From: Candidatus Lokiarchaeum ossiferum
Lineage (GTDB): Archaea; Asgardarchaeota; Lokiarchaeia; Sigyniarchaeales; Promethearchaeaceae
NCBI GenBank assembly: GCA_025839675.1
Contig: CP104013.1
Location: 5,610,001 to 5,642,000, forward strand
Direction of reading: 5' to 3'
Length of the DNA stretch: 32,000 bases
In this document: in pieces, positions 1 to 32,000 of the stretch
How positions within the stretch are numbered: the first letter of the stretch is position 1
Layout of the letters: each line of letters begins with the position of its first letter
The notes under the pieces: generated by a model
What the model was told of the DNA's origin: nothing
Databases searched by the model: none
What the model saw: the letters and a program-made list of their open reading frames with translations, nothing else
Translations under genes and position numbers: made by a program

Positions 1-1002
1 ATTAGATCGACCTTTCTTTTGGATCATTATTAATCCGCATGTTTCCAAAATACGTAAATGGTGGGATACTGAAGCTTGTGATTTCTCTATTAAATTTTCA
101 ATCTCTGGGATCGTACTCGGACTTTTTCGCAGAAACTCTAAAACTTTCATCCGATCGGTATTACTTAAAGCATCGAAACATTCCGGATAATTTTCAGCAT
201 TTCTATCAGAAAGGAAATCCAAATTTTTTGTTAGAGAAAAGTGAATATATTTGCCACTTATTTTTCCAATTATGATTCCTAAATTTTCTAACGTAGTAAG
301 ATGGTGTTTAACAGTGGTCCTAGCCTTATTTAACAAGTTTTCCAATTCATTAATCTTTCTTGGTTTTTCTTTAATATATTTTACCATGTGAAATCTATCG
401 CTATTCCCGAGAGCATTAAACCATTTAGGGAGATTTGGATCTTGAAATAAGTCCTCAAAATCTATTTTAATTGATTTATTTAGTGAGCTGGAAAGTGAAG
501 TTTCTGTAGAAGGACTATCAATTTGCAAAAGTTGTTTAATCTGGTCGAATTTCTTTTCACTTTTCTCAAGTCGATCTTCAGTTTCTTCGAGAACTTTTTC
601 ATATTTCTGTTTTTCTTCTTTTTTTTTTTGGTGATTATGTAATGTTAGTTCAATTGTTGTTCGCAAATCATTCTCGTTTGTCACAGGTTTTACAATATAG
701 CTTGAAGGCTCTGTATCTTTAGCTTTTTCAAAAGTTTTTATGTCACTGTATGCAGTAAGGAAAATTATCGGAATGTCCATCGTCATATTAATTGTTTTTG
801 AAGCTTCAATTCCAGTCATATTGCCTCGCAACATAATATCCATCAGAATCAAATCGGGTTGGTCATTCTTTGCCTTTTGTATTGCTTCTTCACCTGTGAC
901 TGCTATACCAATTACTTGATATCCCATTTCAGATAGCATTTCTTTAAGATCTTTACTGGTGATGAATTCATCTTCTACAATGAGAATTTTTTTTACTTCC
1001 AC
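1..1002 (-). CDS. Response regulator: CheY-like receiver + K/E-rich coiled-coil linker + two tandem ArsR-type winged-HTH domains (3' end runs off the window)
   Basis: Absent from the ORF track because there is no stop in the window. My minus-strand translation from GTG at 1002 reads VEVKKILIVEDEF...PDLILMDIML...IIFLTAY...YIVKP, giving the receiver acidic pocket, phospho-Asp, T and K positions. A HQKKKEEKQKYEKVLEE linker follows. Then come SDRFHMVKYIKEKPRKINELENLLNKARTTVKHHLTTLENLGII and NTDRMKVLEFLRKSPSTIPEIENLIEKSQASVSHHLRILETCGLI, both ArsR-like. The frame is open to nt 1 and starts 14 nt after the kinase stop. Confidence 0.8.
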   Translation of the reverse strand, partial: MEVKKILIVEDEFITSKDLKEMLSEMGYQVIGIAVTGEEAIQKAKNDQPDLILMDIMLRGNMTGIEASKTINMTMDIPIIFLTAYSDIKTFEKAKDTEPSSYIVKPVTNENDLRTTIELTLHNHQKKKEEKQKYEKVLEETEDRLEKSEKKFDQIKQLLQIDSPSTETSLSSSLNKSIKIDFEDLFQDPNLPKWFNALGNSDRFHMVKYIKEKPRKINELENLLNKARTTVKHHLTTLENLGIIIGKISGKYIHFSLTKNLDFLSDRNAENYPECFDALSNTDRMKVLEFLRKSPSTIPEIENLIEKSQASVSHHLRILETCGLIMIQKKGRSN

Positions 1003-1015
1003 ATGACTAATTTTC

Positions 1016-3541
1016 TCATTCTTCCATAAAAATGATATGGAATTTCGTACCAAAATTTCGATATACTTTTATCGTTCCACCTAGTTGTTTTGCTAAACCT
1101 ATAATTAATTGAAGACCTAGAGTTTCAGTTTTTTCTAAATTGATCTCCTTCGGTATCCCTATTCCTGTATCTCCGGCAATTAATTCAATTTTATTGTCGG
1201 TTCTCTTCTTTGCTTTGATAAAGATGGTTCCTCTACTCTTTTCTGGGAAAGCATACTTCAATGCATTCGAAATAATTTCATTTATGATCAACCCGCAACT
1301 AATCGCTTGATCTAAATTTAGTTCGAAATCATCAATATCTATCTCTAAATGGATTAATTCGGGTGATTTTTGATAAGTTCTAAATAAATTTGAGACTAAA
1401 TTTTGGATATAATTACCAAAATCCAGTTTTCCCAGATCATCCGATCTATACAATGTTTCATGAATAAGTGACATCGTTTTGACTCGATTTTGAAAATCTA
1501 TATTTATTTGAAGGGTTTTATCATCAGAGATTTTAGGTTTTTGTAAACGGATTAGGCTTGAAATAATTTGTAAATTATTTTTAACTCTGTGATGAATTTC
1601 TTTTAAGAGTACATCTTTTTCTTGCAAAGATTTTTTTAAATCGTTTTGTTCTTTCTCTAATAGGATTTCATATTTTCGTCTTTGAGTGATATCAATTCCA
1701 TATCCAACAAAAAAATCTAATTCATTTTCATCATTAAAAATTGGTTGTCCATGCCATTCGGTCAGATATTTTTTTCCATCTTTTGAGATGATGTAATTCT
1801 CACTCAAAGTTGGGTTAGGATGATTTATCATATTCTCAAAAATTTTACTGACATATTGTTGCTCTTCTTTAGGTATAAAATTTTGTAAATAATTTTTTCC
1901 AACAACCTCTTCCAACTTATACTTCAATGTTTCCCTCATTTTTCTATTCATCATGATAGTTTTTCCTTCTTTATTAATTGCAACAAAAAAGGCTGGAGAT
2001 GCTTCGATTATGAGTTCATTGAAATCTCTTTGTTTTTTCAGCTGGTCTGTAAGTTTTTTCTGATTGGAAATATCTTGGATTGTCCCAAAAATTTTCACTG
2101 GATTATTATTCTGATCCTTGTACAACTTAGTCATGGACCATAAAGTCTTAACTTTGCCTCTGGAATCAATTATTCGATATTCCGTTATATCTGGGACATT
2201 CTCTCCATTTATCATTTTTTGAATAAGGCGTGTTATTCTTTCCTTGTCATCAGGGTGATAAATACTAAATAACAATTCTGGTGTTATCTCCGCCTCTGTG
2301 TTTAGATCAAAGATTTGATTAAATTCTTCACTTGTTTTTAATTTGTGTGTTTGAATGAAATATTCCCAATACCCAAAATTGGCAATTGCTTCAGCTAATT
2401 TTAAATTTGCTTCATTAGTTTTGAGTTTTTCTTCAGCAAGTTTTCGATCTGTTAAATCTATCCCAACACTTAATAAACCAACCTGATTTCCTTCATGATC
2501 AGTTATCGGCTTATTAGACCATGCTATCCAGACTCGTTCTCCATTTTTTTTCTGATTTTCGTTTATATTTTCCGTGTATTTTTCAGGATTTGTCGACAAA
2601 TCAGCGATCATTGGTTTTAAGTTTGTTCCTGTAGAATCGATGTGTGGAACTATTGTGTCCAACATATGTTGACCAATTAGTTCATCTGGATCAAAACCAA
2701 AGAATTCCTCCCCGAATTTATTAATAAACGTAATATTTCCGTCCGGATCTGTTTTTAATATGATTGATTTAACAGTATTTACTATATCAACAAAATTTGA
2801 TTCGTATTCTCTTTCTCTTGTAATGTCAATTACAGACGCTGCACGTATCATTTCGCCATTAAATTCTACTCTTCGACCTTCAATTTTTACGGGAAATGTG
2901 GTTCCGTCTTTCTTTTTTAGAATTGCCTCATATCTACCATCAATTTCTTTTACCATATGCTGGTGGACTGTTTTGTTAAATTCTGGGGAAATAAAGTCAA
3001 CATAATTTTTTCCAATGAGTTCAGATGACTTTTCATACCCGAGCATTCTGACAGCTTGCCGATTTAAAGAAAGAAAAAAGCCATCTTTAGAAAGAATTAT
3101 CCCTTCTGTGGAGGCTTTATCTAGATAGGCTAGTTGAGTCTCTCGATATTTTACTGTTGTAATATTTTCACATGATATTTGAATTCCTACAAATTTTCCT
3201 TGATTGTCATGGTATTTTTTAGTTTGTTGCTTAATCCATCGTATATTGTTGTCCGAACCAATGATCTGGTATTCAAATGGATTGCGTATGTTTCCTTCTA
3301 AATTATCATGGTGAAATTTGAGAAAACCTTGGTAGAAATCTGAATGACAAATCTCCTCAATAAACTTAGAATTTTCTAAAAATTTTTCTTTAGGATGACC
3401 AAATACTGAGAGAACTGCATCATTTGCAAATAAAATTAGACCTGAAGGAATTTCTCTGAACATCACTGCACATTCTAGTTGATTTACCAGTGTTTGGAAA
3501 AAATTCGTCTCAAATTCCATTAATGGTACTTGCTTTCCCAA
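1016..3541 (-). CDS. Cytoplasmic multi-PAS sensor histidine kinase (HisKA_2-type H-box + HATPase_c)
   Basis: 841-aa ORF. Five PAS/PAC boundary-like motifs are visible: CENITTVKYRE, VIDITREREYE, GIDLTDRKLAEE, IQDISNQKKL, GIDITQRRKYE. H-box is EIHHRVKNNLQIISSLIRLQ, N-box is NEIISNALKYAF, and G-boxes are GDTGIGIP and GLQLIIGLAKQLGG. No TM segment is seen. Confidence 0.9.
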   Translation of the reverse strand: MGKQVPLMEFETNFFQTLVNQLECAVMFREIPSGLILFANDAVLSVFGHPKEKFLENSKFIEEICHSDFYQGFLKFHHDNLEGNIRNPFEYQIIGSDNNIRWIKQQTKKYHDNQGKFVGIQISCENITTVKYRETQLAYLDKASTEGIILSKDGFFLSLNRQAVRMLGYEKSSELIGKNYVDFISPEFNKTVHQHMVKEIDGRYEAILKKKDGTTFPVKIEGRRVEFNGEMIRAASVIDITREREYESNFVDIVNTVKSIILKTDPDGNITFINKFGEEFFGFDPDELIGQHMLDTIVPHIDSTGTNLKPMIADLSTNPEKYTENINENQKKNGERVWIAWSNKPITDHEGNQVGLLSVGIDLTDRKLAEEKLKTNEANLKLAEAIANFGYWEYFIQTHKLKTSEEFNQIFDLNTEAEITPELLFSIYHPDDKERITRLIQKMINGENVPDITEYRIIDSRGKVKTLWSMTKLYKDQNNNPVKIFGTIQDISNQKKLTDQLKKQRDFNELIIEASPAFFVAINKEGKTIMMNRKMRETLKYKLEEVVGKNYLQNFIPKEEQQYVSKIFENMINHPNPTLSENYIISKDGKKYLTEWHGQPIFNDENELDFFVGYGIDITQRRKYEILLEKEQNDLKKSLQEKDVLLKEIHHRVKNNLQIISSLIRLQKPKISDDKTLQINIDFQNRVKTMSLIHETLYRSDDLGKLDFGNYIQNLVSNLFRTYQKSPELIHLEIDIDDFELNLDQAISCGLIINEIISNALKYAFPEKSRGTIFIKAKKRTDNKIELIAGDTGIGIPKEINLEKTETLGLQLIIGLAKQLGGTIKVYRNFGTKFHIIFMEE

Positions 3542-3558
3542 CGGAAAAAGCTTCAGTT

Positions 3559-4041
3559 TTAGGTAGAAGAAATGTGAAAAAGATCTGTTTCATTAGAAAA
3601 AACTGGGATATCTCTAAGTATTTTTTTTACTACTTTGAGAAAATCGTTTTCACTCGTTAAAGGTTTCTGAATTATTTCAAAAGGATAATTATCTTTATTT
3701 GAAGTTTTTGAAGGATATAACCTTGAACCAGTCAGAAATATTATTGGAATTGATAGATTTTGATTAATTATGCGAGCAGCTTCGATTCCAGTTATTTTTC
3801 CTTCCAAAATTATATCCATAACAATTAAATCCGGCTTGATTTCAGCTGAAGCTATAATACTCGCTTCTCCTGAACTCACACTCTTTACTACATGCATATT
3901 CATCGAATTAATCATAATTTTAAAAGCGGAACTCGTAATATAATCATCTTCAACTAATAAAACTTGAATTTGTCTCCCTTGAATCACAGCTGTTACCATT
4001 ATTATCATCTGAATCTTATATTTATTTATGTCAAGGTGCAA
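3559..4041 (-). CDS. Single-domain CheY-like response regulator
   Basis: IQVLLVEDDY...PDLIVMDIILEG...PIIFLTG...IIQKP are receiver signature positions, and there is no output domain. The true start may be an internal Met (MIIMVTAV, about nt 4008), since the listed start overlaps the upstream ORF by 16 nt. Confidence 0.8.
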   Translation of the reverse strand: MHLDINKYKIQMIIMVTAVIQGRQIQVLLVEDDYITSSAFKIMINSMNMHVVKSVSSGEASIIASAEIKPDLIVMDIILEGKITGIEAARIINQNLSIPIIFLTGSRLYPSKTSNKDNYPFEIIQKPLTSENDFLKVVKKILRDIPVFSNETDLFHISST

Positions 4042-4448
4042 ATTATAATTGAACTGCGTGGAATTTTTATTGCTGATAAGATAAAAGGGATTTCAATATC
4101 ATTCGCAGTTTTTATTTGAACATTCATTTTGGGAATTTCTTCAAAAATTTCAATTTCTTCCATAACAAACTCACTATCTTCGCAAGAAAGCAAATCGTCA
4201 AGCTGTAAATAATGTTGTTTTACAAGCTGAACTGTGCCATATTCAATTAATTTAGCAAATTTCTCAGTGCAATCAAGTATTCGTAAATCCGAAATCTGAA
4301 TCTTAAAAATATAGTCAATTTTTTTTGAATCAACTAATGTTTGAATATGAAATTTTAAATTAGTCATTGAAGTTTCTCGTTTAGAAAGTAACTTTCGAAA
4401 TCTATCCGATTGGGTCTTGATATTTGGATCATTCACATTTAAGTGCAT
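4026..4448 (-). CDS. Hypothetical protein, possibly a stand-alone PAS-like domain
   Basis: 140-aa ORF at the head of the two-component gene string. The segment ISDLRILDCTEKFAKLIEYGTVQLVKQHYLQLDDLL resembles a PAS core, but weakly. Confidence 0.5.
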   Translation of the reverse strand: MHLNVNDPNIKTQSDRFRKLLSKRETSMTNLKFHIQTLVDSKKIDYIFKIQISDLRILDCTEKFAKLIEYGTVQLVKQHYLQLDDLLSCEDSEFVMEEIEIFEEIPKMNVQIKTANDIEIPFILSAIKIPRSSIIICTLT

Positions 4449-4481
4449 ATATTTCCATCACTTCTATCAAACCATTTTCCT

Positions 4482-4646
4482 TTACGCGTATTCTTGGCGT
4501 TGTTTTAAGCTTTCTAATTTAACTTGAGGAGAAATTTCGTGCGATTCTTCTGGTACAAAGTTATGGGACTTAAGGATGGTATAGTATTCGTAAAAAACAG
4601 CCCCCGAAGGGATATATTTATTAAAATCTATTTCTATATTTGGCAT
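4482..4646 (-). CDS. Candidate small protein (54 aa), below the ORF-track size cut-off
   Basis: My translation: MPNIEIDFNKYIPSGAVFYEYYTILKSHNFVPEESHEISPQVKLESLKQRQEYA, then stop. It has an ATG start, sits 33 nt upstream of the 4448 start on the same strand, and its composition is not low-complexity. A TATA-like tatatatt lies about 50 nt upstream. Confidence 0.3.
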   Translation of the reverse strand: MPNIEIDFNKYIPSGAVFYEYYTILKSHNFVPEESHEISPQVKLESLKQRQEYA

Positions 4647-4977
4647 TGGGAATTCACTTTGTTTTGTTGTTGGTTGGTTTTTTGAGGGGTTCGGGTGTAT
4701 ATATTAGGTTGGGTTGAAATTATTAGGAACTTAATTTTAGAACTCTATACCTATTTAGAGATTTTTTGTAATTATTATCCCATTAGGTATTTGCTAATGG
4801 AATTAGTTATCTCCATATATATATTAGTTGTATATTATATGAAGTAATTGTTTTGTAATTTTTCCAATTTTTTTTTATTCAAATGACAATTGAAAATCAA
4901 ATTTCCTCTTTGTGAAATTTTCGATTTTATAAGGATCGATTGAAAATAAAATATGAAGAGATGTTGTTTAACTCGGT

Positions 4978-5184
4978 GTGATTCTCATGAAAGCTGACTG
5001 CACAAATTGTAAAAGACAATATGATGAAACAGAATGGTCACAATTTGTATCATTTTTACCATCCATTCAACGCGAAAAGTATTTTACTCAACAATTGTGC
5101 CCTGAATGCTATAAATTGCAACATTCAATGGAATTAGCTCAGCTAAAAATCGAGTTGAGTTTAACTACAGGAACAAATCTTTAA
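4978..5184 (+). CDS. Small zinc-ribbon protein (two CxxC pairs)
   Basis: CTNC...(33 aa)...CPEC. The start is probably the ATG at 4987 (MKADC). A T8 tract lies 23 nt downstream. Confidence 0.55.
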   Translation: MILMKADCTNCKRQYDETEWSQFVSFLPSIQREKYFTQQLCPECYKLQHSMELAQLKIELSLTTGTNL

Positions 5185-5206
5185 GATATCTTGTCTTTAA
5201 AAGTAA

Positions 5207-5214
5207 TTTTTTTT
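5207..5214 (+). terminator. Oligo-T (T8) archaeal-type termination signal
   Basis: T8 run directly after the 4978-5184 ORF, in a convergent intergenic gap. Confidence 0.4.
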
Positions 5215-5234
5215 CTTTGGTAAATATTTTCTTT

Positions 5235-5969
5235 TTAAAGGTTCCAATTTTTCTTCTCCAAAGCAATTGATTTGTGGAAAGGAAGATTAAGAAGATTTTG
5301 ATTCTGGCGAACAAATTTCGCTCCGAATCCTTTTAGATCTATGAAGCGCCCTGAAGTTAATTTTACTTTACCTGAAGATAAGATTTTCGTTTCCGATTGC
5401 TGTATTGCTTGAATCACATTCCATGGTGTTTGAAATTCATCTAGTAACACTTTGGCTTTAATTTCACTTACTCCTATTAATCCCTCAATAAAATTCAGCT
5501 GCATCTTAAGACCTATTTCTAAAGAGGGGATGTCCAAGGGTTCGTATACAAACGGGTTATTTTTTTGTTGATATTTCGCAAAACTCCAGATCGTTTGCGC
5601 TGTTTCAAATTCATCAAGAGTTGTGATTAACGGAATGTTTTCTTTATAAAGAGCATAAATAATCGCTCCATAAATTGAAGCAGGCGCAATTCCGGTCCGA
5701 TCAAACATTTTTCCTGGATTTTCTAAAATAATAAGCGATTCTGGATAATAGTATTTCATTTTTTGGATTTGGGAAAAAAACCGATTATCACAGATCGATG
5801 CAACTAAATCGTCACCACGCTTGCGTTCGATCCCCATAGTTGATGAGATAAGGTAATCTGCTGTTTTCAAAGTTTCTATTTGAAGATTACATGGAATATT
5901 GCTAAAATTTCTCCGAATTTCTCCTCTTTCCCGCTCGTCCATAATAATGAGTGGCTTAAATGTTTCCAT
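5235..5969 (-). CDS. xpf: Short-form XPF/ERCC4-family structure-specific endonuclease (nuclease domain + HhH2), catalytic motifs intact
   Basis: LIIMDERERGE, TADYLIS and GIERKRGDDL (ERK at nt 5820-5828) match the ERCC4 GDXn-ERKX3D signature. The C-terminal part, GVSEIKAKVLLDEFQTPWNVI...LKGFGAKFVRQNQNLL, looks like tandem helix-hairpin-helix. Confidence 0.85.
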   Translation of the reverse strand: METFKPLIIMDERERGEIRRNFSNIPCNLQIETLKTADYLISSTMGIERKRGDDLVASICDNRFFSQIQKMKYYYPESLIILENPGKMFDRTGIAPASIYGAIIYALYKENIPLITTLDEFETAQTIWSFAKYQQKNNPFVYEPLDIPSLEIGLKMQLNFIEGLIGVSEIKAKVLLDEFQTPWNVIQAIQQSETKILSSGKVKLTSGRFIDLKGFGAKFVRQNQNLLNLPFHKSIALEKKNWNL

Positions 5970-5970
5970 T

Positions 5971-6189
5971 TCATTTCACCCTAGTTTTTGAAGAAAATAA
6001 ACATCCTAAAACAAGCAAAATGATTATTCCAACTTCATATGTGCCCATAAATGTCAGTGATCGAGTTGCCCATGTGATTTTTGAGTTAAAATAAATAGCA
6101 CCGAGGATGAATACACCAACAGTCAATATTTTTCCAAGATCAATACCTCTCCCCATAGGATTTTTTATTTTTAAGATATTTAAAATCAA
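5971..6189 (-). CDS. Small membrane protein with two predicted TM helices
   Basis: ILTVGVFILGAIYF and VGIIILLVLGCLFS are hydrophobic helices. Its stop lies 1 nt from the XPF start. The real start may be the internal MGRG. Confidence 0.45.
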   Translation of the reverse strand: MILNILKIKNPMGRGIDLGKILTVGVFILGAIYFNSKITWATRSLTFMGTYEVGIIILLVLGCLFSSKTRVK

Positions 6190-6265
6190 ATGGATTTAGG
6201 AAGATCTTAAAATTATGTTACTTCATTAAATTTGAATCATCAGTCTCGATAGACATAAAAATTAA

Positions 6266-8833
6266 TTAGCTCGCTAGAAACGTGTTTAATGATGTTTGAA
6301 ATCGTAAGGGTTGAATTTCTCCCGTAATTTCTTTTATTTTTTCCAACTTAATTTTCGATTTCTGAGCCACCTCTAACGAATTTTCATTGGTAATTTGAGA
6401 GGCTTTATGGTAGCCCGCTTGGAATAACTTTCGGGCATTATTGCGACTTAAATTAGATAAATTTTCAAATAAGTCGACCAATTCTTCTTTAACCCCATGT
6501 TTAAGACGAATTGACAAAATTTTGAGATCATGAACAAGATTTTTACAATTATCGAATATATCTGAATAAATATGCAAGTGGTTGGTTATCGATTCAAAAA
6601 TTGAAGCTTCTCGGGCTAAATCATTGGTTAATGAAAATAAATCTCCAAGGCCAAATTTAGGATGATTTGCAATTATAGATTCTACCGTGGTTTCCTCAAT
6701 CCATTTATTAGCAATGGACAGAATAGGAAGAGGATCGCGAGAATGATCAAAGCAATAGCTCATAATTATTTTATCTAACATAAAAGAAACCGAAGAAAAT
6801 GAATATTGGCAGAGTAAATTCTTTATTCGGATTATTTTATGAGGGAAAATATAGAGATTGATTGCAAGCTGTCCCAATTTTGTAGCAGTAAAACGATCAT
6901 TAGATTTTGTTATGGCAATTAATCCATGTTCTTCTAAGAAATCATAAATGGACTCATGTTGAACTATTAAAGGTATTATAAGTTTTAGGTATTTATAGGC
7001 GGGATGAACGGGATTTCCTAAAATATATTTCATCAATGTGGTTAAATGGGTGCAAAGAGTCGGTGAATTGATTAGATCATATCCCGCATTAAAATATTTT
7101 TTCATAGGATTACAACTGCATTGCATCCCCACATGAATATCAATCCTACAGTGATAACGATTTTTTATTATCTTTTTCTTCGATAAGGAACTGCTGATTG
7201 ATGCAATAATACTTTCTGGCGTGATTTTCGAAAAATCATAATTGAAACGAGTGATATCACAACTTGGAGCTCCAAATTGATCCAAAAAATAATCATAATT
7301 TAGGGAATCTACGGAAAAAAATTGCGATAATTCCAGGAAGGAACTTTTTTTGTATCCTTTTTGCAATTCCCCCGAATAAAGTTGAGATGCAAAAAAAGTT
7401 TTTTGAAGTAATTTTGAGATATCTTGTTTAGAAATACCAGGATTTTCATGAATTATAAGCAATACTAATTCTTGCAAAATGGGTCGATCTTTCAATTTTG
7501 AAGTAAGTTGCGCATATTTTGGTATCATTGTTCCATCATTTGCCACTTTTTCTTGAAAGTACTCCGATCTTACAAAATTTTTTTCTTCTTCATTTCGAAG
7601 CAGAATAATCCCCTTTCCTGCTTGATCATATCCCAATCGTCCCGCTCTTCCAAGCATTTGATGCAATTGGTTTGAAGAAAGGGGATGAAATACTCCAGAT
7701 GAAGTTAAACAATTTCGATAACCATCTTCCAAATAATCGGCATTAGATACTTCCCATGTTTTGCGATGTTGGACGATATCTGATATAATGGAAAAACGAG
7801 CAGGTGTGTTTACTCCTGCCGCAAGTGTTGACGTTGCAATTAATACCTTGATATTGTGCTCCTTATAAAGTTTTTCTACTATACGTCGGTCCAACACGCT
7901 TAAAGAAGCATTATGATATGCAATACCAAAGGGAATGACTTCTTTTAATACTGTTGCAACAGAACGGTTTGCTTTAAGATTTTTTACGCCTTTTATACAT
8001 TGATCTTTTTCAATATCTGATAAATAATTAACTACAACAGATTTCAGCAATTGGGTGAAATTTAAACAATCTTTGCGTCTATTGACAAAAACAATAACTT
8101 GTCCCTTTTCTTCCAAAGCAAACTTTACAATTCGTTTAATTTCTGAGAGTTTATTTTTGTAAATGCGAAATTCATAATCCAGCTTAATTGGTCTTTTTTT
8201 TGCATGTAATAATTGGAATCGTTTTCCAAAACTGCTCAACCATTTTGCAAAACTCTCATAATTTGCTATAGTGGCGCTTAAGCATATAACTTGGAGAAAG
8301 GACAATCTATCAAGAATTCGAGTAAGCAATATTTCTAAATGGGCTCCTCTTCGGGAAGATGAAATTTCATGAACTTCATCAATAACTAGCAATGATATCT
8401 TTTTTAAAATTGGATGATTTTGGCGAACCAAAGTATCGAATTTCTCGAAAGTTGTGATAATTAAATCAGCTCCTTCAATTATTCTATCTTCAGCCTCTGT
8501 ATCGGAGGTGATAGTTTTAACTAAAAAAGAATTTCCAATCTTTTCTTTGGTTAAGATCTGGGAAAAATGATATTTTTTTTCTGTTGCTAGAGCTTTGTAG
8601 GGTACTAAGTAGATTGTAACTCCTGATCCATTTAATAAATGCTTTGCAATAGCTAGCTCCGCAATTAATGTTTTACCTGATCCTGAAGGGGAACAAACTA
8701 AAAAATTTTGATTAAAAAACAATCCTCGTTGGATGGCTTCCGTTTGGATTGTATGAAGGCTCTTAATCTGCTGCACCTCCAAAAGTCTAATTAGAGATCT
8801 ATAGGGAACTATTTCGTTAATTTCAGTCATCAT
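6266..8833 (-). CDS. Ski2/Hel308-like DEVH-box SF2 helicase with an inserted SWIM-type zinc finger and a C-terminal HhH-like domain
   Basis: Motif I SPSGSGKT, motif II VIDEVHE, motif III LSAT, motif VI QMLGRAGRLG. The C-terminal LSRNNARKLFQAGYHKASQI resembles Hel308 domain 5. The ATGATG start overlaps the upstream stop (ATGA). Confidence 0.9.
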   Translation of the reverse strand: MMTEINEIVPYRSLIRLLEVQQIKSLHTIQTEAIQRGLFFNQNFLVCSPSGSGKTLIAELAIAKHLLNGSGVTIYLVPYKALATEKKYHFSQILTKEKIGNSFLVKTITSDTEAEDRIIEGADLIITTFEKFDTLVRQNHPILKKISLLVIDEVHEISSSRRGAHLEILLTRILDRLSFLQVICLSATIANYESFAKWLSSFGKRFQLLHAKKRPIKLDYEFRIYKNKLSEIKRIVKFALEEKGQVIVFVNRRKDCLNFTQLLKSVVVNYLSDIEKDQCIKGVKNLKANRSVATVLKEVIPFGIAYHNASLSVLDRRIVEKLYKEHNIKVLIATSTLAAGVNTPARFSIISDIVQHRKTWEVSNADYLEDGYRNCLTSSGVFHPLSSNQLHQMLGRAGRLGYDQAGKGIILLRNEEEKNFVRSEYFQEKVANDGTMIPKYAQLTSKLKDRPILQELVLLIIHENPGISKQDISKLLQKTFFASQLYSGELQKGYKKSSFLELSQFFSVDSLNYDYFLDQFGAPSCDITRFNYDFSKITPESIIASISSSLSKKKIIKNRYHCRIDIHVGMQCSCNPMKKYFNAGYDLINSPTLCTHLTTLMKYILGNPVHPAYKYLKLIIPLIVQHESIYDFLEEHGLIAITKSNDRFTATKLGQLAINLYIFPHKIIRIKNLLCQYSFSSVSFMLDKIIMSYCFDHSRDPLPILSIANKWIEETTVESIIANHPKFGLGDLFSLTNDLAREASIFESITNHLHIYSDIFDNCKNLVHDLKILSIRLKHGVKEELVDLFENLSNLSRNNARKLFQAGYHKASQITNENSLEVAQKSKIKLEKIKEITGEIQPLRFQTSLNTFLAS
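7046..7120 (-). other. SWIM zinc-finger signature (CxC-x19-CxH) inside the helicase
   Basis: Protein segment MQCSCNPMKKYFNAGYDLINSPTLCTHLTTLMKYIL. CSC is encoded at 7112-7120 and CTH at 7046-7054, followed by a helix-like stretch as in canonical SWIM. Confidence 0.6.
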
Positions 8834-9636
8834 TCCGCCTGGTATTTGTCCGGTTTAAAATTAGGTGTCATTATTAAAAAACGCCCTTGATCTAAAATAT
8901 ATCGGCGAGATTTTGAAACTCGCTGTAGTTGGGATTTTCCTTTAGATGTTCTTTTAATAATGTTTGAAAATGTTATTTCTCGTATCCATTTTTCTGGAGA
9001 ATATTGTGTGGATTTAAGCGATATCCAACTGCCTTGTAACATTTGGATAAAATCTGCATAATAGGGTACCTCACTATTATAAATTGGATTAAACGTTATA
9101 TGATGTATAAGAATTATCAAGAAGTTGCCTTTTGTTGTTAATGTTGAAATTTTTGGAAATAAAATATCACTAAAAGTGTGGACAGCATGAATATAGTCGG
9201 CATAATTAGAAACAGAACCAATTGTTGATTTCAAAATCCGAGAAAATGAATTTATGATTAATATTGGTCTTTCTTTCTTTACATTTTTATTCATTGGTAG
9301 AGATTCAATTAATTGAAATAAATCTTGGACGGATTGACATGAAAAATGATACATTCGTTCCAATAATGAATTTTTTGAGGAAAACATATTTTGAAGGATA
9401 CTTGGAGAAAGCCCACCTTCATTATCTGCGATATAAATGGGCTGAGTTGATATAGGTAAATGATATCGGATAAATTCTCGCAATAACGTAGATTTACCTG
9501 ATGCATTTTCCCCATTTATATGAATTATTGAAGGAAGTTCTTCCCGATATGAATGGGCAGACATCAATTTAATAAATCCATTAGTGTATGAAGGATTTTT
9601 CAGGGGTTTATTAAGTGCGGTGCTCTTTGAAATCAT
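8830..9636 (-). CDS. Divergent RecA/RadA-fold ATPase paralogue (RadB- or Rad51-paralogue-like core only, no N-terminal HhH domain)
   Basis: Walker A NGENASGKSTLL. IYIADNEGGLSP resembles RadA vvYIDTEgtF. The Walker B-like hydrophobic strand is PILIINSFSRIL, and FLIILIHHITFNP resembles the vvvTNQV strand. Confidence 0.6.
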   Translation of the reverse strand: MISKSTALNKPLKNPSYTNGFIKLMSAHSYREELPSIIHINGENASGKSTLLREFIRYHLPISTQPIYIADNEGGLSPSILQNMFSSKNSLLERMYHFSCQSVQDLFQLIESLPMNKNVKKERPILIINSFSRILKSTIGSVSNYADYIHAVHTFSDILFPKISTLTTKGNFLIILIHHITFNPIYNSEVPYYADFIQMLQGSWISLKSTQYSPEKWIREITFSNIIKRTSKGKSQLQRVSKSRRYILDQGRFLIMTPNFKPDKYQAE

Positions 9637-9650
9637 AAGTAATCGTTTCC

Positions 9651-10055
9651 TTAATTTTGTGTGCTCGCAGAGTATAATAATTCTGATCTTTGTTCACTTT
9701 TGAGTAAATTTCTTGATATATCCTGAGTATTAGTTTTTCCTGGTAATAATTCAAAGAGTGTCTCGATAATAGCTGCTTTTATTATATTATCTTCGATCAA
9801 TTCTTTGGAATTCAAGTGTTTAAGTCGCTTTACGTGGATTCTTGTATAACTTGAAATTTCCTTATGCATCCGTGTAAATTCGTTAATTAAATAAATTAAG
9901 AAATCATCTTCTTCCAATATTCCTTTGCTAAGCTGGGATACTTTCTCTCGAAGTTCTGCTCGATTCTTCTTTATGGTCTTTGAGATCTGAGATTCCAGCT
10001 CTAAACAATCTTGCTCTGTCATAAACTTGACCTTGAAAGATATTAAAAAAATCAA
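9651..10055 (-). CDS. Hypothetical small helical/coiled-coil protein
   Basis: 134-aa ORF wedged between radA and the RecA-fold paralogue. The listed start overlaps the radA stop by 4 nt, and an alternative start is MTEQD at about 10022. No motif recognised. Confidence 0.5.
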   Translation of the reverse strand: MIFLISFKVKFMTEQDCLELESQISKTIKKNRAELREKVSQLSKGILEEDDFLIYLINEFTRMHKEISSYTRIHVKRLKHLNSKELIEDNIIKAAIIETLFELLPGKTNTQDISRNLLKSEQRSELLYSASTQN

Positions 10056-11212
10056 GCTAAGGGATCTGCAATTCCTTTAGCCTTTTTCGCTTGCGATTTT
10101 TTTGTTGCGGGTTTCCTTGATGTGCTTTTTTTTTTTTTGGAAGACGTGCTTTTCTTTACTTTCACTGGGTCTTTTTCCAGCTTTTCAGTGGCGATTAATA
10201 AGTTCTCTTCTTCGTTCAAATCCGCAAGTGTCTTAAGTTCGCCTTCTTCCATGTATGTAATCGTTTCATCGTCGCTTATCCCCGCTTCTGTAATGTAAAA
10301 TACAGCAGATTCAGGTGGTAAATCCGGAGCATCAACGACTGTTGCAGTCCGTTCTAAACTCGAATTTGATTGAAATCCTTTTGTTTTAAAAACTATTCTG
10401 AAATGGCATCCATGGGCAACAATATTTCCTCCGATTGCTTCGTTTGACGCAAAGGAGCCTTTCATTTGAACCCCAACTTGATTGGTGACTAATACTGCTA
10501 TATTATGTGTCTCCGCAATTCTCGATAGATCATGAATCAATTTGTTCAAAACTTGTTGACGGGCAGCAAGCATCCCAATTCCGATGTATTCTGATCTCAT
10601 TAGAGCCATTAGCGAGTCAACAATAATGAGTTTCGCATTTTTCTCTTTTATTGCTTGTTCTGCCGCTCTTATCATTTGGAGTTGGTGATCCGTGGAAAAA
10701 ATCCTTGCGTGGTAGATATTTTGAAGTGTAGATGTAGGATCCAACCCAAAACGTTTAGAAATCCGTTCTACTTTAGTCCGTGAAAAAGTATTCTCCGTAT
10801 CAATGAATAAAACTGAGCCATCCAAACCGCCTTTTGATTTTGGGAGTTGACAAGTGACACACAAAGTATGGGATAGGTTCGTTTTTCCGCTTTTGAATGC
10901 TCCATAGACTTCAGTAATGCGACCAGTGGAGATTCCCCCATTCAAAATATTATCAAAATTTTGACTGCCTGTAGTACAATATTCAAAATTTTCTTCAATC
11001 GTTGATACTTGCTTAAATGTCGCCAGATTAAGACTGTCTCTTGCATTCCAGACTAAATTTTTGGATGCTTTTGCAGAGATTCCGTCAATTTCTTCTAAAT
11101 CTTTAGGTACACTCATAGCTAGAGCTTCAAGTGAATCGATACCAGATTCGGTGAGTAGTTTGATTTGACGGGGTTTGATGGATTTTAGAGCTAATAATTC
11201 CAATTTAATCAA
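10052..11212 (-). CDS. radA: RadA/Rad51-family recombinase with an extra C-terminal acidic-then-lysine-rich tail
   Basis: N-terminal HhH region (IKLLTESGIDSLEALAMSVPKDLEEIDGISAKAS), Walker A GAFKSGKT, HTLCVTCQLP, VLFIDTENTF, Walker B LIIVDSLMAL, VLVTNQV and ITEAGI are all present. The only in-frame start is TTG at 11212, with a stop two codons upstream. Confidence 0.95.
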   Translation of the reverse strand: MIKLELLALKSIKPRQIKLLTESGIDSLEALAMSVPKDLEEIDGISAKASKNLVWNARDSLNLATFKQVSTIEENFEYCTTGSQNFDNILNGGISTGRITEVYGAFKSGKTNLSHTLCVTCQLPKSKGGLDGSVLFIDTENTFSRTKVERISKRFGLDPTSTLQNIYHARIFSTDHQLQMIRAAEQAIKEKNAKLIIVDSLMALMRSEYIGIGMLAARQQVLNKLIHDLSRIAETHNIAVLVTNQVGVQMKGSFASNEAIGGNIVAHGCHFRIVFKTKGFQSNSSLERTATVVDAPDLPPESAVFYITEAGISDDETITYMEEGELKTLADLNEEENLLIATEKLEKDPVKVKKSTSSKKKKSTSRKPATKKSQAKKAKGIADPLA

Positions 11213-11277
11213 TTTTTATTAAATTAAGACTATTTAAAGTCGAAAAAAGAAAATCACAAAAACCGGTTCAAAAGATT

Positions 11278-11721
11278 TTATCCTTCTGCAGAAAATTCAG
11301 CAAGGATTTTTGAATTATTGAAACATTTCATTTTTCCTGTAAATTCTTTTAAATCTTCTGCATGAATCGCTAAAAAATGTTCACGTAAATTGTTTAAATA
11401 ATAATTTATTTTTAGTTCAGAAGTGGACACTGAGGAACGACAGATAAAAATCAAATCAGGATTCGAATTGTGAAGAAGAGATAGCTTGAAAGATGCCATT
11501 GTTATGTTTTGACACTTTTCTATAAATATATCTGTGGCAAAGCTTGTTATCGCAGAGACGAATCCTGCAAACAAATCTCCATTTATATCTCGAATGTGTG
11601 CTGAATGGAGCAAAGGGATCCCAGTTTTGGTCATGATCCAGATTTCTTTAACAAATTTTGGAGGTTTCATTGGAAATTGTTTCCTTTTAATAGTATGGTT
11701 TGGAAGATATTGCTTCCTCAT
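11278..11721 (-). CDS. Longin/Roadblock-like small regulatory-fold protein (tentative)
   Basis: The pattern runs strand (IWIMTKTGIPLL), helix (GDLFAGFVSAITSFATDIF), strands (ITMASFKLSLLHN, LIFICRSS), helix (ELKINYYLNNLREHF). This is typical of the longin/Roadblock alpha-beta sandwich. The likely start is MKPPKF at about 11670, which avoids overlap with the upstream ORF. Confidence 0.45.
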   Translation of the reverse strand: MRKQYLPNHTIKRKQFPMKPPKFVKEIWIMTKTGIPLLHSAHIRDINGDLFAGFVSAITSFATDIFIEKCQNITMASFKLSLLHNSNPDLIFICRSSVSTSELKINYYLNNLREHFLAIHAEDLKEFTGKMKCFNNSKILAEFSAEG

Positions 11722-12016
11722 TCTGTGATACTTTAGTTAATCCTTGATCTTCAAGATAACTTGGATTATCGGATTTAGGCGAGTAAAATTGATAATTCTC
11801 GATTAGTTGAGCAATTACAATGGAGAGTTTTTCAACATTTTGATTAATTTGATGCAGTTCTCGAACCTTTGCTTTTGATGAATGATTGGATCTTTTCATA
11901 AATTTACGGGAAAACCAGATTATCGCTAAGATCACTCCAAGTGTGGGGTATTTTCGAAATAATAAGACCAATGCAATAACAATAAAAGCAAACCCCAGTT
12001 GTTTAAAAATTCTCAT
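11687..12016 (-). CDS. Small membrane protein (N-terminal hairpin of two TM helices)
   Basis: LGFAFIVIALVLLF and LGVILAIIWF are followed by a polar tail. Confidence 0.5.
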   Translation of the reverse strand: MRIFKQLGFAFIVIALVLLFRKYPTLGVILAIIWFSRKFMKRSNHSSKAKVRELHQINQNVEKLSIVIAQLIENYQFYSPKSDNPSYLEDQGLTKVSQNEEAISSKPYY

Positions 12017-12096
12017 TATATCATATTCTTTTTTTTTAGAAGTATTTAATGGCGGAAAAATTTCGATTTTAAAAATATAAGTTCGATACCATTGAT

Positions 12097-12639
12097 ATGG
12101 AAAACCAAAGCGATTCAGAATTAAAAATTCACAGGAGTATTATCATAACTGAGGGAGTTATAGGATTTCTTAAATATTTGAACTTGATTCGGGAACAAAG
12201 ACCTTTTAATCTCACAACAATTTCTGAATCTCTAAACTTACCTCATGAAGAAGTTTCGGAATATTTTTCTATAATTCTACATGCTTTTCGCTTATTTCAC
12301 AATATCCAACATGATAAAATCATTCAAGAAGATGATATATTTGCCCACAGTCAGAAAAAAACTGAACATATTTCATTAACTTATATTGAAATGGAGCGAT
12401 ACTCTACATTTGCTTACTTGTCCAGTAAAAAACCCTTTTCTTCACTCTCGGAGCAAATAATGTCGCTTTTTCATAATCATAAGGACCTATTTCATGAAAT
12501 TAGAGAAGAAAATAATATTTTCTTCAAAGTTTCTCCTGTTGGAAAATATTTTGCTACAGAATTTCGGAAGTTAAAAATGTTAAATCTTCCTGTGGATCGA
12601 ATTGAGTATAAAAATTATGAATTAATCATCAAAAATTAA
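12097..12639 (+). CDS. Hypothetical protein, possible N-terminal HTH
   Basis: 180-aa ORF convergent with the GTPase gene. FNLTTISESLNLPHEEVSEYF is HTH-like, but weakly. Confidence 0.5.
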   Translation: MENQSDSELKIHRSIIITEGVIGFLKYLNLIREQRPFNLTTISESLNLPHEEVSEYFSIILHAFRLFHNIQHDKIIQEDDIFAHSQKKTEHISLTYIEMERYSTFAYLSSKKPFSSLSEQIMSLFHNHKDLFHEIREENNIFFKVSPVGKYFATEFRKLKMLNLPVDRIEYKNYELIIKN

Positions 12640-12666
12640 AAATATTTTTAAAAAAGGAATGAAATT

Positions 12667-13278
12667 TTAAGTCAGTTTCCTTCTTAACACCTCTACTAAT
12701 AAATCAGAAAAAATTCGAGATACATCGCCCGGATTTTTAGTGTCATTGGCTGTAGATTCATAGGGTATTTTCAATAGTTTTGTTGGATTCTGAGTTGGCA
12801 ATCCCATTTGTGTAACAAACTCATTGATTGATATTGCATTGGGAAGATCTCGTTTATTTAGCAAGATATAAATTGGAATTTGTGATTTTTGAGAAAAAGA
12901 CTTCAATTCTTCGAAAGATCGACAATTTGAAGCCATTTTCTTTGGATCAGAGTCTGCCACAAAAACTGCTCCATCGGCATTTTCAAGTACATATTCTCGA
13001 GTCGCTAGAAAACGTTCTTGTCCCGTAGTGGTTGATACTATCGCTTGCACAACACAATTTATACTCGGGAATTGAAATTCGAAAGTCACACTATCACACC
13101 AGAGTGTTCGTTTATCTGTGGTTTCTATAGAAATTCCTTTACTCACCAATTTGGTAGCAAATTTTCGTTTTAAACATTCAAAATTTGTGGTTTTTCCTAC
13201 TTCTCCCGGACCCCAATACATGATTTTAATTGGGATGTATTTTGGTTTGAAAATTGGTTGGGTGTCAAGATCTTCCAT
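12667..13278 (-). CDS. mglA: MglA-family small Ras-like GTPase
   Basis: G1 is GPGEVGKTT and G4 is LNKRDLPNA. G3 is TTGQE, with Thr replacing the usual Asp of DxxGQ, the known MglA hallmark. Several blocks parallel Myxococcus MglA as I remember it: KIVYYGPGLCGKTTN, TVPGQ, VDGVVFVADS, YNKRDLPNA. Confidence 0.85.
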   Translation of the reverse strand: MEDLDTQPIFKPKYIPIKIMYWGPGEVGKTTNFECLKRKFATKLVSKGISIETTDKRTLWCDSVTFEFQFPSINCVVQAIVSTTTGQERFLATREYVLENADGAVFVADSDPKKMASNCRSFEELKSFSQKSQIPIYILLNKRDLPNAISINEFVTQMGLPTQNPTKLLKIPYESTANDTKNPGDVSRIFSDLLVEVLRRKLT

Positions 13279-13279
13279 T

Positions 13280-13822
13280 TTAATCTACTCCTAAAGATTG
13301 AGATGTAAATAATTGCTGTTTAATTTTATCAATGTGCTCTGAAAATTCTGCTTCGCTCATTTGCATTTCTTTTTGAATTCGTTGGTTTTTCTCGATAAGA
13401 TTTTTGATTAAAGGGGCAAATTTTTTCATATGATGAACAATTAATCCAATTTTGACATCTTTAGAGGCTAATGAGAGTAATAATAAATCTCTTTGTCTAC
13501 CTTCTGAGGTCTTAATTGACCCGATGTAATGACAAAAAAACTGCGTCGAGTTATATATTAATGAAGCTCGATTTAAATCTGAATTTGCAAAAAAATCTTT
13601 TCCTTGTTTTGATATTCCATATAATGCAGCTCCAATTGCTGCTATGTCCCAATAATTATACTTGTTATCAAAAAAATGATTAACTGCTAAGACTTTTGCA
13701 TCTTGATCAATTATTTGCAATCCATATATACGATCATTTGCCATCCGATTATATTTTCTAACCAGTTCTTGCAATAAATTAGATAGCTCATTGTCACGGA
13801 TCAGATCTGGAATTTGTAACAT
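13280..13822 (-). CDS. Roadblock/LC7 (MglB-like) domain protein
   Basis: LQIIDQDAKVLAVNHF...WDIAAIGAALYGISKQG...ASLIYNSTQFFCHYIG has a Roadblock-like pattern. Its stop is 1 nt from the mglA-like start, in the same B-then-A order as the bacterial mglBA operon. Confidence 0.7.
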   Translation of the reverse strand: MLQIPDLIRDNELSNLLQELVRKYNRMANDRIYGLQIIDQDAKVLAVNHFFDNKYNYWDIAAIGAALYGISKQGKDFFANSDLNRASLIYNSTQFFCHYIGSIKTSEGRQRDLLLLSLASKDVKIGLIVHHMKKFAPLIKNLIEKNQRIQKEMQMSEAEFSEHIDKIKQQLFTSQSLGVD

Positions 13823-13886
13823 AACCTTTTTTCAGATGAAAGCATAAAAAGTCGAAAAGAACATATCTAAATGAAATAATTGAATT

Positions 13887-15449
13887 TTAGAGTTGATAAA
13901 CTTTTTTCAAATATTTTTGAGTCAATGCTTTAATATCTGTAATTATGGTTGGGGAGTGAAGGTCCAAAGCCTTCCGAATTTCATGGATCTTGCACTCAAT
14001 TTGTGTTTTTATTTCAGAATCTTGCATTTCATCTAGATCATGCTTACCTCCTGAAAATGTATCGATCAGATCTGTTGCATCTTCTTCCGTCAGTTCATCT
14101 TGTGCATTTATTAATTTCGGTAGTTTGTCAAGGTCGGGCGGAATATTTGTATTTAAATTTGACTGAGAATATGGGAGATGAATTTGATTATATTCTTCGG
14201 GAGCCAATCTTTCCTTAATTACAGTATCATTCAAAAAAGTGGCTTTATCAATGTTTGAGAAAAATTTGAATCGGTTGGGAATTAAATTTGAGAAAATATC
14301 CTTCAATTTTTCATGTTCTAAACGTACTCTGTCAATTAACCCTGATTTTGAAATTTTCTCTATCTTTAAGTATTGTTGTATCAAATGTTGTAACAATCGT
14401 GTAAAGAACGAAATGGGGATTTCTTCTTTCCATTCATTTTCTCTTAAGTAGCAATAGACTGATTCTGGAGAGTGGTGAGGTCTTTTTGGGCAAATTTTTT
14501 CTTTTTCTTCGAATAGAATCACATCAAAAGCTTTTTTATAATCTGGATTAATATCGATTGTTTCAAGTTCCTGCATGAATTGTAGGTTTGAGTTAATTGC
14601 TTCAATTTCTTCAATTTCTTCAGTATAACTCTGTTCTTCTGTTTGATTTAAATTAGAAGACAAATCAGAACTAGATTGGTCTATTCGTTTTGTGAAATGA
14701 GTACAGAATTCAAGAATATTGGTTGGAATGTGGGTTGGAAGGATTAAATCGTGATATGAACTGCATAATTTCAACAAAAAAGTGTATTCTGCTTGATCAA
14801 AATCCTTCATAAGCAAGTAGAACTCATTTTCATTAAAATCGAAGAGAAAATCTTTAACTATATATTCCATACTGTCCCATATTTTTGAGGTTAAATAATA
14901 TGTAACTGTCAAATAATTTCCCGATTGGAGCTTTTGGATTATATTTTCCTGAATAAATTGGAACAAAATATCTGTTGTATCAATTTTTGAGAGATTGTCG
15001 GAAAAATGAACTGAACGAGTTTTTTTATCAAAAATCATAACCTGTTTGAATTTATTGTATGAATTATCATTAATAGAATCCAATAGAATGAAACGAAATT
15101 TTCTCTTGGGATTAGTTTGGCAAAAATTTGCCAGAATATTCAGAGCTTCTTGGTTAAAATTGCGAAAAACTTGTATTTTACGGCGGGCTCCTTCATTTTC
15201 CTCATTTAACATAGGAAGAAATTCTTCAAACAATTCTAAATTATCTAATCCAGTTTCATTCAAATCAATAGTATCTGCTTCTTCAAAACTGTATAAACAT
15301 TTCAAAATTGCAAGTAATCCATTCAAATCTTTTTCGTATGCAAAGGGTTTTATAATCAAATCATTTTTCAAAAAAAGAAATGAATATAATAATTCTGGGG
15401 TTACAAATTCCGATGAATATTCTATAATTGTCATGTTCGTTAATTCCAC
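13887..15449 (-). CDS. Acidic 520-aa hypothetical protein (orphan)
   Basis: Long uninterrupted ORF in an AT-rich, stop-rich background. It begins 16 nt downstream of the surface-protein gene. No recognisable motif. Confidence 0.7.
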   Translation of the reverse strand: MELTNMTIIEYSSEFVTPELLYSFLFLKNDLIIKPFAYEKDLNGLLAILKCLYSFEEADTIDLNETGLDNLELFEEFLPMLNEENEGARRKIQVFRNFNQEALNILANFCQTNPKRKFRFILLDSINDNSYNKFKQVMIFDKKTRSVHFSDNLSKIDTTDILFQFIQENIIQKLQSGNYLTVTYYLTSKIWDSMEYIVKDFLFDFNENEFYLLMKDFDQAEYTFLLKLCSSYHDLILPTHIPTNILEFCTHFTKRIDQSSSDLSSNLNQTEEQSYTEEIEEIEAINSNLQFMQELETIDINPDYKKAFDVILFEEKEKICPKRPHHSPESVYCYLRENEWKEEIPISFFTRLLQHLIQQYLKIEKISKSGLIDRVRLEHEKLKDIFSNLIPNRFKFFSNIDKATFLNDTVIKERLAPEEYNQIHLPYSQSNLNTNIPPDLDKLPKLINAQDELTEEDATDLIDTFSGGKHDLDEMQDSEIKTQIECKIHEIRKALDLHSPTIITDIKALTQKYLKKVYQL

Positions 15450-15465
15450 CTTTTGCTAAACTATT

Positions 15466-18400
15466 CTATTTCATACCAGACTTTTTTTTGACAAAAACCG
15501 AGACTCCTCCAATCAACACAAAGCTAGAAAAATAAATTATCGGATTAACAAAATTGGTCTGATCCAGATCCGAATTATTATTTGATACCGCTGAGGAATT
15601 GGAATTTTCATCCGAGCTTAAGTCTTCATTTAAGTTGTTTTGTGTTTCAGTGGCAGTTGATGAACTCGATGTTGATGTAGAAGAATTAGAAGATGAATTA
15701 GTCGTTGATGTGTCGGATGTTGTCGAATTTGAAGTGGTCGCTGTTGTTGTAGATGTATTGGTTGTTGTCGAATTTGAAGTAGTAGATGTTGTTGTAGATG
15801 TATTGGTTGTTGTTGAATTTGAGGTGGTCGTTGAAGACACATCCGTAGTGGTTGTAGTAGTCGTGGTTGAAATGGATGAATTTATCATGAAATAATAGTT
15901 TTGAAAGGGCGCCCAATCTTCTTGAAATATGGGTATGAAAAAAAATTCTTGATCGAATTCGATAACCGTGTTTAACAAACAAGTAAATTCGACTCGATCT
16001 TCGAAATAATCTGCCGAAACATTTGATTCTGTATATTTTGCAACTAAAAGGCCATCAATATCTCGGATCTCAAAATTGGGTGTAATTTTTGATATAATTG
16101 ATGGTTGCGACTGAATGCAATATTTTATAGTATTAAATTGGTCTCCTTCAATTATTTCAAAAGAATATATCCAAGAAAAATTTAACAAGACAGATAATTG
16201 GCAACCATATCTAATATTTTTGTAAGAAAAGCTCAAATCTGGTTGCCATTCTTGGGGATGAGATTGATTTGCTTCAGGAACAATTTCACATGAATATTTT
16301 CTTCCCATGATATTCCAATCATTGAATGTTGTTTCTTCACCCCGTAATTCAATTTCACTAATAGAAATTTCAGAGGCTAAAGAAAAACTTTGAATTGAAT
16401 AAGTATAACTTGAATCAATGATTTGGTCCGGAGGTATTTCGATAGCCACGCAAATCTGATCATTTTGCAAAATTTCACCAAGATAAATAAGTTCCATGTT
16501 ATATATCGGAACATTGGCAATAAGATGGGCGCAAAGGATTCCAATTTCTGGATGAATCATTTGAAAAAAAGACAAATCAAATTTGATATTAAGATCATTG
16601 CATAATTGAATGAAGATTGCTTTATCTTCATAGGAAAAACCATCGAAATTTTCCACCTGTTCATATAAAAAGTTCGAAAGTTTCGTATAATCTACTTGAT
16701 TTGTTGCAAGAATTTCATTTATGCGTAGAATGTAGTAAGTCATTGCAATTTGTGTTATTCCAGCATTTTCATTCGAGCCAGAAATTCCATGCCATAATGT
16801 GTCTGTTTCTACCATAGATTGATTCAAATTACCTAATATTGTAGTTAAATTTGCAATAGAATAATAATTAGCAAATGATTGTCCACGATCGAACTTAATC
16901 AAGATATTTTGGGCTTCAAGAGCATAAAATGTTGATTTTATATTTCCTGTTTGAGTTTCCAAGTGAGTATCATTGAGAAAATAACCTGTAGACAGAAGCT
17001 GGTCTGCAATCCATTGTTCACACTTTAAATATTGAGTAAAACCTATTTCCTCATACATTGCTTCTATCAAATTTAGATCATTTATTGTATCTAAAATGAA
17101 ATAATTTGTTGCTATAGGAAAATGGCTCCATTGTCCCCATAGAGACAGTATTTTTTGGGAAGGGGATTGGTTTGTGATGCTATAATTAATGTAATCGGAA
17201 AAGTAACCATCCGTTGTTAGTCTTGATAGGGAAGAATTCAGTACTTCTTGTTCCTCAAATTGTTCTGGAAAGTGTTTTAAATAAGAAAATTTCACTTTAT
17301 CTCCAAAAGCGCATTGATCCAATTTAGTTATGTAACTTGCACCACCATCAGAGTTGAAATAAGTCAAACAAAAATCTTGTAACCCTTTCAAATTATTATT
17401 GGAATCATCAAGTTGTGGAAGTAATGAAAAATTATCAAGAATAGGTATAATAGTAGATTGAATGAATAAATCGTCTGAGAAAAATGAAGAAGAGCGGAAA
17501 TAGAAATAATTGGGCCCCTCTTTTTGATCCGTACGATTATAGGTTGTTGAATTTAGCAATACGCCTAATACTGTAGATAATTCTGGAAAAACCATCTCCA
17601 TTTCTAGTAATCGAATACAATCAGCAATTATTGCTGATCCAAAATAGGTGACAGTTTCTGGAGATAAATAATCATTAAACTCCCCATAATAGCATTTACT
17701 CTGGCTATTGTAAATATTATTGTTAACTAAGAAATTTATGAAAGGATCACGAACTGAATTAAAATCCCCATCAATCATTTCAATTATTTTTAAAGCTTCC
17801 CAAGAAGCATAGTAGTTTTCCCAACCTAAATAAGCAGATGTGTCATACTCATTAAAAGCGCCAGCCATATATCCTGTTCGTTGAGTACTTTCAACATATT
17901 CTTGAATTAAATTTCGTTCTATTGGAGAAAAAGCTGTTATCTCATAGTTATTTAAGGCTTTAACAGACCATATTGCATAATAAGTTTCTAAAAGCGTGGA
18001 ATGGGGTGCAAATATCGATCCAAAACCTCCATCGGAATTTAAACCTGCTAAAATTTCATTCTCCCAGGCTAATATTTGCAGAGGATTAAAATTTGTGGAT
18101 AAGCGTCCAATATTTGCTAAAAGAATTATTGCCATTTGATGGGTTATATTGTATGAATACGGTGTTTTAAATAAATACGCTCCATCTTCATGATACATTG
18201 AATAATTCAGCGTTTCCTCAAAATGATGGCTTTTGACATTGAACTTTGACATGATATATTGTTCTAATCCATCTTTATACTCGCCATAGGAAGTAGGGTC
18301 TAGTACTTCCAAAGTAGTATAAGCAAAAAATGTAGAGTAAATAGAACTGGGTCTATCATACAGGTTCTCAGGTTGCACTATTTTCTCACTTACTGAGTTT

Positions 18401-18621
18401 AATAGAGGTGTATTTTCATAAATATCCAGAACTGGTAAGGATGTTCTAAAAGACGATATCGGCATAAATGGTGTGTTTGCTTTAAGATTAGGAAGATTTT
18501 TTAGGTCACTGTTTCTAAATTGATTGGTTTCTTCTTTAAATGTAATCGGCATTATAATGATCATAAATAGGAGTAGTGACAGCAAGATCCATGATTTTTT
18601 TTTTAGAGTTTGACAATTCAT
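15466..18621 (-). CDS. Secreted, membrane-anchored surface protein: alpha/alpha-toroid (prenyltransferase/terpene-cyclase-like) repeats + Thr/Ser-rich stalk + C-terminal TM anchor
   Basis: N-terminal signal/TM is WILLSLLLFMIIIM. Repeats such as LNSDGGFGSIF...TYYAIWSVKAL and FNSDGGASYI recur. A roughly 90-aa T/S stalk leads to the C-terminal IIYFSSFVLIGGVSVFVKKKSGMK. Many NxS/T sequons are present. Confidence 0.8.
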   Translation of the reverse strand: MNCQTLKKKSWILLSLLLFMIIIMPITFKEETNQFRNSDLKNLPNLKANTPFMPISSFRTSLPVLDIYENTPLLNSVSEKIVQPENLYDRPSSIYSTFFAYTTLEVLDPTSYGEYKDGLEQYIMSKFNVKSHHFEETLNYSMYHEDGAYLFKTPYSYNITHQMAIILLANIGRLSTNFNPLQILAWENEILAGLNSDGGFGSIFAPHSTLLETYYAIWSVKALNNYEITAFSPIERNLIQEYVESTQRTGYMAGAFNEYDTSAYLGWENYYASWEALKIIEMIDGDFNSVRDPFINFLVNNNIYNSQSKCYYGEFNDYLSPETVTYFGSAIIADCIRLLEMEMVFPELSTVLGVLLNSTTYNRTDQKEGPNYFYFRSSSFFSDDLFIQSTIIPILDNFSLLPQLDDSNNNLKGLQDFCLTYFNSDGGASYITKLDQCAFGDKVKFSYLKHFPEQFEEQEVLNSSLSRLTTDGYFSDYINYSITNQSPSQKILSLWGQWSHFPIATNYFILDTINDLNLIEAMYEEIGFTQYLKCEQWIADQLLSTGYFLNDTHLETQTGNIKSTFYALEAQNILIKFDRGQSFANYYSIANLTTILGNLNQSMVETDTLWHGISGSNENAGITQIAMTYYILRINEILATNQVDYTKLSNFLYEQVENFDGFSYEDKAIFIQLCNDLNIKFDLSFFQMIHPEIGILCAHLIANVPIYNMELIYLGEILQNDQICVAIEIPPDQIIDSSYTYSIQSFSLASEISISEIELRGEETTFNDWNIMGRKYSCEIVPEANQSHPQEWQPDLSFSYKNIRYGCQLSVLLNFSWIYSFEIIEGDQFNTIKYCIQSQPSIISKITPNFEIRDIDGLLVAKYTESNVSADYFEDRVEFTCLLNTVIEFDQEFFFIPIFQEDWAPFQNYYFMINSSISTTTTTTTTDVSSTTTSNSTTTNTSTTTSTTSNSTTTNTSTTTATTSNSTTSDTSTTNSSSNSSTSTSSSSTATETQNNLNEDLSSDENSNSSAVSNNNSDLDQTNFVNPIIYFSSFVLIGGVSVFVKKKSGMK
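15722..15838. repeat. Imperfect 45-48 bp tandem repeat (about 2.5 copies) encoding the Thr/Ser stalk
   Basis: The copies are gtcgaatttgaagtggtcgctgttgttgtagatgtattggttgtt, then gtcgaatttgaagtagtagatgttgttgtagatgtattggttgttgtt, then gaatttgaggtggtcgttgaagac. At protein level this gives SNSTTTNTSTTT(S/A)TT units. Confidence 0.85.
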
Positions 18622-18981
18622 AACACTTTATAATTTCGATCCTAATAAAGCCAAAAAAATGGAATTTAGTCTAAAACAATAAATCGGTAGAAGAAATCCA
18701 TCAACAAATCTTTGAAAAGCTGAGAATGTAGGCATTATTTTCAACACATTTATTTAAGAAATAGTGATTTTTTCAGACTTTTTAAGCAATTTTAGCAATA
18801 ATTGGACTAAATCTGGTTCATTTAAAACTTCAATGGCGGAAGAAAATCCTAAAGAAGAGAATATATGCAGGTAAGCTAAATAAATTCTCGGGGATGGAAG
18901 AAATTTTTTGAAATCAACACAAATGTCACCCATAATCTCTTATACTTCCATCTTATATAAAAAAGAAATAATACTCGACTT

Positions 18982-20232
18982 TTGATTTTAAATAATTTAA
19001 TCAAAAAAAAGTGTATGAAAAATGCTAAATTGATTTATCTCACATTCCCATTCCTCTGTTTTCTTTTGATAAATTGCCTCGATATAGTCGATAATAATCC
19101 TATGGGACAAATTGAAGAAGTAACTGTGTTGTCCGCTTCTACCACCTTGTATGATTCTGTGGAATTGTTTCGCCCCCCTCAAACATCTCAGATTTTCAAT
19201 GTTTCCTTCATCAAGAATGTAACTTATTTCTTTTTTATGGAATCCTATGTGCCCTTCGCTGATGATTTTTCAGTTAATATTTATTGTACCAGCCCATCAG
19301 CCCGGCAGTATCACTTTTTCGATTATACAGCTGATATTGAAAACAATGCTTCAAAAATTTTCTTTGAGTTTGGATCGACTGAAACTGGCGTTTATAGCAT
19401 ACGTTATGATGTACTAACTACTGCGAACATAAATCTGCATCTTTACTTGGAAGAATATCTCTCAATTGACACATACTATGAGAAATTTTCAACGGATTTA
19501 ATTAATCGGAATATTTTGTTCTTTAGCAGTATTGATCGTTTTAGTACCAATCAACTCAGCCATACATATGAGATGTCCTTTCAGGAAGATACAGAATATC
19601 ATTTCAATTTCTTCCGTGTCAACCCCATTTCACTCACTGATATTGAGGTAAATGGATTCACTAATCCTCAGGTTTCAATGCAAGTAGAATTGAATGGTAC
19701 GCAATATATTTTTTATCCTTCTGTACCGACGCTTGAATATGCACTTTATTCAAATATAGAAAACTTAACTCATATAGGTAATCCAAATGAGCGGAATTTG
19801 TATAATAACTCCTTTTTGATTCGGTTTGGGGCTCATATCACTGGAAATGCTACGATAACTCTCACATTAAGTGATTACAACGGGTTTGATCTAAATTTTG
19901 CCTTCGTTGCATATGGGATTGGAGATATTGGAGATGGGCCTGATACTATTGGTGATAAGCAAGACCATAATAATAATTTCATAAATGTGACAATTATTGA
20001 TGATTTAATGGCTCCTAATGCAACCGATCTTCAAGAAGTCGATCCCACCGTAGATGATAAAATAAATTATGCTTTGGGAGAAGTTGAAAATTTTCTGGAA
20101 GCTCAATTTTGGATACTTCTTCCTAGCGTACTAGGGGCCGCAGGAGTTTTTTATGCCATATCCCATTTTAAACCAAACTTGAAAGTCCAAACCCAAGTTA
20201 TCCCTGATGGAAGGGAAATTTTGGAGGATTAA
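18982..20232 (+). CDS. Secreted N-glycosylation-rich protein with a C-terminal TM anchor
   Basis: Signal-like LIYLTFPFLCFLLINC, with the likely start at MKNAKL, about 19016. Sequons include NVS, NVT, NAS, NGT, NLT, NNS, NAT and NVT. The C-terminal TM is FWILLPSVLGAAGVFYAI, followed by a cytoplasmic tail. Confidence 0.75.
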   Translation: MILNNLIKKKCMKNAKLIYLTFPFLCFLLINCLDIVDNNPMGQIEEVTVLSASTTLYDSVELFRPPQTSQIFNVSFIKNVTYFFFMESYVPFADDFSVNIYCTSPSARQYHFFDYTADIENNASKIFFEFGSTETGVYSIRYDVLTTANINLHLYLEEYLSIDTYYEKFSTDLINRNILFFSSIDRFSTNQLSHTYEMSFQEDTEYHFNFFRVNPISLTDIEVNGFTNPQVSMQVELNGTQYIFYPSVPTLEYALYSNIENLTHIGNPNERNLYNNSFLIRFGAHITGNATITLTLSDYNGFDLNFAFVAYGIGDIGDGPDTIGDKQDHNNNFINVTIIDDLMAPNATDLQEVDPTVDDKINYALGEVENFLEAQFWILLPSVLGAAGVFYAISHFKPNLKVQTQVIPDGREILED

Positions 20233-20235
20233 AAA

Positions 20236-21015
20236 ATGGGTTATTTCATTTATTTAGTGTTATTGTTTCCTTTGCGAAGGTTCCTTTCCAGAGTTCTTGA
20301 GTTAGTGGGCCATTTCATTCCTCCCTTATTAACAATCAGCTTGAAACTGGATCAATTTTCTACAATTTTTCACGAAATATGTCACTATGGGATGAATAAA
20401 CTTATGTTCATACCAGTATCCTTGGAAGATATTTCTTTTTCCGATAATTTACAAAGTGGATCTGTGAGAATCAACTATGATACCGCAACTCATTATCGAT
20501 TTTCTTTGATGAAGTGTTTTCTTATTTCTCTTGCGCCATTATTTATCGGGACTTGGATAGTTTTATTTTTGGTGAGCAAATGGGATGGAACATCCCTTGG
20601 GGGGAAAATTGGGCTTGGACTCGCCATTTGTTGTCTCATACTTGGATTACAGCCTTCAAATGCAGATATCAAATGCATTTACATTTATGGGGTAACAAAA
20701 AGACCATGGCTTGCCTTACGACAAGTAATCTGTATGGGGCTGGCCTCTTTGTTTTATTTGTGGCAAGCTGATTTTTTCATGCAATTCTATGTTTTAGTTC
20801 CAATTCTATTTGAAATTACAGTGATTTTAGCAATTTTTATTCTGTTAGATCTAATATGTTATGGATTAGATGAAGTTCTCCGTTTTCTGAAGAATAGAAC
20901 AATACAAATGACGTTCAATCGAAGCTTGCATATTCGAAAATATAAAATACCTCTCTTTGCAAAACCTGTCATAAAGCAAAGTAGAATGAATAATTTGCAG
21001 GAGAACTCGCAATGA
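20236..21015 (+). CDS. Polytopic membrane protein with an HExxH motif (DUF3267/M50B-like putative zincin peptidase)
   Basis: HEICH is encoded at 20371-20385, just after the first hydrophobic segment. About five TM helices are present. The gene starts 3 nt after the upstream stop and overlaps the downstream gene by ATGA. Confidence 0.65.
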   Translation: MGYFIYLVLLFPLRRFLSRVLELVGHFIPPLLTISLKLDQFSTIFHEICHYGMNKLMFIPVSLEDISFSDNLQSGSVRINYDTATHYRFSLMKCFLISLAPLFIGTWIVLFLVSKWDGTSLGGKIGLGLAICCLILGLQPSNADIKCIYIYGVTKRPWLALRQVICMGLASLFYLWQADFFMQFYVLVPILFEITVILAIFILLDLICYGLDEVLRFLKNRTIQMTFNRSLHIRKYKIPLFAKPVIKQSRMNNLQENSQ

Positions 21016-21779
21016 GTCAAGTTTATTATCCGAGGTGGAAACTTCCTTGGAATTTACCCACTTTTTCCGTACAATTACCTTTTCTTGCAATGAAATTGAA
21101 CTGTCGGGTGATAAATTATCGCTCCGATGAAACCTTTCATTTACACTACTTGAAAGAAAAGATGCTAGTAGTCGAGATTAGTCCTACCTGCGGTGTTCTC
21201 ATTATTGATCCGCAAGCGTTACCCTTGGAATTTAGTGAGATCCCTATTTTTAAAGATCGAATTGAAGCATTCATGGAAGAATATTCTTTTTCTTTAGTGA
21301 TATGGCAAGGATACCAAAATTCTTTAACTCAAATGGCAAAAAATCTTCCCAAAATTGCTTTAGCCTTGCGCGGGATGTTAATGCGTCATGTTCTTACCTA
21401 TCACCAAGCCATGATTCCTACTCGTCATTTAGAAGATACCGCCTTATGTCTACGAAGTTTAGCAAAACGAGTCCAGATTGTTGATAATCCTCCATCAAAC
21501 TCACGAATAAAAGCCAAAGCACGAAGGTTGTATGATGCACAGCAGACATTAATAGAAGGGTTTTGCCTTATGGGATTAAAAAAATTTAAGCTTTTAAGTA
21601 CCGAGTTTCAATTTCCTTTTGAAATCATGGAAGAAATACGTTCTTCAGAGCTACTATACACACGCACGGGGAATCCCAAAGGTATAACTGGAAGATTAAA
21701 GAATATCAAGTTATTTGATTTTGAATTCATTCGCCAAAATCAGATATTACTAACTAAAAATAATACTTTGGATAACTAG
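21012..21779 (+). CDS. Catalytically inactive XPF/ERCC4 paralogue (nuclease-like domain + HhH2-like C-terminus)
   Basis: By-eye alignment to the XPF at 5235-5969 gives three matched blocks (XPF first): IPLITTLDEFETAQTIWSFAK vs QAMIPTRHLEDTALCLRSLAK; QLNFIEGLIGVSEIKAKVLLDEFQ vs QQTLIEGFCLMGLKKFKLLSTEFQ; FGAKFVRQNQNLL vs FDFEFIRQNQILL. The catalytic positions are replaced: ERK becomes EIS at 21174-21182, DERE becomes FSVQ, and ADY becomes LHY. Confidence 0.75.
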   Translation: MSQVYYPRWKLPWNLPTFSVQLPFLAMKLNCRVINYRSDETFHLHYLKEKMLVVEISPTCGVLIIDPQALPLEFSEIPIFKDRIEAFMEEYSFSLVIWQGYQNSLTQMAKNLPKIALALRGMLMRHVLTYHQAMIPTRHLEDTALCLRSLAKRVQIVDNPPSNSRIKAKARRLYDAQQTLIEGFCLMGLKKFKLLSTEFQFPFEIMEEIRSSELLYTRTGNPKGITGRLKNIKLFDFEFIRQNQILLTKNNTLDN

Positions 21780-21806
21780 CAGTATTTTTCCAGAGAAGTA
21801 GATCAA

Positions 21807-21814
21807 TTTTTTTT
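21807..21814 (+). terminator. Oligo-T (T8) termination signal
   Basis: T8 run 28 nt after the 21779 stop, in a convergent gap. Confidence 0.4.
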
Positions 21815-21863
21815 GATTTATTTCCATATAGCAATTCTTTTTTGCGAATCAGATAAAGGAATC

Positions 21864-24800
21864 CTAAATTGTGACTGCAAAATCTTCCAAAGCTTCTATA
21901 AGTGCTTCTATTTTTTTAGAATCTGATATAGCCAAATGATTGATTAAAATTTGTCTATCTTTTAATAAAAATTGTATAGATCGAGCTTCAGGGATTGAAT
22001 CGAGCGAGGAAATTCCGAGCTGCCATTGATTCTTTAAATAGTCAATTGCTTGACTCCTTTCTTGATCTTGTAGCTTAGAACGTGTTTCAACCAAAAGATC
22101 AATTAAAAAGGAACGCAATTCATTTTGCCAAGCATAACTTTCTAAAGTTAAGGATGGTGAAGGAAGGGTGTCTTTAGAACTAAAAGATTTTTCAAAATAG
22201 GTTTTAACATCTGAATTATGCTCTTTAGAATCCATTCTTTCTGTTACAGATGAGCCTATAGGTATTCCATCATTTGAAATCAAAATTTTTAACTCTTCAG
22301 GATCCAAAATTTTTGTCCGACTTGAAGAAACACGCTGCAATTTTGTAAATTTTTTAAAATCCTTTAAACATTTCTCTGCTTTTGAGGACAGAATATATCC
22401 AGTTATTTCAATGTTAGAATTTGCTTGATGAGTTTTTTTAATAAAATACTTTCGATTAATTAAATCTTCGAGAATGGATGCAGTTTTTTCTTTCCGATGT
22501 TTTACATCTATTGGGTAAAAATTTCTCAAGGTACTATCAATAATACTTTCTAGATCTTCGAGTAAGGTGTGTTTTGGAATGACTTTGGAAATAGTTAGAC
22601 TCTTAGCACAATCATTTAAAAAAATATGAAGATCATTATGTAAAGAAGGTTGATTGCTAAATTCTATGGTCAAAGACGTAACCAAAGGTGGATTTTCGGG
22701 TTCAGCAGGTGCAACAATCTTCGAAAATTGGAGATGTGAAGGAATGTTTTGTGGGAGTATGAAATTTAATCTTTCTGTGTCGGTATCAAGCTGATCAAAT
22801 TGAAAAACATAGGATTTCTGATATAATGTTCGATATATGATGCCTTTATTAAGATCTAAAGAAGTCAAATATTGATATTGATAACTGGATTGCCTCGCGG
22901 ATTTTTGGGATGTATTGGTAAATTGCCCATCAAATTTCAATAAAGATCCCAGTAAACGTCGATGATTATATTGAGCTGTTCGCAAGGCGATAATTGTATC
23001 AAAATTAGCGTGGATGGATTCATGAATTTCTGCACATTGACAAGATTCTGCTAAGATTGGCATTTGTAGTGCTAAAAATTCTGCAAACATTTCATCTATG
23101 GTTGTATGGTTCCGTTTGTCTATCCGGTTATTAAATATTAAGTGTAAATGAGGAAGCATGATCACTTTAGGAAGAATTGAGGCTTCATTGGTATAATCGC
23201 TAAGTAAAAATTGTAACTGGGTTAGAAATACCTGAATAAACAAATTTTTATATTTATTCACCTTTAACCGAGAAAGATCCAAGATGAAAGGTGAAGCCGA
23301 TTCTATAAATGTGAGTGGATTAAGAGAGACACTCATGTCTCGATCAAAAGCTATAAAATATTGCTGAGCTTTGAATAAATTCATCATGGTAAACACTTCA
23401 CTTTTGTGTAAGGTTGCAGGAGATTTATCGAAAAAGGCTTCAATCCGTTCAACTATTAACGATAAATCTGCTTTTCCAGACTCATTTTTCGTTATCCATG
23501 CACTGCGTAAAATAGATATTTGATCATTATTCCAATGAAATATTCGCCCGAAAATATCCAAAACCTTTTCAATGTAAGAGATTAAATCTTCTCCAGCCTC
23601 CGTTATTGGAAGATCAAAGAGTTTCAATCCAAAATCATTACCGACTTCTAAATACTGAATTGGGTTTGATTCATTATCTGAAGCTGAACCTAATCGAGAT
23701 TTCCAAGTACCATCCCAATCAAAAATGATTGCGGGGATATTATGTTTTAATAATTCCTTAATTATACGAATTGAAATGATTGTGTTTTGACGGTGATTAT
23801 CTCCTGCTAGCAAAATATTTCCCCATAGTTCAGCAATATTTATCCCTCCTTCACTTTCTAACGTGAAATTTTCTGGATTAAAAGTACTTCCCAAAAAAAT
23901 TTCATCGTTAAGATAGGGTGTGGAAAATTCTCCAGCATAATACATAGGAAGCACCCGATGAATTTCTTCTGGAATCATTATCAACTCCGATAATTGGATC
24001 CCAGCGGCACAAAATAAAAATAAAGGTGATGAATAAGATCCCCATCGTCGATTTTTACAAATAGATTGGAAGAAGACTTTTGAAGACACTTGTTTTATCT
24101 CACAAGAAGGATGAGCTAAGTTTAAAATCTGAAGGTATTGTTCCTGTGCAAAGATTTTCTTAATATAAAATTCTTTACCAAAATCTTCGATTTTTTCCAG
24201 AGGCATTTCTGTGGCTAAAGTAAATTGATTTTGAAAACGATAAAAGCCACAATATTCGCGTTCTAATGTTTTACGTTTACCTGGAATTTTTTCAAAGAGT
24301 GCATAATCCTTATCTTGTAAAAAGTCTCGAAATTCTGCAATCATTTCATTGGGAGTAACCCGATCTAAAAAATATTGATGGCTGAAGGATGTAGATGTAT
24401 TATTAAAATTGTTCATTAAAGCTCGATATAGTTTTGTGTTATTTTGATGGTAGGCTCGGTTTAGCTGACGCATGGAAAAATGCTGACGACATGTAATAGT
24501 GTTTCGTTCAGGAGTGTGGATCCAAACATCTCCATCTGGATCTAAATAAAGAAGTTCATTAGTTGGAAAAAGATCGATGGGTAAATAAGAATGAATTGAT
24601 TTTTGAGTCCGAAAATAAAAGGTAGCGCGGAACCGTGCAATCATATTGATCAGAGTAAATAAAACCATTCCCACGACTCCATAAATTACGTATGGGATTG
24701 TGGAAAACAAAAGCATGCCAACATATCCCACAAGGCTTAAATTGAAAAGCAAAGGAAAATAATGTCTGATTAAGTATTTTAAGCCCTTTATCGGGGATAA

Positions 24801-25658
24801 TGTTTCAGTAAATTCATAATCTTCTGGTAAAACTTCTTCTTGACTCCAAGCACTTTTAATACTTCTGATTAAATCTATACCCTGAAGCATTTCAAAGTGA
24901 TAATGGGGAAAATTTACCTCAATGATATCTTGAATACACAAAGCAATAAGTTTCATTTTCGAGACAAGATTGGAAACCATTTTGTTTGAAATATTTTTAA
25001 CTTTGCGAGTAAAAAAGATGCGATAATTTAGTTTTGTTTGTTTTCCTATTGTATCTGGAATTTGCGATGTCTGAAATATCGTGGAAGTAGTTTTTTCCTC
25101 CGAGTTGGAAAAATCGACTTGGAAAGTTAAGGGTGCAACTTCTTTCAATTCAGCAACTTTCCGTAAAAAATCGTTAAAATTGGCTTGAATATGGAATGGT
25201 ACTGCTTTGAGTTCAACACCCATCGTAGCTATAGCATGGTTATTGTGCATATTTTGGAGAATTAGCATATTACTTTTATTAAAAAAATCTTTTTTATCTC
25301 GGTTGGGGGGTTGAAACATGGCTTCTGACATATAATTCAAACAGCTTAGACTCGCTACCATAGATTTTGTATCGATCTGTTTGATTCCTGTCTTTTTGTG
25401 GAAAAAAGTTCGCATTTGAAGGGAAGGATCATATGAGAAATACACAAGATTTATCCCAAAGCAGATCGAAAAACCAATAGAGATATTTGTTCTGTTCTCA
25501 ATGTCCCCAAAAATGAAAGCTAATGTAGCCCATCCTGTCAAAAATCCCATTAGGATGAAATACTTCCATAAATTTTGCTTAAGGCTCACTTTGAAGTGAT
25601 CCAGTTTAAATAACATATCATATTTGAAAATTTGTTTAGGTCCTGGGGAATGATCCAT
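21864..25658 (-). CDS. 1264-aa membrane-anchored HerA/FtsK-superfamily (DUF87-like) P-loop-fold protein with degenerate Walker A and B
   Basis: Four N-terminal TM helices are present (e.g. FILMGFLTGWATLAFIF, VGYVGMLLFSTIPYVIYGVVGMVLFTLI). The central region follows the HerA order. NILLAGDNHRQNTIISIRIIKELL takes the place of hhG-TGSGKS (nt 23781-23804). AIIFDWDGTW resembles vliFDphGEY. PFILDLSRL resembles the v-iDLS strand. KVIMLPHLHLIF takes the place of hhh-EEAH (nt 23133-23165). SCQCAEIHESIHANFDTIIALRT is sensor-like. The CDS call is firm, while the fold assignment is tentative. Confidence 0.6.
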   Translation of the reverse strand: MDHSPGPKQIFKYDMLFKLDHFKVSLKQNLWKYFILMGFLTGWATLAFIFGDIENRTNISIGFSICFGINLVYFSYDPSLQMRTFFHKKTGIKQIDTKSMVASLSCLNYMSEAMFQPPNRDKKDFFNKSNMLILQNMHNNHAIATMGVELKAVPFHIQANFNDFLRKVAELKEVAPLTFQVDFSNSEEKTTSTIFQTSQIPDTIGKQTKLNYRIFFTRKVKNISNKMVSNLVSKMKLIALCIQDIIEVNFPHYHFEMLQGIDLIRSIKSAWSQEEVLPEDYEFTETLSPIKGLKYLIRHYFPLLFNLSLVGYVGMLLFSTIPYVIYGVVGMVLFTLINMIARFRATFYFRTQKSIHSYLPIDLFPTNELLYLDPDGDVWIHTPERNTITCRQHFSMRQLNRAYHQNNTKLYRALMNNFNNTSTSFSHQYFLDRVTPNEMIAEFRDFLQDKDYALFEKIPGKRKTLEREYCGFYRFQNQFTLATEMPLEKIEDFGKEFYIKKIFAQEQYLQILNLAHPSCEIKQVSSKVFFQSICKNRRWGSYSSPLFLFCAAGIQLSELIMIPEEIHRVLPMYYAGEFSTPYLNDEIFLGSTFNPENFTLESEGGINIAELWGNILLAGDNHRQNTIISIRIIKELLKHNIPAIIFDWDGTWKSRLGSASDNESNPIQYLEVGNDFGLKLFDLPITEAGEDLISYIEKVLDIFGRIFHWNNDQISILRSAWITKNESGKADLSLIVERIEAFFDKSPATLHKSEVFTMMNLFKAQQYFIAFDRDMSVSLNPLTFIESASPFILDLSRLKVNKYKNLFIQVFLTQLQFLLSDYTNEASILPKVIMLPHLHLIFNNRIDKRNHTTIDEMFAEFLALQMPILAESCQCAEIHESIHANFDTIIALRTAQYNHRRLLGSLLKFDGQFTNTSQKSARQSSYQYQYLTSLDLNKGIIYRTLYQKSYVFQFDQLDTDTERLNFILPQNIPSHLQFSKIVAPAEPENPPLVTSLTIEFSNQPSLHNDLHIFLNDCAKSLTISKVIPKHTLLEDLESIIDSTLRNFYPIDVKHRKEKTASILEDLINRKYFIKKTHQANSNIEITGYILSSKAEKCLKDFKKFTKLQRVSSSRTKILDPEELKILISNDGIPIGSSVTERMDSKEHNSDVKTYFEKSFSSKDTLPSPSLTLESYAWQNELRSFLIDLLVETRSKLQDQERSQAIDYLKNQWQLGISSLDSIPEARSIQFLLKDRQILINHLAISDSKKIEALIEALEDFAVTI

Positions 25659-25753
25659 ATTGTTTGTTACTTCGTATCTTTATAATAGAGGAAAAATTAT
25701 TGCTCAAAATACAAAGCTTTCGCTTTTATATAGATTGAAAAAAACAAAGATCA
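25659..25753. promoter_or_regulatory. Bidirectional promoter with two TATA-like boxes, each about 25-26 nt from its start codon
   Basis: ctttataata at 25678-25687 reads tattataaag on the minus strand and is centred about 25 nt from the ATG at 25658. cttttatata at 25723-25732 is centred about 26 nt from the ATG at 25754. Confidence 0.45.
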
Positions 25754-26830
25754 ATGGCATCAGAAACAATTTATTCAGAAAAACGAAATGCTATGAATTC
25801 AGTTGAAGCGGATAGTTATTCTCTAGTTGATTGTAAACCAGAAAATATTGTATGTAAGGATATTGAAAATGGGTTTGATTCCAAAAAAACCGATACTACA
25901 TTGATTTTAGCCGCAGAAAAACAACTTCGTCAGATTCTACAAAAGAGTAATTTTCACGAATTTTTTTCTAATGCTTTACCCATTTCAATAGATCTAGAAT
26001 GTTTTGATCTAGTTTATTATCGAAAATTCATAGATTCTGCAAATCCTAAAGATGAACTTTTTATCCTGCTGTGTATTTCGTATTATTCAGAATCTCATCA
26101 ATTTTCTTCCCGCAATTTGACTTCTTTTAAACCAAGTGCTCATCCTCCCAATATTATTTCATACTCCGTAAATATCTGCTTAAATTCCACTGATTTATAT
26201 GTGGGAAATAACCTAGATGAATCACTTCGCTCACAAATTTTTACTGGATCAATGATAGAATTTAAGAAATTTATCTTTATTCTTTCCTACATCTCTCGAC
26301 ATCACCTACGTACTAAAGCAAATTCAAAAAAGGAAATTCGAGATTCACAATCAAAACCTAAATTAATTAAGTTTTCTTGGTATGGAATATATGGACTCTC
26401 ATTTTTTTTATTATTACTTGGTTTTCTTTCCATTTCAAAATGGTTTAATCCCGTTTTTAACTATGGTTTTATTCTTTTTGCCATATATTTTACTGGAATC
26501 TTGTTTTGTTTCAAGTATATATTACCAAAAAAGATTTTAAAGGACTCTGAATGGAGATTTAACCACTATTCTAAACAAGTTGCAAAATTAATTTTCCATT
26601 CTATAAGAGATAAAGAGGTTAAAGCTATCTTTAATAAAATGTTTTTAAGCAGCATTAATCATCCTGCTACAATTGATCAAAAACCAAAAAATTACTCTCG
26701 AAATATTCAGAAACGTCCCTTCAGCGAAGAAAACGAAATTGCTAAAAAAACAATAAGAATTTCATCCAAAAAGGAGGATACCGAAAAGAAAACTGATAAA
26801 AAACAAATTATTGCCGATTTTTTTAATTAA
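25754..26830 (+). CDS. Hypothetical membrane protein (soluble N-domain, TM hairpin, Lys-rich C-tail)
   Basis: 358-aa ORF with TM helices YGLSFFLLLLGFLSI and YGFILFAIYFTGILFCF. No motif recognised. Confidence 0.65.
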   Translation: MASETIYSEKRNAMNSVEADSYSLVDCKPENIVCKDIENGFDSKKTDTTLILAAEKQLRQILQKSNFHEFFSNALPISIDLECFDLVYYRKFIDSANPKDELFILLCISYYSESHQFSSRNLTSFKPSAHPPNIISYSVNICLNSTDLYVGNNLDESLRSQIFTGSMIEFKKFIFILSYISRHHLRTKANSKKEIRDSQSKPKLIKFSWYGIYGLSFFLLLLGFLSISKWFNPVFNYGFILFAIYFTGILFCFKYILPKKILKDSEWRFNHYSKQVAKLIFHSIRDKEVKAIFNKMFLSSINHPATIDQKPKNYSRNIQKRPFSEENEIAKKTIRISSKKEDTEKKTDKKQIIADFFN

Positions 26831-26875
26831 TCCATAAAGAAAGAAAAAGAAACAATTGGTTTTTGTAAATATATT

Positions 26876-27262
26876 TCATTCTAAGAACTCTTCTTTTGCT
26901 TCTGCTAAAGCTTCACAAGTACTTCTCTGTGAACAAGTAAAACAAGGTCCCATTGTCCAAAAGTAGGTTTTTTTGGATTGAGATCGAAAGGTTCCAGTTT
27001 TTATGTATTGTTTTGGGATTACTGCTAATAGCTGAATATGACTATGAGGTTGAGGTTCAAGTCCCTTTCTACTAGGAATTGGTTTTGGACAAAATAAGGC
27101 AGTTATTTCCAAATTGCCTTTTTTGGGAATTCCATATCCAAACTGGGCAGGACAACACTCATTTATGCATTTTGCCATCCGAGAACGTGATTGTGTTCGA
27201 AAAACAAACATTTCATCTCCACAATACGGACAATCACCTATATTCAATTCAGTACTTATCAT
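26876..27262 (-). CDS. Zinc-finger protein with a topoisomerase-I-type C4 zinc ribbon
   Basis: CPYCGDEMFVFRTQSRSRMAKCINECCP resembles the zf-C4_Topoisom pattern CPxCG-x(n)-C-x(2-4)-C. A second Cys cluster is CFTCSQRSTC. The gene lies 11 nt downstream of the preceding ORF. Confidence 0.6.
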   Translation of the reverse strand: MISTELNIGDCPYCGDEMFVFRTQSRSRMAKCINECCPAQFGYGIPKKGNLEITALFCPKPIPSRKGLEPQPHSHIQLLAVIPKQYIKTGTFRSQSKKTYFWTMGPCFTCSQRSTCEALAEAKEEFLE

Positions 27263-27273
27263 TTGTTTTCCTC

Positions 27274-27597
27274 CTAAAAGGGATTACTCCATTTTTTGAT
27301 TAGCTGACCAAAAGTATCTTGATCGCGCTTTATTTCAATAGAACTGGCGGATTCACTCCCCCTAACTTTAAATCCAGCATCAATGTAAACAACTAAGCAA
27401 TGAACAGGGTTGCCATGAATAATAACATGTGGGAAAGGAAAGTGTGTTTGTTTCTCTAAATCTTGTTGTTCTATTCCAAATTTCAACATTTCCCCACATT
27501 GGGGACATAATTGCATAAATTTCCCTGATTTTTTAATTTCTTGGGAACGTTCAAAAGATCGTGATGTTGTGTTGGATAAATTAGTTTGACTGATCAT
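27274..27597 (-). CDS. Small CxxC/His-containing putative zinc-binding protein
   Basis: MQLCPQCGEML...HVIIHGNPVHCLVVYID. The probable start is the internal MQLC. It lies 35 nt downstream of the helicase stop on the same strand. Confidence 0.5.
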   Translation of the reverse strand: MISQTNLSNTTSRSFERSQEIKKSGKFMQLCPQCGEMLKFGIEQQDLEKQTHFPFPHVIIHGNPVHCLVVYIDAGFKVRGSESASSIEIKRDQDTFGQLIKKWSNPF

Positions 27598-27632
27598 TAA
27601 GTATAATTAGTTAAAATCAAAAGTATTTAAAA

Positions 27633-29783
27633 TCAAAAGTGATCTTTGGCAAATTTCTTAAGAATCGTCCGGATTTTAATATGTAAAGTTGCAATATCCT
27701 TGAATAAAACTAAGTTGATCTGCAGCAAATCTCTAAACTCTTTAACTCTCTGTGCCAATAATTTCTGTTCTTCAGGTAGAATATTAGAAATATCTAAAAA
27801 TATTAAATATTTGTTCACAGAAATCTGTTTATTTTTAATACTTTTCAAAAATAAAAAATTATTTGCATCAATTTCAATTTCCGAGGCATTTAGGATGTCG
27901 AATCCAATTTTGACTTTCTTCGCGGAAATATATATGTCAAATTCACTTGATTTTAAAATTAAACCAAAATTTAGAGATAAAGATGATTCCAACTCATAAA
28001 GATCATTCACCTCTGGGGATATTTGAATCGAATGAGTTTTATTGCTTCTAATCTTGTTTTCCTTTACTTCAGATAGTGAAGTAATTTCTTTTGAATATAA
28101 AATAGGTAATTTTCCATTTAATTTCTTAGAGACTTGTTTAGCCTTTATTTTTGAATCCAAAACTGGTTTAATCTCAAATTTTTTTTTGAATTGATCCTTT
28201 TTTCGTTTCGCAATTAAGTGATTCCGTTCATCCGATGTTCCAATAGTATAAAGATAAATTACCTTTCCTTTTCCCGATCTTCCAGTTCTACCTGCTCGTT
28301 GAATTAATTGTATTACTGATGCTGAATTATCAAAAAAGACCACTACATTGCATTCTGCAATATCAAGACCTTCTTCTGCGACATTGGTTGCAATCAATAC
28401 ATTGTATTTTCCTGATTTGAAGTCATTGGTCAATTTTATTTGATCCTTTTGTTTAAGCCCCTCATCTCCCTTTTTTGATGCTTGTCCCACAAATTTTTGT
28501 GGACGACAGTGGGGGATAGATCTAATTTTTTTAAGGATACTCTTTATAGTAGCTCGTAATTTAACAAAAATTAGAATACGACTGCTAGAATTATCTTCAA
28601 ATTGTGATTTTAAAATTGATCGCAACTGAATTATCTTTGGATGTTCCAATAATTTTGGGTTTTGATATTTTTCAATCTGTAATGCTTGGTAAATTTGTGA
28701 GATCTGTATTTCTGAACTTAAAAATCGATCAGCCATTGATGCTTTACCCTTTTGGATTTTTTCATACATTTTTTCGAGTGTATTTAGCACCACTTCCAAT
28801 CCTTGGGATTCCAGATCATTTATTAATTTAAGGATTTTCATAAGCCGTGCATTTGTAGAAATTAAAATACGAAGTTCCCTCTCATTAACGCCTTCTTTTT
28901 TTAATGCTGATGGGAGGGATTTCATTTTGTCGGCACAAAAACCTAAGTGGTATAAATTTGGGTTAGTTGGAGCAGATGAATCGTAATTTAATAGAAGTTC
29001 CATATATCCTGCCACTGTGTGATTTTTTAGTTCAACAAGGCTTGAATGAACTTTCATCATAAAAGGGCTCATCTGAACTCCAATATCAATTTCCTCTTTA
29101 TCAAAAGTGTACTGTTGTACTTCTGCGTGTTTTAGATCACGAAATTCAATATTATTCTTTGAAATGTGCAAATTTTCCATTATTTCTAACTGCTTTTTAT
29201 TAGAAGATCCAGGAGATGCGGTGAGAGCCATAATCCTTCCTTGAATATTTTCTTTAACATAATGATCCGCTATACTACAATAAGCATAATTTCCAGAAGC
29301 TCTATGCGCTTCATCAAAAATAATTAGATCTACCTTAGATAGTGTATATAACTTATTTTCGAGATCATTTCGGAGAGTTTGCGGGGTCATAAAAAGAATT
29401 TTACCAATTTTTAATTGAAAAACTTCCTGACGTTTTGTTGGCTTTATTTGCCCTGTTAGTTGCAATAATGAGATCTTTTCAGTATCGAGAATTTCAATGT
29501 GCGATTGATAATGTTGATTGATTAATGGTCGCGTAGGTGCAAGAAATATAATTGTGGGATTGGGATATGATGGATTGGTTAAAAAATGTAGCATTGTTAA
29601 AGTTCCAATAAAGGTCTTACCTAACCCCGTTGGAATAACTACCATGAGATTTTCTTTAAAGGCACGGTCAGATATTTTAATTTGATATTCACGTGGATTT
29701 ATTTTCTCGTTTTTCAAATATGGGATAAATTGAGAGTGTAATTTGGTTTTTGGATTGGTTGGAGTCAGAGCTTGTTGAATCAT
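27633..29783 (-). CDS. Hef/FANCM/Mph1-family DEAH helicase with a degenerate ERCC4-like C-terminal domain
   Basis: REYQ, motif I PTGLGKT, motif II IIFDEAHRA, motif III LTASPG, and motif V/VI VLIATNVAEEGLDI...QRAGRTGR. A long helical insertion lies between the RecA lobes, as in Hef. See the separate feature for the C-terminus. Confidence 0.9.
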   Translation of the reverse strand: MIQQALTPTNPKTKLHSQFIPYLKNEKINPREYQIKISDRAFKENLMVVIPTGLGKTFIGTLTMLHFLTNPSYPNPTIIFLAPTRPLINQHYQSHIEILDTEKISLLQLTGQIKPTKRQEVFQLKIGKILFMTPQTLRNDLENKLYTLSKVDLIIFDEAHRASGNYAYCSIADHYVKENIQGRIMALTASPGSSNKKQLEIMENLHISKNNIEFRDLKHAEVQQYTFDKEEIDIGVQMSPFMMKVHSSLVELKNHTVAGYMELLLNYDSSAPTNPNLYHLGFCADKMKSLPSALKKEGVNERELRILISTNARLMKILKLINDLESQGLEVVLNTLEKMYEKIQKGKASMADRFLSSEIQISQIYQALQIEKYQNPKLLEHPKIIQLRSILKSQFEDNSSSRILIFVKLRATIKSILKKIRSIPHCRPQKFVGQASKKGDEGLKQKDQIKLTNDFKSGKYNVLIATNVAEEGLDIAECNVVVFFDNSASVIQLIQRAGRTGRSGKGKVIYLYTIGTSDERNHLIAKRKKDQFKKKFEIKPVLDSKIKAKQVSKKLNGKLPILYSKEITSLSEVKENKIRSNKTHSIQISPEVNDLYELESSLSLNFGLILKSSEFDIYISAKKVKIGFDILNASEIEIDANNFLFLKSIKNKQISVNKYLIFLDISNILPEEQKLLAQRVKEFRDLLQINLVLFKDIATLHIKIRTILKKFAKDHF
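27636..28028 (-). other. ERCC4-nuclease-like domain lacking catalytic residues (C-terminus of the Hef/FANCM-like helicase)
   Basis: I threaded this by eye on the Pyrococcus Hef nuclease domain as I remember it. IQISPEV sits against VVVDSRE. SEFDIYIS sits against VGDYIIS. VKIGFDILNASEI sits against VAIERKSANDFIQSI. NKYLIFLDIS sits against RPIMIVEGS. INLVLFKDIATLHIKIRTILKK sits against VPIIFSSTPEETAQYIFLIAKR. No HhH2 follows. Confidence 0.5.
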
Positions 29784-29857
29784 AGATACTATTTATTAAA
29801 TACCCACTTTATAAAATCGAAATTTCGTTTTTATATGGATTCGTAGTATAAACGACT
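29784..29857. promoter_or_regulatory. Bidirectional promoter between the two helicase genes; TATA-like boxes about 26-29 nt from each ATG
   Basis: ctttataaaa at 29807-29816 serves the minus-strand gene (ATG at 29783). tttttatat at 29828-29836 is centred 26 nt from the ATG at 29858. Confidence 0.45.
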
Positions 29858-32000
29858 ATGGAAAGGAAACCAAATACATTTCCAAGATTTGATCCGATTG
29901 CATTAGAAGGTAAAACTCTAAGACCTAAGCAAAAGAAAGCTTTTACTTTACTTGAACAAGGTCAAAACGTTGTTGCAAATTTCGAGATGGGATATGGTAA
30001 GACCTTCCTAGCTTTAAAGTTAGCACAACTAATGAAAGATAAAGGAAAAAAATTTATAATGGGTGTCCCCCTTCGGGCCGTCGCTTCACAAATGTTTGAT
30101 GTTTTTTTTAAATATTTTAATGTTCTAATTGTTTCAGGGGATCACGTTGAAAATAAAACAAAAATCCTAGATCCTGATTTTGACGGCTATATTATGACAT
30201 ATGAAATGATGCTTCAATATTTAATCAAAGAACGGCAACGTCAGATATTATTTGACAATATTGGCGCATTCATTATCGATGAGGTTCATATTATGGTTTC
30301 AGGAAGACGGGGTGCCACAATTGAATCGAATATCATGCTTGTTCAATATTTTTATCCTCACATCCAACAGTTATTATTATCGGCTACAATTCAAAATAGC
30401 AAGGAATTTGCAACACATTTTAAATGTTGCCTTGTAAAAACAATTCCTGAAGAACGTCCTGTTAAACTTATTAAAAAAATAATCACTCGTCCTGTTTTTT
30501 CAAGAATGGATGAGGAATATGAACAAATCACTGAAGATATTAAAGAAATAATCATAAAACATACTACTCCTTCTGCAAATTTTCCTGGAATGCTCGTATT
30601 TTGTAATGCTCGGTTACTTTCAAAAAAGCTTGCTAGCGAGCTAAACAAACACTTTTCTCACATCCAAGCAGAATATCACAATGCCTCACTTAGTTTGAAA
30701 AAGCGAAAGGCTGTTGAGCAAGCTTTTTCAAATCAAGATATTAATGTTATTTGTTGTACTCCGACTTTGGCAATGGGAATAAACCTTCCCTCAGCAATTT
30801 GTGTTCTTACAAGTGTTCGTCGTCGTTCTGGTCTTCTAAATGAAAAAATATTTCTCGATTCTAATGAAATCATCCAAATGGCCGGAAGGGCTGGTCGTCC
30901 GGGTCAAAAAGGTAATCTCATCAAAACCAAAAATGGAATTACTCAAGAATACGGGATTTCTTATACTATGTGTGAATATACCGACTATGAGGAAGTAGAG
31001 ATTATGATCAATACTCCAGTTAAAATTTGCAGTCAAATTCCAGACTTCATGAAATGGATGTTATTAACATGGATTGTGGCCGGGATATCTCAAAAAGTAA
31101 AATTAAAAAAAATTTACTCTCAAATTTTTGTATCATCGGTTGATTTCATTAAATTTAAGCAAGAATTCTCTTGGTTGGTTGAAAAAAACTTCATTTCTGT
31201 TGATCCGATGGGCCAAATCATTGCGAGTCATAAAGCTCGCATGACTGCTTTCTTTGGAATTAAGTGTGAAACTGCTTTACATTTTCAGTATATTCGGGAA
31301 TGTTTGAAACAAGAATTTTGGGCTGGAAAAATAAAATCGATACATCCAGCAACACTTTTTTGTTTACTTTTAGCATGTGAAGAATTTACTTCGAATATAA
31401 GAACGTCTGAGAAAAATGATATTGCATCAATCACGACAGCCAATAATTTTTGTGATAATTCTTATATCTACCATCTTTTGGGTGAAACGAAATTCCAACG
31501 ATCACAAAATGAAGCTGTAAAAAAGGGCTTTTCTATCACTTATGATAATTATTTACAGCAGAGATATTTAGAAAACTCATCTCCTGATAAAAATGAACAA
31601 GTAATTTTCAAAAAATTTGATATTGGTGACAAAGTTCAAGTTCAGACAATTGCTGCTCGTTTATTAACTGCAGCTCATGCAATTTTGGGGACATCTTGGA
31701 TATTTGGAAAAATTTTACGAGAACTTACCGATGGTATGAGTTTTTCGATGGCATGTTTTGATTCAGATGTAATCGATCTTATGAAAATAAACAATGTTGG
31801 TCCACGAAAAGCCATATTAATCGTAGAAGCAAAAATAAAATCACGAGCACAATTTTATCGCTGTGATACACATTCACTTTATTACAGCATTAAAAAAATT
31901 GTGCATCACCGAAACGAACGGGTAAAAATTCTTCAGAATCATTTTTCCGAAAAAAGGGATTTATGGAAAAGTGTTTCCGAAAAAAGTTTGGAAAAACTTA
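29858..32000 (+). CDS. Second Ski2/Hel308/Brr2-like DEVH helicase (3' end runs off the window)
   Basis: Absent from the ORF track because there is no stop in the window. My translation from ATG 29858 begins MERKPNTFPRFDPIALEGKTLRPKQKKAF. Motif I is EMGYGKT, motif II IIDEVHIM, motif III LLSATIQ, and motif VI QMAGRAGRPGQKG. The later INNVGPRKAILIVEAKIKS is HhH-like. The frame is open for 714 codons to the window end. Confidence 0.9.
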   Translation, partial: MERKPNTFPRFDPIALEGKTLRPKQKKAFTLLEQGQNVVANFEMGYGKTFLALKLAQLMKDKGKKFIMGVPLRAVASQMFDVFFKYFNVLIVSGDHVENKTKILDPDFDGYIMTYEMMLQYLIKERQRQILFDNIGAFIIDEVHIMVSGRRGATIESNIMLVQYFYPHIQQLLLSATIQNSKEFATHFKCCLVKTIPEERPVKLIKKIITRPVFSRMDEEYEQITEDIKEIIIKHTTPSANFPGMLVFCNARLLSKKLASELNKHFSHIQAEYHNASLSLKKRKAVEQAFSNQDINVICCTPTLAMGINLPSAICVLTSVRRRSGLLNEKIFLDSNEIIQMAGRAGRPGQKGNLIKTKNGITQEYGISYTMCEYTDYEEVEIMINTPVKICSQIPDFMKWMLLTWIVAGISQKVKLKKIYSQIFVSSVDFIKFKQEFSWLVEKNFISVDPMGQIIASHKARMTAFFGIKCETALHFQYIRECLKQEFWAGKIKSIHPATLFCLLLACEEFTSNIRTSEKNDIASITTANNFCDNSYIYHLLGETKFQRSQNEAVKKGFSITYDNYLQQRYLENSSPDKNEQVIFKKFDIGDKVQVQTIAARLLTAAHAILGTSWIFGKILRELTDGMSFSMACFDSDVIDLMKINNVGPRKAILIVEAKIKSRAQFYRCDTHSLYYSIKKIVHHRNERVKILQNHFSEKRDLWKSVSEKSLEKL

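Follow-up and report, generated by a model that had tools for sequence, protein, structure and literature searches.

The window, that is, the whole stretch of DNA from the Asgard archaeon Candidatus Lokiarchaeum ossiferum that was analysed (32,000 nt), carries a cluster of recombination genes on one strand. On balance, we favour the view that this is a chromosomal recombination cluster, likely made of two units, in which the products of three adjacent genes act with RadA filaments: a 123-aa helical protein (p123), a RadB-like paralogue and a Hel308-type helicase, with the paralogue tied to the helicase. These three genes are referred to as the triad. The positions of all features are listed in Table 1.

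Table 1. Features of the recombination cluster in the window
Feature	Position	Strand	Description
Short XPF/Hef-type nuclease	5235..5969	-	244 aa; ERCC4 domain and HhH2; GGTGA Shine-Dalgarno-like motif 5'
Two-helix peptide	5971..6156	-	61 aa, two hydrophobic helices; 61 or 72 aa in public records
Second promoter-like element	6176..6190	-	block TTTGATTTTAAATAT; 20 nt 5' of the peptide ATG
Hel308-type Ski2-like helicase	6266..8833	-	855 aa; Hel308 domains 1-5
Helicase insertion	6953..7378	-	~130 aa in the winged-helix domain, about aa 486-627; extra relative to P. furiosus Hjm (2ZJ2)
Zinc-type motif in the insertion	7046-7150	-	C-x9-CSC-x19-26-CxH, aa 562-596
RadB-like paralogue	8830..9636	-	268 aa, RecA/Rad51 fold
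p123	9651..10022	-	123 aa; α-hairpin, disordered tail, C-terminal L[LI][YQ]x[ATC] motif
T7 run	10045..10051	-	directly 3' of the radA stop; T-run here kept in five loci
radA	10052..11203	-	383 aa from TTG 11203; longest ORF from 11212; HhH, Rad51 core, Lys-rich tail
radA promoter-like element	11231..11245	-	BRE-like TTTCGAC and TATA TTTAAATA; 27 nt 5' of the conserved radA start

Gene calls and junctions

An ORF check of the window recovered all six minus-strand ORFs that the first-pass annotation had listed (6/6), at the same coordinates. The encoded proteins matched Candidatus L. ossiferum proteins at 100%, and the public calls for the same genome (CP163304.1) contain the same genes, with RadA of 383 aa followed by proteins of 123, 268, 854/855, 61 or 72, and 244 aa. 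The gene identities proposed earlier proved essentially right: the cluster encodes RadA, a RecA/Rad51-fold paralogue, a Hel308-type helicase with a CxC...CxH insertion and an ERCC4 nuclease. Likewise, the paralogue stop and the helicase start do share ATGA at 8830-8833, and the XPF ATG (5969) does lie 1 nt from the peptide stop (5971-5973). However, the 4-nt overlap of radA and p123 reported at 10052-10055 requires p123 to begin at a non-conserved TTG; since all homologues and the public annotation start p123 at ATG 10022, this overlap is an ORF-calling artefact. From the conserved start, the radA-p123 spacer measures 29 nt and holds the conserved T-run and an AGG-type Shine-Dalgarno-like motif. 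Shine-Dalgarno-like motifs were found 5' of the internal cistrons. The junctions are not minimal throughout, as had been claimed, because the gap from the helicase to the peptide ATG amounts to 109 nt.

Identity of the encoded proteins

RadA, the main enzyme of DNA recombination, carries an HhH domain at its N-terminus, followed by a Rad51 core and by a C-terminal tail that is rich in Lys and ends in DPLA. It matched Pfam Rad51 at 1e-75 and passed the NCBIfam NF003301 RadA model with 316 bits (cut-off, 259). Its start is most likely TTG 11203 rather than 11212, because the homologues begin ATG-GAA-TTA there; both this start and the C-terminal tail are conserved in homologues. Where most other Loki RadAs have an extra HhH domain, the RadAs linked to the triad share a tail that is rich in Lys and includes a DPL motif, which in most cases forms the C-terminal end of the protein.

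The paralogue has the Walker A motif GENASGKST and a DNE that corresponds to the DTE of RadA. Alignment with RadA by hhalign gave a probability of 96% and an E-value of 2e-9. Its AF2 model (pLDDT 87.9, pTM 0.86) found the human RAD51D, RAD51C and XRCC2 as best structural matches in Foldseek (E 8e-11). Against the RadB model the paralogue scored 17 bits, the cut-off being 172; related upstream paralogues in other Lokiarchaeia match RadB at ~1e-10. The protein probably binds ATP but, because it has Asn (IINSF) in place of the Walker B Asp, hydrolyses it poorly.

The helicase matched the NCBIfam Hel308-type models with E-values of 1e-95 to 3e-79, every one below its cut-off (267-322 bits vs equivalog cut-offs of 887-1216). 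Its PDB matches include ASCC3, Brr2 and Hel308. The N-terminal half is Hel308/Ski2-like, and the profile of the C-terminal half matched domains 4-5 of Hel308/Hjm (E 2e-7) and of the Pol-theta helicase. The Cys and His residues of the CxC...CxH motif in the insertion do not vary among six homologues, the most distant of which has 22% identity. The protein had been called a SWIM helicase; the motif is indeed SWIM-like, but the insertion matched neither Pfam SWIM nor any PDB profile, and the lobe is here termed SWIM-like by its motif alone. Another Ski2-like helicase is encoded in the window at 29858-32000.

Homologues of p123 were restricted to the Lokiarchaeum/Promethearchaeum lineage. The AF2 model, of only moderate confidence (pTM 0.47, six sequences; pLDDT 76), shows two helices (residues 3-32 and 38-92), after which residues 97-123 form a disordered tail. 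In L. ossiferum this tail ends in LLYSA, a motif similar to the RadA linker motif and kept throughout the family. Profile and fold searches with p123 gave no Pfam, PDB or fold match; in particular, the family had neither a Pfam match nor a significant fold match to Swi5, Sfr1, Hop2 or Mnd1, and the analogy with these factors drawn in the first-pass annotation finds no support there. A mediator or adaptor role is plausible only in view of the genomic context and the conserved C-terminal motif. The tail could represent a Φ-x-x-A motif in which Leu/Ile takes the place of the Phe of the known motif, a resemblance that may be due to chance.

The nuclease matched Pfam ERCC4 (2e-20) and the NCBIfam Hef nuclease model in its region 570-765 (E 1.5e-31). 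The best PDB match was the P. furiosus Hef nuclease (E 4e-17). The D...ERK...D active site is intact, and the enzyme is predicted to be active. At 27633-29783, ~22 kb away, the window encodes a Hef-type helicase that lacks a nuclease domain, and an ERCC4-like ORF also occurs elsewhere in the window. The peptide encoded 5' of XPF is kept in both DNA and protein sequence in L001 and L002 and had no family match; it reaches 72 aa if read from TTG 6189, inside the promoter-like block.

Promoter-like elements and probable transcription units

The block TTTCG[A/G]CTTTAAATA before radA is kept in the window, L002, L006 and L004, and its counterpart in MK-D1 is TTTCGGCTTTATAAAT. It had been stated that only one TATA-like box exists, which is wrong: the TTTAAATA octamer, identical and on the same strand, recurs at 6177-6184, within the block TTTGATTTTAAATAT and 20 nt ahead of the peptide ATG (6156). 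This second block is kept in three genomes (window, L001 and L002), and the remaining spacer is not conserved. Since the window holds 12 TTTAAATA octamers against 10 expected, which is chance level, only position and conservation carry weight for the promoter-like elements. A conserved promoter-like block is also found 5' of p123 in MK-D1 and L007. Because the peptide and XPF pair has a conserved BRE/TATA-like element of its own, the second in the cluster, two adjacent transcription units are probable, one with radA and the triad and the other with the peptide and XPF. The T7 run after radA is a possible partial terminator or attenuator.

Conservation of gene order

The triad genes were found adjacent, in the order p123, paralogue, helicase, on nine independent contigs (the window, L001, L002, L004, L006, L007, MK-D1 (L052), L075 and L078), with radA directly upstream in 5/9. 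This order is kept across paralogue identities down to ~24%, often with overlapping or close stops and starts. In L004, the paralogue and the helicase lie 327 nt apart, and the intervening DNA has a TATA-like box of its own. More distant Lokiarchaeia show other arrangements: in L042 the helicase comes after radA, and in L012 it comes after the paralogue. The linkage to XPF is confined to the window, L001 and L002, the closest relatives.

These comparisons bear on the model proposed at first, in which one promoter drives six translationally coupled genes dedicated to strand exchange, mediation and resolution, and p123 acts like Swi5, Sfr1, Hop2 or Mnd1. Gene order, by which that model was itself to be judged, is conserved for the triad near radA but not for the six-gene string. 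The six genes do share one strand with short gaps, the ATGA and 1-nt junctions stand, and the same order occurs in L002 and in the visible part of L001. Nevertheless, the peptide and XPF are set off by the conserved promoter-like block and the 109-nt gap, the radA/p123 overlap has fallen away, and p123 has no Pfam or significant fold match to the mediators named. Furthermore, the clusters of L004 and MK-D1 lack XPF, and radA stands apart from the triad in MK-D1, where an opposite-strand gene intervenes, and in L010, where it is uncoupled. We therefore regard a single, fully coupled six-gene operon as improbable.

It was also considered that these are housekeeping repair genes that came to be clustered by shared regulation or drift, their products serving separate roles (RadA in strand exchange, a RadB-type protein in mediation, Hel308 in fork repair and XPF in flap cutting) and p123 being unrelated. 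For every protein that can be recognised, a stand-alone role is well known, the arrangement differs among lineages, relatives have promoter-like elements at several positions inside the cluster, and the additional Hef-type helicase and ERCC4-like ORF suggest loose clustering. We nonetheless think this unlikely, given the persistence of the triad order on nine contigs at such low paralogue identity. Moreover, p123 was never found away from the paralogue in the loci examined, the helicase is linked to radA or the paralogue in three arrangements, which is typical of functional partners, and the type of RadA C-terminal tail co-varies with the presence of the triad.

As to the surroundings of the cluster, an IS110-family transposase lies directly 3' of XPF in L001, and many neighbouring ORFs have no family. 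Both would fit a mobile element, virus or defence island with its own recombination genes. Such an origin is scarcely credible, however: RadA is 73-86% identical in relatives, has a conserved promoter and passes the equivalog cut-off; the flanking genes are syntenic in relatives; no relatives of the paralogue or of the C-terminal half of the helicase were found in 2.9 million viral contigs; and base composition is uniform across the window.

Proposed mode of action

In the two-unit reading that we favour, transcription of the first unit would start at the conserved BRE/TATA element and pass through radA and the T-run, which may attenuate it, into p123, the paralogue and the helicase, each of which would be started via Shine-Dalgarno-type or overlapping starts. 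We infer that the triad products act jointly on RadA filaments. Like RadB and the human RAD51 paralogues, the paralogue would bind or cap these filaments. p123 would serve as an α-hairpin adaptor, whose Φ-x-x-A-type tail could dock in the pocket for the polymerisation motif on either RadA or the paralogue. The helicase, with its putative zinc-binding SWIM-like lobe in the winged-helix domain, would be recruited to RadA-coated ssDNA, D-loops or stalled forks and would clear, unwind or anneal strands there. The second unit, from its own promoter-like element, would supply the membrane peptide and the XPF/Hef-type flap/fork nuclease.

The triad may instead restrain recombination, with the paralogue and p123 targeting the helicase to RadA filaments or D-loops, which it then dismantles, so that recombination tracts are limited. 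We give this a smaller but appreciable chance. The same role has been put forward for Hel308 and HELQ: in Haloferax, Hel308 is reported to suppress recombination, and gene-conversion tracts become longer when either HELQ or RAD51 paralogues are lost (PMC13623763). The tight link between paralogue and helicase fits such targeting. On the other hand, RadB and the eukaryotic paralogues act for the most part as positive mediators (PMC5480776; PMC6316741), and the sequences are equally compatible with a positive and a negative effect.

Comparison with known systems

RadB is a RadA mediator that binds RadA and promotes its polymerisation (PMC5480776). As in the euryarchaeal RadA and RadB pair, a full-length RadA is found here together with a short paralogue made of the RecA core only, and the wider paralogue family gives weak RadB matches. 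The paralogue described here nevertheless misses the RadB cut-off by a wide margin, lacks the Walker B Asp and always occurs together with a helicase and a novel 123-aa protein, an arrangement that has not been described for RadB.

The helicase resembles archaeal Hel308/Hjm in its Ski2-like motor, winged helix and ratchet/HLH domains 4-5, but differs in its sub-cut-off scores, in the zinc-motif insertion and in its operon-like linkage with a RadA paralogue. The Shu complex, in which the SWIM protein Shu2/SWS1 is joined by SWSAP1-type paralogues, likewise combines CxC...CxH with a highly divergent RAD51-type paralogue (PMC6316741; PMC5727457). In the archaeal cluster, however, the motif is part of a helicase and not of a small separate protein, the Ala that defines the family in CXHXXA varies among the helicase homologues (T, A, L, E, F or M), and the insertion has no profile similarity to SWIM or Shu2. 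The nuclease shares the ERCC4 domain, the intact active site and HhH2 with Hef and the short archaeal XPFs, the Pyrococcus Hef nuclease domain being its best match; unlike Hef, it has no fused helicase, and it is co-encoded with a membrane peptide.

Human HELQ binds the BCDX2 complex of RAD51 paralogues, and a contact between Hel308 and RadA in archaea 'lacks clear data' (PMC13623763). The cluster likewise unites a Hel308-family helicase with a RAD51-type paralogue, whose model is closest to RAD51D, RAD51C and XRCC2. The association here is genomic, consisting of adjacent and partly overlapping genes, with one paralogue instead of four, and the helicase has a zinc-motif lobe that is absent from the Hel308 structures aligned. 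The clustering of radA with the triad thus suggests that the helicase-paralogue partnership known from human cells was already present in archaea.

Organisation of the recombination gene cluster

All six minus-strand open reading frames (ORFs) of the first-pass annotation exist, as seen from an ORF check of the window and from public gene calls. The region is also present in CP163304.1, a 6.27-Mb record in which the calls are RadA of 383 aa, followed by products of 123 aa (p123), 268 aa (the paralogue), 854/855 aa (the helicase), 61 or 72 aa (the peptide) and 244 aa (XPF). The window derives from Candidatus Lokiarchaeum ossiferum, whose proteins NEF87_004781 and NEF87_004780 match the 123-aa and 268-aa products, respectively, at 100% identity.

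Coordinates of the genes and elements discussed (window positions unless a locus handle is given; L-numbers are handles of related loci or contigs)
Feature	Location	Strand	Remark
radA	10052-11203	-	RadA recombinase
p123	9651-10022	-	helical protein
Paralogue	8830-9636	-	RadB-like
Helicase	6266-8833	-	Hel308-type
Peptide	5971-6156	-	two hydrophobic helices
XPF	5235-5969	-	short XPF/Hef-type nuclease
T-run	10045-10051		radA-p123 spacer
ATGA junction	8830-8833	-	paralogue stop and helicase start
Second octamer	6177-6184	-	upstream of peptide
Membrane protein	11687-12016		109 aa
GTPase	12667-13278	-	small, Ras/Arf/Roc-like
255-aa ORF	21012-21779	+	weak ERCC4/Hef-nuclease similarity
716-aa helicase	27633-29783	-	Hef/FANCM-type
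Second helicase	29858-32000	+	Ski2/Hel308-like, cut by window end
Transposase after XPF, closest relative	L001:5332-6891		IS110-family transposase
Paralogue-helicase locus	L012:9216-13513		distant genome
GTPase	L078:2091-2711		small, Ras/Arf/Roc-like
radA insert	L054:8778-8808		31 nt

The junctions were then compared with those first described. The ATGA common to the paralogue stop and the helicase start was borne out, as was the peptide stop 1 nt from the XPF ATG (5969). The claimed overlap of radA and p123 was not, for it depends on a TTG (10055) whose use as a start is not conserved; all homologues, as well as the public annotation, have p123 begin at the ATG equivalent to 10022. This leaves a radA-p123 spacer of 29 nt, with a conserved T-run and an AGG-type Shine-Dalgarno-like motif. 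The radA start is probably the TTG at 11203, since homologues begin with ATG-GAA-TTA there, and the homologue start lies 27 nt 3' of a conserved block, TTTCG[A/G]CTTTAAATA.

The TATA-like box at radA had been taken as the only obvious one of the string. The identical octamer, TTTAAATA, recurs on the same strand 20 nt 5' of the peptide ATG (6156), within a 15-nt block that is kept in three genomes while the remaining spacer is not conserved. Since the octamer count in the window is at chance level (12 found vs 10 expected), this second promoter-like element is argued from its position and conservation. The MK-D1 locus (P. syntrophicum) has an element of its own, TTCGATATTAAATAC, 20 nt 5' of the p123 ATG, and a GGTGA motif precedes XPF in the window. 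No non-coding RNA was detected in the window by Rfam or tRNA scans.

The ATGA and 1-nt junctions speak for a single translationally coupled six-gene operon, as originally proposed, but two adjacent units, with the peptide and XPF behind their own promoter-like element, are more fitting. Two such units fit the data. Unit 1 would comprise radA, p123, the paralogue and the helicase, with the internal cistrons translated by way of Shine-Dalgarno-like motifs or overlapping stops and starts, and the conserved T-run after radA could reduce expression of the downstream genes. Unit 2 would comprise the peptide and XPF, with the GGTGA motif before the latter.

Conservation of gene order

Gene order was compared across contigs carrying relatives of the paralogue and across 62 RadA loci from species-representative Promethearchaeota genomes. 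The p123-paralogue-helicase string (the triad) was found on nine independent contigs, namely the window, L001, L002, L004, L006, L007, MK-D1 (L052), L075 and L078. In the window, L002, L004, L006 and L078, radA lies directly upstream of the triad; in MK-D1, a gene on the opposite strand stands between them. The check on gene order suggested in the first-pass annotation thus upheld the triad but not the whole string, for the window, L001 and L002 are the only contigs in which the helicase is followed by XPF, and in L004 the place of XPF is taken by a FEN1/XPG gene on the other strand. XPF is a recent addition to the cluster.

Most other Lokiarchaeia have a 230-245-aa member of the paralogue family upstream of radA on the same strand. 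Such an upstream gene was present in 32 of the 62 RadA loci, at a distance of 1.5 kb or less in 24 of these 32. Other linkages with a helicase occur in distant genomes, with radA followed by a helicase in L042 and a paralogue followed by a helicase in L012. The L012 arrangement, 3-7 kb downstream of radA, runs from an 849-aa helicase, with an N-terminus that is Hef-like by eye, through a RadB-like paralogue and a 100-aa Cys-rich protein to a Hel308-like helicase.

Several neighbouring genes were also recorded. A gene for a small Ras/Arf/Roc-like GTPase lies upstream of radA, at a distance of 1.4 kb in the window and 1.3 kb in the distant L078, and a 109-aa membrane protein of the window resembles by eye a 109-aa ORF upstream of MK-D1 radA. 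In L001, the closest relative, an IS110-family transposase directly follows XPF, which suggests that the cluster end is a rearrangement point. A viral or mobile origin was rejected as unlikely, as the paralogue and the C-terminal half of the helicase had no relatives among 2.9 million viral contigs and base composition does not vary along the window.

RadA and its variable C-terminus

RadA has the Rad51/RecA ATPase core with Walker A and Walker B motifs (Pfam Rad51, 1.3e-75) and scores above one curated equivalog cut-off (NF003301, 315.9 bits, cut-off 259) and below another (TIGR02236, 282 bits, cut-off 361). An N-terminal helix-hairpin-helix domain covers residues 5-59 (HHH_5, 5e-06). The polymerisation motif in the linker is of the FxxA type in its Val variant, FKQV; most other Loki RadAs have FxxA. 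The C-terminal tail is unusual, being Lys-rich and ending in an invariant DPLA. In RadAs adjacent to the triad the tail is likewise rich in Lys and contains a DPL motif, which in most cases is terminal (DPLA or DPLESL); in L078 the motif is N-terminal to the Lys-rich stretch. Instead of this tail, most other Lokiarchaeial RadAs (C-termini, L013-L070) carry an extra C-terminal helix-hairpin-helix domain (…VKGIGKGTAENL…).

Outside the window, a 31-nt insert interrupts radA after ...AIGGN at eight RadA loci of other Promethearchaeota MAGs (L054 and, at the same codon, L055, L057, L058, L059, L060, L061 and L065). Its length is not a multiple of 3 and both ORF halves are intact. The insert folds as a helix, with compensatory changes in support (both partners changed in 5 pairs), and each junction carries a copy of AAAT. 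A mini-intron in the mRNA and a programmed recoding site are both possible readings; no canonical bulge-helix-bulge motif could be drawn for the insert.

A divergent RadB-like paralogue

The 268-aa protein is a RecA/Rad51-fold paralogue, and an exhaustive profile search gave 73 representatives of its family. Its comparison with RadA by hhalign depended on alignment depth, with a probability of 96% and an E-value of 2e-9 from a 31-sequence alignment and of 5% from a shallow five-sequence alignment. AlphaFold2 models it with confidence (pLDDT 87.9, pTM 0.86) as one RecA-like α/β domain. In a Foldseek comparison this model came closest to the human BCDX2 subunits RAD51D, RAD51C and XRCC2 (E 8e-11), with RAD51, DMC1 and RadA next. 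As in the definition of RadB, the protein consists of the RecA core only, without the N-terminal domain.

The Walker A motif, GENASGKST, is intact and invariant, and DNE is the counterpart of the RadA DTE. In the window protein and the four nearest relatives, Asn (IINSF) takes the place of the Walker B Asp, a residue that together with an intact Walker A characterises RadB; the wider family mostly has Asp at this position. Since the Walker B acid has been lost repeatedly, ATP hydrolysis by the paralogue may be dispensable. The score against the RadB equivalog models (TIGR02237/NF006861) stays under the cut-off (TIGR02237, 17.4 bits vs 172.4), and the upstream paralogues of other Lokiarchaeia reach 30-40 bits against the RadB model (E about 1e-10). 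Judged by sequence, the protein is RadB-like, though far below the RadB cut-off.

A Hel308-type helicase with a zinc-motif lobe

The helicase motor is of the Ski2-like SF2 type, with RecA1 and RecA2 (DEAD, 5e-29; Helicase_C, 3e-10), and matches Hel308/Hjm in the PDB at 1e-54 to 1e-58. For the C-terminal half, a profile search gave Hel308/Hjm structures and the Pol-theta helicase (2ZJ2, 2VA8, 9B15 and 2P6R; E 2-5e-7), the aligned region being the last part of domain 4 together with domain 5; a strand motif of the winged helix aligns weakly to Hel308/Hjm. The protein thus has the winged helix, ratchet domain 4 and HLH domain 5 of Hel308/Hjm, and it scores below the Hel308 equivalog cut-offs (321.6, 267 and 265 bits vs 887, 1200 and 1216). 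As a metagenome query, the C-terminal half recovered three loci, one of which is a duplicate. A second Ski2/Hel308-like helicase at the window end matches the Hel308 models more weakly than that of the cluster.

Relative to P. furiosus Hjm, the winged-helix domain contains an insertion of ~130 aa (the lobe). Within it lies the motif C-x9-CSC-x19-26-CxH, which six homologues, the most distant at 22% identity, share without change at C572, C574, C594 and H596, as well as at C562. The label 'SWIM helicase' used in the first-pass annotation is apt to the extent that the CxCxnCxH signature (n = 19-26) is present, but neither SWIM profiles nor SWIM proteins of solved structure match. At E up to 10, the SWIM profile (PF04434) matched neither the C-terminal part of the helicase nor the lobe on its own nor the six homologous lobes, and PDB profile searches with the lobe returned no SWIM protein. 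The invariant Ala of the Shu2/SWS1 motif is not conserved, the six homologues having T, A, L, E, F or M there.

p123, a lineage-specific helical protein

Single-sequence and profile searches found relatives of p123 only in Lokiarchaeia of this lineage. The model (pLDDT 76, pTM 0.47) is an α-hairpin with helices at 3-32 and 38-92 and a disordered tail. The small protein had been put forward as an analogue of Swi5, Sfr1, Hop2 or Mnd1. Nine p123 members matched no relevant Pfam family at E up to 10, these four included, a PDB profile search gave 0 matches, and Foldseek with the AlphaFold2 model returned only generic helical hairpins (best E 1.7). Because none of these homology, profile and fold searches gave anything significant, the analogy was dropped.

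The p123 tail comprises a variable linker and a conserved terminal motif, L[LI][YQ]x[ATC]. Its sequence is similar to that of the RadA linker at and next to the polymerisation motif, as a comparison within MK-D1 shows (FKQVSEIVE in the RadA linker, LYRASEIE in the p123 tail).

XPF, the small peptide and related genes in the window

The 244-aa protein is, by its sequence, a short XPF/Hef-type nuclease with the predicted catalytic residues present. It matches ERCC4 at 2e-20 and is most similar to the Pyrococcus Hef nuclease domain. DERE, ADY and ERKRGDD stand at positions equivalent to those of the Hef nuclease 1J22, so that GDXnERKX3D is present with Gly replaced by Ala. Residues 5-201 match positions 570-765 of the NCBIfam Hef model, and Aeropyrum XPF aligns to residue 190. 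The protein has a C-terminal (HhH)2 dimerisation/DNA-binding domain and ends in …FHKSIALEKKNWNL. The small peptide is 61 aa long from its ATG, with two hydrophobic helices, and is conserved in L001 and L002. It is a predicted membrane peptide whose gene is presumably coupled in translation to that of a soluble nuclease.

Two other genes of the window bear on this family. The 716-aa helicase matches the helicase part of Hef only (model positions 8-545 of 781, E 3e-124). Hef appears to be split in L. ossiferum, since this gene and the Hef-like nuclease XPF are separate, about 22 kb apart. The 255-aa ORF, which ends a closely spaced row of three plus-strand genes without an assigned family, has weak similarity to XPF (profile E 9e-11) and the NCBIfam Hef model (2.5e-07). 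No ERK catalytic motif is seen in its sequence, and a role as a non-catalytic partner of XPF, comparable to ERCC1 or FAAP24, is possible.

Discussion

The arrangement of radA, p123, paralogue and helicase is real, conserved and previously undescribed. Our literature search found no paper describing this cluster and none linking SWIM with Hel308 in this sense. New here, as far as sequence comparison can tell, are one small protein family (p123) and one Hel308 domain architecture, that with the zinc-motif lobe.

Among known systems, those closest to the cluster are RadA with RadB, Hel308/Hjm, short XPF and Hef, and the eukaryotic HELQ-BCDX2 and Shu complexes. RadB is a RadA-binding mediator (PMC5480776). 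Human HELQ binds the BCDX2 paralogue complex, and clear data for an archaeal Hel308-RadA contact are lacking according to a 2026 review (PMC13623763). HELQ-BCDX2 is a stronger parallel than Shu, given that a Hel308-family helicase is found beside a paralogue that is RAD51D/XRCC2-like by fold, the association here being one of adjacent genes. The Shu parallel consists of the CxC…CxH motif together with a divergent paralogue. Shu2/SWS1 binds a divergent RAD51 paralogue, whereas the cluster's helicase shows gene adjacency and overlap with its paralogue. The Shu2/SWS1 motif is defined as CXC...CXHXXA with an invariant Ala (PMC6316741); in the absence of this defining Ala and of a profile match, the parallel is a lead and not a membership. 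Archaeal Shu2/SWS1 orthologues were claimed by Godin et al. 2015, according to the citation of that work in PMC5727457.

Because the triad persists, is linked to radA repeatedly though in varying ways, and goes together with a particular type of RadA tail, we argue that the paralogue, p123 and the helicase may cooperate on RadA filaments. In the manner of RadB and of its human counterparts, the paralogue would bind or cap these filaments, and the helicase would be brought to RadA-bound intermediates. From the resemblance of the p123 tail to the RadA linker, the tail would dock in the polymerisation-motif pocket; the motif is short, and the likeness may be coincidence. The sequences would fit a net effect of promoting recombination as well as one of restraining it. 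It is improbable that all parts of the fullest version hold jointly, that is, that p123, paralogue and helicase form a stable Lokiarchaeia complex in which the SWIM-like zinc lobe of the helicase provides the surface that binds the paralogue, that this complex is the archaeal counterpart, and possibly the forerunner, of HELQ-BCDX2 and the Shu complex, two assemblies that are distinct in present-day eukaryotes, and that p123 grips RadA by a BRC-repeat-like mimic of the polymerisation motif.

For a possible direct action of Hel308 with RadA or its paralogues in archaea, the triad gives concrete, testable proteins whose motifs are defined. The set comes from the closest cultured relatives of eukaryotes and comprises the paralogue, RAD51D/XRCC2-like, the Hel308-type helicase with its additional, putatively zinc-binding lobe, and the p123 family. 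If the products interact, the partnership of helicase and paralogue would be older than eukaryotes, and the combination of a CxC…CxH motif and a divergent paralogue would then be relevant to how the Shu complex arose.

What the first reader, a model, noticed from the sequence alone, without database searches (positions are those of the whole stretch)
7046..9636. SWIM zinc finger embedded in a Ski2/Hel308-like helicase and start/stop-overlapped with a Rad51-paralogue-like ATPase (Shu-complex-like pairing)
Seen in sequence: CSC-x19-CTH followed by a helix (MQCSCNPMKKYFNAGYDLINSPTLCTHLTTLMKYIL) fits the SWIM CxCxnCxH signature. It sits in the post-RecA2 region of an 855-aa DEVH helicase, which is longer than I would expect for a Hel308-type helicase. 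The gene immediately upstream, overlapping by ATGA, encodes a stripped-down, highly divergent RecA-fold protein. Its blocks are NGENASGKST, IYIADNEGG, ILIINSFS and ILIHHITFNP. Established knowledge: in eukaryotes the SWIM-domain proteins Shu2/SWS1 bind divergent Rad51 paralogues (Csm2-Psy3, SWSAP1) to promote Rad51 filaments. SWIM domains are also known in some prokaryotic SF2 ATPases. Inference: the SWIM plus Rad51-paralogue association may exist here as a helicase-linked form.
Basis: partly seen in the sequence, partly recalled or inferred. Interest (0 to 1): 0.65.

Follow-up and report, generated by a model that had tools for sequence, protein, structure and literature searches.

The report
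Zinc-knuckle Hel308 helicase with RadA paralogue
A Lokiarchaeial recombination operon pairs a Hel308/HELQ-type DNA helicase, which carries a conserved and so far unannotated zinc-binding insert, with a very divergent RadA/Rad51-like protein, recalling the human HELQ–RAD51-paralogue partnership more than the yeast Shu complex.

Summary
The 855-aa minus-strand helicase (6266-8833) carries CSC-x19-CTH at residues 572-596. All four ligands are invariant in 44 Asgard orthologues down to 32% identity. They sit in a ~130-aa insertion in the winged-helix domain of an otherwise canonical Hel308. The upstream 268-aa gene overlaps it by ATGA and encodes a RecA-fold protein. Its best structural matches are RAD51D, RAD51C and XRCC3, and its Walker B Asp is replaced by Asn.

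SWIM membership is unproven. The signature and a strand-CxC / CxH-helix layout are met. The Pfam SWIM model, Foldseek and profile-profile tests give nothing or only weak signal.

The Shu-like inference is only partly supported. The cassette radA / ~120-aa helical protein / paralogue / helicase is conserved in one Lokiarchaeial clade, including Promethearchaeum syntrophicum. A second clade keeps the zinc insert with no adjacent paralogue. One distant paralogue lies beside a Hel308 that lacks the insert. So the paralogue tracks Hel308, not the zinc module.

The closest analogue is the HELQ–BCDX2 partnership. This is a new variant of known kinds, of moderate interest.

The parts
10052..11212 (-). 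RadA recombinase, 386 aa, with an N-terminal HhH domain and a ~70-aa Lys/Ser-rich C-terminal tail. First gene of the cassette.
   Evidence: Pfam Rad51 1.3e-75 and NCBIfam RadA PRK04301 2.6e-94, above cut-off. A radA gene lies at the same position in L001, L003, L008, L009 and L021.
9651..10019 (-). Small helical protein of unknown function. It is 122 aa from the ATG at 10019; the mechanical ORF runs from a TTG at 10055 and gives 134 aa. It is conserved between radA and the paralogue.
   Evidence: Homologues of 116-138 aa occupy the same slot in L001, L003, L008 and L009; BLASTP 4e-16 and 4e-6 to L003 and L001. There is no Pfam or PDB match.
8830..9636 (-). Divergent RadA/Rad51-paralogue-like RecA-fold P-loop protein, 268 aa. 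It has no N-terminal HhH domain.
   Evidence: AF2 model pLDDT 86.7. The top 22 Foldseek PDB hits are RAD51D/C, XRCC3, XRCC2, RAD51 and DMC1, from 1.6e-10; KaiC first appears at rank 23. The core-family profile hits RadA at 1.9e-7, Rad57 at 6.8e-7 and RadB at 2e-5. The family has 73 relatives at E<=1e-3 among 1.84 billion representatives.
9487..9513 (-). Walker A of the paralogue, GENASGKST, residues 42-50.
   Evidence: G42 and G47 are invariant. At position 48, Lys occurs in 20 of 24 family members and Arg in 4.
9247..9264 (-). Degenerate Walker B of the paralogue, ILIINS, residues 125-130, with Asn where Asp is expected.
   Evidence: Family counts at this position are D 13, N 9 and H 2. The P. 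syntrophicum orthologue has IVIIDS.
8830..8833 (-). ATGA start/stop overlap between the paralogue and the helicase, implying translational coupling.
   Evidence: Sequence at the junction. The same 4-nt overlap occurs in P. syntrophicum, L001 7001-7004. In L022 the two genes overlap by 11 nt. L008, L009 and L021 have gaps of 15-52 nt, and L003 has a larger gap of about 330 nt with an opposite-strand ORF in it.
6266..8833 (-). Hel308/HELQ-family Ski2-like SF2 helicase, 855 aa: RecA1, RecA2, split winged helix, ratchet and HhH domains.
   Evidence: Pfam DEAD 5e-29 and Helicase_C. NCBIfam Hel308 models reach 1e-95 but below cut-off. The profile hits Hjm 2zj2 at 3e-142, including the C-terminal ratchet/HhH stretch at 1.7e-20. 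Motifs I, II, III and VI are invariant.
6953..7378 (-). Insertion of ~140 aa (residues ~486-627) inside the winged-helix domain. It consists of two short helices, a four-stranded sheet, the zinc knuckle and two helices.
   Evidence: It has no counterpart in Hjm, where residue 451 joins 457. AF2 sub-model: pLDDT 77 overall and 86-94 over the sheet and the CxH helix, with strands 52-59, 63-70, 81-87 and 91-94 and helix 117-128 in sub-model numbering.
7046..7120 (-). CxC-x19-CxH motif (C572, C574, C594, H596), the predicted Zn ligands with a SWIM-type signature.
   Evidence: Invariant in 44/44 orthologues. In the model CxC ends a strand and CxH starts a helix.
5971..6189 (-). 72-aa ORF with a TTG start and two hydrophobic segments, between the helicase and the nuclease. 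Whether it is a real gene is uncertain.
   Evidence: Mechanical ORF only; no family match. No small ORF was called in the equivalent position of the other loci examined.
5235..5969 (-). XPF/Hef-type ERCC4 nuclease, 244 aa, the last gene of the same-strand run.
   Evidence: Pfam ERCC4 2.1e-20 and NCBIfam Hef nuclease 1.5e-31. An ERCC4 gene lies within a few kb of the helicase in L001, L002, L008 and L009.

Best explanation
This is a homologous-recombination gene cassette of a Lokiarchaeial (Asgard) archaeon. The gene order is radA, a ~120-aa helical protein, a divergent RadA paralogue, a Hel308/HELQ-family helicase and, further on, an XPF nuclease.

Shown:
- The helicase has all core Hel308 motifs and domains, plus a ~130-140-aa insertion in the winged-helix domain.
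- The only invariant residues of that insertion are CxC...CxH.
- The paralogue is a RecA-fold protein closest to RAD51 paralogues and RadA, with a decaying ATPase site (Walker B Asp to Asn here).
- The two genes are translationally coupled, and the gene order is conserved across a clade that includes a cultured species.

Inferred:
- The four ligands bind one Zn ion and rigidify a small sheet-plus-helix module. This module projects from the WH domain. Inserting an accessory domain into the WH domain is also how Mtr4 and Ski2 acquired their arch domain.
- The module acts as an accessory recognition arm of the helicase, for branched or duplex DNA or for a protein partner. It does so independently of whether the paralogue is encoded next door.
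- The paralogue, probably with the small helical protein, acts as a mostly non-hydrolysing RadA-filament mediator or cap that works with the helicase. It is made in fixed ratio with it. This would couple assembly or stabilisation of the RadA filament to Hel308-driven remodelling, annealing or D-loop processing, as proposed for human HELQ with BCDX2 and RAD51.

By signature and layout the zinc module is SWIM-type with a long loop. Homology to the SWIM family remains unproven.
For: Hel308 identity and position of the insert.

Zinc-ligand invariance: the ligands are the only invariant residues over ~190 positions, and the only Cys conserved 44/44.

Secondary-structure layout with high local confidence.

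Weak SWIM-profile signal:
- Loop-trimmed constructs hit PF04434 in 5/44 cases (best E 0.0064), against 0/44 shuffled controls with the same ligand positions.
- hhalign against nine bona fide SWIM segments scores 19.0, against 12.7 +/- 2.8 for column-permuted controls; 10 of 300 controls reach the real score.

Paralogue fold and family.

ATPase-site decay.

Linkage of paralogue to Hel308: 8 of 8 informative contexts.
- Seven loci have the paralogue directly upstream on the same strand as a helicase of this family: window, L001, L003, L008, L009, L021, L022. The zinc motif was checked in six of the seven; in L021 only the first 347 residues of the helicase are on the contig.
- One locus (L013) has it divergent to a canonical Hel308.

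ATGA overlap here and in P. syntrophicum.

Literature:
- HELQ binds BCDX2 and RAD51 (PMC3778836, PMC13125761, PMC13623763).
- The Mtr4/Ski2 arch domain is inserted in the WH domain (PMC10946056).
Against: - No experiment or multimer model links the paralogue physically to the helicase. Adjacency could reflect co-regulation only.
- Zinc binding is inferred, not measured.
- The Pfam SWIM model and Foldseek give no native match. The profile-profile excess over controls is marginal (p about 0.03).
- In L003 the paralogue and helicase are ~330 nt apart, with an opposite-strand ORF between them.
- The role proposed for the zinc module, a DNA or partner recognition arm, rests on position and analogy only.
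Confidence: 0.6

Rival explanations
1. Shu-complex-like mechanism. The SWIM-type module of the helicase is the docking site for the RadA paralogue, as the Shu2 SWIM domain binds the Rad51 paralogue Shu1. The helicase would thereby deliver or position a filament mediator.
For: - A CxCxnCxH module and a RAD51-paralogue-like protein are encoded by overlapping genes.
- In yeast the Shu2 SWIM domain directly contacts the paralogue Shu1 (PMC5727457).
- The zinc loop differs systematically between clades. Mean net charge is +2.2 in the paralogue-linked clade and -2.3 in the clade without an adjacent paralogue. This would fit clade-specific partners.
Against: - The module is invariant in four loci of a second clade with no adjacent paralogue.
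- A paralogue family member sits next to a Hel308 with no insert.
- SWIM homology is unproven.
- From memory of Godin et al. 2015, not checked here: Shu2/SWS1 proteins carry an invariant Ala three residues after the His. That position is Ala in only 15 of 44 orthologues, and Thr in the window.
- No interface prediction was possible.
Confidence: 0.17
2. Co-regulated neighbours only. The genes share an operon because all act in recombination or repair, but the paralogue works on RadA alone, as RadB or aRadC do. The zinc insert would be a purely structural elaboration of the WH domain.
For: - radA, XPF and, in other loci, XPG/FEN1 genes cluster in the same neighbourhood, so this is a general repair island.
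- Spacing between paralogue and helicase ranges from an 11-nt overlap to a ~330-nt gap.
Against: - Adjacency to a Hel308-type helicase holds in 8 of 8 informative contexts. It includes a distant member in a different arrangement (L013), which argues for selection on the pairing itself.
- The ATGA overlap is conserved between two species whose helicases are 42% identical.
- The zinc loop is strongly conserved within each clade, which is unusual for a mere structural filler.
Confidence: 0.18
3. The 268-aa protein is not a recombination paralogue. It would be a KaiC/FlaH/ABC-like or STAND-like P-loop NTPase with another role.
For: - The single sequence only gives sub-threshold Pfam and NCBIfam hits to ATPase_2, ArlH, ABC-F and RadB.
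- The 5-sequence profile puts ABC-F first in the PDB, at 4.9e-4.
- KaiC and FlaH appear among fold and profile hits.
Against: - With a 24-member core-family profile, RadA, Rad57, RadB, RecA and DMC1 lead by about 3 orders of magnitude over KaiC and FlaH.
- The top 22 Foldseek hits are all RAD51-family chains.
- The family consensus DTExKFS and LIIDSxSxxLK matches the RadA motifs IDTEGTF and VDSxxAL.
- The gene always sits between radA and Hel308.
Confidence: 0.05

Closest known systems
Archaeal Hel308/Hjm and metazoan HELQ (Ski2-like SF2 DNA helicases)
   Same: The core motifs I, II (DEVH), III and VI are present. The order RecA1-RecA2-WH-ratchet-HhH is the same. The profile matches Hjm 2zj2 at 3e-142 across the N-terminal two thirds and the C-terminal ratchet/HhH region.
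   Different: There is a ~130-140-aa insertion with an invariant CxC...CxH inside the WH domain. The protein scores far below the NCBIfam Hel308 equivalog cut-offs, 267-322 bits against 887-1216. A survey of archaeal Ski2-like helicases reported Hel308 as missing from 13 of 15 Lokiarchaeota genomes (PMC10946056); this divergent form may explain that. The 2026 review of Hel308/HELQ that I searched does not mention zinc.
[quoted passage not shown]
   Same: A Hel308-family helicase is functionally partnered with RAD51-paralogue-type RecA-fold proteins. The paralogue's best structural matches are RAD51D, RAD51C and XRCC3 chains from BCDX2 and CX3 complexes. The interaction is documented in PMC3778836, PMC13125761 and PMC13623763.
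   Different: Here the link is only genomic: operon, start/stop overlap and conserved synteny. There is one paralogue plus a small helical protein, not a four-subunit complex. HELQ has no zinc insert in its WH domain according to the domain descriptions in PMC13623763. Orthology of this paralogue to any eukaryotic paralogue was not tested.
Shu complex (Shu2/SWS1 SWIM protein with the Rad51 paralogues Shu1, Csm2-Psy3, SWSAP1)
   Same: A CxCxnCxH zinc module co-occurs with a degenerate Rad51-like protein. Shu2's loop is also atypically long, n=59, and the Shu2 SWIM domain is a sheet flanked by helices (PMC5727457).
   Different: The module is embedded in a helicase rather than being a small stand-alone subunit. 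Module and paralogue are decoupled in both directions across lineages. No sequence or structural similarity to Shu2 was detected.
SWIM zinc finger, Pfam PF04434, including SWIM-bearing bacterial SF2/SNF2-type ATPases
   Same: It shares the CxCxnCxH signature, with CxC at a strand end and CxH at a helix start. SWIM in an SF2 helicase context exists: a Pseudoalteromonas gene annotated 'DEAD/DEAH box helicase' carries CTCSRNSKCRH near its N-terminus.
   Different: The spacer is 16-26 residues, against 5 in the nine control SWIM segments and a 'usual' 6-16 (PMC5727457). The Pfam model is not matched natively. The position is internal to a WH domain of a Ski2-like helicase, not N-terminal to an SNF2 ATPase.
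Arch/KOW insertion of Mtr4 and Ski2
   Same: [quoted passage not shown]
   Different: Fold and size are unrelated. The arch is a long helical stalk with a KOW or beta-barrel domain in RNA helicases. No homology is implied, and the exact insertion point was not compared.
Archaeal RadA paralogues RadB and aRadC
   Same: It is a short RecA-core-only protein without the N-terminal HhH domain. RadB 2cvf is hit at 2e-5 by the core-family profile. The distant tail of the family search contains proteins matching Pfam Rad51, RecA and KaiC-type models.
   Different: It is below threshold for NCBIfam RadB, 17 bits against a cut-off of 172. It has its own conserved motifs, HHVSYNP and PYxxDLMxxLxGxW. The Walker A and Walker B residues are degenerate in part of the family. 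It is strictly linked to Hel308.

Membership tests
SWIM zinc finger (PF04434) | CxCxnCxH ligand signature | tested here: met
   C572-x-C574-x19-C594-x-H596. It is present in 44/44 orthologues with n=16-26. n is at or above the usual 6-16 quoted in PMC5727457.
SWIM zinc finger (PF04434) | Ligands conserved, as expected for a metal site | tested here: met
   They are the only invariant residues between positions 457 and 653 of the alignment. The other 10 Cys are conserved in 1-37 of 44 sequences.
SWIM zinc finger (PF04434) | Beta strands leading into CxC, and an alpha helix starting at CxH | tested here: met
   In the AF2 sub-model, strand 91-94 ends at C94 and helix 117-128 starts at C116/H118. 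Block pLDDT is 86-94 there. Ligand distances could not be measured because no coordinates were available.
SWIM zinc finger (PF04434) | Match to the Pfam SWIM profile | tested here: not met
   No hit for the full protein, for sub-sequences, or for 24 orthologous inserts at E<=10. The positive control YehQ scores 1.2e-7. With the loop cut to 6 residues, 5/44 hit SWIM below threshold (best 0.0064), against 0/44 ligand-preserving shuffles.
SWIM zinc finger (PF04434) | Profile-profile similarity to bona fide SWIM domains beyond the ligands | tested here: inconclusive
   hhalign of the loop-trimmed family profile against nine annotated SWIM segments gives score 19.0, P 7.5e-4 and probability 25%. 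Column-permuted controls with fixed ligands give 12.7 +/- 2.8, and 10 of 300 reach the real score.
SWIM zinc finger (PF04434) | Structural similarity to a solved SWIM domain, for example Shu2 | tested here: inconclusive
SWIM zinc finger (PF04434) | Binds zinc | not testable with these tools
   Needs metal analysis of purified protein.
Hel308/HELQ helicase | SF2 motifs I, II (DExH), III and VI | tested here: met
   PSGSGKT, DE.H, SAT and Q..GRAGR are invariant in 44 sequences. Pfam DEAD and Helicase_C score above cut-off.
Hel308/HELQ helicase | WH, ratchet and HhH domains after RecA2 | tested here: met
   Profile stretches align to Hjm 361-451, 457-506 (weak) and 567-699 (1.7e-20). Many orthologues carry Pfam PF21280 Helicase_dom4_arc.
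Hel308/HELQ helicase | Reaches the NCBIfam Hel308 equivalog cut-off | tested here: not met
   267-322 bits against cut-offs of 887-1216. It is a divergent subfamily, not a standard equivalog.
RadA/Rad51 paralogue (RecA-fold mediator) | RecA-type ATPase core fold, closest to the Rad51 family | tested here: met
   Model pLDDT 86.7. The top 22 Foldseek hits are RAD51D/C, XRCC3, XRCC2, RAD51 and DMC1 at 1.6e-10 to 3e-8, with TM 0.53-0.63. KaiC is at rank 23.
RadA/Rad51 paralogue (RecA-fold mediator) | Sequence-profile relationship to RadA/Rad51 | tested here: met
   The core-family profile of 24 sequences hits RadA at 1.9e-7, Rad57 at 6.8e-7 and RadB at 2e-5, against KaiC/FlaH at ~4e-4. The single sequence is below the Pfam and NCBIfam cut-offs.
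RadA/Rad51 paralogue (RecA-fold mediator) | Intact Walker A and Walker B | tested here: not met
   Walker A GENASGKST is intact. Walker B is ILIINS, Asn for Asp. Family counts: Walker B D13/N9/H2; Walker A K20/R4. Degenerate sites are common in eukaryotic Rad51 paralogues, so this argues against recombinase activity, not against paralogue status.
RadA/Rad51 paralogue (RecA-fold mediator) | Acts on RadA filaments | not testable with these tools
   Only genomic context is available: the gene always lies between radA and Hel308.
Shu complex (SWIM protein plus Rad51 paralogues) | The SWIM module and the paralogue co-occur and depend on each other | tested here: not met
   The insert occurs without an adjacent paralogue in L004, L005, L006 and L010. 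A paralogue lies next to an insert-less Hel308 in L013. Whole-genome presence or absence was not tested.
Shu complex (SWIM protein plus Rad51 paralogues) | Direct contact between the SWIM domain and the paralogue | not testable with these tools
Shu complex (SWIM protein plus Rad51 paralogues) | Shu2/SWS1-type extended motif CxHxxA (recalled from Godin et al. 2015, not re-read) | tested here: not met
   The residue three positions after the His is Ala in 15/44 sequences. It is Thr in the window, and otherwise S, F, L, Y, D and others.
HELQ-RAD51 paralogue partnership | A Hel308-family helicase associated with RAD51-paralogue-type proteins | tested here: inconclusive
   The association is genomic only: 8 of 8 informative contexts, with ATGA overlap in two species. 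Physical interaction is not testable here.

The most novel reading that the evidence does not exclude
Asgard archaea may carry, in one operon, a combined forerunner of two eukaryotic recombination-mediator arrangements. The SWIM-type zinc module built into Hel308 would dock a degenerate RadA paralogue, together with the small helical protein. The helicase would thereby load, cap or strip RadA filaments. On this reading the eukaryotic SWIM-paralogue (Shu) and HELQ-BCDX2 partnerships would descend from, or converge on, one archaeal machine.
Probability: 0.12. Interest if true: 0.8.

Novelty: new variant of a known kind. Interest (0 to 1): 0.52.

Why it matters
A 2026 review of Hel308/HELQ says that clear data for a Hel308-RadA interaction in archaea are lacking (PMC13623763). 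It also notes that human HELQ binds RAD51 and the BCDX2 paralogue complex.

A conserved, translationally coupled operon of radA, a paralogue and Hel308 makes that question directly testable. It occurs in the lineage closest to eukaryotes, including the cultured Promethearchaeum syntrophicum. It also suggests the helicase-paralogue partnership predates eukaryotes.

The finding defines two unannotated protein features:
- a zinc-knuckle insertion in the WH domain of Asgard Hel308;
- a fast-evolving RadA-paralogue family with a decaying ATPase site.

It may also explain why Hel308 was reported as missing from most Lokiarchaeota genomes (PMC10946056).

Tried and rejected
- Pfam SWIM on the full protein, two sub-sequences and 24 orthologous inserts gave no hit.
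- PDB sequence search with the insert profile gave only noise, E>0.3.
- Foldseek of the insert model against the PDB gave nothing below E 0.1.
- The last large protein search, using the insert alignment, returned only 385 candidates and three fragments. It was uninformative about the module outside this helicase family.
With the 5-sequence alignment it re-found only one known locus.
- The 5-sequence paralogue profile against the PDB was dominated by P-loop matches to ABC ATPases. I rejected this as a classification once the deeper family profile and the fold search agreed on RadA/RAD51.
- The 64-sequence alignment A3 gave very strong RadA hits. I did not rely on it because its tail contains bona fide Rad51/RadB proteins.
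- The small helical protein has no Pfam or PDB relative.
- Bacterial promoter and terminator scans were not run, because they do not apply to archaea.
- Model coordinates are not exposed, so zinc-site geometry could not be measured.

Full report
**1. What is in the sequence**

Bases 5235-11212 of the minus strand carry a tight same-strand run of genes:
- RadA, 10052-11212, 386 aa. Pfam Rad51 1.3e-75; NCBIfam RadA above cut-off.
- A small ORF, 9651-10055. Its likely start is the ATG at 10019, giving 122 aa.
- A 268-aa ORF, 8830-9636.
- An 855-aa helicase, 6266-8833.
- A doubtful 72-aa ORF.
- An XPF/Hef-type ERCC4 nuclease, 5235-5969.

The window has ~32% G+C. The helicase and the paralogue are recorded on a 6,035,313-bp contig, and their closest named relatives are Lokiarchaeial/Promethearchaeota proteins, including Promethearchaeum syntrophicum. 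The size matches what I recall for 'Ca. Lokiarchaeum ossiferum'; I did not verify this.

The stop codon of the 268-aa gene and the start codon of the helicase share ATGA at 8830-8833.

**2. The motif is real and conserved**

CSC-x19-CTH lies at residues 572-596 of the helicase, window 7046-7120. It is the only CxC-x(6-25)-CxH in any of the six frames.

One occurrence would not be significant at genome scale. Conservation settles it. In an alignment of 44 orthologues (32-84% identity, 816-898 aa), C572, C574, C594 and H596 are invariant. They are the only invariant positions between residues 457 and 653. The protein's other ten cysteines are conserved in only 1 to 37 of 44 sequences. The spacer is 16-26 residues, mostly 19 or 20. 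This is the pattern of a structural metal site.

**3. Where the motif sits**

The family profile matches P. furiosus Hjm (2zj2) at 3e-142. Hjm residues 3-350 and 361-451 align first. About 130 profile positions (492-620) then have no counterpart. Hjm 457-506 and 567-699 follow.

From established Hel308 domain boundaries (my knowledge), Hjm residues ~416-500 form the winged-helix domain 3. The insertion therefore splits the WH domain.

Putting an accessory domain into the WH domain is also how Mtr4 and Ski2 acquired their arch domain (PMC10946056).

An AlphaFold2 model of residues 479-641, built from 24 orthologous segments, has mean pLDDT 77. The pLDDT is 86-94 over the core. The model shows two short helices, four strands, CxC at the end of the fourth strand, a low-confidence loop, and a helix that begins at CxH.

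The helicase motifs I, II (DEVH), III and VI are invariant, so the enzyme is probably active.

**4. Is it a SWIM domain?**

The signature and the strand/helix layout fit. Other tests do not confirm it.

- The Pfam SWIM model is not matched by the protein, by sub-sequences, or by any of 24 orthologous inserts, even at E<=10. The model does detect the E. coli control YehQ at 1.2e-7.
- The control SWIMs have 5-residue spacers, so I cut the loop to six residues. Then 5 of 44 constructs hit SWIM below threshold (best E 0.0064). SWIM was the only family hit more than once. None of 44 shuffles that kept the ligand positions hit it.
- I built a profile of nine bona fide SWIM segments from E. coli and plasmid records. 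hhalign against it scores 19.0 (P 7.5e-4, probability 25%). Column-permuted controls with fixed ligands score 12.7 +/- 2.8, and 10 of 300 reach the real score.
- Foldseek of the model against the PDB finds nothing below E 0.1. The insert profile finds no PDB sequence.

**5. The 268-aa protein**

The word-indexed search found only five relatives. The exhaustive profile search found 73 at E<=1e-3, of which 25 at E<=1e-10.

The single sequence gives only sub-threshold P-loop hits. A 5-sequence profile is led by ABC ATPases.

A 24-member core-family profile is clearer. None of its members individually reaches Pfam Rad51. Its single-domain PDB hits are led by S. solfataricus RadA (1.9e-7), Rad57 (6.8e-7), P. 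furiosus RadA and RadB (2e-5). RecA, UvsX, DMC1 and XRCC3 follow. FlaH and KaiC come near 4e-4.

The AF2 model has pLDDT 86.7. Its top 22 Foldseek PDB hits are RAD51D, RAD51C, XRCC3, XRCC2, RAD51 and DMC1, from 1.6e-10. KaiC first appears at rank 23, at 5e-8.

The family consensus GxNxSGKS, DTExKFS, LIIDSxSxxLK and HHVSYNP parallels RadA's Walker A, IDTEGTF, VDSxxAL and the following strand. There is no N-terminal HhH domain.

The nucleotide site is decaying. Walker B is Asn in the window and in 9 of 24 members (His in 2). The Walker A Lys is Arg in 4 of 24.

So 'divergent Rad51/RadA-paralogue-like RecA-fold protein' is supported. It is unlikely to be a recombinase itself.

**6. Synteny**

The order radA / 116-138-aa helical protein / 240-282-aa paralogue / helicase recurs in these loci:
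- P. syntrophicum MK-D1 (L001, with the same 4-nt overlap);
- L003, L008 and L009;
- two further contigs reached from distant paralogue family members, L021 and L022. In L022 the truncated helicase still shows the CxC.

These helicases form the clade most similar to the window protein (36-84% identity).

In a second clade (33-36% identity; Promethearchaeota, Thor- and Hermodarchaeota names) the zinc ligands are still invariant. No paralogue is adjacent in any of the four loci examined, L004, L005, L006 and L010. An HMM of the family finds no member among their neighbours.

Conversely, a distant family member (P0144, 2.9e-17) lies head-to-head with a 784-aa Hel308 that has no insertion and no CxC...CxH.

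So the paralogue family tracks Hel308-type helicases in 8 of 8 informative contexts. It does not track the zinc module.

**7. Mechanism**

Most likely, the paralogue is a largely non-hydrolysing RadA-filament mediator or cap, probably acting with the small helical protein. It would be produced in fixed ratio with the helicase and act together with it. The zinc module would be an intrinsic accessory arm of the helicase, present whether or not the paralogue is encoded alongside.

The eukaryotic parallel is HELQ, the Hel308 orthologue. HELQ binds RAD51 and the BCDX2 paralogue complex (PMC3778836, PMC13125761, PMC13623763). For archaea, the same review states that clear data for a Hel308-RadA interaction are lacking.

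The Shu-like alternative, in which the SWIM module docks the paralogue as the Shu2 SWIM domain docks Shu1 (PMC5727457), is not excluded. One observation leans that way. The zinc loop is basic in the paralogue-linked clade (mean net charge +2.2) and acidic in the other (-2.3), and it is strongly conserved within each. The decoupled distribution makes this the less likely reading. No interface prediction could be run.

**8. Novelty**

I found no paper linking SWIM or zinc to Hel308, and none describing this operon or this paralogue family. The precomputed Pfam annotations of all listed orthologues contain no SWIM domain.

A survey of archaeal Ski2-like helicases reported Hel308 as absent from 13 of 15 Lokiarchaeota genomes and attributed this to incompleteness (PMC10946056). 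The divergence of this form is an alternative explanation; it scores far below the NCBIfam Hel308 cut-offs.

I rate the finding a new variant of known kinds: a Hel308 helicase, a RadA paralogue and a SWIM-type knuckle. Interest is moderate. It is real, conserved, unannotated and experimentally tractable in cultured Asgard archaea. The most exciting reading remains unproven.

Noticed in passing
window 10052-10260 (C-terminal ~70 residues of RadA): RadA carries a Lys/Ser-rich, low-complexity C-terminal tail (…KKSTSSKKKKSTSRKPATKKSQAKKAKG…) beyond the end of the Rad51 domain at residue ~314. RadA homologues in related loci range from 358 to 449 aa, so tail length varies.
   Followed up: no
window 7049-7111 (zinc loop) compared with 43 orthologues: The loop between CxC and CxH is strongly conserved within each helicase clade but switches charge. 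Mean net charge is +2.2 in the clade with the adjacent paralogue and -2.3 in the clade without it. Both clades share a D-N-(x)-F sub-motif.
   Followed up: partly
window 21864-25658 (-) and 27633-29783 (-); L004, L005, L010: The 1264-aa ORF with no Pfam match is distantly similar (19% over ~750 aa, 2e-13) to the ~1280-1298-aa protein of a four-gene operon. That operon lies divergently next to the zinc-insert helicase in the second clade. The 716-aa DEAD/Cas3-like_C_2 helicase is 36-42% identical to the helicase that flanks those loci. A larger conserved neighbourhood around Hel308 may therefore exist.
   Followed up: partly
window 12667-13278 (-) and 11278-11721 (-); L001 10234-10725; L021 1453-2073: A small Ras/Arf/Roc-like GTPase, and a 147-aa ORF without family hits, lie just upstream of radA. 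Small GTPase genes are also close to the cassette in P. syntrophicum and in L021.
   Followed up: no
L001, L003, L009 (neighbours of the cassette): XPG/FEN1-type nuclease genes (XPG_N/XPG_I) and ERCC4 genes recur within a few kb of the cassette, which suggests a broader repair island.
   Followed up: no
window 4978-5184 (+): A 68-aa ORF has two Cys pairs (CTNC … CPEC), which looks like a small zinc-ribbon protein. It sits between the XPF gene and the upstream regulators.
   Followed up: no
window 1016-4041 (-): An 841-aa multi-PAS histidine kinase (HisKA_2/HATPase_c) is followed by a 160-aa ORF whose sequence looks like a response-regulator receiver domain. The receiver assignment is by eye only.
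   Followed up: no
L013 3603-4232 (-) and 4245-5111 (-): Next to the distant paralogue and the insert-less Hel308 lie a 209-aa P-loop protein (…GASPNAAGKTT…) and a CxxCxxCC-domain protein. These are possible further partners in that lineage.
   Followed up: no
alignment A4 (paralogue family): One family member gave a weak Pfam hit (E 0.0017) to CSM2, the Shu-complex Rad51 paralogue. It is a single sub-threshold hit and is probably only generic RecA-fold similarity.
   Followed up: no

Follow-up and report, generated by a model that had tools for sequence, protein, structure and literature searches.

Does an archaeon closely related to eukaryotes encode an XPF-family nuclease assembled from one active and one inactive subunit? 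This question is raised by a 32,000-nucleotide stretch of Candidatus Lokiarchaeum ossiferum DNA (contig CP104013.1; hereafter the window), in which an initial annotation made from the sequence alone had pointed to a small XPF/ERCC4 paralogue with an erased active site. Lokiarchaeia count among the cultured organisms most closely related to eukaryotes, and L. ossiferum and P. syntrophicum MK-D1 are the two cultured Asgard archaea. The eukaryotic XPF-family pairs include XPF-ERCC1, MUS81-EME1, and FANCM-FAAP24. XPF-family nucleases, dimeric as a rule, are homodimers in archaea, where the known XPF and Hef enzymes are active homodimers, and active/inactive heterodimers in eukaryotes (PMC3905867). 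Two genes in the window are central to the question:

21012..21779, plus strand: T1, a catalytically dead XPF-family paralogue of 255 aa (NEF87_004793, annotated as a hypothetical protein)
5235..5969, minus strand: XPF1, an active short XPF with D11, E12, D38, E48, R49, K50, and D54 intact (Pfam ERCC4, 2e-20)

T1 is a stand-alone paralogue of XPF

The 255-aa reading frame was present on the plus strand as initially described, and its product is 100% identical to cluster P0001 of Ca. Lokiarchaeum ossiferum. The Pfam match confirmed that the gene at 5235-5969 encodes a catalytic XPF, and the proposed kinship between the two proteins was borne out: BLASTP aligned residues 177-248 of T1 to residues 157-228 of XPF1 (38% identity, E 4e-11), a stretch that includes the similar C-terminal segments FIRQNQILL and FVRQNQNLL singled out by the initial annotation, and hhalign of the ERK-less family profile against active XPFs gave a probability of 100% (E 4e-44, 221 columns). 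The suggested search of T1 against Pfam returned no ERCC4 match at E<=1, whereas the family profile did match by hhalign. Among the NCBIfam models, Hef (NF010337) matched residues 83-201 only (E 2.5e-7, 29.2 bits against a cut-off of 610), and Arch_Xpf (NF040956) scored 16.1 bits against a cut-off of 300, below the curated threshold. The T1 sequence contains no TM segment and no signal peptide.

Its domains are arranged as follows:

21012..21482, plus strand: ERCC4-fold pseudo-nuclease domain, residues 1-157 (AF2, Foldseek)
21483..21527, plus strand: basic linker VDNPPSNSRIKAKAR; together with the AKRVQI before it, the best-conserved motif in the ERK-less family
21528..21764, plus strand: (HhH)2 domain, residues 173-251, aligned to the XPF HhH2
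21648..21692, plus strand: beta-hairpin insertion ELLYTRTGNPKGITG within the HhH2, common to the active XPFs of Asgard-type contigs

The AF2 model of T1 (pLDDT 92.6) contains beta1 (8-11), alpha1 (22-28), beta2 (32-35), beta3 (51-57), and beta4 (60-65) in the first half of the pseudo-nuclease domain, followed by a helix (74-90), beta5 (93-99), a helix (101-130), beta6 (134-137), and a final helix (140-157). Foldseek ranked Aeropyrum XPF as the top PDB match (E 2.5e-6), and the pseudo-nuclease domain compared with the Hef nuclease (1j24) at a TM score of 0.79 and an rmsd of 3.1 A over 152 columns. The structural comparison with ERCC1, EME1, and FAAP24 that had been suggested did yield matches (FAAP24 7.7e-4, ERCC1 1.1e-3, EME1 1.4e-3), but these ranked after archaeal XPF and Hef, which are closer. 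The beta6-alpha segment IPTR..DTA..SLAKR is conserved and common to T1 and active XPFs. In the linker region, R153, D158, P161, and R165 are invariant in the 40 members of the ERK-less family, and the AF2 confidence is low (pLDDT 59 for block 161-170). In the HhH2 domain, the first hairpin is canonical (G188) and the second is degenerate, with LFD in place of GFG; a PDB profile search with the ERK-less family matched the Hef HhH2 (1x2i) at 1e-3, and HHH_5 was detected in 17 of the 40 members. By its fold (hhalign, AF2, and Foldseek) and its (HhH)2 domain, second hairpin degenerate, T1 belongs to the XPF/MUS81 (ERCC4) superfamily.

All catalytic residues are replaced in T1

The equivalents of the catalytic residues were located with two independent alignments, an L-INS-i alignment of 118 homologues and an hhalign profile-profile alignment. 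Both placed XPF1 E48-R49-K50 on the same three residues of T1:

21198..21206, plus strand: L63-I64-I65, equivalents of the catalytic E-R-K

Both alignments also placed D38 on V53 and D54 on A69, while the position of D11-E12 differed, falling on P12-W13 by hhalign and on V20-Q21 by L-INS-i. In the hhalign alignment the seven residues D11, E12, D38, E48, R49, K50, and D54 thus read P, W, V, L, I, I, and A. In the AF2 model, the beta-hairpin formed by residues 51-57 and 60-65 corresponds to the GDY...ERK hairpin of XPF and, together with the ERK and D38 alignments, sets the offset in the core at about +15 relative to XPF1. The +7 register of the initial annotation was rejected, since the equivalents that it assigned (F18-S19, H45, and E55-I56-S57) appear in neither alignment. 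Its broader claim that the metal-binding and ERK residues are gone stood, all seven being lost in both alignments, and T1 has neither the GDXnERKX3D motif nor the upstream acidic pair that characterize catalytic XPF-family members. Because the metal-binding and ERK residues are all replaced by apolar ones, T1 cannot cut DNA. Together, hhalign, AF2, Foldseek, and dN/dS agree with the initial description of T1 as a full-length, stand-alone ERCC4-fold and (HhH)2 paralogue whose active site is erased.

T1 belongs to a clade of dead XPFs with two subtypes

A family search returned 156 hits, and about 41 clusters (50% identity) lacked ERK. The loss of ERK, which the initial annotation had proposed to survey across orthologues, is conserved in these clusters, and they form one clade (NJ bootstrap 100/100 with all columns and 88/100 with C-terminal columns only). 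Its marks are an AKRxQIxDxPPxLxR linker and, in place of ERK, hydrophobic residues; T1 displays both and has its place in the monophyletic group. A monophyletic clade of dead XPFs is therefore present in Lokiarchaeia-type archaea, and the named genomes are all Promethearchaeaceae; a metagenome scan added short contigs only. Our literature search, whose coverage was incomplete, found no paper that describes an inactive XPF paralogue from an archaeon, and to that extent the clade is previously undescribed.

The clade comprises two subtypes, T1 and T2, although the split between them is poorly resolved by NJ bootstrap. In L. ossiferum, T2 is NEF87_000998, which lies outside the window, and in P. 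syntrophicum MK-D1 it is annotated as a "helix-hairpin-helix domain-containing protein". Both subtypes share the hydrophobic ERK positions and the linker motif. Unlike T1, T2 has IPP for EIS and a canonical GFG second hairpin, and it lacks the HhH2 insertion; this GNPKG insertion, which forms strands 214-216 and 222-225 in the AF2 model of T1, occurs in T1 and in the active XPFs P0006-P0010. The genomic partners differ as well: in 11 loci (L009-L013, L016, L019, L021, L023-L025), among them those of MK-D1 and L. ossiferum, an active XPF lies divergently next to T2 or in close linkage with it, while T1 is accompanied by a membrane protein gene and had no XPF beside it in seven T1 loci.

Two further leads were set aside. 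A 215-aa HHH_5 protein encoded upstream of an active XPF (L003), considered as ERCC1-like, was dropped because it is lysine-rich, has a single C-terminal HhH, and shows no ERCC4-like region by eye. Covariation of NH/NQ between partners in the last HhH2 helix was inconsistent in a Lokiarchaeum relative at 72% identity.

XPF1 is the best candidate partner of T1

Two XPFs of L. ossiferum are active: XPF1, the last gene of a RadA/Hel308 cluster in the window, and XPF2, beside T2. Two others, T1 and T2, are dead. An active/inactive XPF pair is very probably encoded in this genome, as the initial annotation had proposed for T1; the direct and strongest genomic evidence for such a pair, however, is T2 with XPF2, not T1. 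With XPF2 located beside T2, XPF1 and T1 are left as the remaining unpaired pair. T1 combines a dead ERCC4-like fold, an HhH2, and an active paralogue in the same genome, as expected of a non-catalytic partner, and by analogy a role as a dimer partner is plausible. Our preferred reading, to which we assign a probability of roughly 0.4, is that T1 is a dead XPF/ERCC4 subunit, most likely paired with an active XPF, with XPF1 as the best candidate. T1 would act as one half of a dimer, as in characterised XPF-family proteins, and would contact the active XPF through its nuclease-like and HhH2 domains. Its catalytic partner may be the otherwise unpaired XPF1 of the RadA-Hel308-XPF1 cluster 15 kb away. 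The resulting nuclease would be asymmetric and junction-specific, with one active site only; T1 would serve in it to bind DNA or the partner, the part that ERCC1 and EME1 play in eukaryotes. The dead clade would descend from a duplicated archaeal (Asgard-type) XPF. This reading is open to doubt because T1 adjoins no XPF in the seven T1 loci and is linked instead to surface and HExxH membrane proteins, its second HhH hairpin is degenerate, and the 15-kb linkage was seen in one genome.

T1 could equally form a homodimer or pair with T2. There is some chance, though a minor one, that T1 is a nuclease-dead, putative branched-DNA binder that works, as a homodimer or a T1-T2 heterodimer, without an active XPF and, by analogy with FANCM(ERCC4)-FAAP24 and Zip2-Spo16, would mark or protect junctions or recruit other factors. 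The co-occurrence of T1 and T2 in L. ossiferum, three Promethearchaeum sp. genomes, and the MAG co13_463 is in line with this proposal, as are the conservation of the T1 fold, linker, and first HhH hairpin and the lack of an XPF neighbour. A T1-T2 dimer is harder to reconcile with MK-D1, in which T2 is present and a pattern-limited scan did not find T1, so that T2 does not need T1 there; moreover, T2 has an XPF of its own as a conserved neighbour.

T1 is coupled to a gene for an HExxH membrane protein

T1 is preceded by two genes on the same strand:

18982..20232, plus strand: first gene of the T1 operon, encoding a 416-aa predicted surface protein
20236..21015, plus strand: membrane gene upstream of T1, encoding a 259-aa multi-pass protein in which an HExxH is conserved; stop codon overlapping the start codon of T1 (ATGA)

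The 416-aa protein has an N-terminal signal/TM segment, many NxS/T sequons, and a C-terminal TM segment. The membrane gene and T1 stay side by side in L001, L004-L006, and L008, with the surface-protein gene upstream in L001 and L004-L006, and the order of membrane gene and T1 is retained across Lokiarchaeum, Promethearchaeum sp., and co13_463, at T1 identities down to about 31%. This coupling to the HExxH membrane protein is conserved, and a role as a repair-nuclease subunit does not explain it.

Such an arrangement could mean that the function of T1 is tied to its operon partners, the surface glycoprotein-like protein and the HExxH protein. T1 would then be no classical repair subunit but a DNA-binding or regulatory module that is controlled by a membrane metalloprotease-like protein or acts together with it. 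The gene order kept across genera, the ATGA overlap, a GGAG upstream of T1, and the invariant HExxH (6 of 6 homologues) all point this way, as does P0004, a truncated duplicate that still spans the junction of the two genes. We nevertheless consider this explanation unlikely: a system of this kind is without precedent, the shared operon may be incidental, T1 itself carries no membrane or export signal, and the 416-, 259-, 1264-, 1051-, and 358-aa neighbours received no assignment in Pfam, NCBIfam, PADLOC, or PDB sequence searches.

The neighbouring helicase has no recognisable nuclease domain

An alternative candidate partner for T1 is encoded further downstream in the window:

27633..29783, minus strand: Hef-like helicase of 716 aa, with no recognisable nuclease or HhH2

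The initial annotation had placed a helicase-linked pseudo-nuclease at 27636-28028. This was not upheld: the C-terminal 160 aa of the helicase gave no ERCC4 signal against active and dead profiles (hhalign probability <1%, hmmsearch about 2 bits). T1 might be imagined as a FAAP24-like partner that gives the helicase an HhH2 and nuclease-like dimer module in trans, since the NCBIfam Hef model matches the helicase over positions 8-545 of 781 only and the two genes lie 6 kb apart in two Lokiarchaeum genomes (synteny kept in L001). No Hef-like gene was found, however, in the sequence available on the right-hand side of T1 (7.5 kb in L005, 3.7 kb in L006), and T1 and the helicase are on opposite strands with four genes between them. 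With no ERCC4 similarity at the helicase C-terminus, pairing of T1 with the helicase is unsupported and we regard it as quite improbable.

T1 is maintained by purifying selection

T1 orthologues are intact at 37-72% identity with conserved synteny, and dN/dS was 0.07-0.12 in both domains; for the pseudo-nuclease domain of the Promethearchaeum orthologues, dN and dS were 0.04-0.08 and 0.65-0.92 (ratio 0.07-0.11). Strong purifying selection maintains T1. A further possibility, that T1 has no function and is what remains of a duplicated XPF gene in decay, might have been suggested by the lost active site, the degenerate second hairpin, and an extra truncated copy in a sister genome; it is effectively refuted by these selection and conservation data, and the fold is confidently predicted. 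The truncated copy, P0004, lies in a non-syntenic variable region and was rejected as a sign of pseudogenisation, because the sister genome retains the true orthologue, cluster P0001 having two member sequences on three contigs.

Implications and comparison with known XPF-family systems

Returning to T1 as the dead subunit of an XPF dimer, we tentatively raise the broader idea, itself doubtful, that Lokiarchaeia build eukaryote-style asymmetric XPF nucleases as two specialised live/dead pairs, XPF2-T2 and XPF1-T1. If true, the rule of homodimers in archaea and heterodimers in eukaryotes would be overturned; a conserved, selected clade of dead XPFs, one subtype of which is gene-paired with a live XPF, already bears on it. 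If the pairs dimerise, subunit specialisation by loss of the active site is either older than eukaryotes or a parallel development in their closest relatives, and either outcome would inform the origin of the XPF-ERCC1, MUS81-EME1, and FANCM-FAAP24 repair and recombination nucleases. In the boldest version, the dead clade would be the evolutionary source of ERCC1- and EME1-type subunits rather than a convergent group.

The comparison with eukaryotic subunits points the other way. The initial annotation had called T1 ERCC1/EME1/FAAP24-like, and we found no specific relationship: none of the 40 ERK-less members matched Pfam Rad10 at E<=1, and the PDB profile search returned no ERCC1, EME1, FAAP24, or other eukaryotic chain at E<=10. 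Its best matches were Aeropyrum pernix XPF (2BGW/2BHN; 2.5e-7) and the P. furiosus Hef nuclease (1J22-1J25; 9e-6), with which T1 shares the layout of ERCC4 fold, linker, and (HhH)2. T1 resembles archaeal XPF more closely than it does ERCC1, EME1, or FAAP24. Since the dead clade lacks sequence affinity to the eukaryotic non-catalytic subunits and roots among archaeal XPFs, it most likely arose independently of them, and the resemblance is most likely convergent. The archaeal XPF and Hef enzymes are active, unlike T1, whose GDXnERKX3D and upstream acidic positions are apolar. In this respect T1 is instead like ERCC1, EME1/EME2, FAAP24, and Spo16, which also combine an ERCC4-like fold without the catalytic motif and an (HhH)2, and, as with ERCC1, EME1, and FAAP24, an active paralogue is encoded in the same genome.

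A catalytically dead XPF paralogue

The ERK-less paralogue T1, in which hydrophobic residues replace the catalytic E-R-K of XPF/ERCC4 nucleases, was compared with XPF1, the active short XPF encoded 15 kb away in the window, which comes from Candidatus Lokiarchaeum ossiferum.

21012-21779, plus strand: T1, 255 aa, 100% identical to hypothetical protein NEF87_004793
5235-5969, minus strand: XPF1, 244 aa, canonical short XPF (Pfam ERCC4 2e-20)

Pairwise BLASTP reached no further than the 72 C-terminal residues (38% identity, E 4e-11), a stretch containing the FIRQNQILL/FVRQNQNLL match (T1/XPF1) noted in the initial annotation, and a Pfam search of T1 gave no match. Profiles were needed to establish full-length homology. 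The NCBIfam Hef model matched T1 residues 83-201 at 2.5e-7. A profile built from four T1 orthologues and searched against 1.84 billion representatives returned 156 matches, and an hhalign-type profile-profile comparison of ERK-less proteins (40 members) with active XPFs (33) covered 221 columns at a probability of 100% (E 4e-44), bearing out the proposed homology of T1 to XPF.

An initial AF2 model from 11 sequences reached a pLDDT of 76.6; a second, from a 48-sequence alignment, reached 92.6. In the latter, residues 1-157 form a complete ERCC4-type alpha/beta domain and a flexible basic linker leads to an (HhH)2 domain at 173-251, confirming that T1 has kept the fold and the HhH2 tail. The top PDB matches in two agreeing Foldseek runs were XPF-family structures only.

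Foldseek matches of the T1 model
Aeropyrum XPF: E 2.5e-6
Hef nuclease domain: TM 0.79, rmsd 3.1 A
FAAP24: E 7.7e-4
ERCC1: E 1.1e-3
EME1: E 1.4e-3

L-INS-i and hhalign agreed in placing XPF1 D38 on T1 V53, E48-R49-K50 on L63-I64-I65 and D54 on A69; XPF1 D11/E12 fell on P12/W13 by hhalign and on V20/Q21 by L-INS-i. In the AF2 model, the T1 beta-hairpin 51-57/60-65 is the counterpart of the GDY...ERK hairpin. Because both alignments and this hairpin put ERK at L63-I64-I65, the +7 register assigned by eye, with ERK on E55-I56-S57, is wrong; the claim that the active site has been erased holds, with zero catalytic residues surviving in either alignment. The conserved polar positions of T1 (R138, D142, R153, Q155, D158, R165) are common to active XPFs, and no substitute constellation of conserved polar residues was evident.

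ERK-less proteins form one clade

The L-INS-i alignment, which took in 118 full-length sequences out of the 156 matches, resolved three groups: D-[DE]-D-ERK-D was present in 62 of the 118, E[ILVF]K replaced ERK in 14, and about 41 clusters, T1 included, carried hydrophobic residues at the ERK positions. The E[ILVF]K class (DxD-E[ILVF]K-D; proteins P0081, P0097, P0102, P0112, P0113, P0116, P0119, P0131, P0133, P0138, P0144, P0147, P0150 and P0153) differs at the Arg, which is I/L/V/F, and retains Glu, Lys and the two aspartates.

In NJ trees, the ERK-less proteins formed a single clade apart from the active XPFs, with bootstrap values of 100/100 for all columns and 88/100 when the alignment was restricted to the part C-terminal to the catalytic region. 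Branching within the clade was poorly resolved, and the T1 and T2 subtypes were defined by motifs and gene context. The T1 subtype has an EIS-type strand and a YTRTGNPKG beta-hairpin insertion in HhH2, the latter also present in active XPFs from Asgard-type contigs; T2, the sister subtype, has an IPP motif, a canonical GFG second hairpin and no HhH2 insertion. The conserved tail LL..[PS][FY]..[SA] that follows HhH2 in active XPFs of the XPF1 clade is absent from both.

Scanning GTDB species genomes as well as metagenomes, with additional look-ups, identified ERK-less proteins in L. ossiferum, Promethearchaeum syntrophicum MK-D1, three Promethearchaeum sp. MAGs and several uncultured archaea; the two named host genera, Lokiarchaeum and Promethearchaeum, are members of the family Promethearchaeaceae. 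No gene product carried a more specific annotation than 'hypothetical', 'HhH domain-containing' or 'ERCC4 domain-containing', and the full texts searched contained no account of an inactive archaeal XPF paralogue.

T2 is encoded beside or close to an active XPF

L. ossiferum has two active XPFs, XPF1 and XPF2, which share only 38% identity. Its dead paralogues also number two: T1, which lies in the window, and T2, which is NEF87_000998 and is encoded near XPF2. In MK-D1 the T2 product is named simply 'helix-hairpin-helix domain-containing protein'.

L016 (L. ossiferum), 3509-4273, minus strand, and 8001-8687, plus strand: XPF2/T2 divergent pair
L009 (MK-D1), 7055-7813, minus strand, and 7863-8549, plus strand: XPF/T2 divergent pair

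T2 divergently adjoins an active XPF in L009, L010-L013, L019, L021 and L024, with gaps of ~50-150 bp or overlapping ORF calls. In L023 a single gene lies between them, in L. ossiferum (L016) there are two, and in L025 the interval is ~3.5 kb. The order Band_7, OMPdecase, Rce1-like, XPF, T2, actin, prenyltransferase, FolD is common to L009, L016, L023 and L024. This comparative evidence strongly indicates that XPF and T2 are a functional couple. The XPF2-T2 pair is conserved in both Lokiarchaeum and Promethearchaeum beside an actin-family (Pfam Actin) gene.

Genomic context and candidate partners of T1

XPF1 ends a minus-strand gene cluster.

5235-11212, minus strand: contiguous recombination/repair cluster, RadA to XPF1
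10052-11212, minus strand: RadA; a 134-aa ORF is also in the cluster
8830-9636, minus strand: KaiC/ArlH-like ATPase, 268 aa
6266-8833, minus strand: Hel308-like helicase; a 72-aa ORF, also in the cluster, separates it from XPF1

This contiguity suggests a joint role of XPF1 with Hel308 and RadA. In XPF1, as in several of its close relatives, Ser replaces a conserved Gly in the first HhH hairpin (GLIGVSEIKA; XPF1 residues 162-172).

Since all of the XPF family is dimeric (PMC3905867), T1 would be expected to act as a dimer subunit. In our preferred model, put tentatively at a probability of about 0.4, T1 and an active XPF make up an asymmetric dimer, for which XPF1 is the unpaired candidate. 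Archaeal XPF-family members are homodimers according to the literature, and no XPF gene adjoined T1 in any T1 locus examined. A nuclease-free T1-T1 or T1-T2 junction binder is a somewhat less likely reading than the asymmetric dimer.

A role of T1 tied to its membrane operon is unlikely. The gene stands third and last in this operon, a conserved unit of three genes.

First gene of the unit, plus strand: predicted surface protein, 416 aa, signal/TM at the N-terminus, TM segment at the C-terminus, numerous NxS/T sequons
20236-21015, plus strand: second gene, multi-pass HExxH membrane protein, 259 aa
15466-18621, minus strand: flanking orphan protein, 1051 aa
21864-25658, minus strand: flanking orphan protein, 1264 aa

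T1 starts at an ATGA stop/start overlap with the membrane gene, with GGAG 8 nt upstream of the ATG. This arrangement is found again in L001, from a Lokiarchaeum relative at 72% identity, and in L004-L006, from three Promethearchaeum sp. genomes, and the membrane gene-T1 pair also in MAG co13_463 (L008); the membrane gene is directly upstream of T1 in all of these and in the window. Its HExxH is invariant across the same loci (HEICH/HELSH/HESLH), with conserved APL..GT and PS..D motifs. Neither the unit's other two proteins nor the orphans had a family match in Pfam, NCBIfam, PADLOC or PDB. Both orphans are conserved in Promethearchaeum sp. loci and L007.

A FAAP24-like partnership of T1 with the nearby Hef-like helicase is more improbable still. 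The two are syntenic only within Lokiarchaeum.

27633-29783, minus strand: Hef-like helicase, 716 aa, whose match to the Hef model stops at position 545 of 781
26876-27262 and 27274-27597, minus strand: a pair of small proteins, Cys-rich and zinc-ribbon-like, directly downstream

Neither a nuclease nor an HhH2 domain is recognisable in the helicase, and its last 160 residues, conserved in L001, had no significant match to active or dead XPF profiles, leaving its initial description as linked to a pseudo-nuclease unsupported by sequence. L001 has similar-sized ORFs (138 and 107 aa) at the positions of the Cys-rich proteins, and a homologue of the 107-aa protein occurs in L011.

That T1 is a functionless relic can effectively be dismissed: intact orthologues were found at 72%, 61%, 41% and ~37% identity, and dN/dS is 0.07-0.12 overall, with both domains alike. 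A 230-aa product in the sister L. ossiferum genome CP163304.1 (P0004; L017 8001-8693) is a chimera of the HExxH membrane protein (its N-terminal ~48 residues) and T1 (residue ~70 to the end); because its surroundings are an unrelated variable region carrying TIR_2 and DUF4238 genes, it was rejected as an orthologue and regarded as an extra truncated copy. Together, these data show that T1 is a dead, folded and selected XPF-family protein, unable to cleave DNA.

Relation to eukaryotic inactive subunits

The analysis gave no specific kinship of T1 to ERCC1, EME1 or FAAP24. No ERK-less member matched Pfam Rad10, the PDB chains matched by the ERK-less profile were archaeal XPF and Hef only, and by Foldseek the T1 model is structurally nearer archaeal XPF than any of the three eukaryotic proteins. 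Since T1 also has a lineage-specific HhH2 insertion in common with active XPFs from Asgard-type contigs, the ERK-less clade is most parsimoniously read as the product of an archaeal duplication and inactivation, parallel to the eukaryotic ones rather than ancestral to them.

What the first reader, a model, noticed from the sequence alone, without database searches (positions are those of the whole stretch)
27636..28028. Hef-type helicase whose C-terminal ERCC4 module looks inactivated, a FANCM-like architecture
Seen in sequence: the 716-aa DEAH helicase has all Hef/FANCM/Mph1 helicase motifs. Its last 130 aa or so thread onto the ERCC4 nuclease topology with every catalytic position substituted. 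IQISPE replaces VDSRE, FDIY replaces GDY, and IGFD replaces IERK. No HhH2 follows. Established knowledge: euryarchaeal Hef couples this helicase to an active XPF nuclease. Eukaryotic FANCM keeps only a degenerate ERCC4 domain, which it uses to dimerise with the pseudo-nuclease FAAP24. Inference: this protein resembles the FANCM state rather than the Hef state, and a free-standing pseudo-nuclease is encoded 6 kb away. The domain assignment is from a by-eye threading against a remembered sequence and is the weakest link.
Basis: partly seen in the sequence, partly recalled or inferred. Interest (0 to 1): 0.7.

Follow-up and report, generated by a model that had tools for sequence, protein, structure and literature searches.

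The report
Asgard Hef helicase with dead nuclease
A DNA-repair helicase of the Asgard archaeon Lokiarchaeum ossiferum ends in a domain folded like the XPF/Hef nuclease but lacking its key catalytic residues and DNA-binding tail, which resembles the arrangement in the human Fanconi anaemia protein FANCM.

Summary
The ORF at 27633..29783 (- strand, 716 aa) is identical to a Ca. Lokiarchaeum ossiferum protein annotated "SrmB". Its helicase core is Hef/FANCM-type: the best PDB matches are Pyrococcus Hef helicase (2e-76) and FANCM (2e-61).

No sequence method recognises the last ~133 aa. An AlphaFold2 model (pLDDT 90.6) has the ERCC4 strand and helix order. The top 47 Foldseek PDB hits are all XPF-superfamily, and the first is the Hef nuclease domain.

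The GDXnERKX3D motif is degraded to FD..DIL...E. The Arg and Lys are hydrophobic in all 112 homologues, and the acidic positions are not conserved. No (HhH)2 domain follows.

This domain occurs in Hef-like helicases from several Asgard lineages. A profile search of 1.84 billion proteins found only 70 matches.

The 21012..21779 product is a catalytic-motif-less XPF paralogue that keeps its (HhH)2 domain.

The most likely role is a fork-remodelling translocase with a non-catalytic dimerisation or docking domain, with cleavage supplied in trans.

The FANCM resemblance is architectural only. FANCM keeps (HhH)2 and a near-intact motif, and the helicase core is no closer to FANCM than Pyrococcus Hef is.

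The parts
27633..29783 (-). Whole gene: 716-aa Hef-family helicase with a C-terminal pseudo-nuclease domain
   Evidence: ORF. It is 100% identical and fully covered by an L. ossiferum protein on a 6.03-Mb contig.
28194..29717 (-). Hef/FANCM-type SF2 helicase core (aa 23-530): two RecA-like domains plus an inserted helical domain
   Evidence: phmmer against PDB: 1wp9 Pfu Hef helicase 2e-76 over aa 23-530, FANCM 9el5 2e-61. Pfam DEAD, Helicase_C and ResIII, with a weak RNA_helicase_helical hit.
28035..28193 (-). Lys-rich linker (aa 531-583), probably disordered
   Evidence: 28% K/R. The start of the model has low pLDDT. In 94 more distant Asgard homologues the equivalent linker carries a PIP-box-like QxxLxx[FY][IFL] motif that is absent here.
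27636..28034 (-). ERCC4/XPF-fold pseudo-nuclease domain (aa 584-716), without (HhH)2
   Evidence: AF2 pLDDT 90.6. The top 47 Foldseek PDB hits are all XPF superfamily, and the first is the Hef nuclease domain. No Pfam, PDB-HMM or hhalign sequence signal.
28011..28028 (-). IQISPE (aa 586-591): strand 1, equivalent to V-D-x-R-E. The Asp position is Ile and the Arg position is Pro.
   Evidence: Strand 1 in the model. The residue mapping is by order of secondary-structure elements and is an inference. E591 is not conserved: 8 of 18 close homologues have Q.
27930..27941 (-). FDIY (aa 615-618): start of strand 3, equivalent to GDY. The Asp is kept here.
   Evidence: for the position. D616 is D in 11 of 18 close homologues. 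The equivalent position is D in only 40% of the wider family.
27879..27908 (-). IGFDILNASE (aa 626-635): strand 4, equivalent to G-I-E-R-K-x3-D. E becomes D629, R becomes I630, K becomes L631, and D becomes E635.
   Evidence: Register from hhalign, which is not statistically significant, and from the model. Position 629 is D in 13 of 18 close homologues and Q or H in 89 of 94 wider ones. Positions 630 and 631 are hydrophobic or aromatic throughout.
27792..27809 (-). YLIFLD (aa 659-664): strand 5, with the family's best-conserved residues, F662 and D664
   Evidence: F is nearly invariant in A1. D/E occupies 16/18 and 80/94 positions. It aligns with the invariant Glu of XPF 'LIILE'.
21012..21779 (+). 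Free-standing XPF paralogue without the catalytic motif, with a retained (HhH)2-like C-terminus (candidate partner)
   Evidence: BLASTP against the window XPF 4e-11. hhalign against Asgard XPFs 98.7%, E 1.9e-16. The alignment shows that the DxRE, GDY and ERKxxxD motifs are absent. AF2 pLDDT 87.4. Foldseek: ApeXPF 2e-6, Hef nuclease TM 0.77-0.79, FAAP24.
5235..5969 (-). Canonical short XPF nuclease (244 aa) with MDERE / ADY / ERKRGDD motifs plus (HhH)2 (candidate nuclease acting in trans)
   Evidence: Pfam ERCC4 2.1e-20. Sequence. Annotated '3'-flap repair endonuclease Xpf'. Invariant motif residues are shown in A2.
26876..27597 (-). Two small Zn-ribbon ORFs (107 aa and 128 aa) immediately downstream, conserved next to the Hef-like gene
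   Evidence: Homologues flank the Hef-like gene in L002, a relative at 42% identity, in a different order (tblastn 7e-31 and 1e-31). They are also present in L007. No Pfam or PDB hit.

Best explanation
The gene encodes a Hef-family SF2 DNA translocase, the archaeal counterpart of FANCM/Mph1, which acts on stalled forks and branched DNA. Its C-terminal nuclease domain has become a pseudo-nuclease. The domain keeps the ERCC4 (XPF) fold but has lost the Arg and Lys of the ERK triad, the strand-1 Asp and the whole (HhH)2 module.

The motor most likely still remodels forks. The dead ERCC4 domain most likely serves as a dimerisation or partner-docking module, as ERCC4 domains do in every known XPF-family member. 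DNA cleavage, where needed, is left to separately encoded XPF-family proteins: the canonical short XPF in this window, possibly together with the pseudo-XPF.

Shown: the helicase family, the fold, the absence of the catalytic basic residues and of (HhH)2, conservation of the domain across Asgard lineages, and the co-encoded XPF and pseudo-XPF.

Inferred: the descent of the domain from a Hef-type nuclease, the loss of activity, the dimerisation or docking role, and cleavage in trans.
For: Helicase: 1wp9 Hef 2e-76 and FANCM 2e-61, with all SF2 motifs present.

Fold: AF2 pLDDT 90.6 and pTM 0.83 with the ERCC4 element order. The top 47 Foldseek hits are exclusively XPF superfamily (Hef nuclease, ERCC1, ApeXPF, FANCM-FAAP24, Mus81-Eme1, Zip2-Spo16). 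The domain sits at the same place in the architecture as the Hef nuclease domain.

Inactivation: the positions equivalent to R and K of ERK are hydrophobic in 18/18 close and 94/94 wider homologues. The position equivalent to E is D/A/N/I/H or Q/H.

Maintenance: the domain family gives 59 hits at E<=1e-10 and 24 at E<=1e-30, essentially all at the C-termini of Hef-like helicases. It has strongly conserved non-catalytic positions, so it is under selection and not decaying.

XPF-family biology: members are homodimers in archaea and heterodimers with a non-catalytic subunit in eukaryotes (PMC3905867).

Nuclease in trans: a canonical XPF lies in the window. An active-looking XPF lies 5 kb from the Hef-like gene in another Asgard MAG.
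Against: No sequence-based method links the domain to ERCC4: Pfam gives nothing at E<=1, a PDB profile search gives nothing at E<=10, and hhalign gives 0.3% probability. Homology therefore rests on predicted structure and position in the architecture.

The residue mapping was not obtained from a real superposition. L. ossiferum keeps D616, D629, E635 and D664, so a metal site is not formally excluded.

Without (HhH)2, the main dimerisation and dsDNA-binding module of XPF-family proteins, dimerisation through the ERCC4 domain alone is unproven. No complex prediction could be run. There is no experimental evidence.
Confidence: 0.72

Rival explanations
1. FANCM-FAAP24-type arrangement: the dead ERCC4 domain forms an obligate heterodimer with the free-standing pseudo-XPF (21012..21779), which supplies the missing (HhH)2 DNA-binding module.
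For: The pseudo-XPF is real, keeps an (HhH)2-like C-terminus and matches FAAP24 and ApeXPF structurally. It lies 6 kb away, and the arrangement is syntenic in a relative at 81% identity (L007). The Hef-like protein lacks (HhH)2, so complementation is attractive.
Against: The pseudo-XPF has only about five orthologues, all close Lokiarchaeum relatives. The dead Hef domain is found across several Asgard lineages, so it predates the pseudo-XPF. P. syntrophicum and other loci have no such neighbour. A more obvious partner for a pseudo-XPF is the active XPF, as in XPF-ERCC1. No complex prediction was possible.
Confidence: 0.18
2. The domain is still a nuclease with a non-canonical active site built from D616, D629, E635 and D664.
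For: In this protein and its closest relatives, acidic residues sit at the GDY-Asp, ERK-Glu and x3-Asp equivalents. D664 is conserved family-wide.
Against: The catalytic Lys and the Arg are hydrophobic everywhere. D629 is Ala in P. syntrophicum, Ile, Asn or His in others, and Gln or His in 89 of 94 wider homologues. D616 and E635 are variable. FANCM, with a much more complete motif (CDXnERRX3E), is already inactive (PMC3905867).
Confidence: 0.07
3. The C-terminal domain is an unrelated restriction-endonuclease-like (PD-(D/E)XK) or other alpha/beta domain acquired independently. It is not a degenerate descendant of the Hef nuclease domain.
For: There is no detectable sequence similarity to ERCC4. 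The profile search found no bridge to ERCC4-containing proteins.
Against: No other PD-(D/E)XK family appears among the 47 best structural matches. The best match is the Hef nuclease domain itself. The domain follows a Hef helicase and a basic linker exactly as in Hef. The strand-5 acidic residue is retained, and strands 4 to 6 align in register.
Confidence: 0.06
4. It is an RNA helicase, as annotated (SrmB) or like RIG-I/Dicer, and the C-terminal domain binds RNA.
For: The NCBI name is 'ATP-dependent RNA helicase SrmB'. RIG-I, MDA5 and Dicer helicases are the next-best PDB matches at about 1e-37.
Against: Hef (261 bits) and FANCM (211 bits) score far above RIG-I (130 bits). The C-terminal fold belongs to DNA-repair XPF-family proteins. 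The neighbourhood holds RadA, XPF and Hel308-like helicases.
Confidence: 0.05

Closest known systems
Euryarchaeal Hef (Pyrococcus furiosus; helicase 1WP9, nuclease 1J23/1J24)
   Same: The same helicase family gives the best PDB hit, 34% identity over about 500 aa for this protein and up to 43% for other Asgard members. The order is the same: helicase, basic linker, ERCC4-fold domain. The Hef nuclease domain is the best structural match for the C-terminus.
   Different: Hef has an active GDXnERKX3D nuclease followed by (HhH)2. Here the Arg, the Lys and the strand-1 Asp are lost, no (HhH)2 exists, and Pfam ERCC4 is not detectable. Hef was described as specific to Euryarchaeota (PMC7776575), whereas this family is from Asgard archaea.
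Eukaryotic FANCM (with FAAP24; 4BXO, 4M6W, 9HJO)
   Same: A Hef-type translocase whose C-terminal ERCC4 domain is catalytically dead. An XPF-family pseudo-nuclease is encoded separately in the same genome. FANCM and FAAP24 chains are among the structural hits.
   Different: FANCM keeps (HhH)2 and a near-complete CDXnERRX3E motif (PMC3905867), and it is about 2000 aa long with extra partner-binding regions. The Asgard helicase core is not closer to FANCM than Pfu Hef is (FANCM fragments: 250 bits to Pfu Hef against 235-253 bits to Asgard proteins). Pairing with the pseudo-XPF is untested.
ERCC1 central domain, Eme1, FAAP24, Zip2-Spo16 (non-catalytic XPF-family subunits)
   Same: An ERCC4 fold without the catalytic motif, used for partner or DNA docking. 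The ERCC1 central domain is the second-best structural hit.
   Different: Those are separate subunits of eukaryotic heterodimers and, apart from the isolated ERCC1 central domain construct, carry (HhH)2 or equivalent modules. Here the dead domain is fused to a helicase and lacks (HhH)2.
Short archaeal XPF (Aeropyrum pernix / Sulfolobus type)
   Same: The window's own XPF (5235..5969) is of this type: an ERCC4 domain with an intact motif plus (HhH)2, and no helicase.
   Different: It is a separate gene. The finding's domain shares only the fold with it (hhalign 0.3%).

Membership tests
Hef/FANCM/Mph1 SF2 helicases (COG1111 'ERCC4-related helicase') | SF2 motifs I, Ia, II (DEAH), III, V and VI | tested here: met
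   PTGLGKT, LAPTRPL, DEAH, TASPG, motif V and QRAGRTGR located. Pfam DEAD 1.4e-25 and Helicase_C 1.3e-24.
Hef/FANCM/Mph1 SF2 helicases (COG1111 'ERCC4-related helicase') | End-to-end similarity of the core, including the inserted helical domain, to a solved Hef or FANCM helicase, scoring above other SF2 families | tested here: met
   1wp9 at 2e-76 over aa 23-530 and FANCM at 2e-61, against RIG-I at 7e-37.
XPF/ERCC4 superfamily (fold level) | ERCC4 alpha/beta fold (six-stranded sheet, b-a-b-b-b-a-b-a-b-a) | tested here: met
   AF2 pLDDT 90.6. The top 47 Foldseek PDB hits are all XPF superfamily, TM up to 0.73. This rests on a predicted structure, not a solved one.
XPF/ERCC4 superfamily (sequence level, Pfam PF02732) | A significant match to the ERCC4 profile or to ERCC4 proteins | tested here: not met
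   No Pfam hit at E<=1. PDB profile search empty at E<=10. hhalign against Asgard XPFs gives 0.3% probability. None of the 10 profile hits scanned carries ERCC4.
Catalytic XPF-family nucleases (Hef nuclease, XPF, Mus81) | GDXnERKX3D active-site motif (PMC3905867) | tested here: not met
   The motif reads FD..DIL...E in this protein. The R and K positions are hydrophobic in all 112 homologues, and the acidic positions are variable. The register is inferred, not taken from a superposition.
XPF family, canonical architecture | A tandem (HhH)2 domain after the ERCC4 domain | tested here: not met
   The protein ends at aa 716 with the last helix of the ERCC4 fold. No HHH Pfam hit. The downstream ORFs are Zn-ribbon proteins with no HhH match.
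FANCM (eukaryotic orthologue group) | Helicase core specifically related to FANCM rather than to archaeal Hef | tested here: inconclusive
   BLAST bit scores only. FANCM fragments score 144+106 against Pfu Hef and 137+98 to 128+125 against Asgard proteins. No proper phylogeny could be built.
FANCM (eukaryotic orthologue group) | Heterodimer with a FAAP24-like pseudo-nuclease through the ERCC4 and (HhH)2 domains | not testable with these tools
   A candidate exists at 21012..21779. No multimer prediction is available, and the Hef-like protein has no (HhH)2.
FANCM (eukaryotic orthologue group) | MHF1/2-binding and MM1/MM2 partner motifs in a long middle region | not tested
   The linker is only about 53 aa. 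No reference motifs were available for comparison.

The most novel reading that the evidence does not exclude
Asgard archaea already operate an asymmetric, eukaryote-style XPF-family system. A Hef/FANCM-type translocase carries a dead ERCC4 domain that heterodimerises with a stand-alone XPF-family subunit, either the active XPF or, in Lokiarchaeum, the pseudo-XPF. If so, the split between 'motor with pseudo-nuclease' and 'separate nuclease', and the use of non-catalytic XPF-family partners (FANCM-FAAP24, XPF-ERCC1, Mus81-Eme1), would predate eukaryotes.
Probability: 0.2. Interest if true: 0.8.

Novelty: new variant of a known kind. Interest (0 to 1): 0.6.

Why it matters
A 2020 review states that Hef is specific to Euryarchaeota and that other archaea have only a short XPF (PMC7776575). 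Here an Asgard archaeon has both a short canonical XPF and a Hef-family helicase whose nuclease domain is retained as a dead fold. That dead domain is conserved in Hef-like helicases labelled Lokiarchaeota, Heimdallarchaeota, Hodarchaeota and Hermodarchaeota.

This is the only prokaryotic parallel found here to the FANCM condition of an active motor with a pseudo-nuclease. It occurs in the archaeal group closest to eukaryotes. It makes two questions testable: when and how often the Hef/FANCM nuclease was inactivated, and what a pseudo-ERCC4 domain does without (HhH)2.

The case also shows a whole domain family that sequence annotation misses. Pfam gives no hit, and the protein is mislabelled as the RNA helicase SrmB.

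The caveat is that FANCM retains more ancestral features than the Asgard protein. The inactivation is therefore probably parallel or ongoing rather than directly ancestral.

Tried and rejected
1. Sequence routes to ERCC4 all failed. Pfam at E<=1, an HMM of 44 C-termini against PDB sequences at E<=10, and hhalign against 31 Asgard XPFs in local and global modes gave nothing significant. These alignments were used only as a register hint.

2. The profile search of 1.84e9 representatives found no bridge to ERCC4-bearing proteins. All 70 hits are Hef-like C-termini or fragments.

With the single protein, the one genome-contig scan returned only an unrelated bacterial helicase, so no taxonomic census was obtained from that route.

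5. A multimer prediction with the 21012..21779 product or the XPF could not be run.

6. I checked whether the Hef-like gene is regularly adjacent to XPF-family genes. It is not adjacent in L002, L003, L004 or L006. It is within about 5-6 kb only in the window, L007 and L005.

7. I checked whether the helicase core is closer to FANCM than to Hef. Bit scores give no signal for this.

8. Five literature searches found no description of an Asgard Hef pseudo-nuclease. Absence from this library is not proof of absence.

9. The antisense ORF at 27646..27999 (+, 117 aa) lies inside the gene and was dismissed as spurious.
Full report
**1. What is at the coordinates**

The finding (27636..28028) is the C-terminal 131 residues (aa 586-716) of a 716-aa ORF on the minus strand, 27633..29783. 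The protein is 100% identical over its full length to a protein of Candidatus Lokiarchaeum ossiferum, on a 6.03-Mb contig. NCBI names it "ATP-dependent RNA helicase SrmB". The window has about 31-35% G+C throughout.

**2. The helicase**

Pfam finds DEAD (aa 33-195), Helicase_C (387-504), ResIII and a weak helical-bundle hit (301-351). All SF2 motifs are present: PTGLGKT, LAPTRPL, DEAH, TASPG, motif V and QRAGRTGR.

Against PDB sequences the best match is the Pyrococcus furiosus Hef helicase 1wp9 (2e-76, aa 23-530). FANCM follows (9el5, 2e-61). RIG-I, MDA5 and Dicer are well behind at about 1e-37 or weaker.

**3. The C-terminal domain**

Sequence methods see nothing in this region:
- Pfam finds no family even at E<=1.
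- A profile of 44 homologous C-termini (alignment A1) has no PDB sequence hit at E<=10.
- Profile-profile comparison with 31 Asgard XPF nucleases is not significant (0.3% probability).

Structure prediction is clear. AlphaFold2 on A1 gives mean pLDDT 90.6 and pTM 0.83. The element order is b1 (aa 584-588), a1, b2, b3 (617-620), b4 (625-632), a2, b5 (658-664), a3, b6 (690-694), a4 (697-715). This is the order of the ERCC4 nuclease domain.

Foldseek against 350,542 PDB chains returns 47 consecutive hits that are all XPF-superfamily domains. The first is the Hef nuclease domain itself (1j24, E 6e-5, TM 0.69/0.73). Next come the ERCC1 central domain, Aeropyrum XPF, FANCM-FAAP24, Mus81-Eme1 and Zip2-Spo16. 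No other restriction-endonuclease-like family intrudes.

The fold match, together with the domain's position after a Hef helicase and a basic linker, makes descent from a Hef-type nuclease domain the most economical reading. The protein ends with the last helix of this fold, so there is no (HhH)2 domain.

**4. Catalytic positions**

Catalytic XPF-family members carry GDXnERKX3D. FANCM has CDXnERRX3E and FAAP24 has PDXnLYVX3D, and both are inactive (PMC3905867).

I mapped the positions by the one-to-one order of secondary-structure elements and by the hhalign register for strands 4 to 6. That register is not statistically significant but is self-consistent: GFDIL aligns with GIERK, and YLIFLD with LIILEN. 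On this mapping the L. ossiferum domain reads FD(616)...D(629)-I(630)-L(631)...E(635), and strand 1 reads I-Q-I-S-P-E in place of (I/V)-x-D-x-R-E.

The Arg, the Lys and the strand-1 Asp are therefore gone. Three acidic positions persist in this particular protein.

Conservation decides the question:
- The R and K equivalents are hydrophobic or aromatic in all 18 close and all 94 more distant homologues.
- The Glu equivalent is D in 13 of 18 close homologues. It is Ala in both Promethearchaeum syntrophicum entries, and Asn, Ile or His in others. It is Gln or His in 89 of 94 distant homologues.
- D616 and E635 are variable.

**5. Distribution**

All of the 120 best full-length homologues are Asgard proteins of about 680-770 aa, plus fragments. 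Their source labels include Promethearchaeota/Lokiarchaeota, Heimdallarchaeota, Hodarchaeota and Hermodarchaeota. None has a precomputed ERCC4 Pfam domain.

A profile of the domain searched against 1.84 billion representative proteins finds only 70 matches (59 at E<=1e-10). They are C-termini of Hef-like helicases or short fragments, and no ERCC4-bearing protein is among those scanned. The domain family is therefore narrow, old within Asgard archaea, and tied to this helicase.

In BLAST terms the helicase core is about equally distant from FANCM as Pyrococcus Hef is. FANCM fragments score 144+106 bits against Hef and 137+98 to 128+125 bits against Asgard proteins. There is no evidence for a specific FANCM affinity.

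**6. Other XPF-family genes in the window**

Two are present.

(a) The gene at 5235..5969 (-) encodes a 244-aa canonical short XPF. Pfam ERCC4 scores 2.1e-20, and the motifs MDERE, ADY and ERKRGDD plus (HhH)2 are present. It is annotated "3'-flap repair endonuclease Xpf". It lies downstream of a Hel308-like helicase, an ATPase and RadA.

- BLASTP against the window XPF gives 4e-11 over the (HhH)2-like part.
- hhalign against the XPF alignment gives 98.7%, E 1.9e-16 over aa 119-249.
- The multiple alignment shows that DxRE, GDY and ERKxxxD are all absent.
- The AF2 model has pLDDT 87.4.
- Foldseek's best hits are Aeropyrum XPF (2e-6), the Hef nuclease domain (TM 0.77-0.79) and FAAP24.

It has only about five orthologues, all close Lokiarchaeum relatives. 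The next hits are active-looking XPFs. It is therefore a recent degenerate paralogue and much younger than the dead Hef domain. It may pair with the Hef-like protein, but pairing with the active XPF, as in XPF-ERCC1, is at least as plausible. Neither could be tested.

**7. Mechanism**

The best-supported reading is as follows. The protein is a fork- or branch-point translocase of the Hef/FANCM family. Hef acts at stalled forks and binds PCNA (PMC7776575).

Its former nuclease domain now serves as a non-catalytic dimerisation or docking module. Incision is delegated to the separately encoded XPF. XPF-family proteins are homodimers in archaea and heterodimers with a non-catalytic subunit in eukaryotes (PMC3905867).

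The absence of (HhH)2, which normally contributes both dimerisation and duplex binding, is the main oddity. It is also the main reason the mechanistic part remains an inference.

**8. Comparison and novelty**

[quoted passage not shown] Here an Asgard lineage has a short XPF and, in addition, a Hef-family helicase with a dead ERCC4 domain.

Five full-text searches found no description of this. The protein meets the helicase criteria of the Hef/FANCM family and the fold criterion of the XPF superfamily. It fails the catalytic-motif and (HhH)2 criteria. I file it as a new variant of a known kind.

It is analogous to FANCM but is not shown to be its direct forerunner. FANCM keeps (HhH)2 and a nearly intact motif, so the Asgard state is more derived in those respects.

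**9. Side observations**

- Two small Zn-ribbon ORFs follow the gene, and their homologues flank it in relatives.
- In the wider Asgard family the next gene is a DUF1922 Zn-ribbon protein.
- The wider family's linker has a PIP-box-like QxxLxx[FY][IFL] motif that is absent in this protein.
- A second Hef-like paralogue lies two genes upstream in a close relative, just outside this window.
- An active-looking XPF lies 5 kb from the Hef-like gene in another Asgard MAG, and its gene call is truncated.

Noticed in passing
window 5235..5969 (-): A canonical short XPF nuclease (244 aa) with Pfam ERCC4 2e-20, MDERE/ADY/ERKRGDD motifs and (HhH)2. It sits at the end of a minus-strand cluster with a Hel308-like 855-aa helicase (6266..8833), a STAND-like ATPase (8830..9636) and RadA (10052..11212).
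   Followed up: partly
window 21012..21779 (+): An XPF paralogue that has lost the DxRE, GDY and ERKxxxD motifs but keeps the (HhH)2-like C-terminus ('YTRTGNPKGITG'). AF2 pLDDT is 87, and Foldseek's best hits are ApeXPF, the Hef nuclease domain and FAAP24. Only about five orthologues exist, all close Lokiarchaeum relatives. It could form an XPF-ERCC1-like heterodimer with the active XPF.
   Followed up: yes
window 27274..27597 (-) and 26876..27262 (-): Two small Zn-ribbon proteins (107 aa and 128 aa) lie directly downstream of the Hef-like gene. Their homologues flank the Hef-like gene in a relative at 42% identity, in a different order (L002 9665-9973 and 12174-12521), and are present in L007. 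They have no Pfam or PDB match. In more distant Asgard loci (L004, L005, L006) the gene after Hef-like is a 173-183 aa DUF1922 Zn-ribbon protein.
   Followed up: partly
homologues P0030-P0120, linker about 30-45 aa upstream of the pseudo-nuclease domain; the equivalent region in the window is about 28035..28193: The wider Asgard family has a conserved PIP-box-like motif QxxLxx[FY][IFL] in the linker (Q 84%, L 84%, F/Y 87% of 94 sequences). It is absent in L. ossiferum and its close relatives. This suggests PCNA binding, as reported for Hef and FANCM.
   Followed up: partly
window 29858..32000 (+); L007 4775-6946 and 7680-9932: The window ends inside a 750-aa Ski2/Hel308-like helicase that is transcribed divergently from the Hef-like gene. 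In the close relative L007, the next gene beyond it is a second Hef-like paralogue (723 aa, DETH box, different C-terminus). In this genome that gene would lie just outside the window.
   Followed up: partly
L005 15161-15838 (+): An active-looking XPF (VDKRE / ADY / ERKRGDD) lies 5 kb downstream of the Hef-like gene in another Asgard MAG. The public gene call is truncated to 141 aa, probably because of a non-ATG start.
   Followed up: partly
window 21864..25658 (-), 25754..26830 (+), 18982..21015 (+): Large ORFs of 1264, 358, 416 and 259 aa lie between the Hef-like gene and the pseudo-XPF. None has a Pfam hit, and all are syntenic in the relative L007 (55-75% identity). The 259-aa and 358-aa products look like membrane proteins. 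Their function is unknown.
   Followed up: no
L002 (JGI contig of 197 kb) and P. syntrophicum genome: Lokiarchaeial genomes often carry two XPF paralogues, both with intact motifs. Examples are P0165 and P0172 on one contig, and P0132 and P0171 in P. syntrophicum. This hints at heteromeric XPFs in this group.
   Followed up: no
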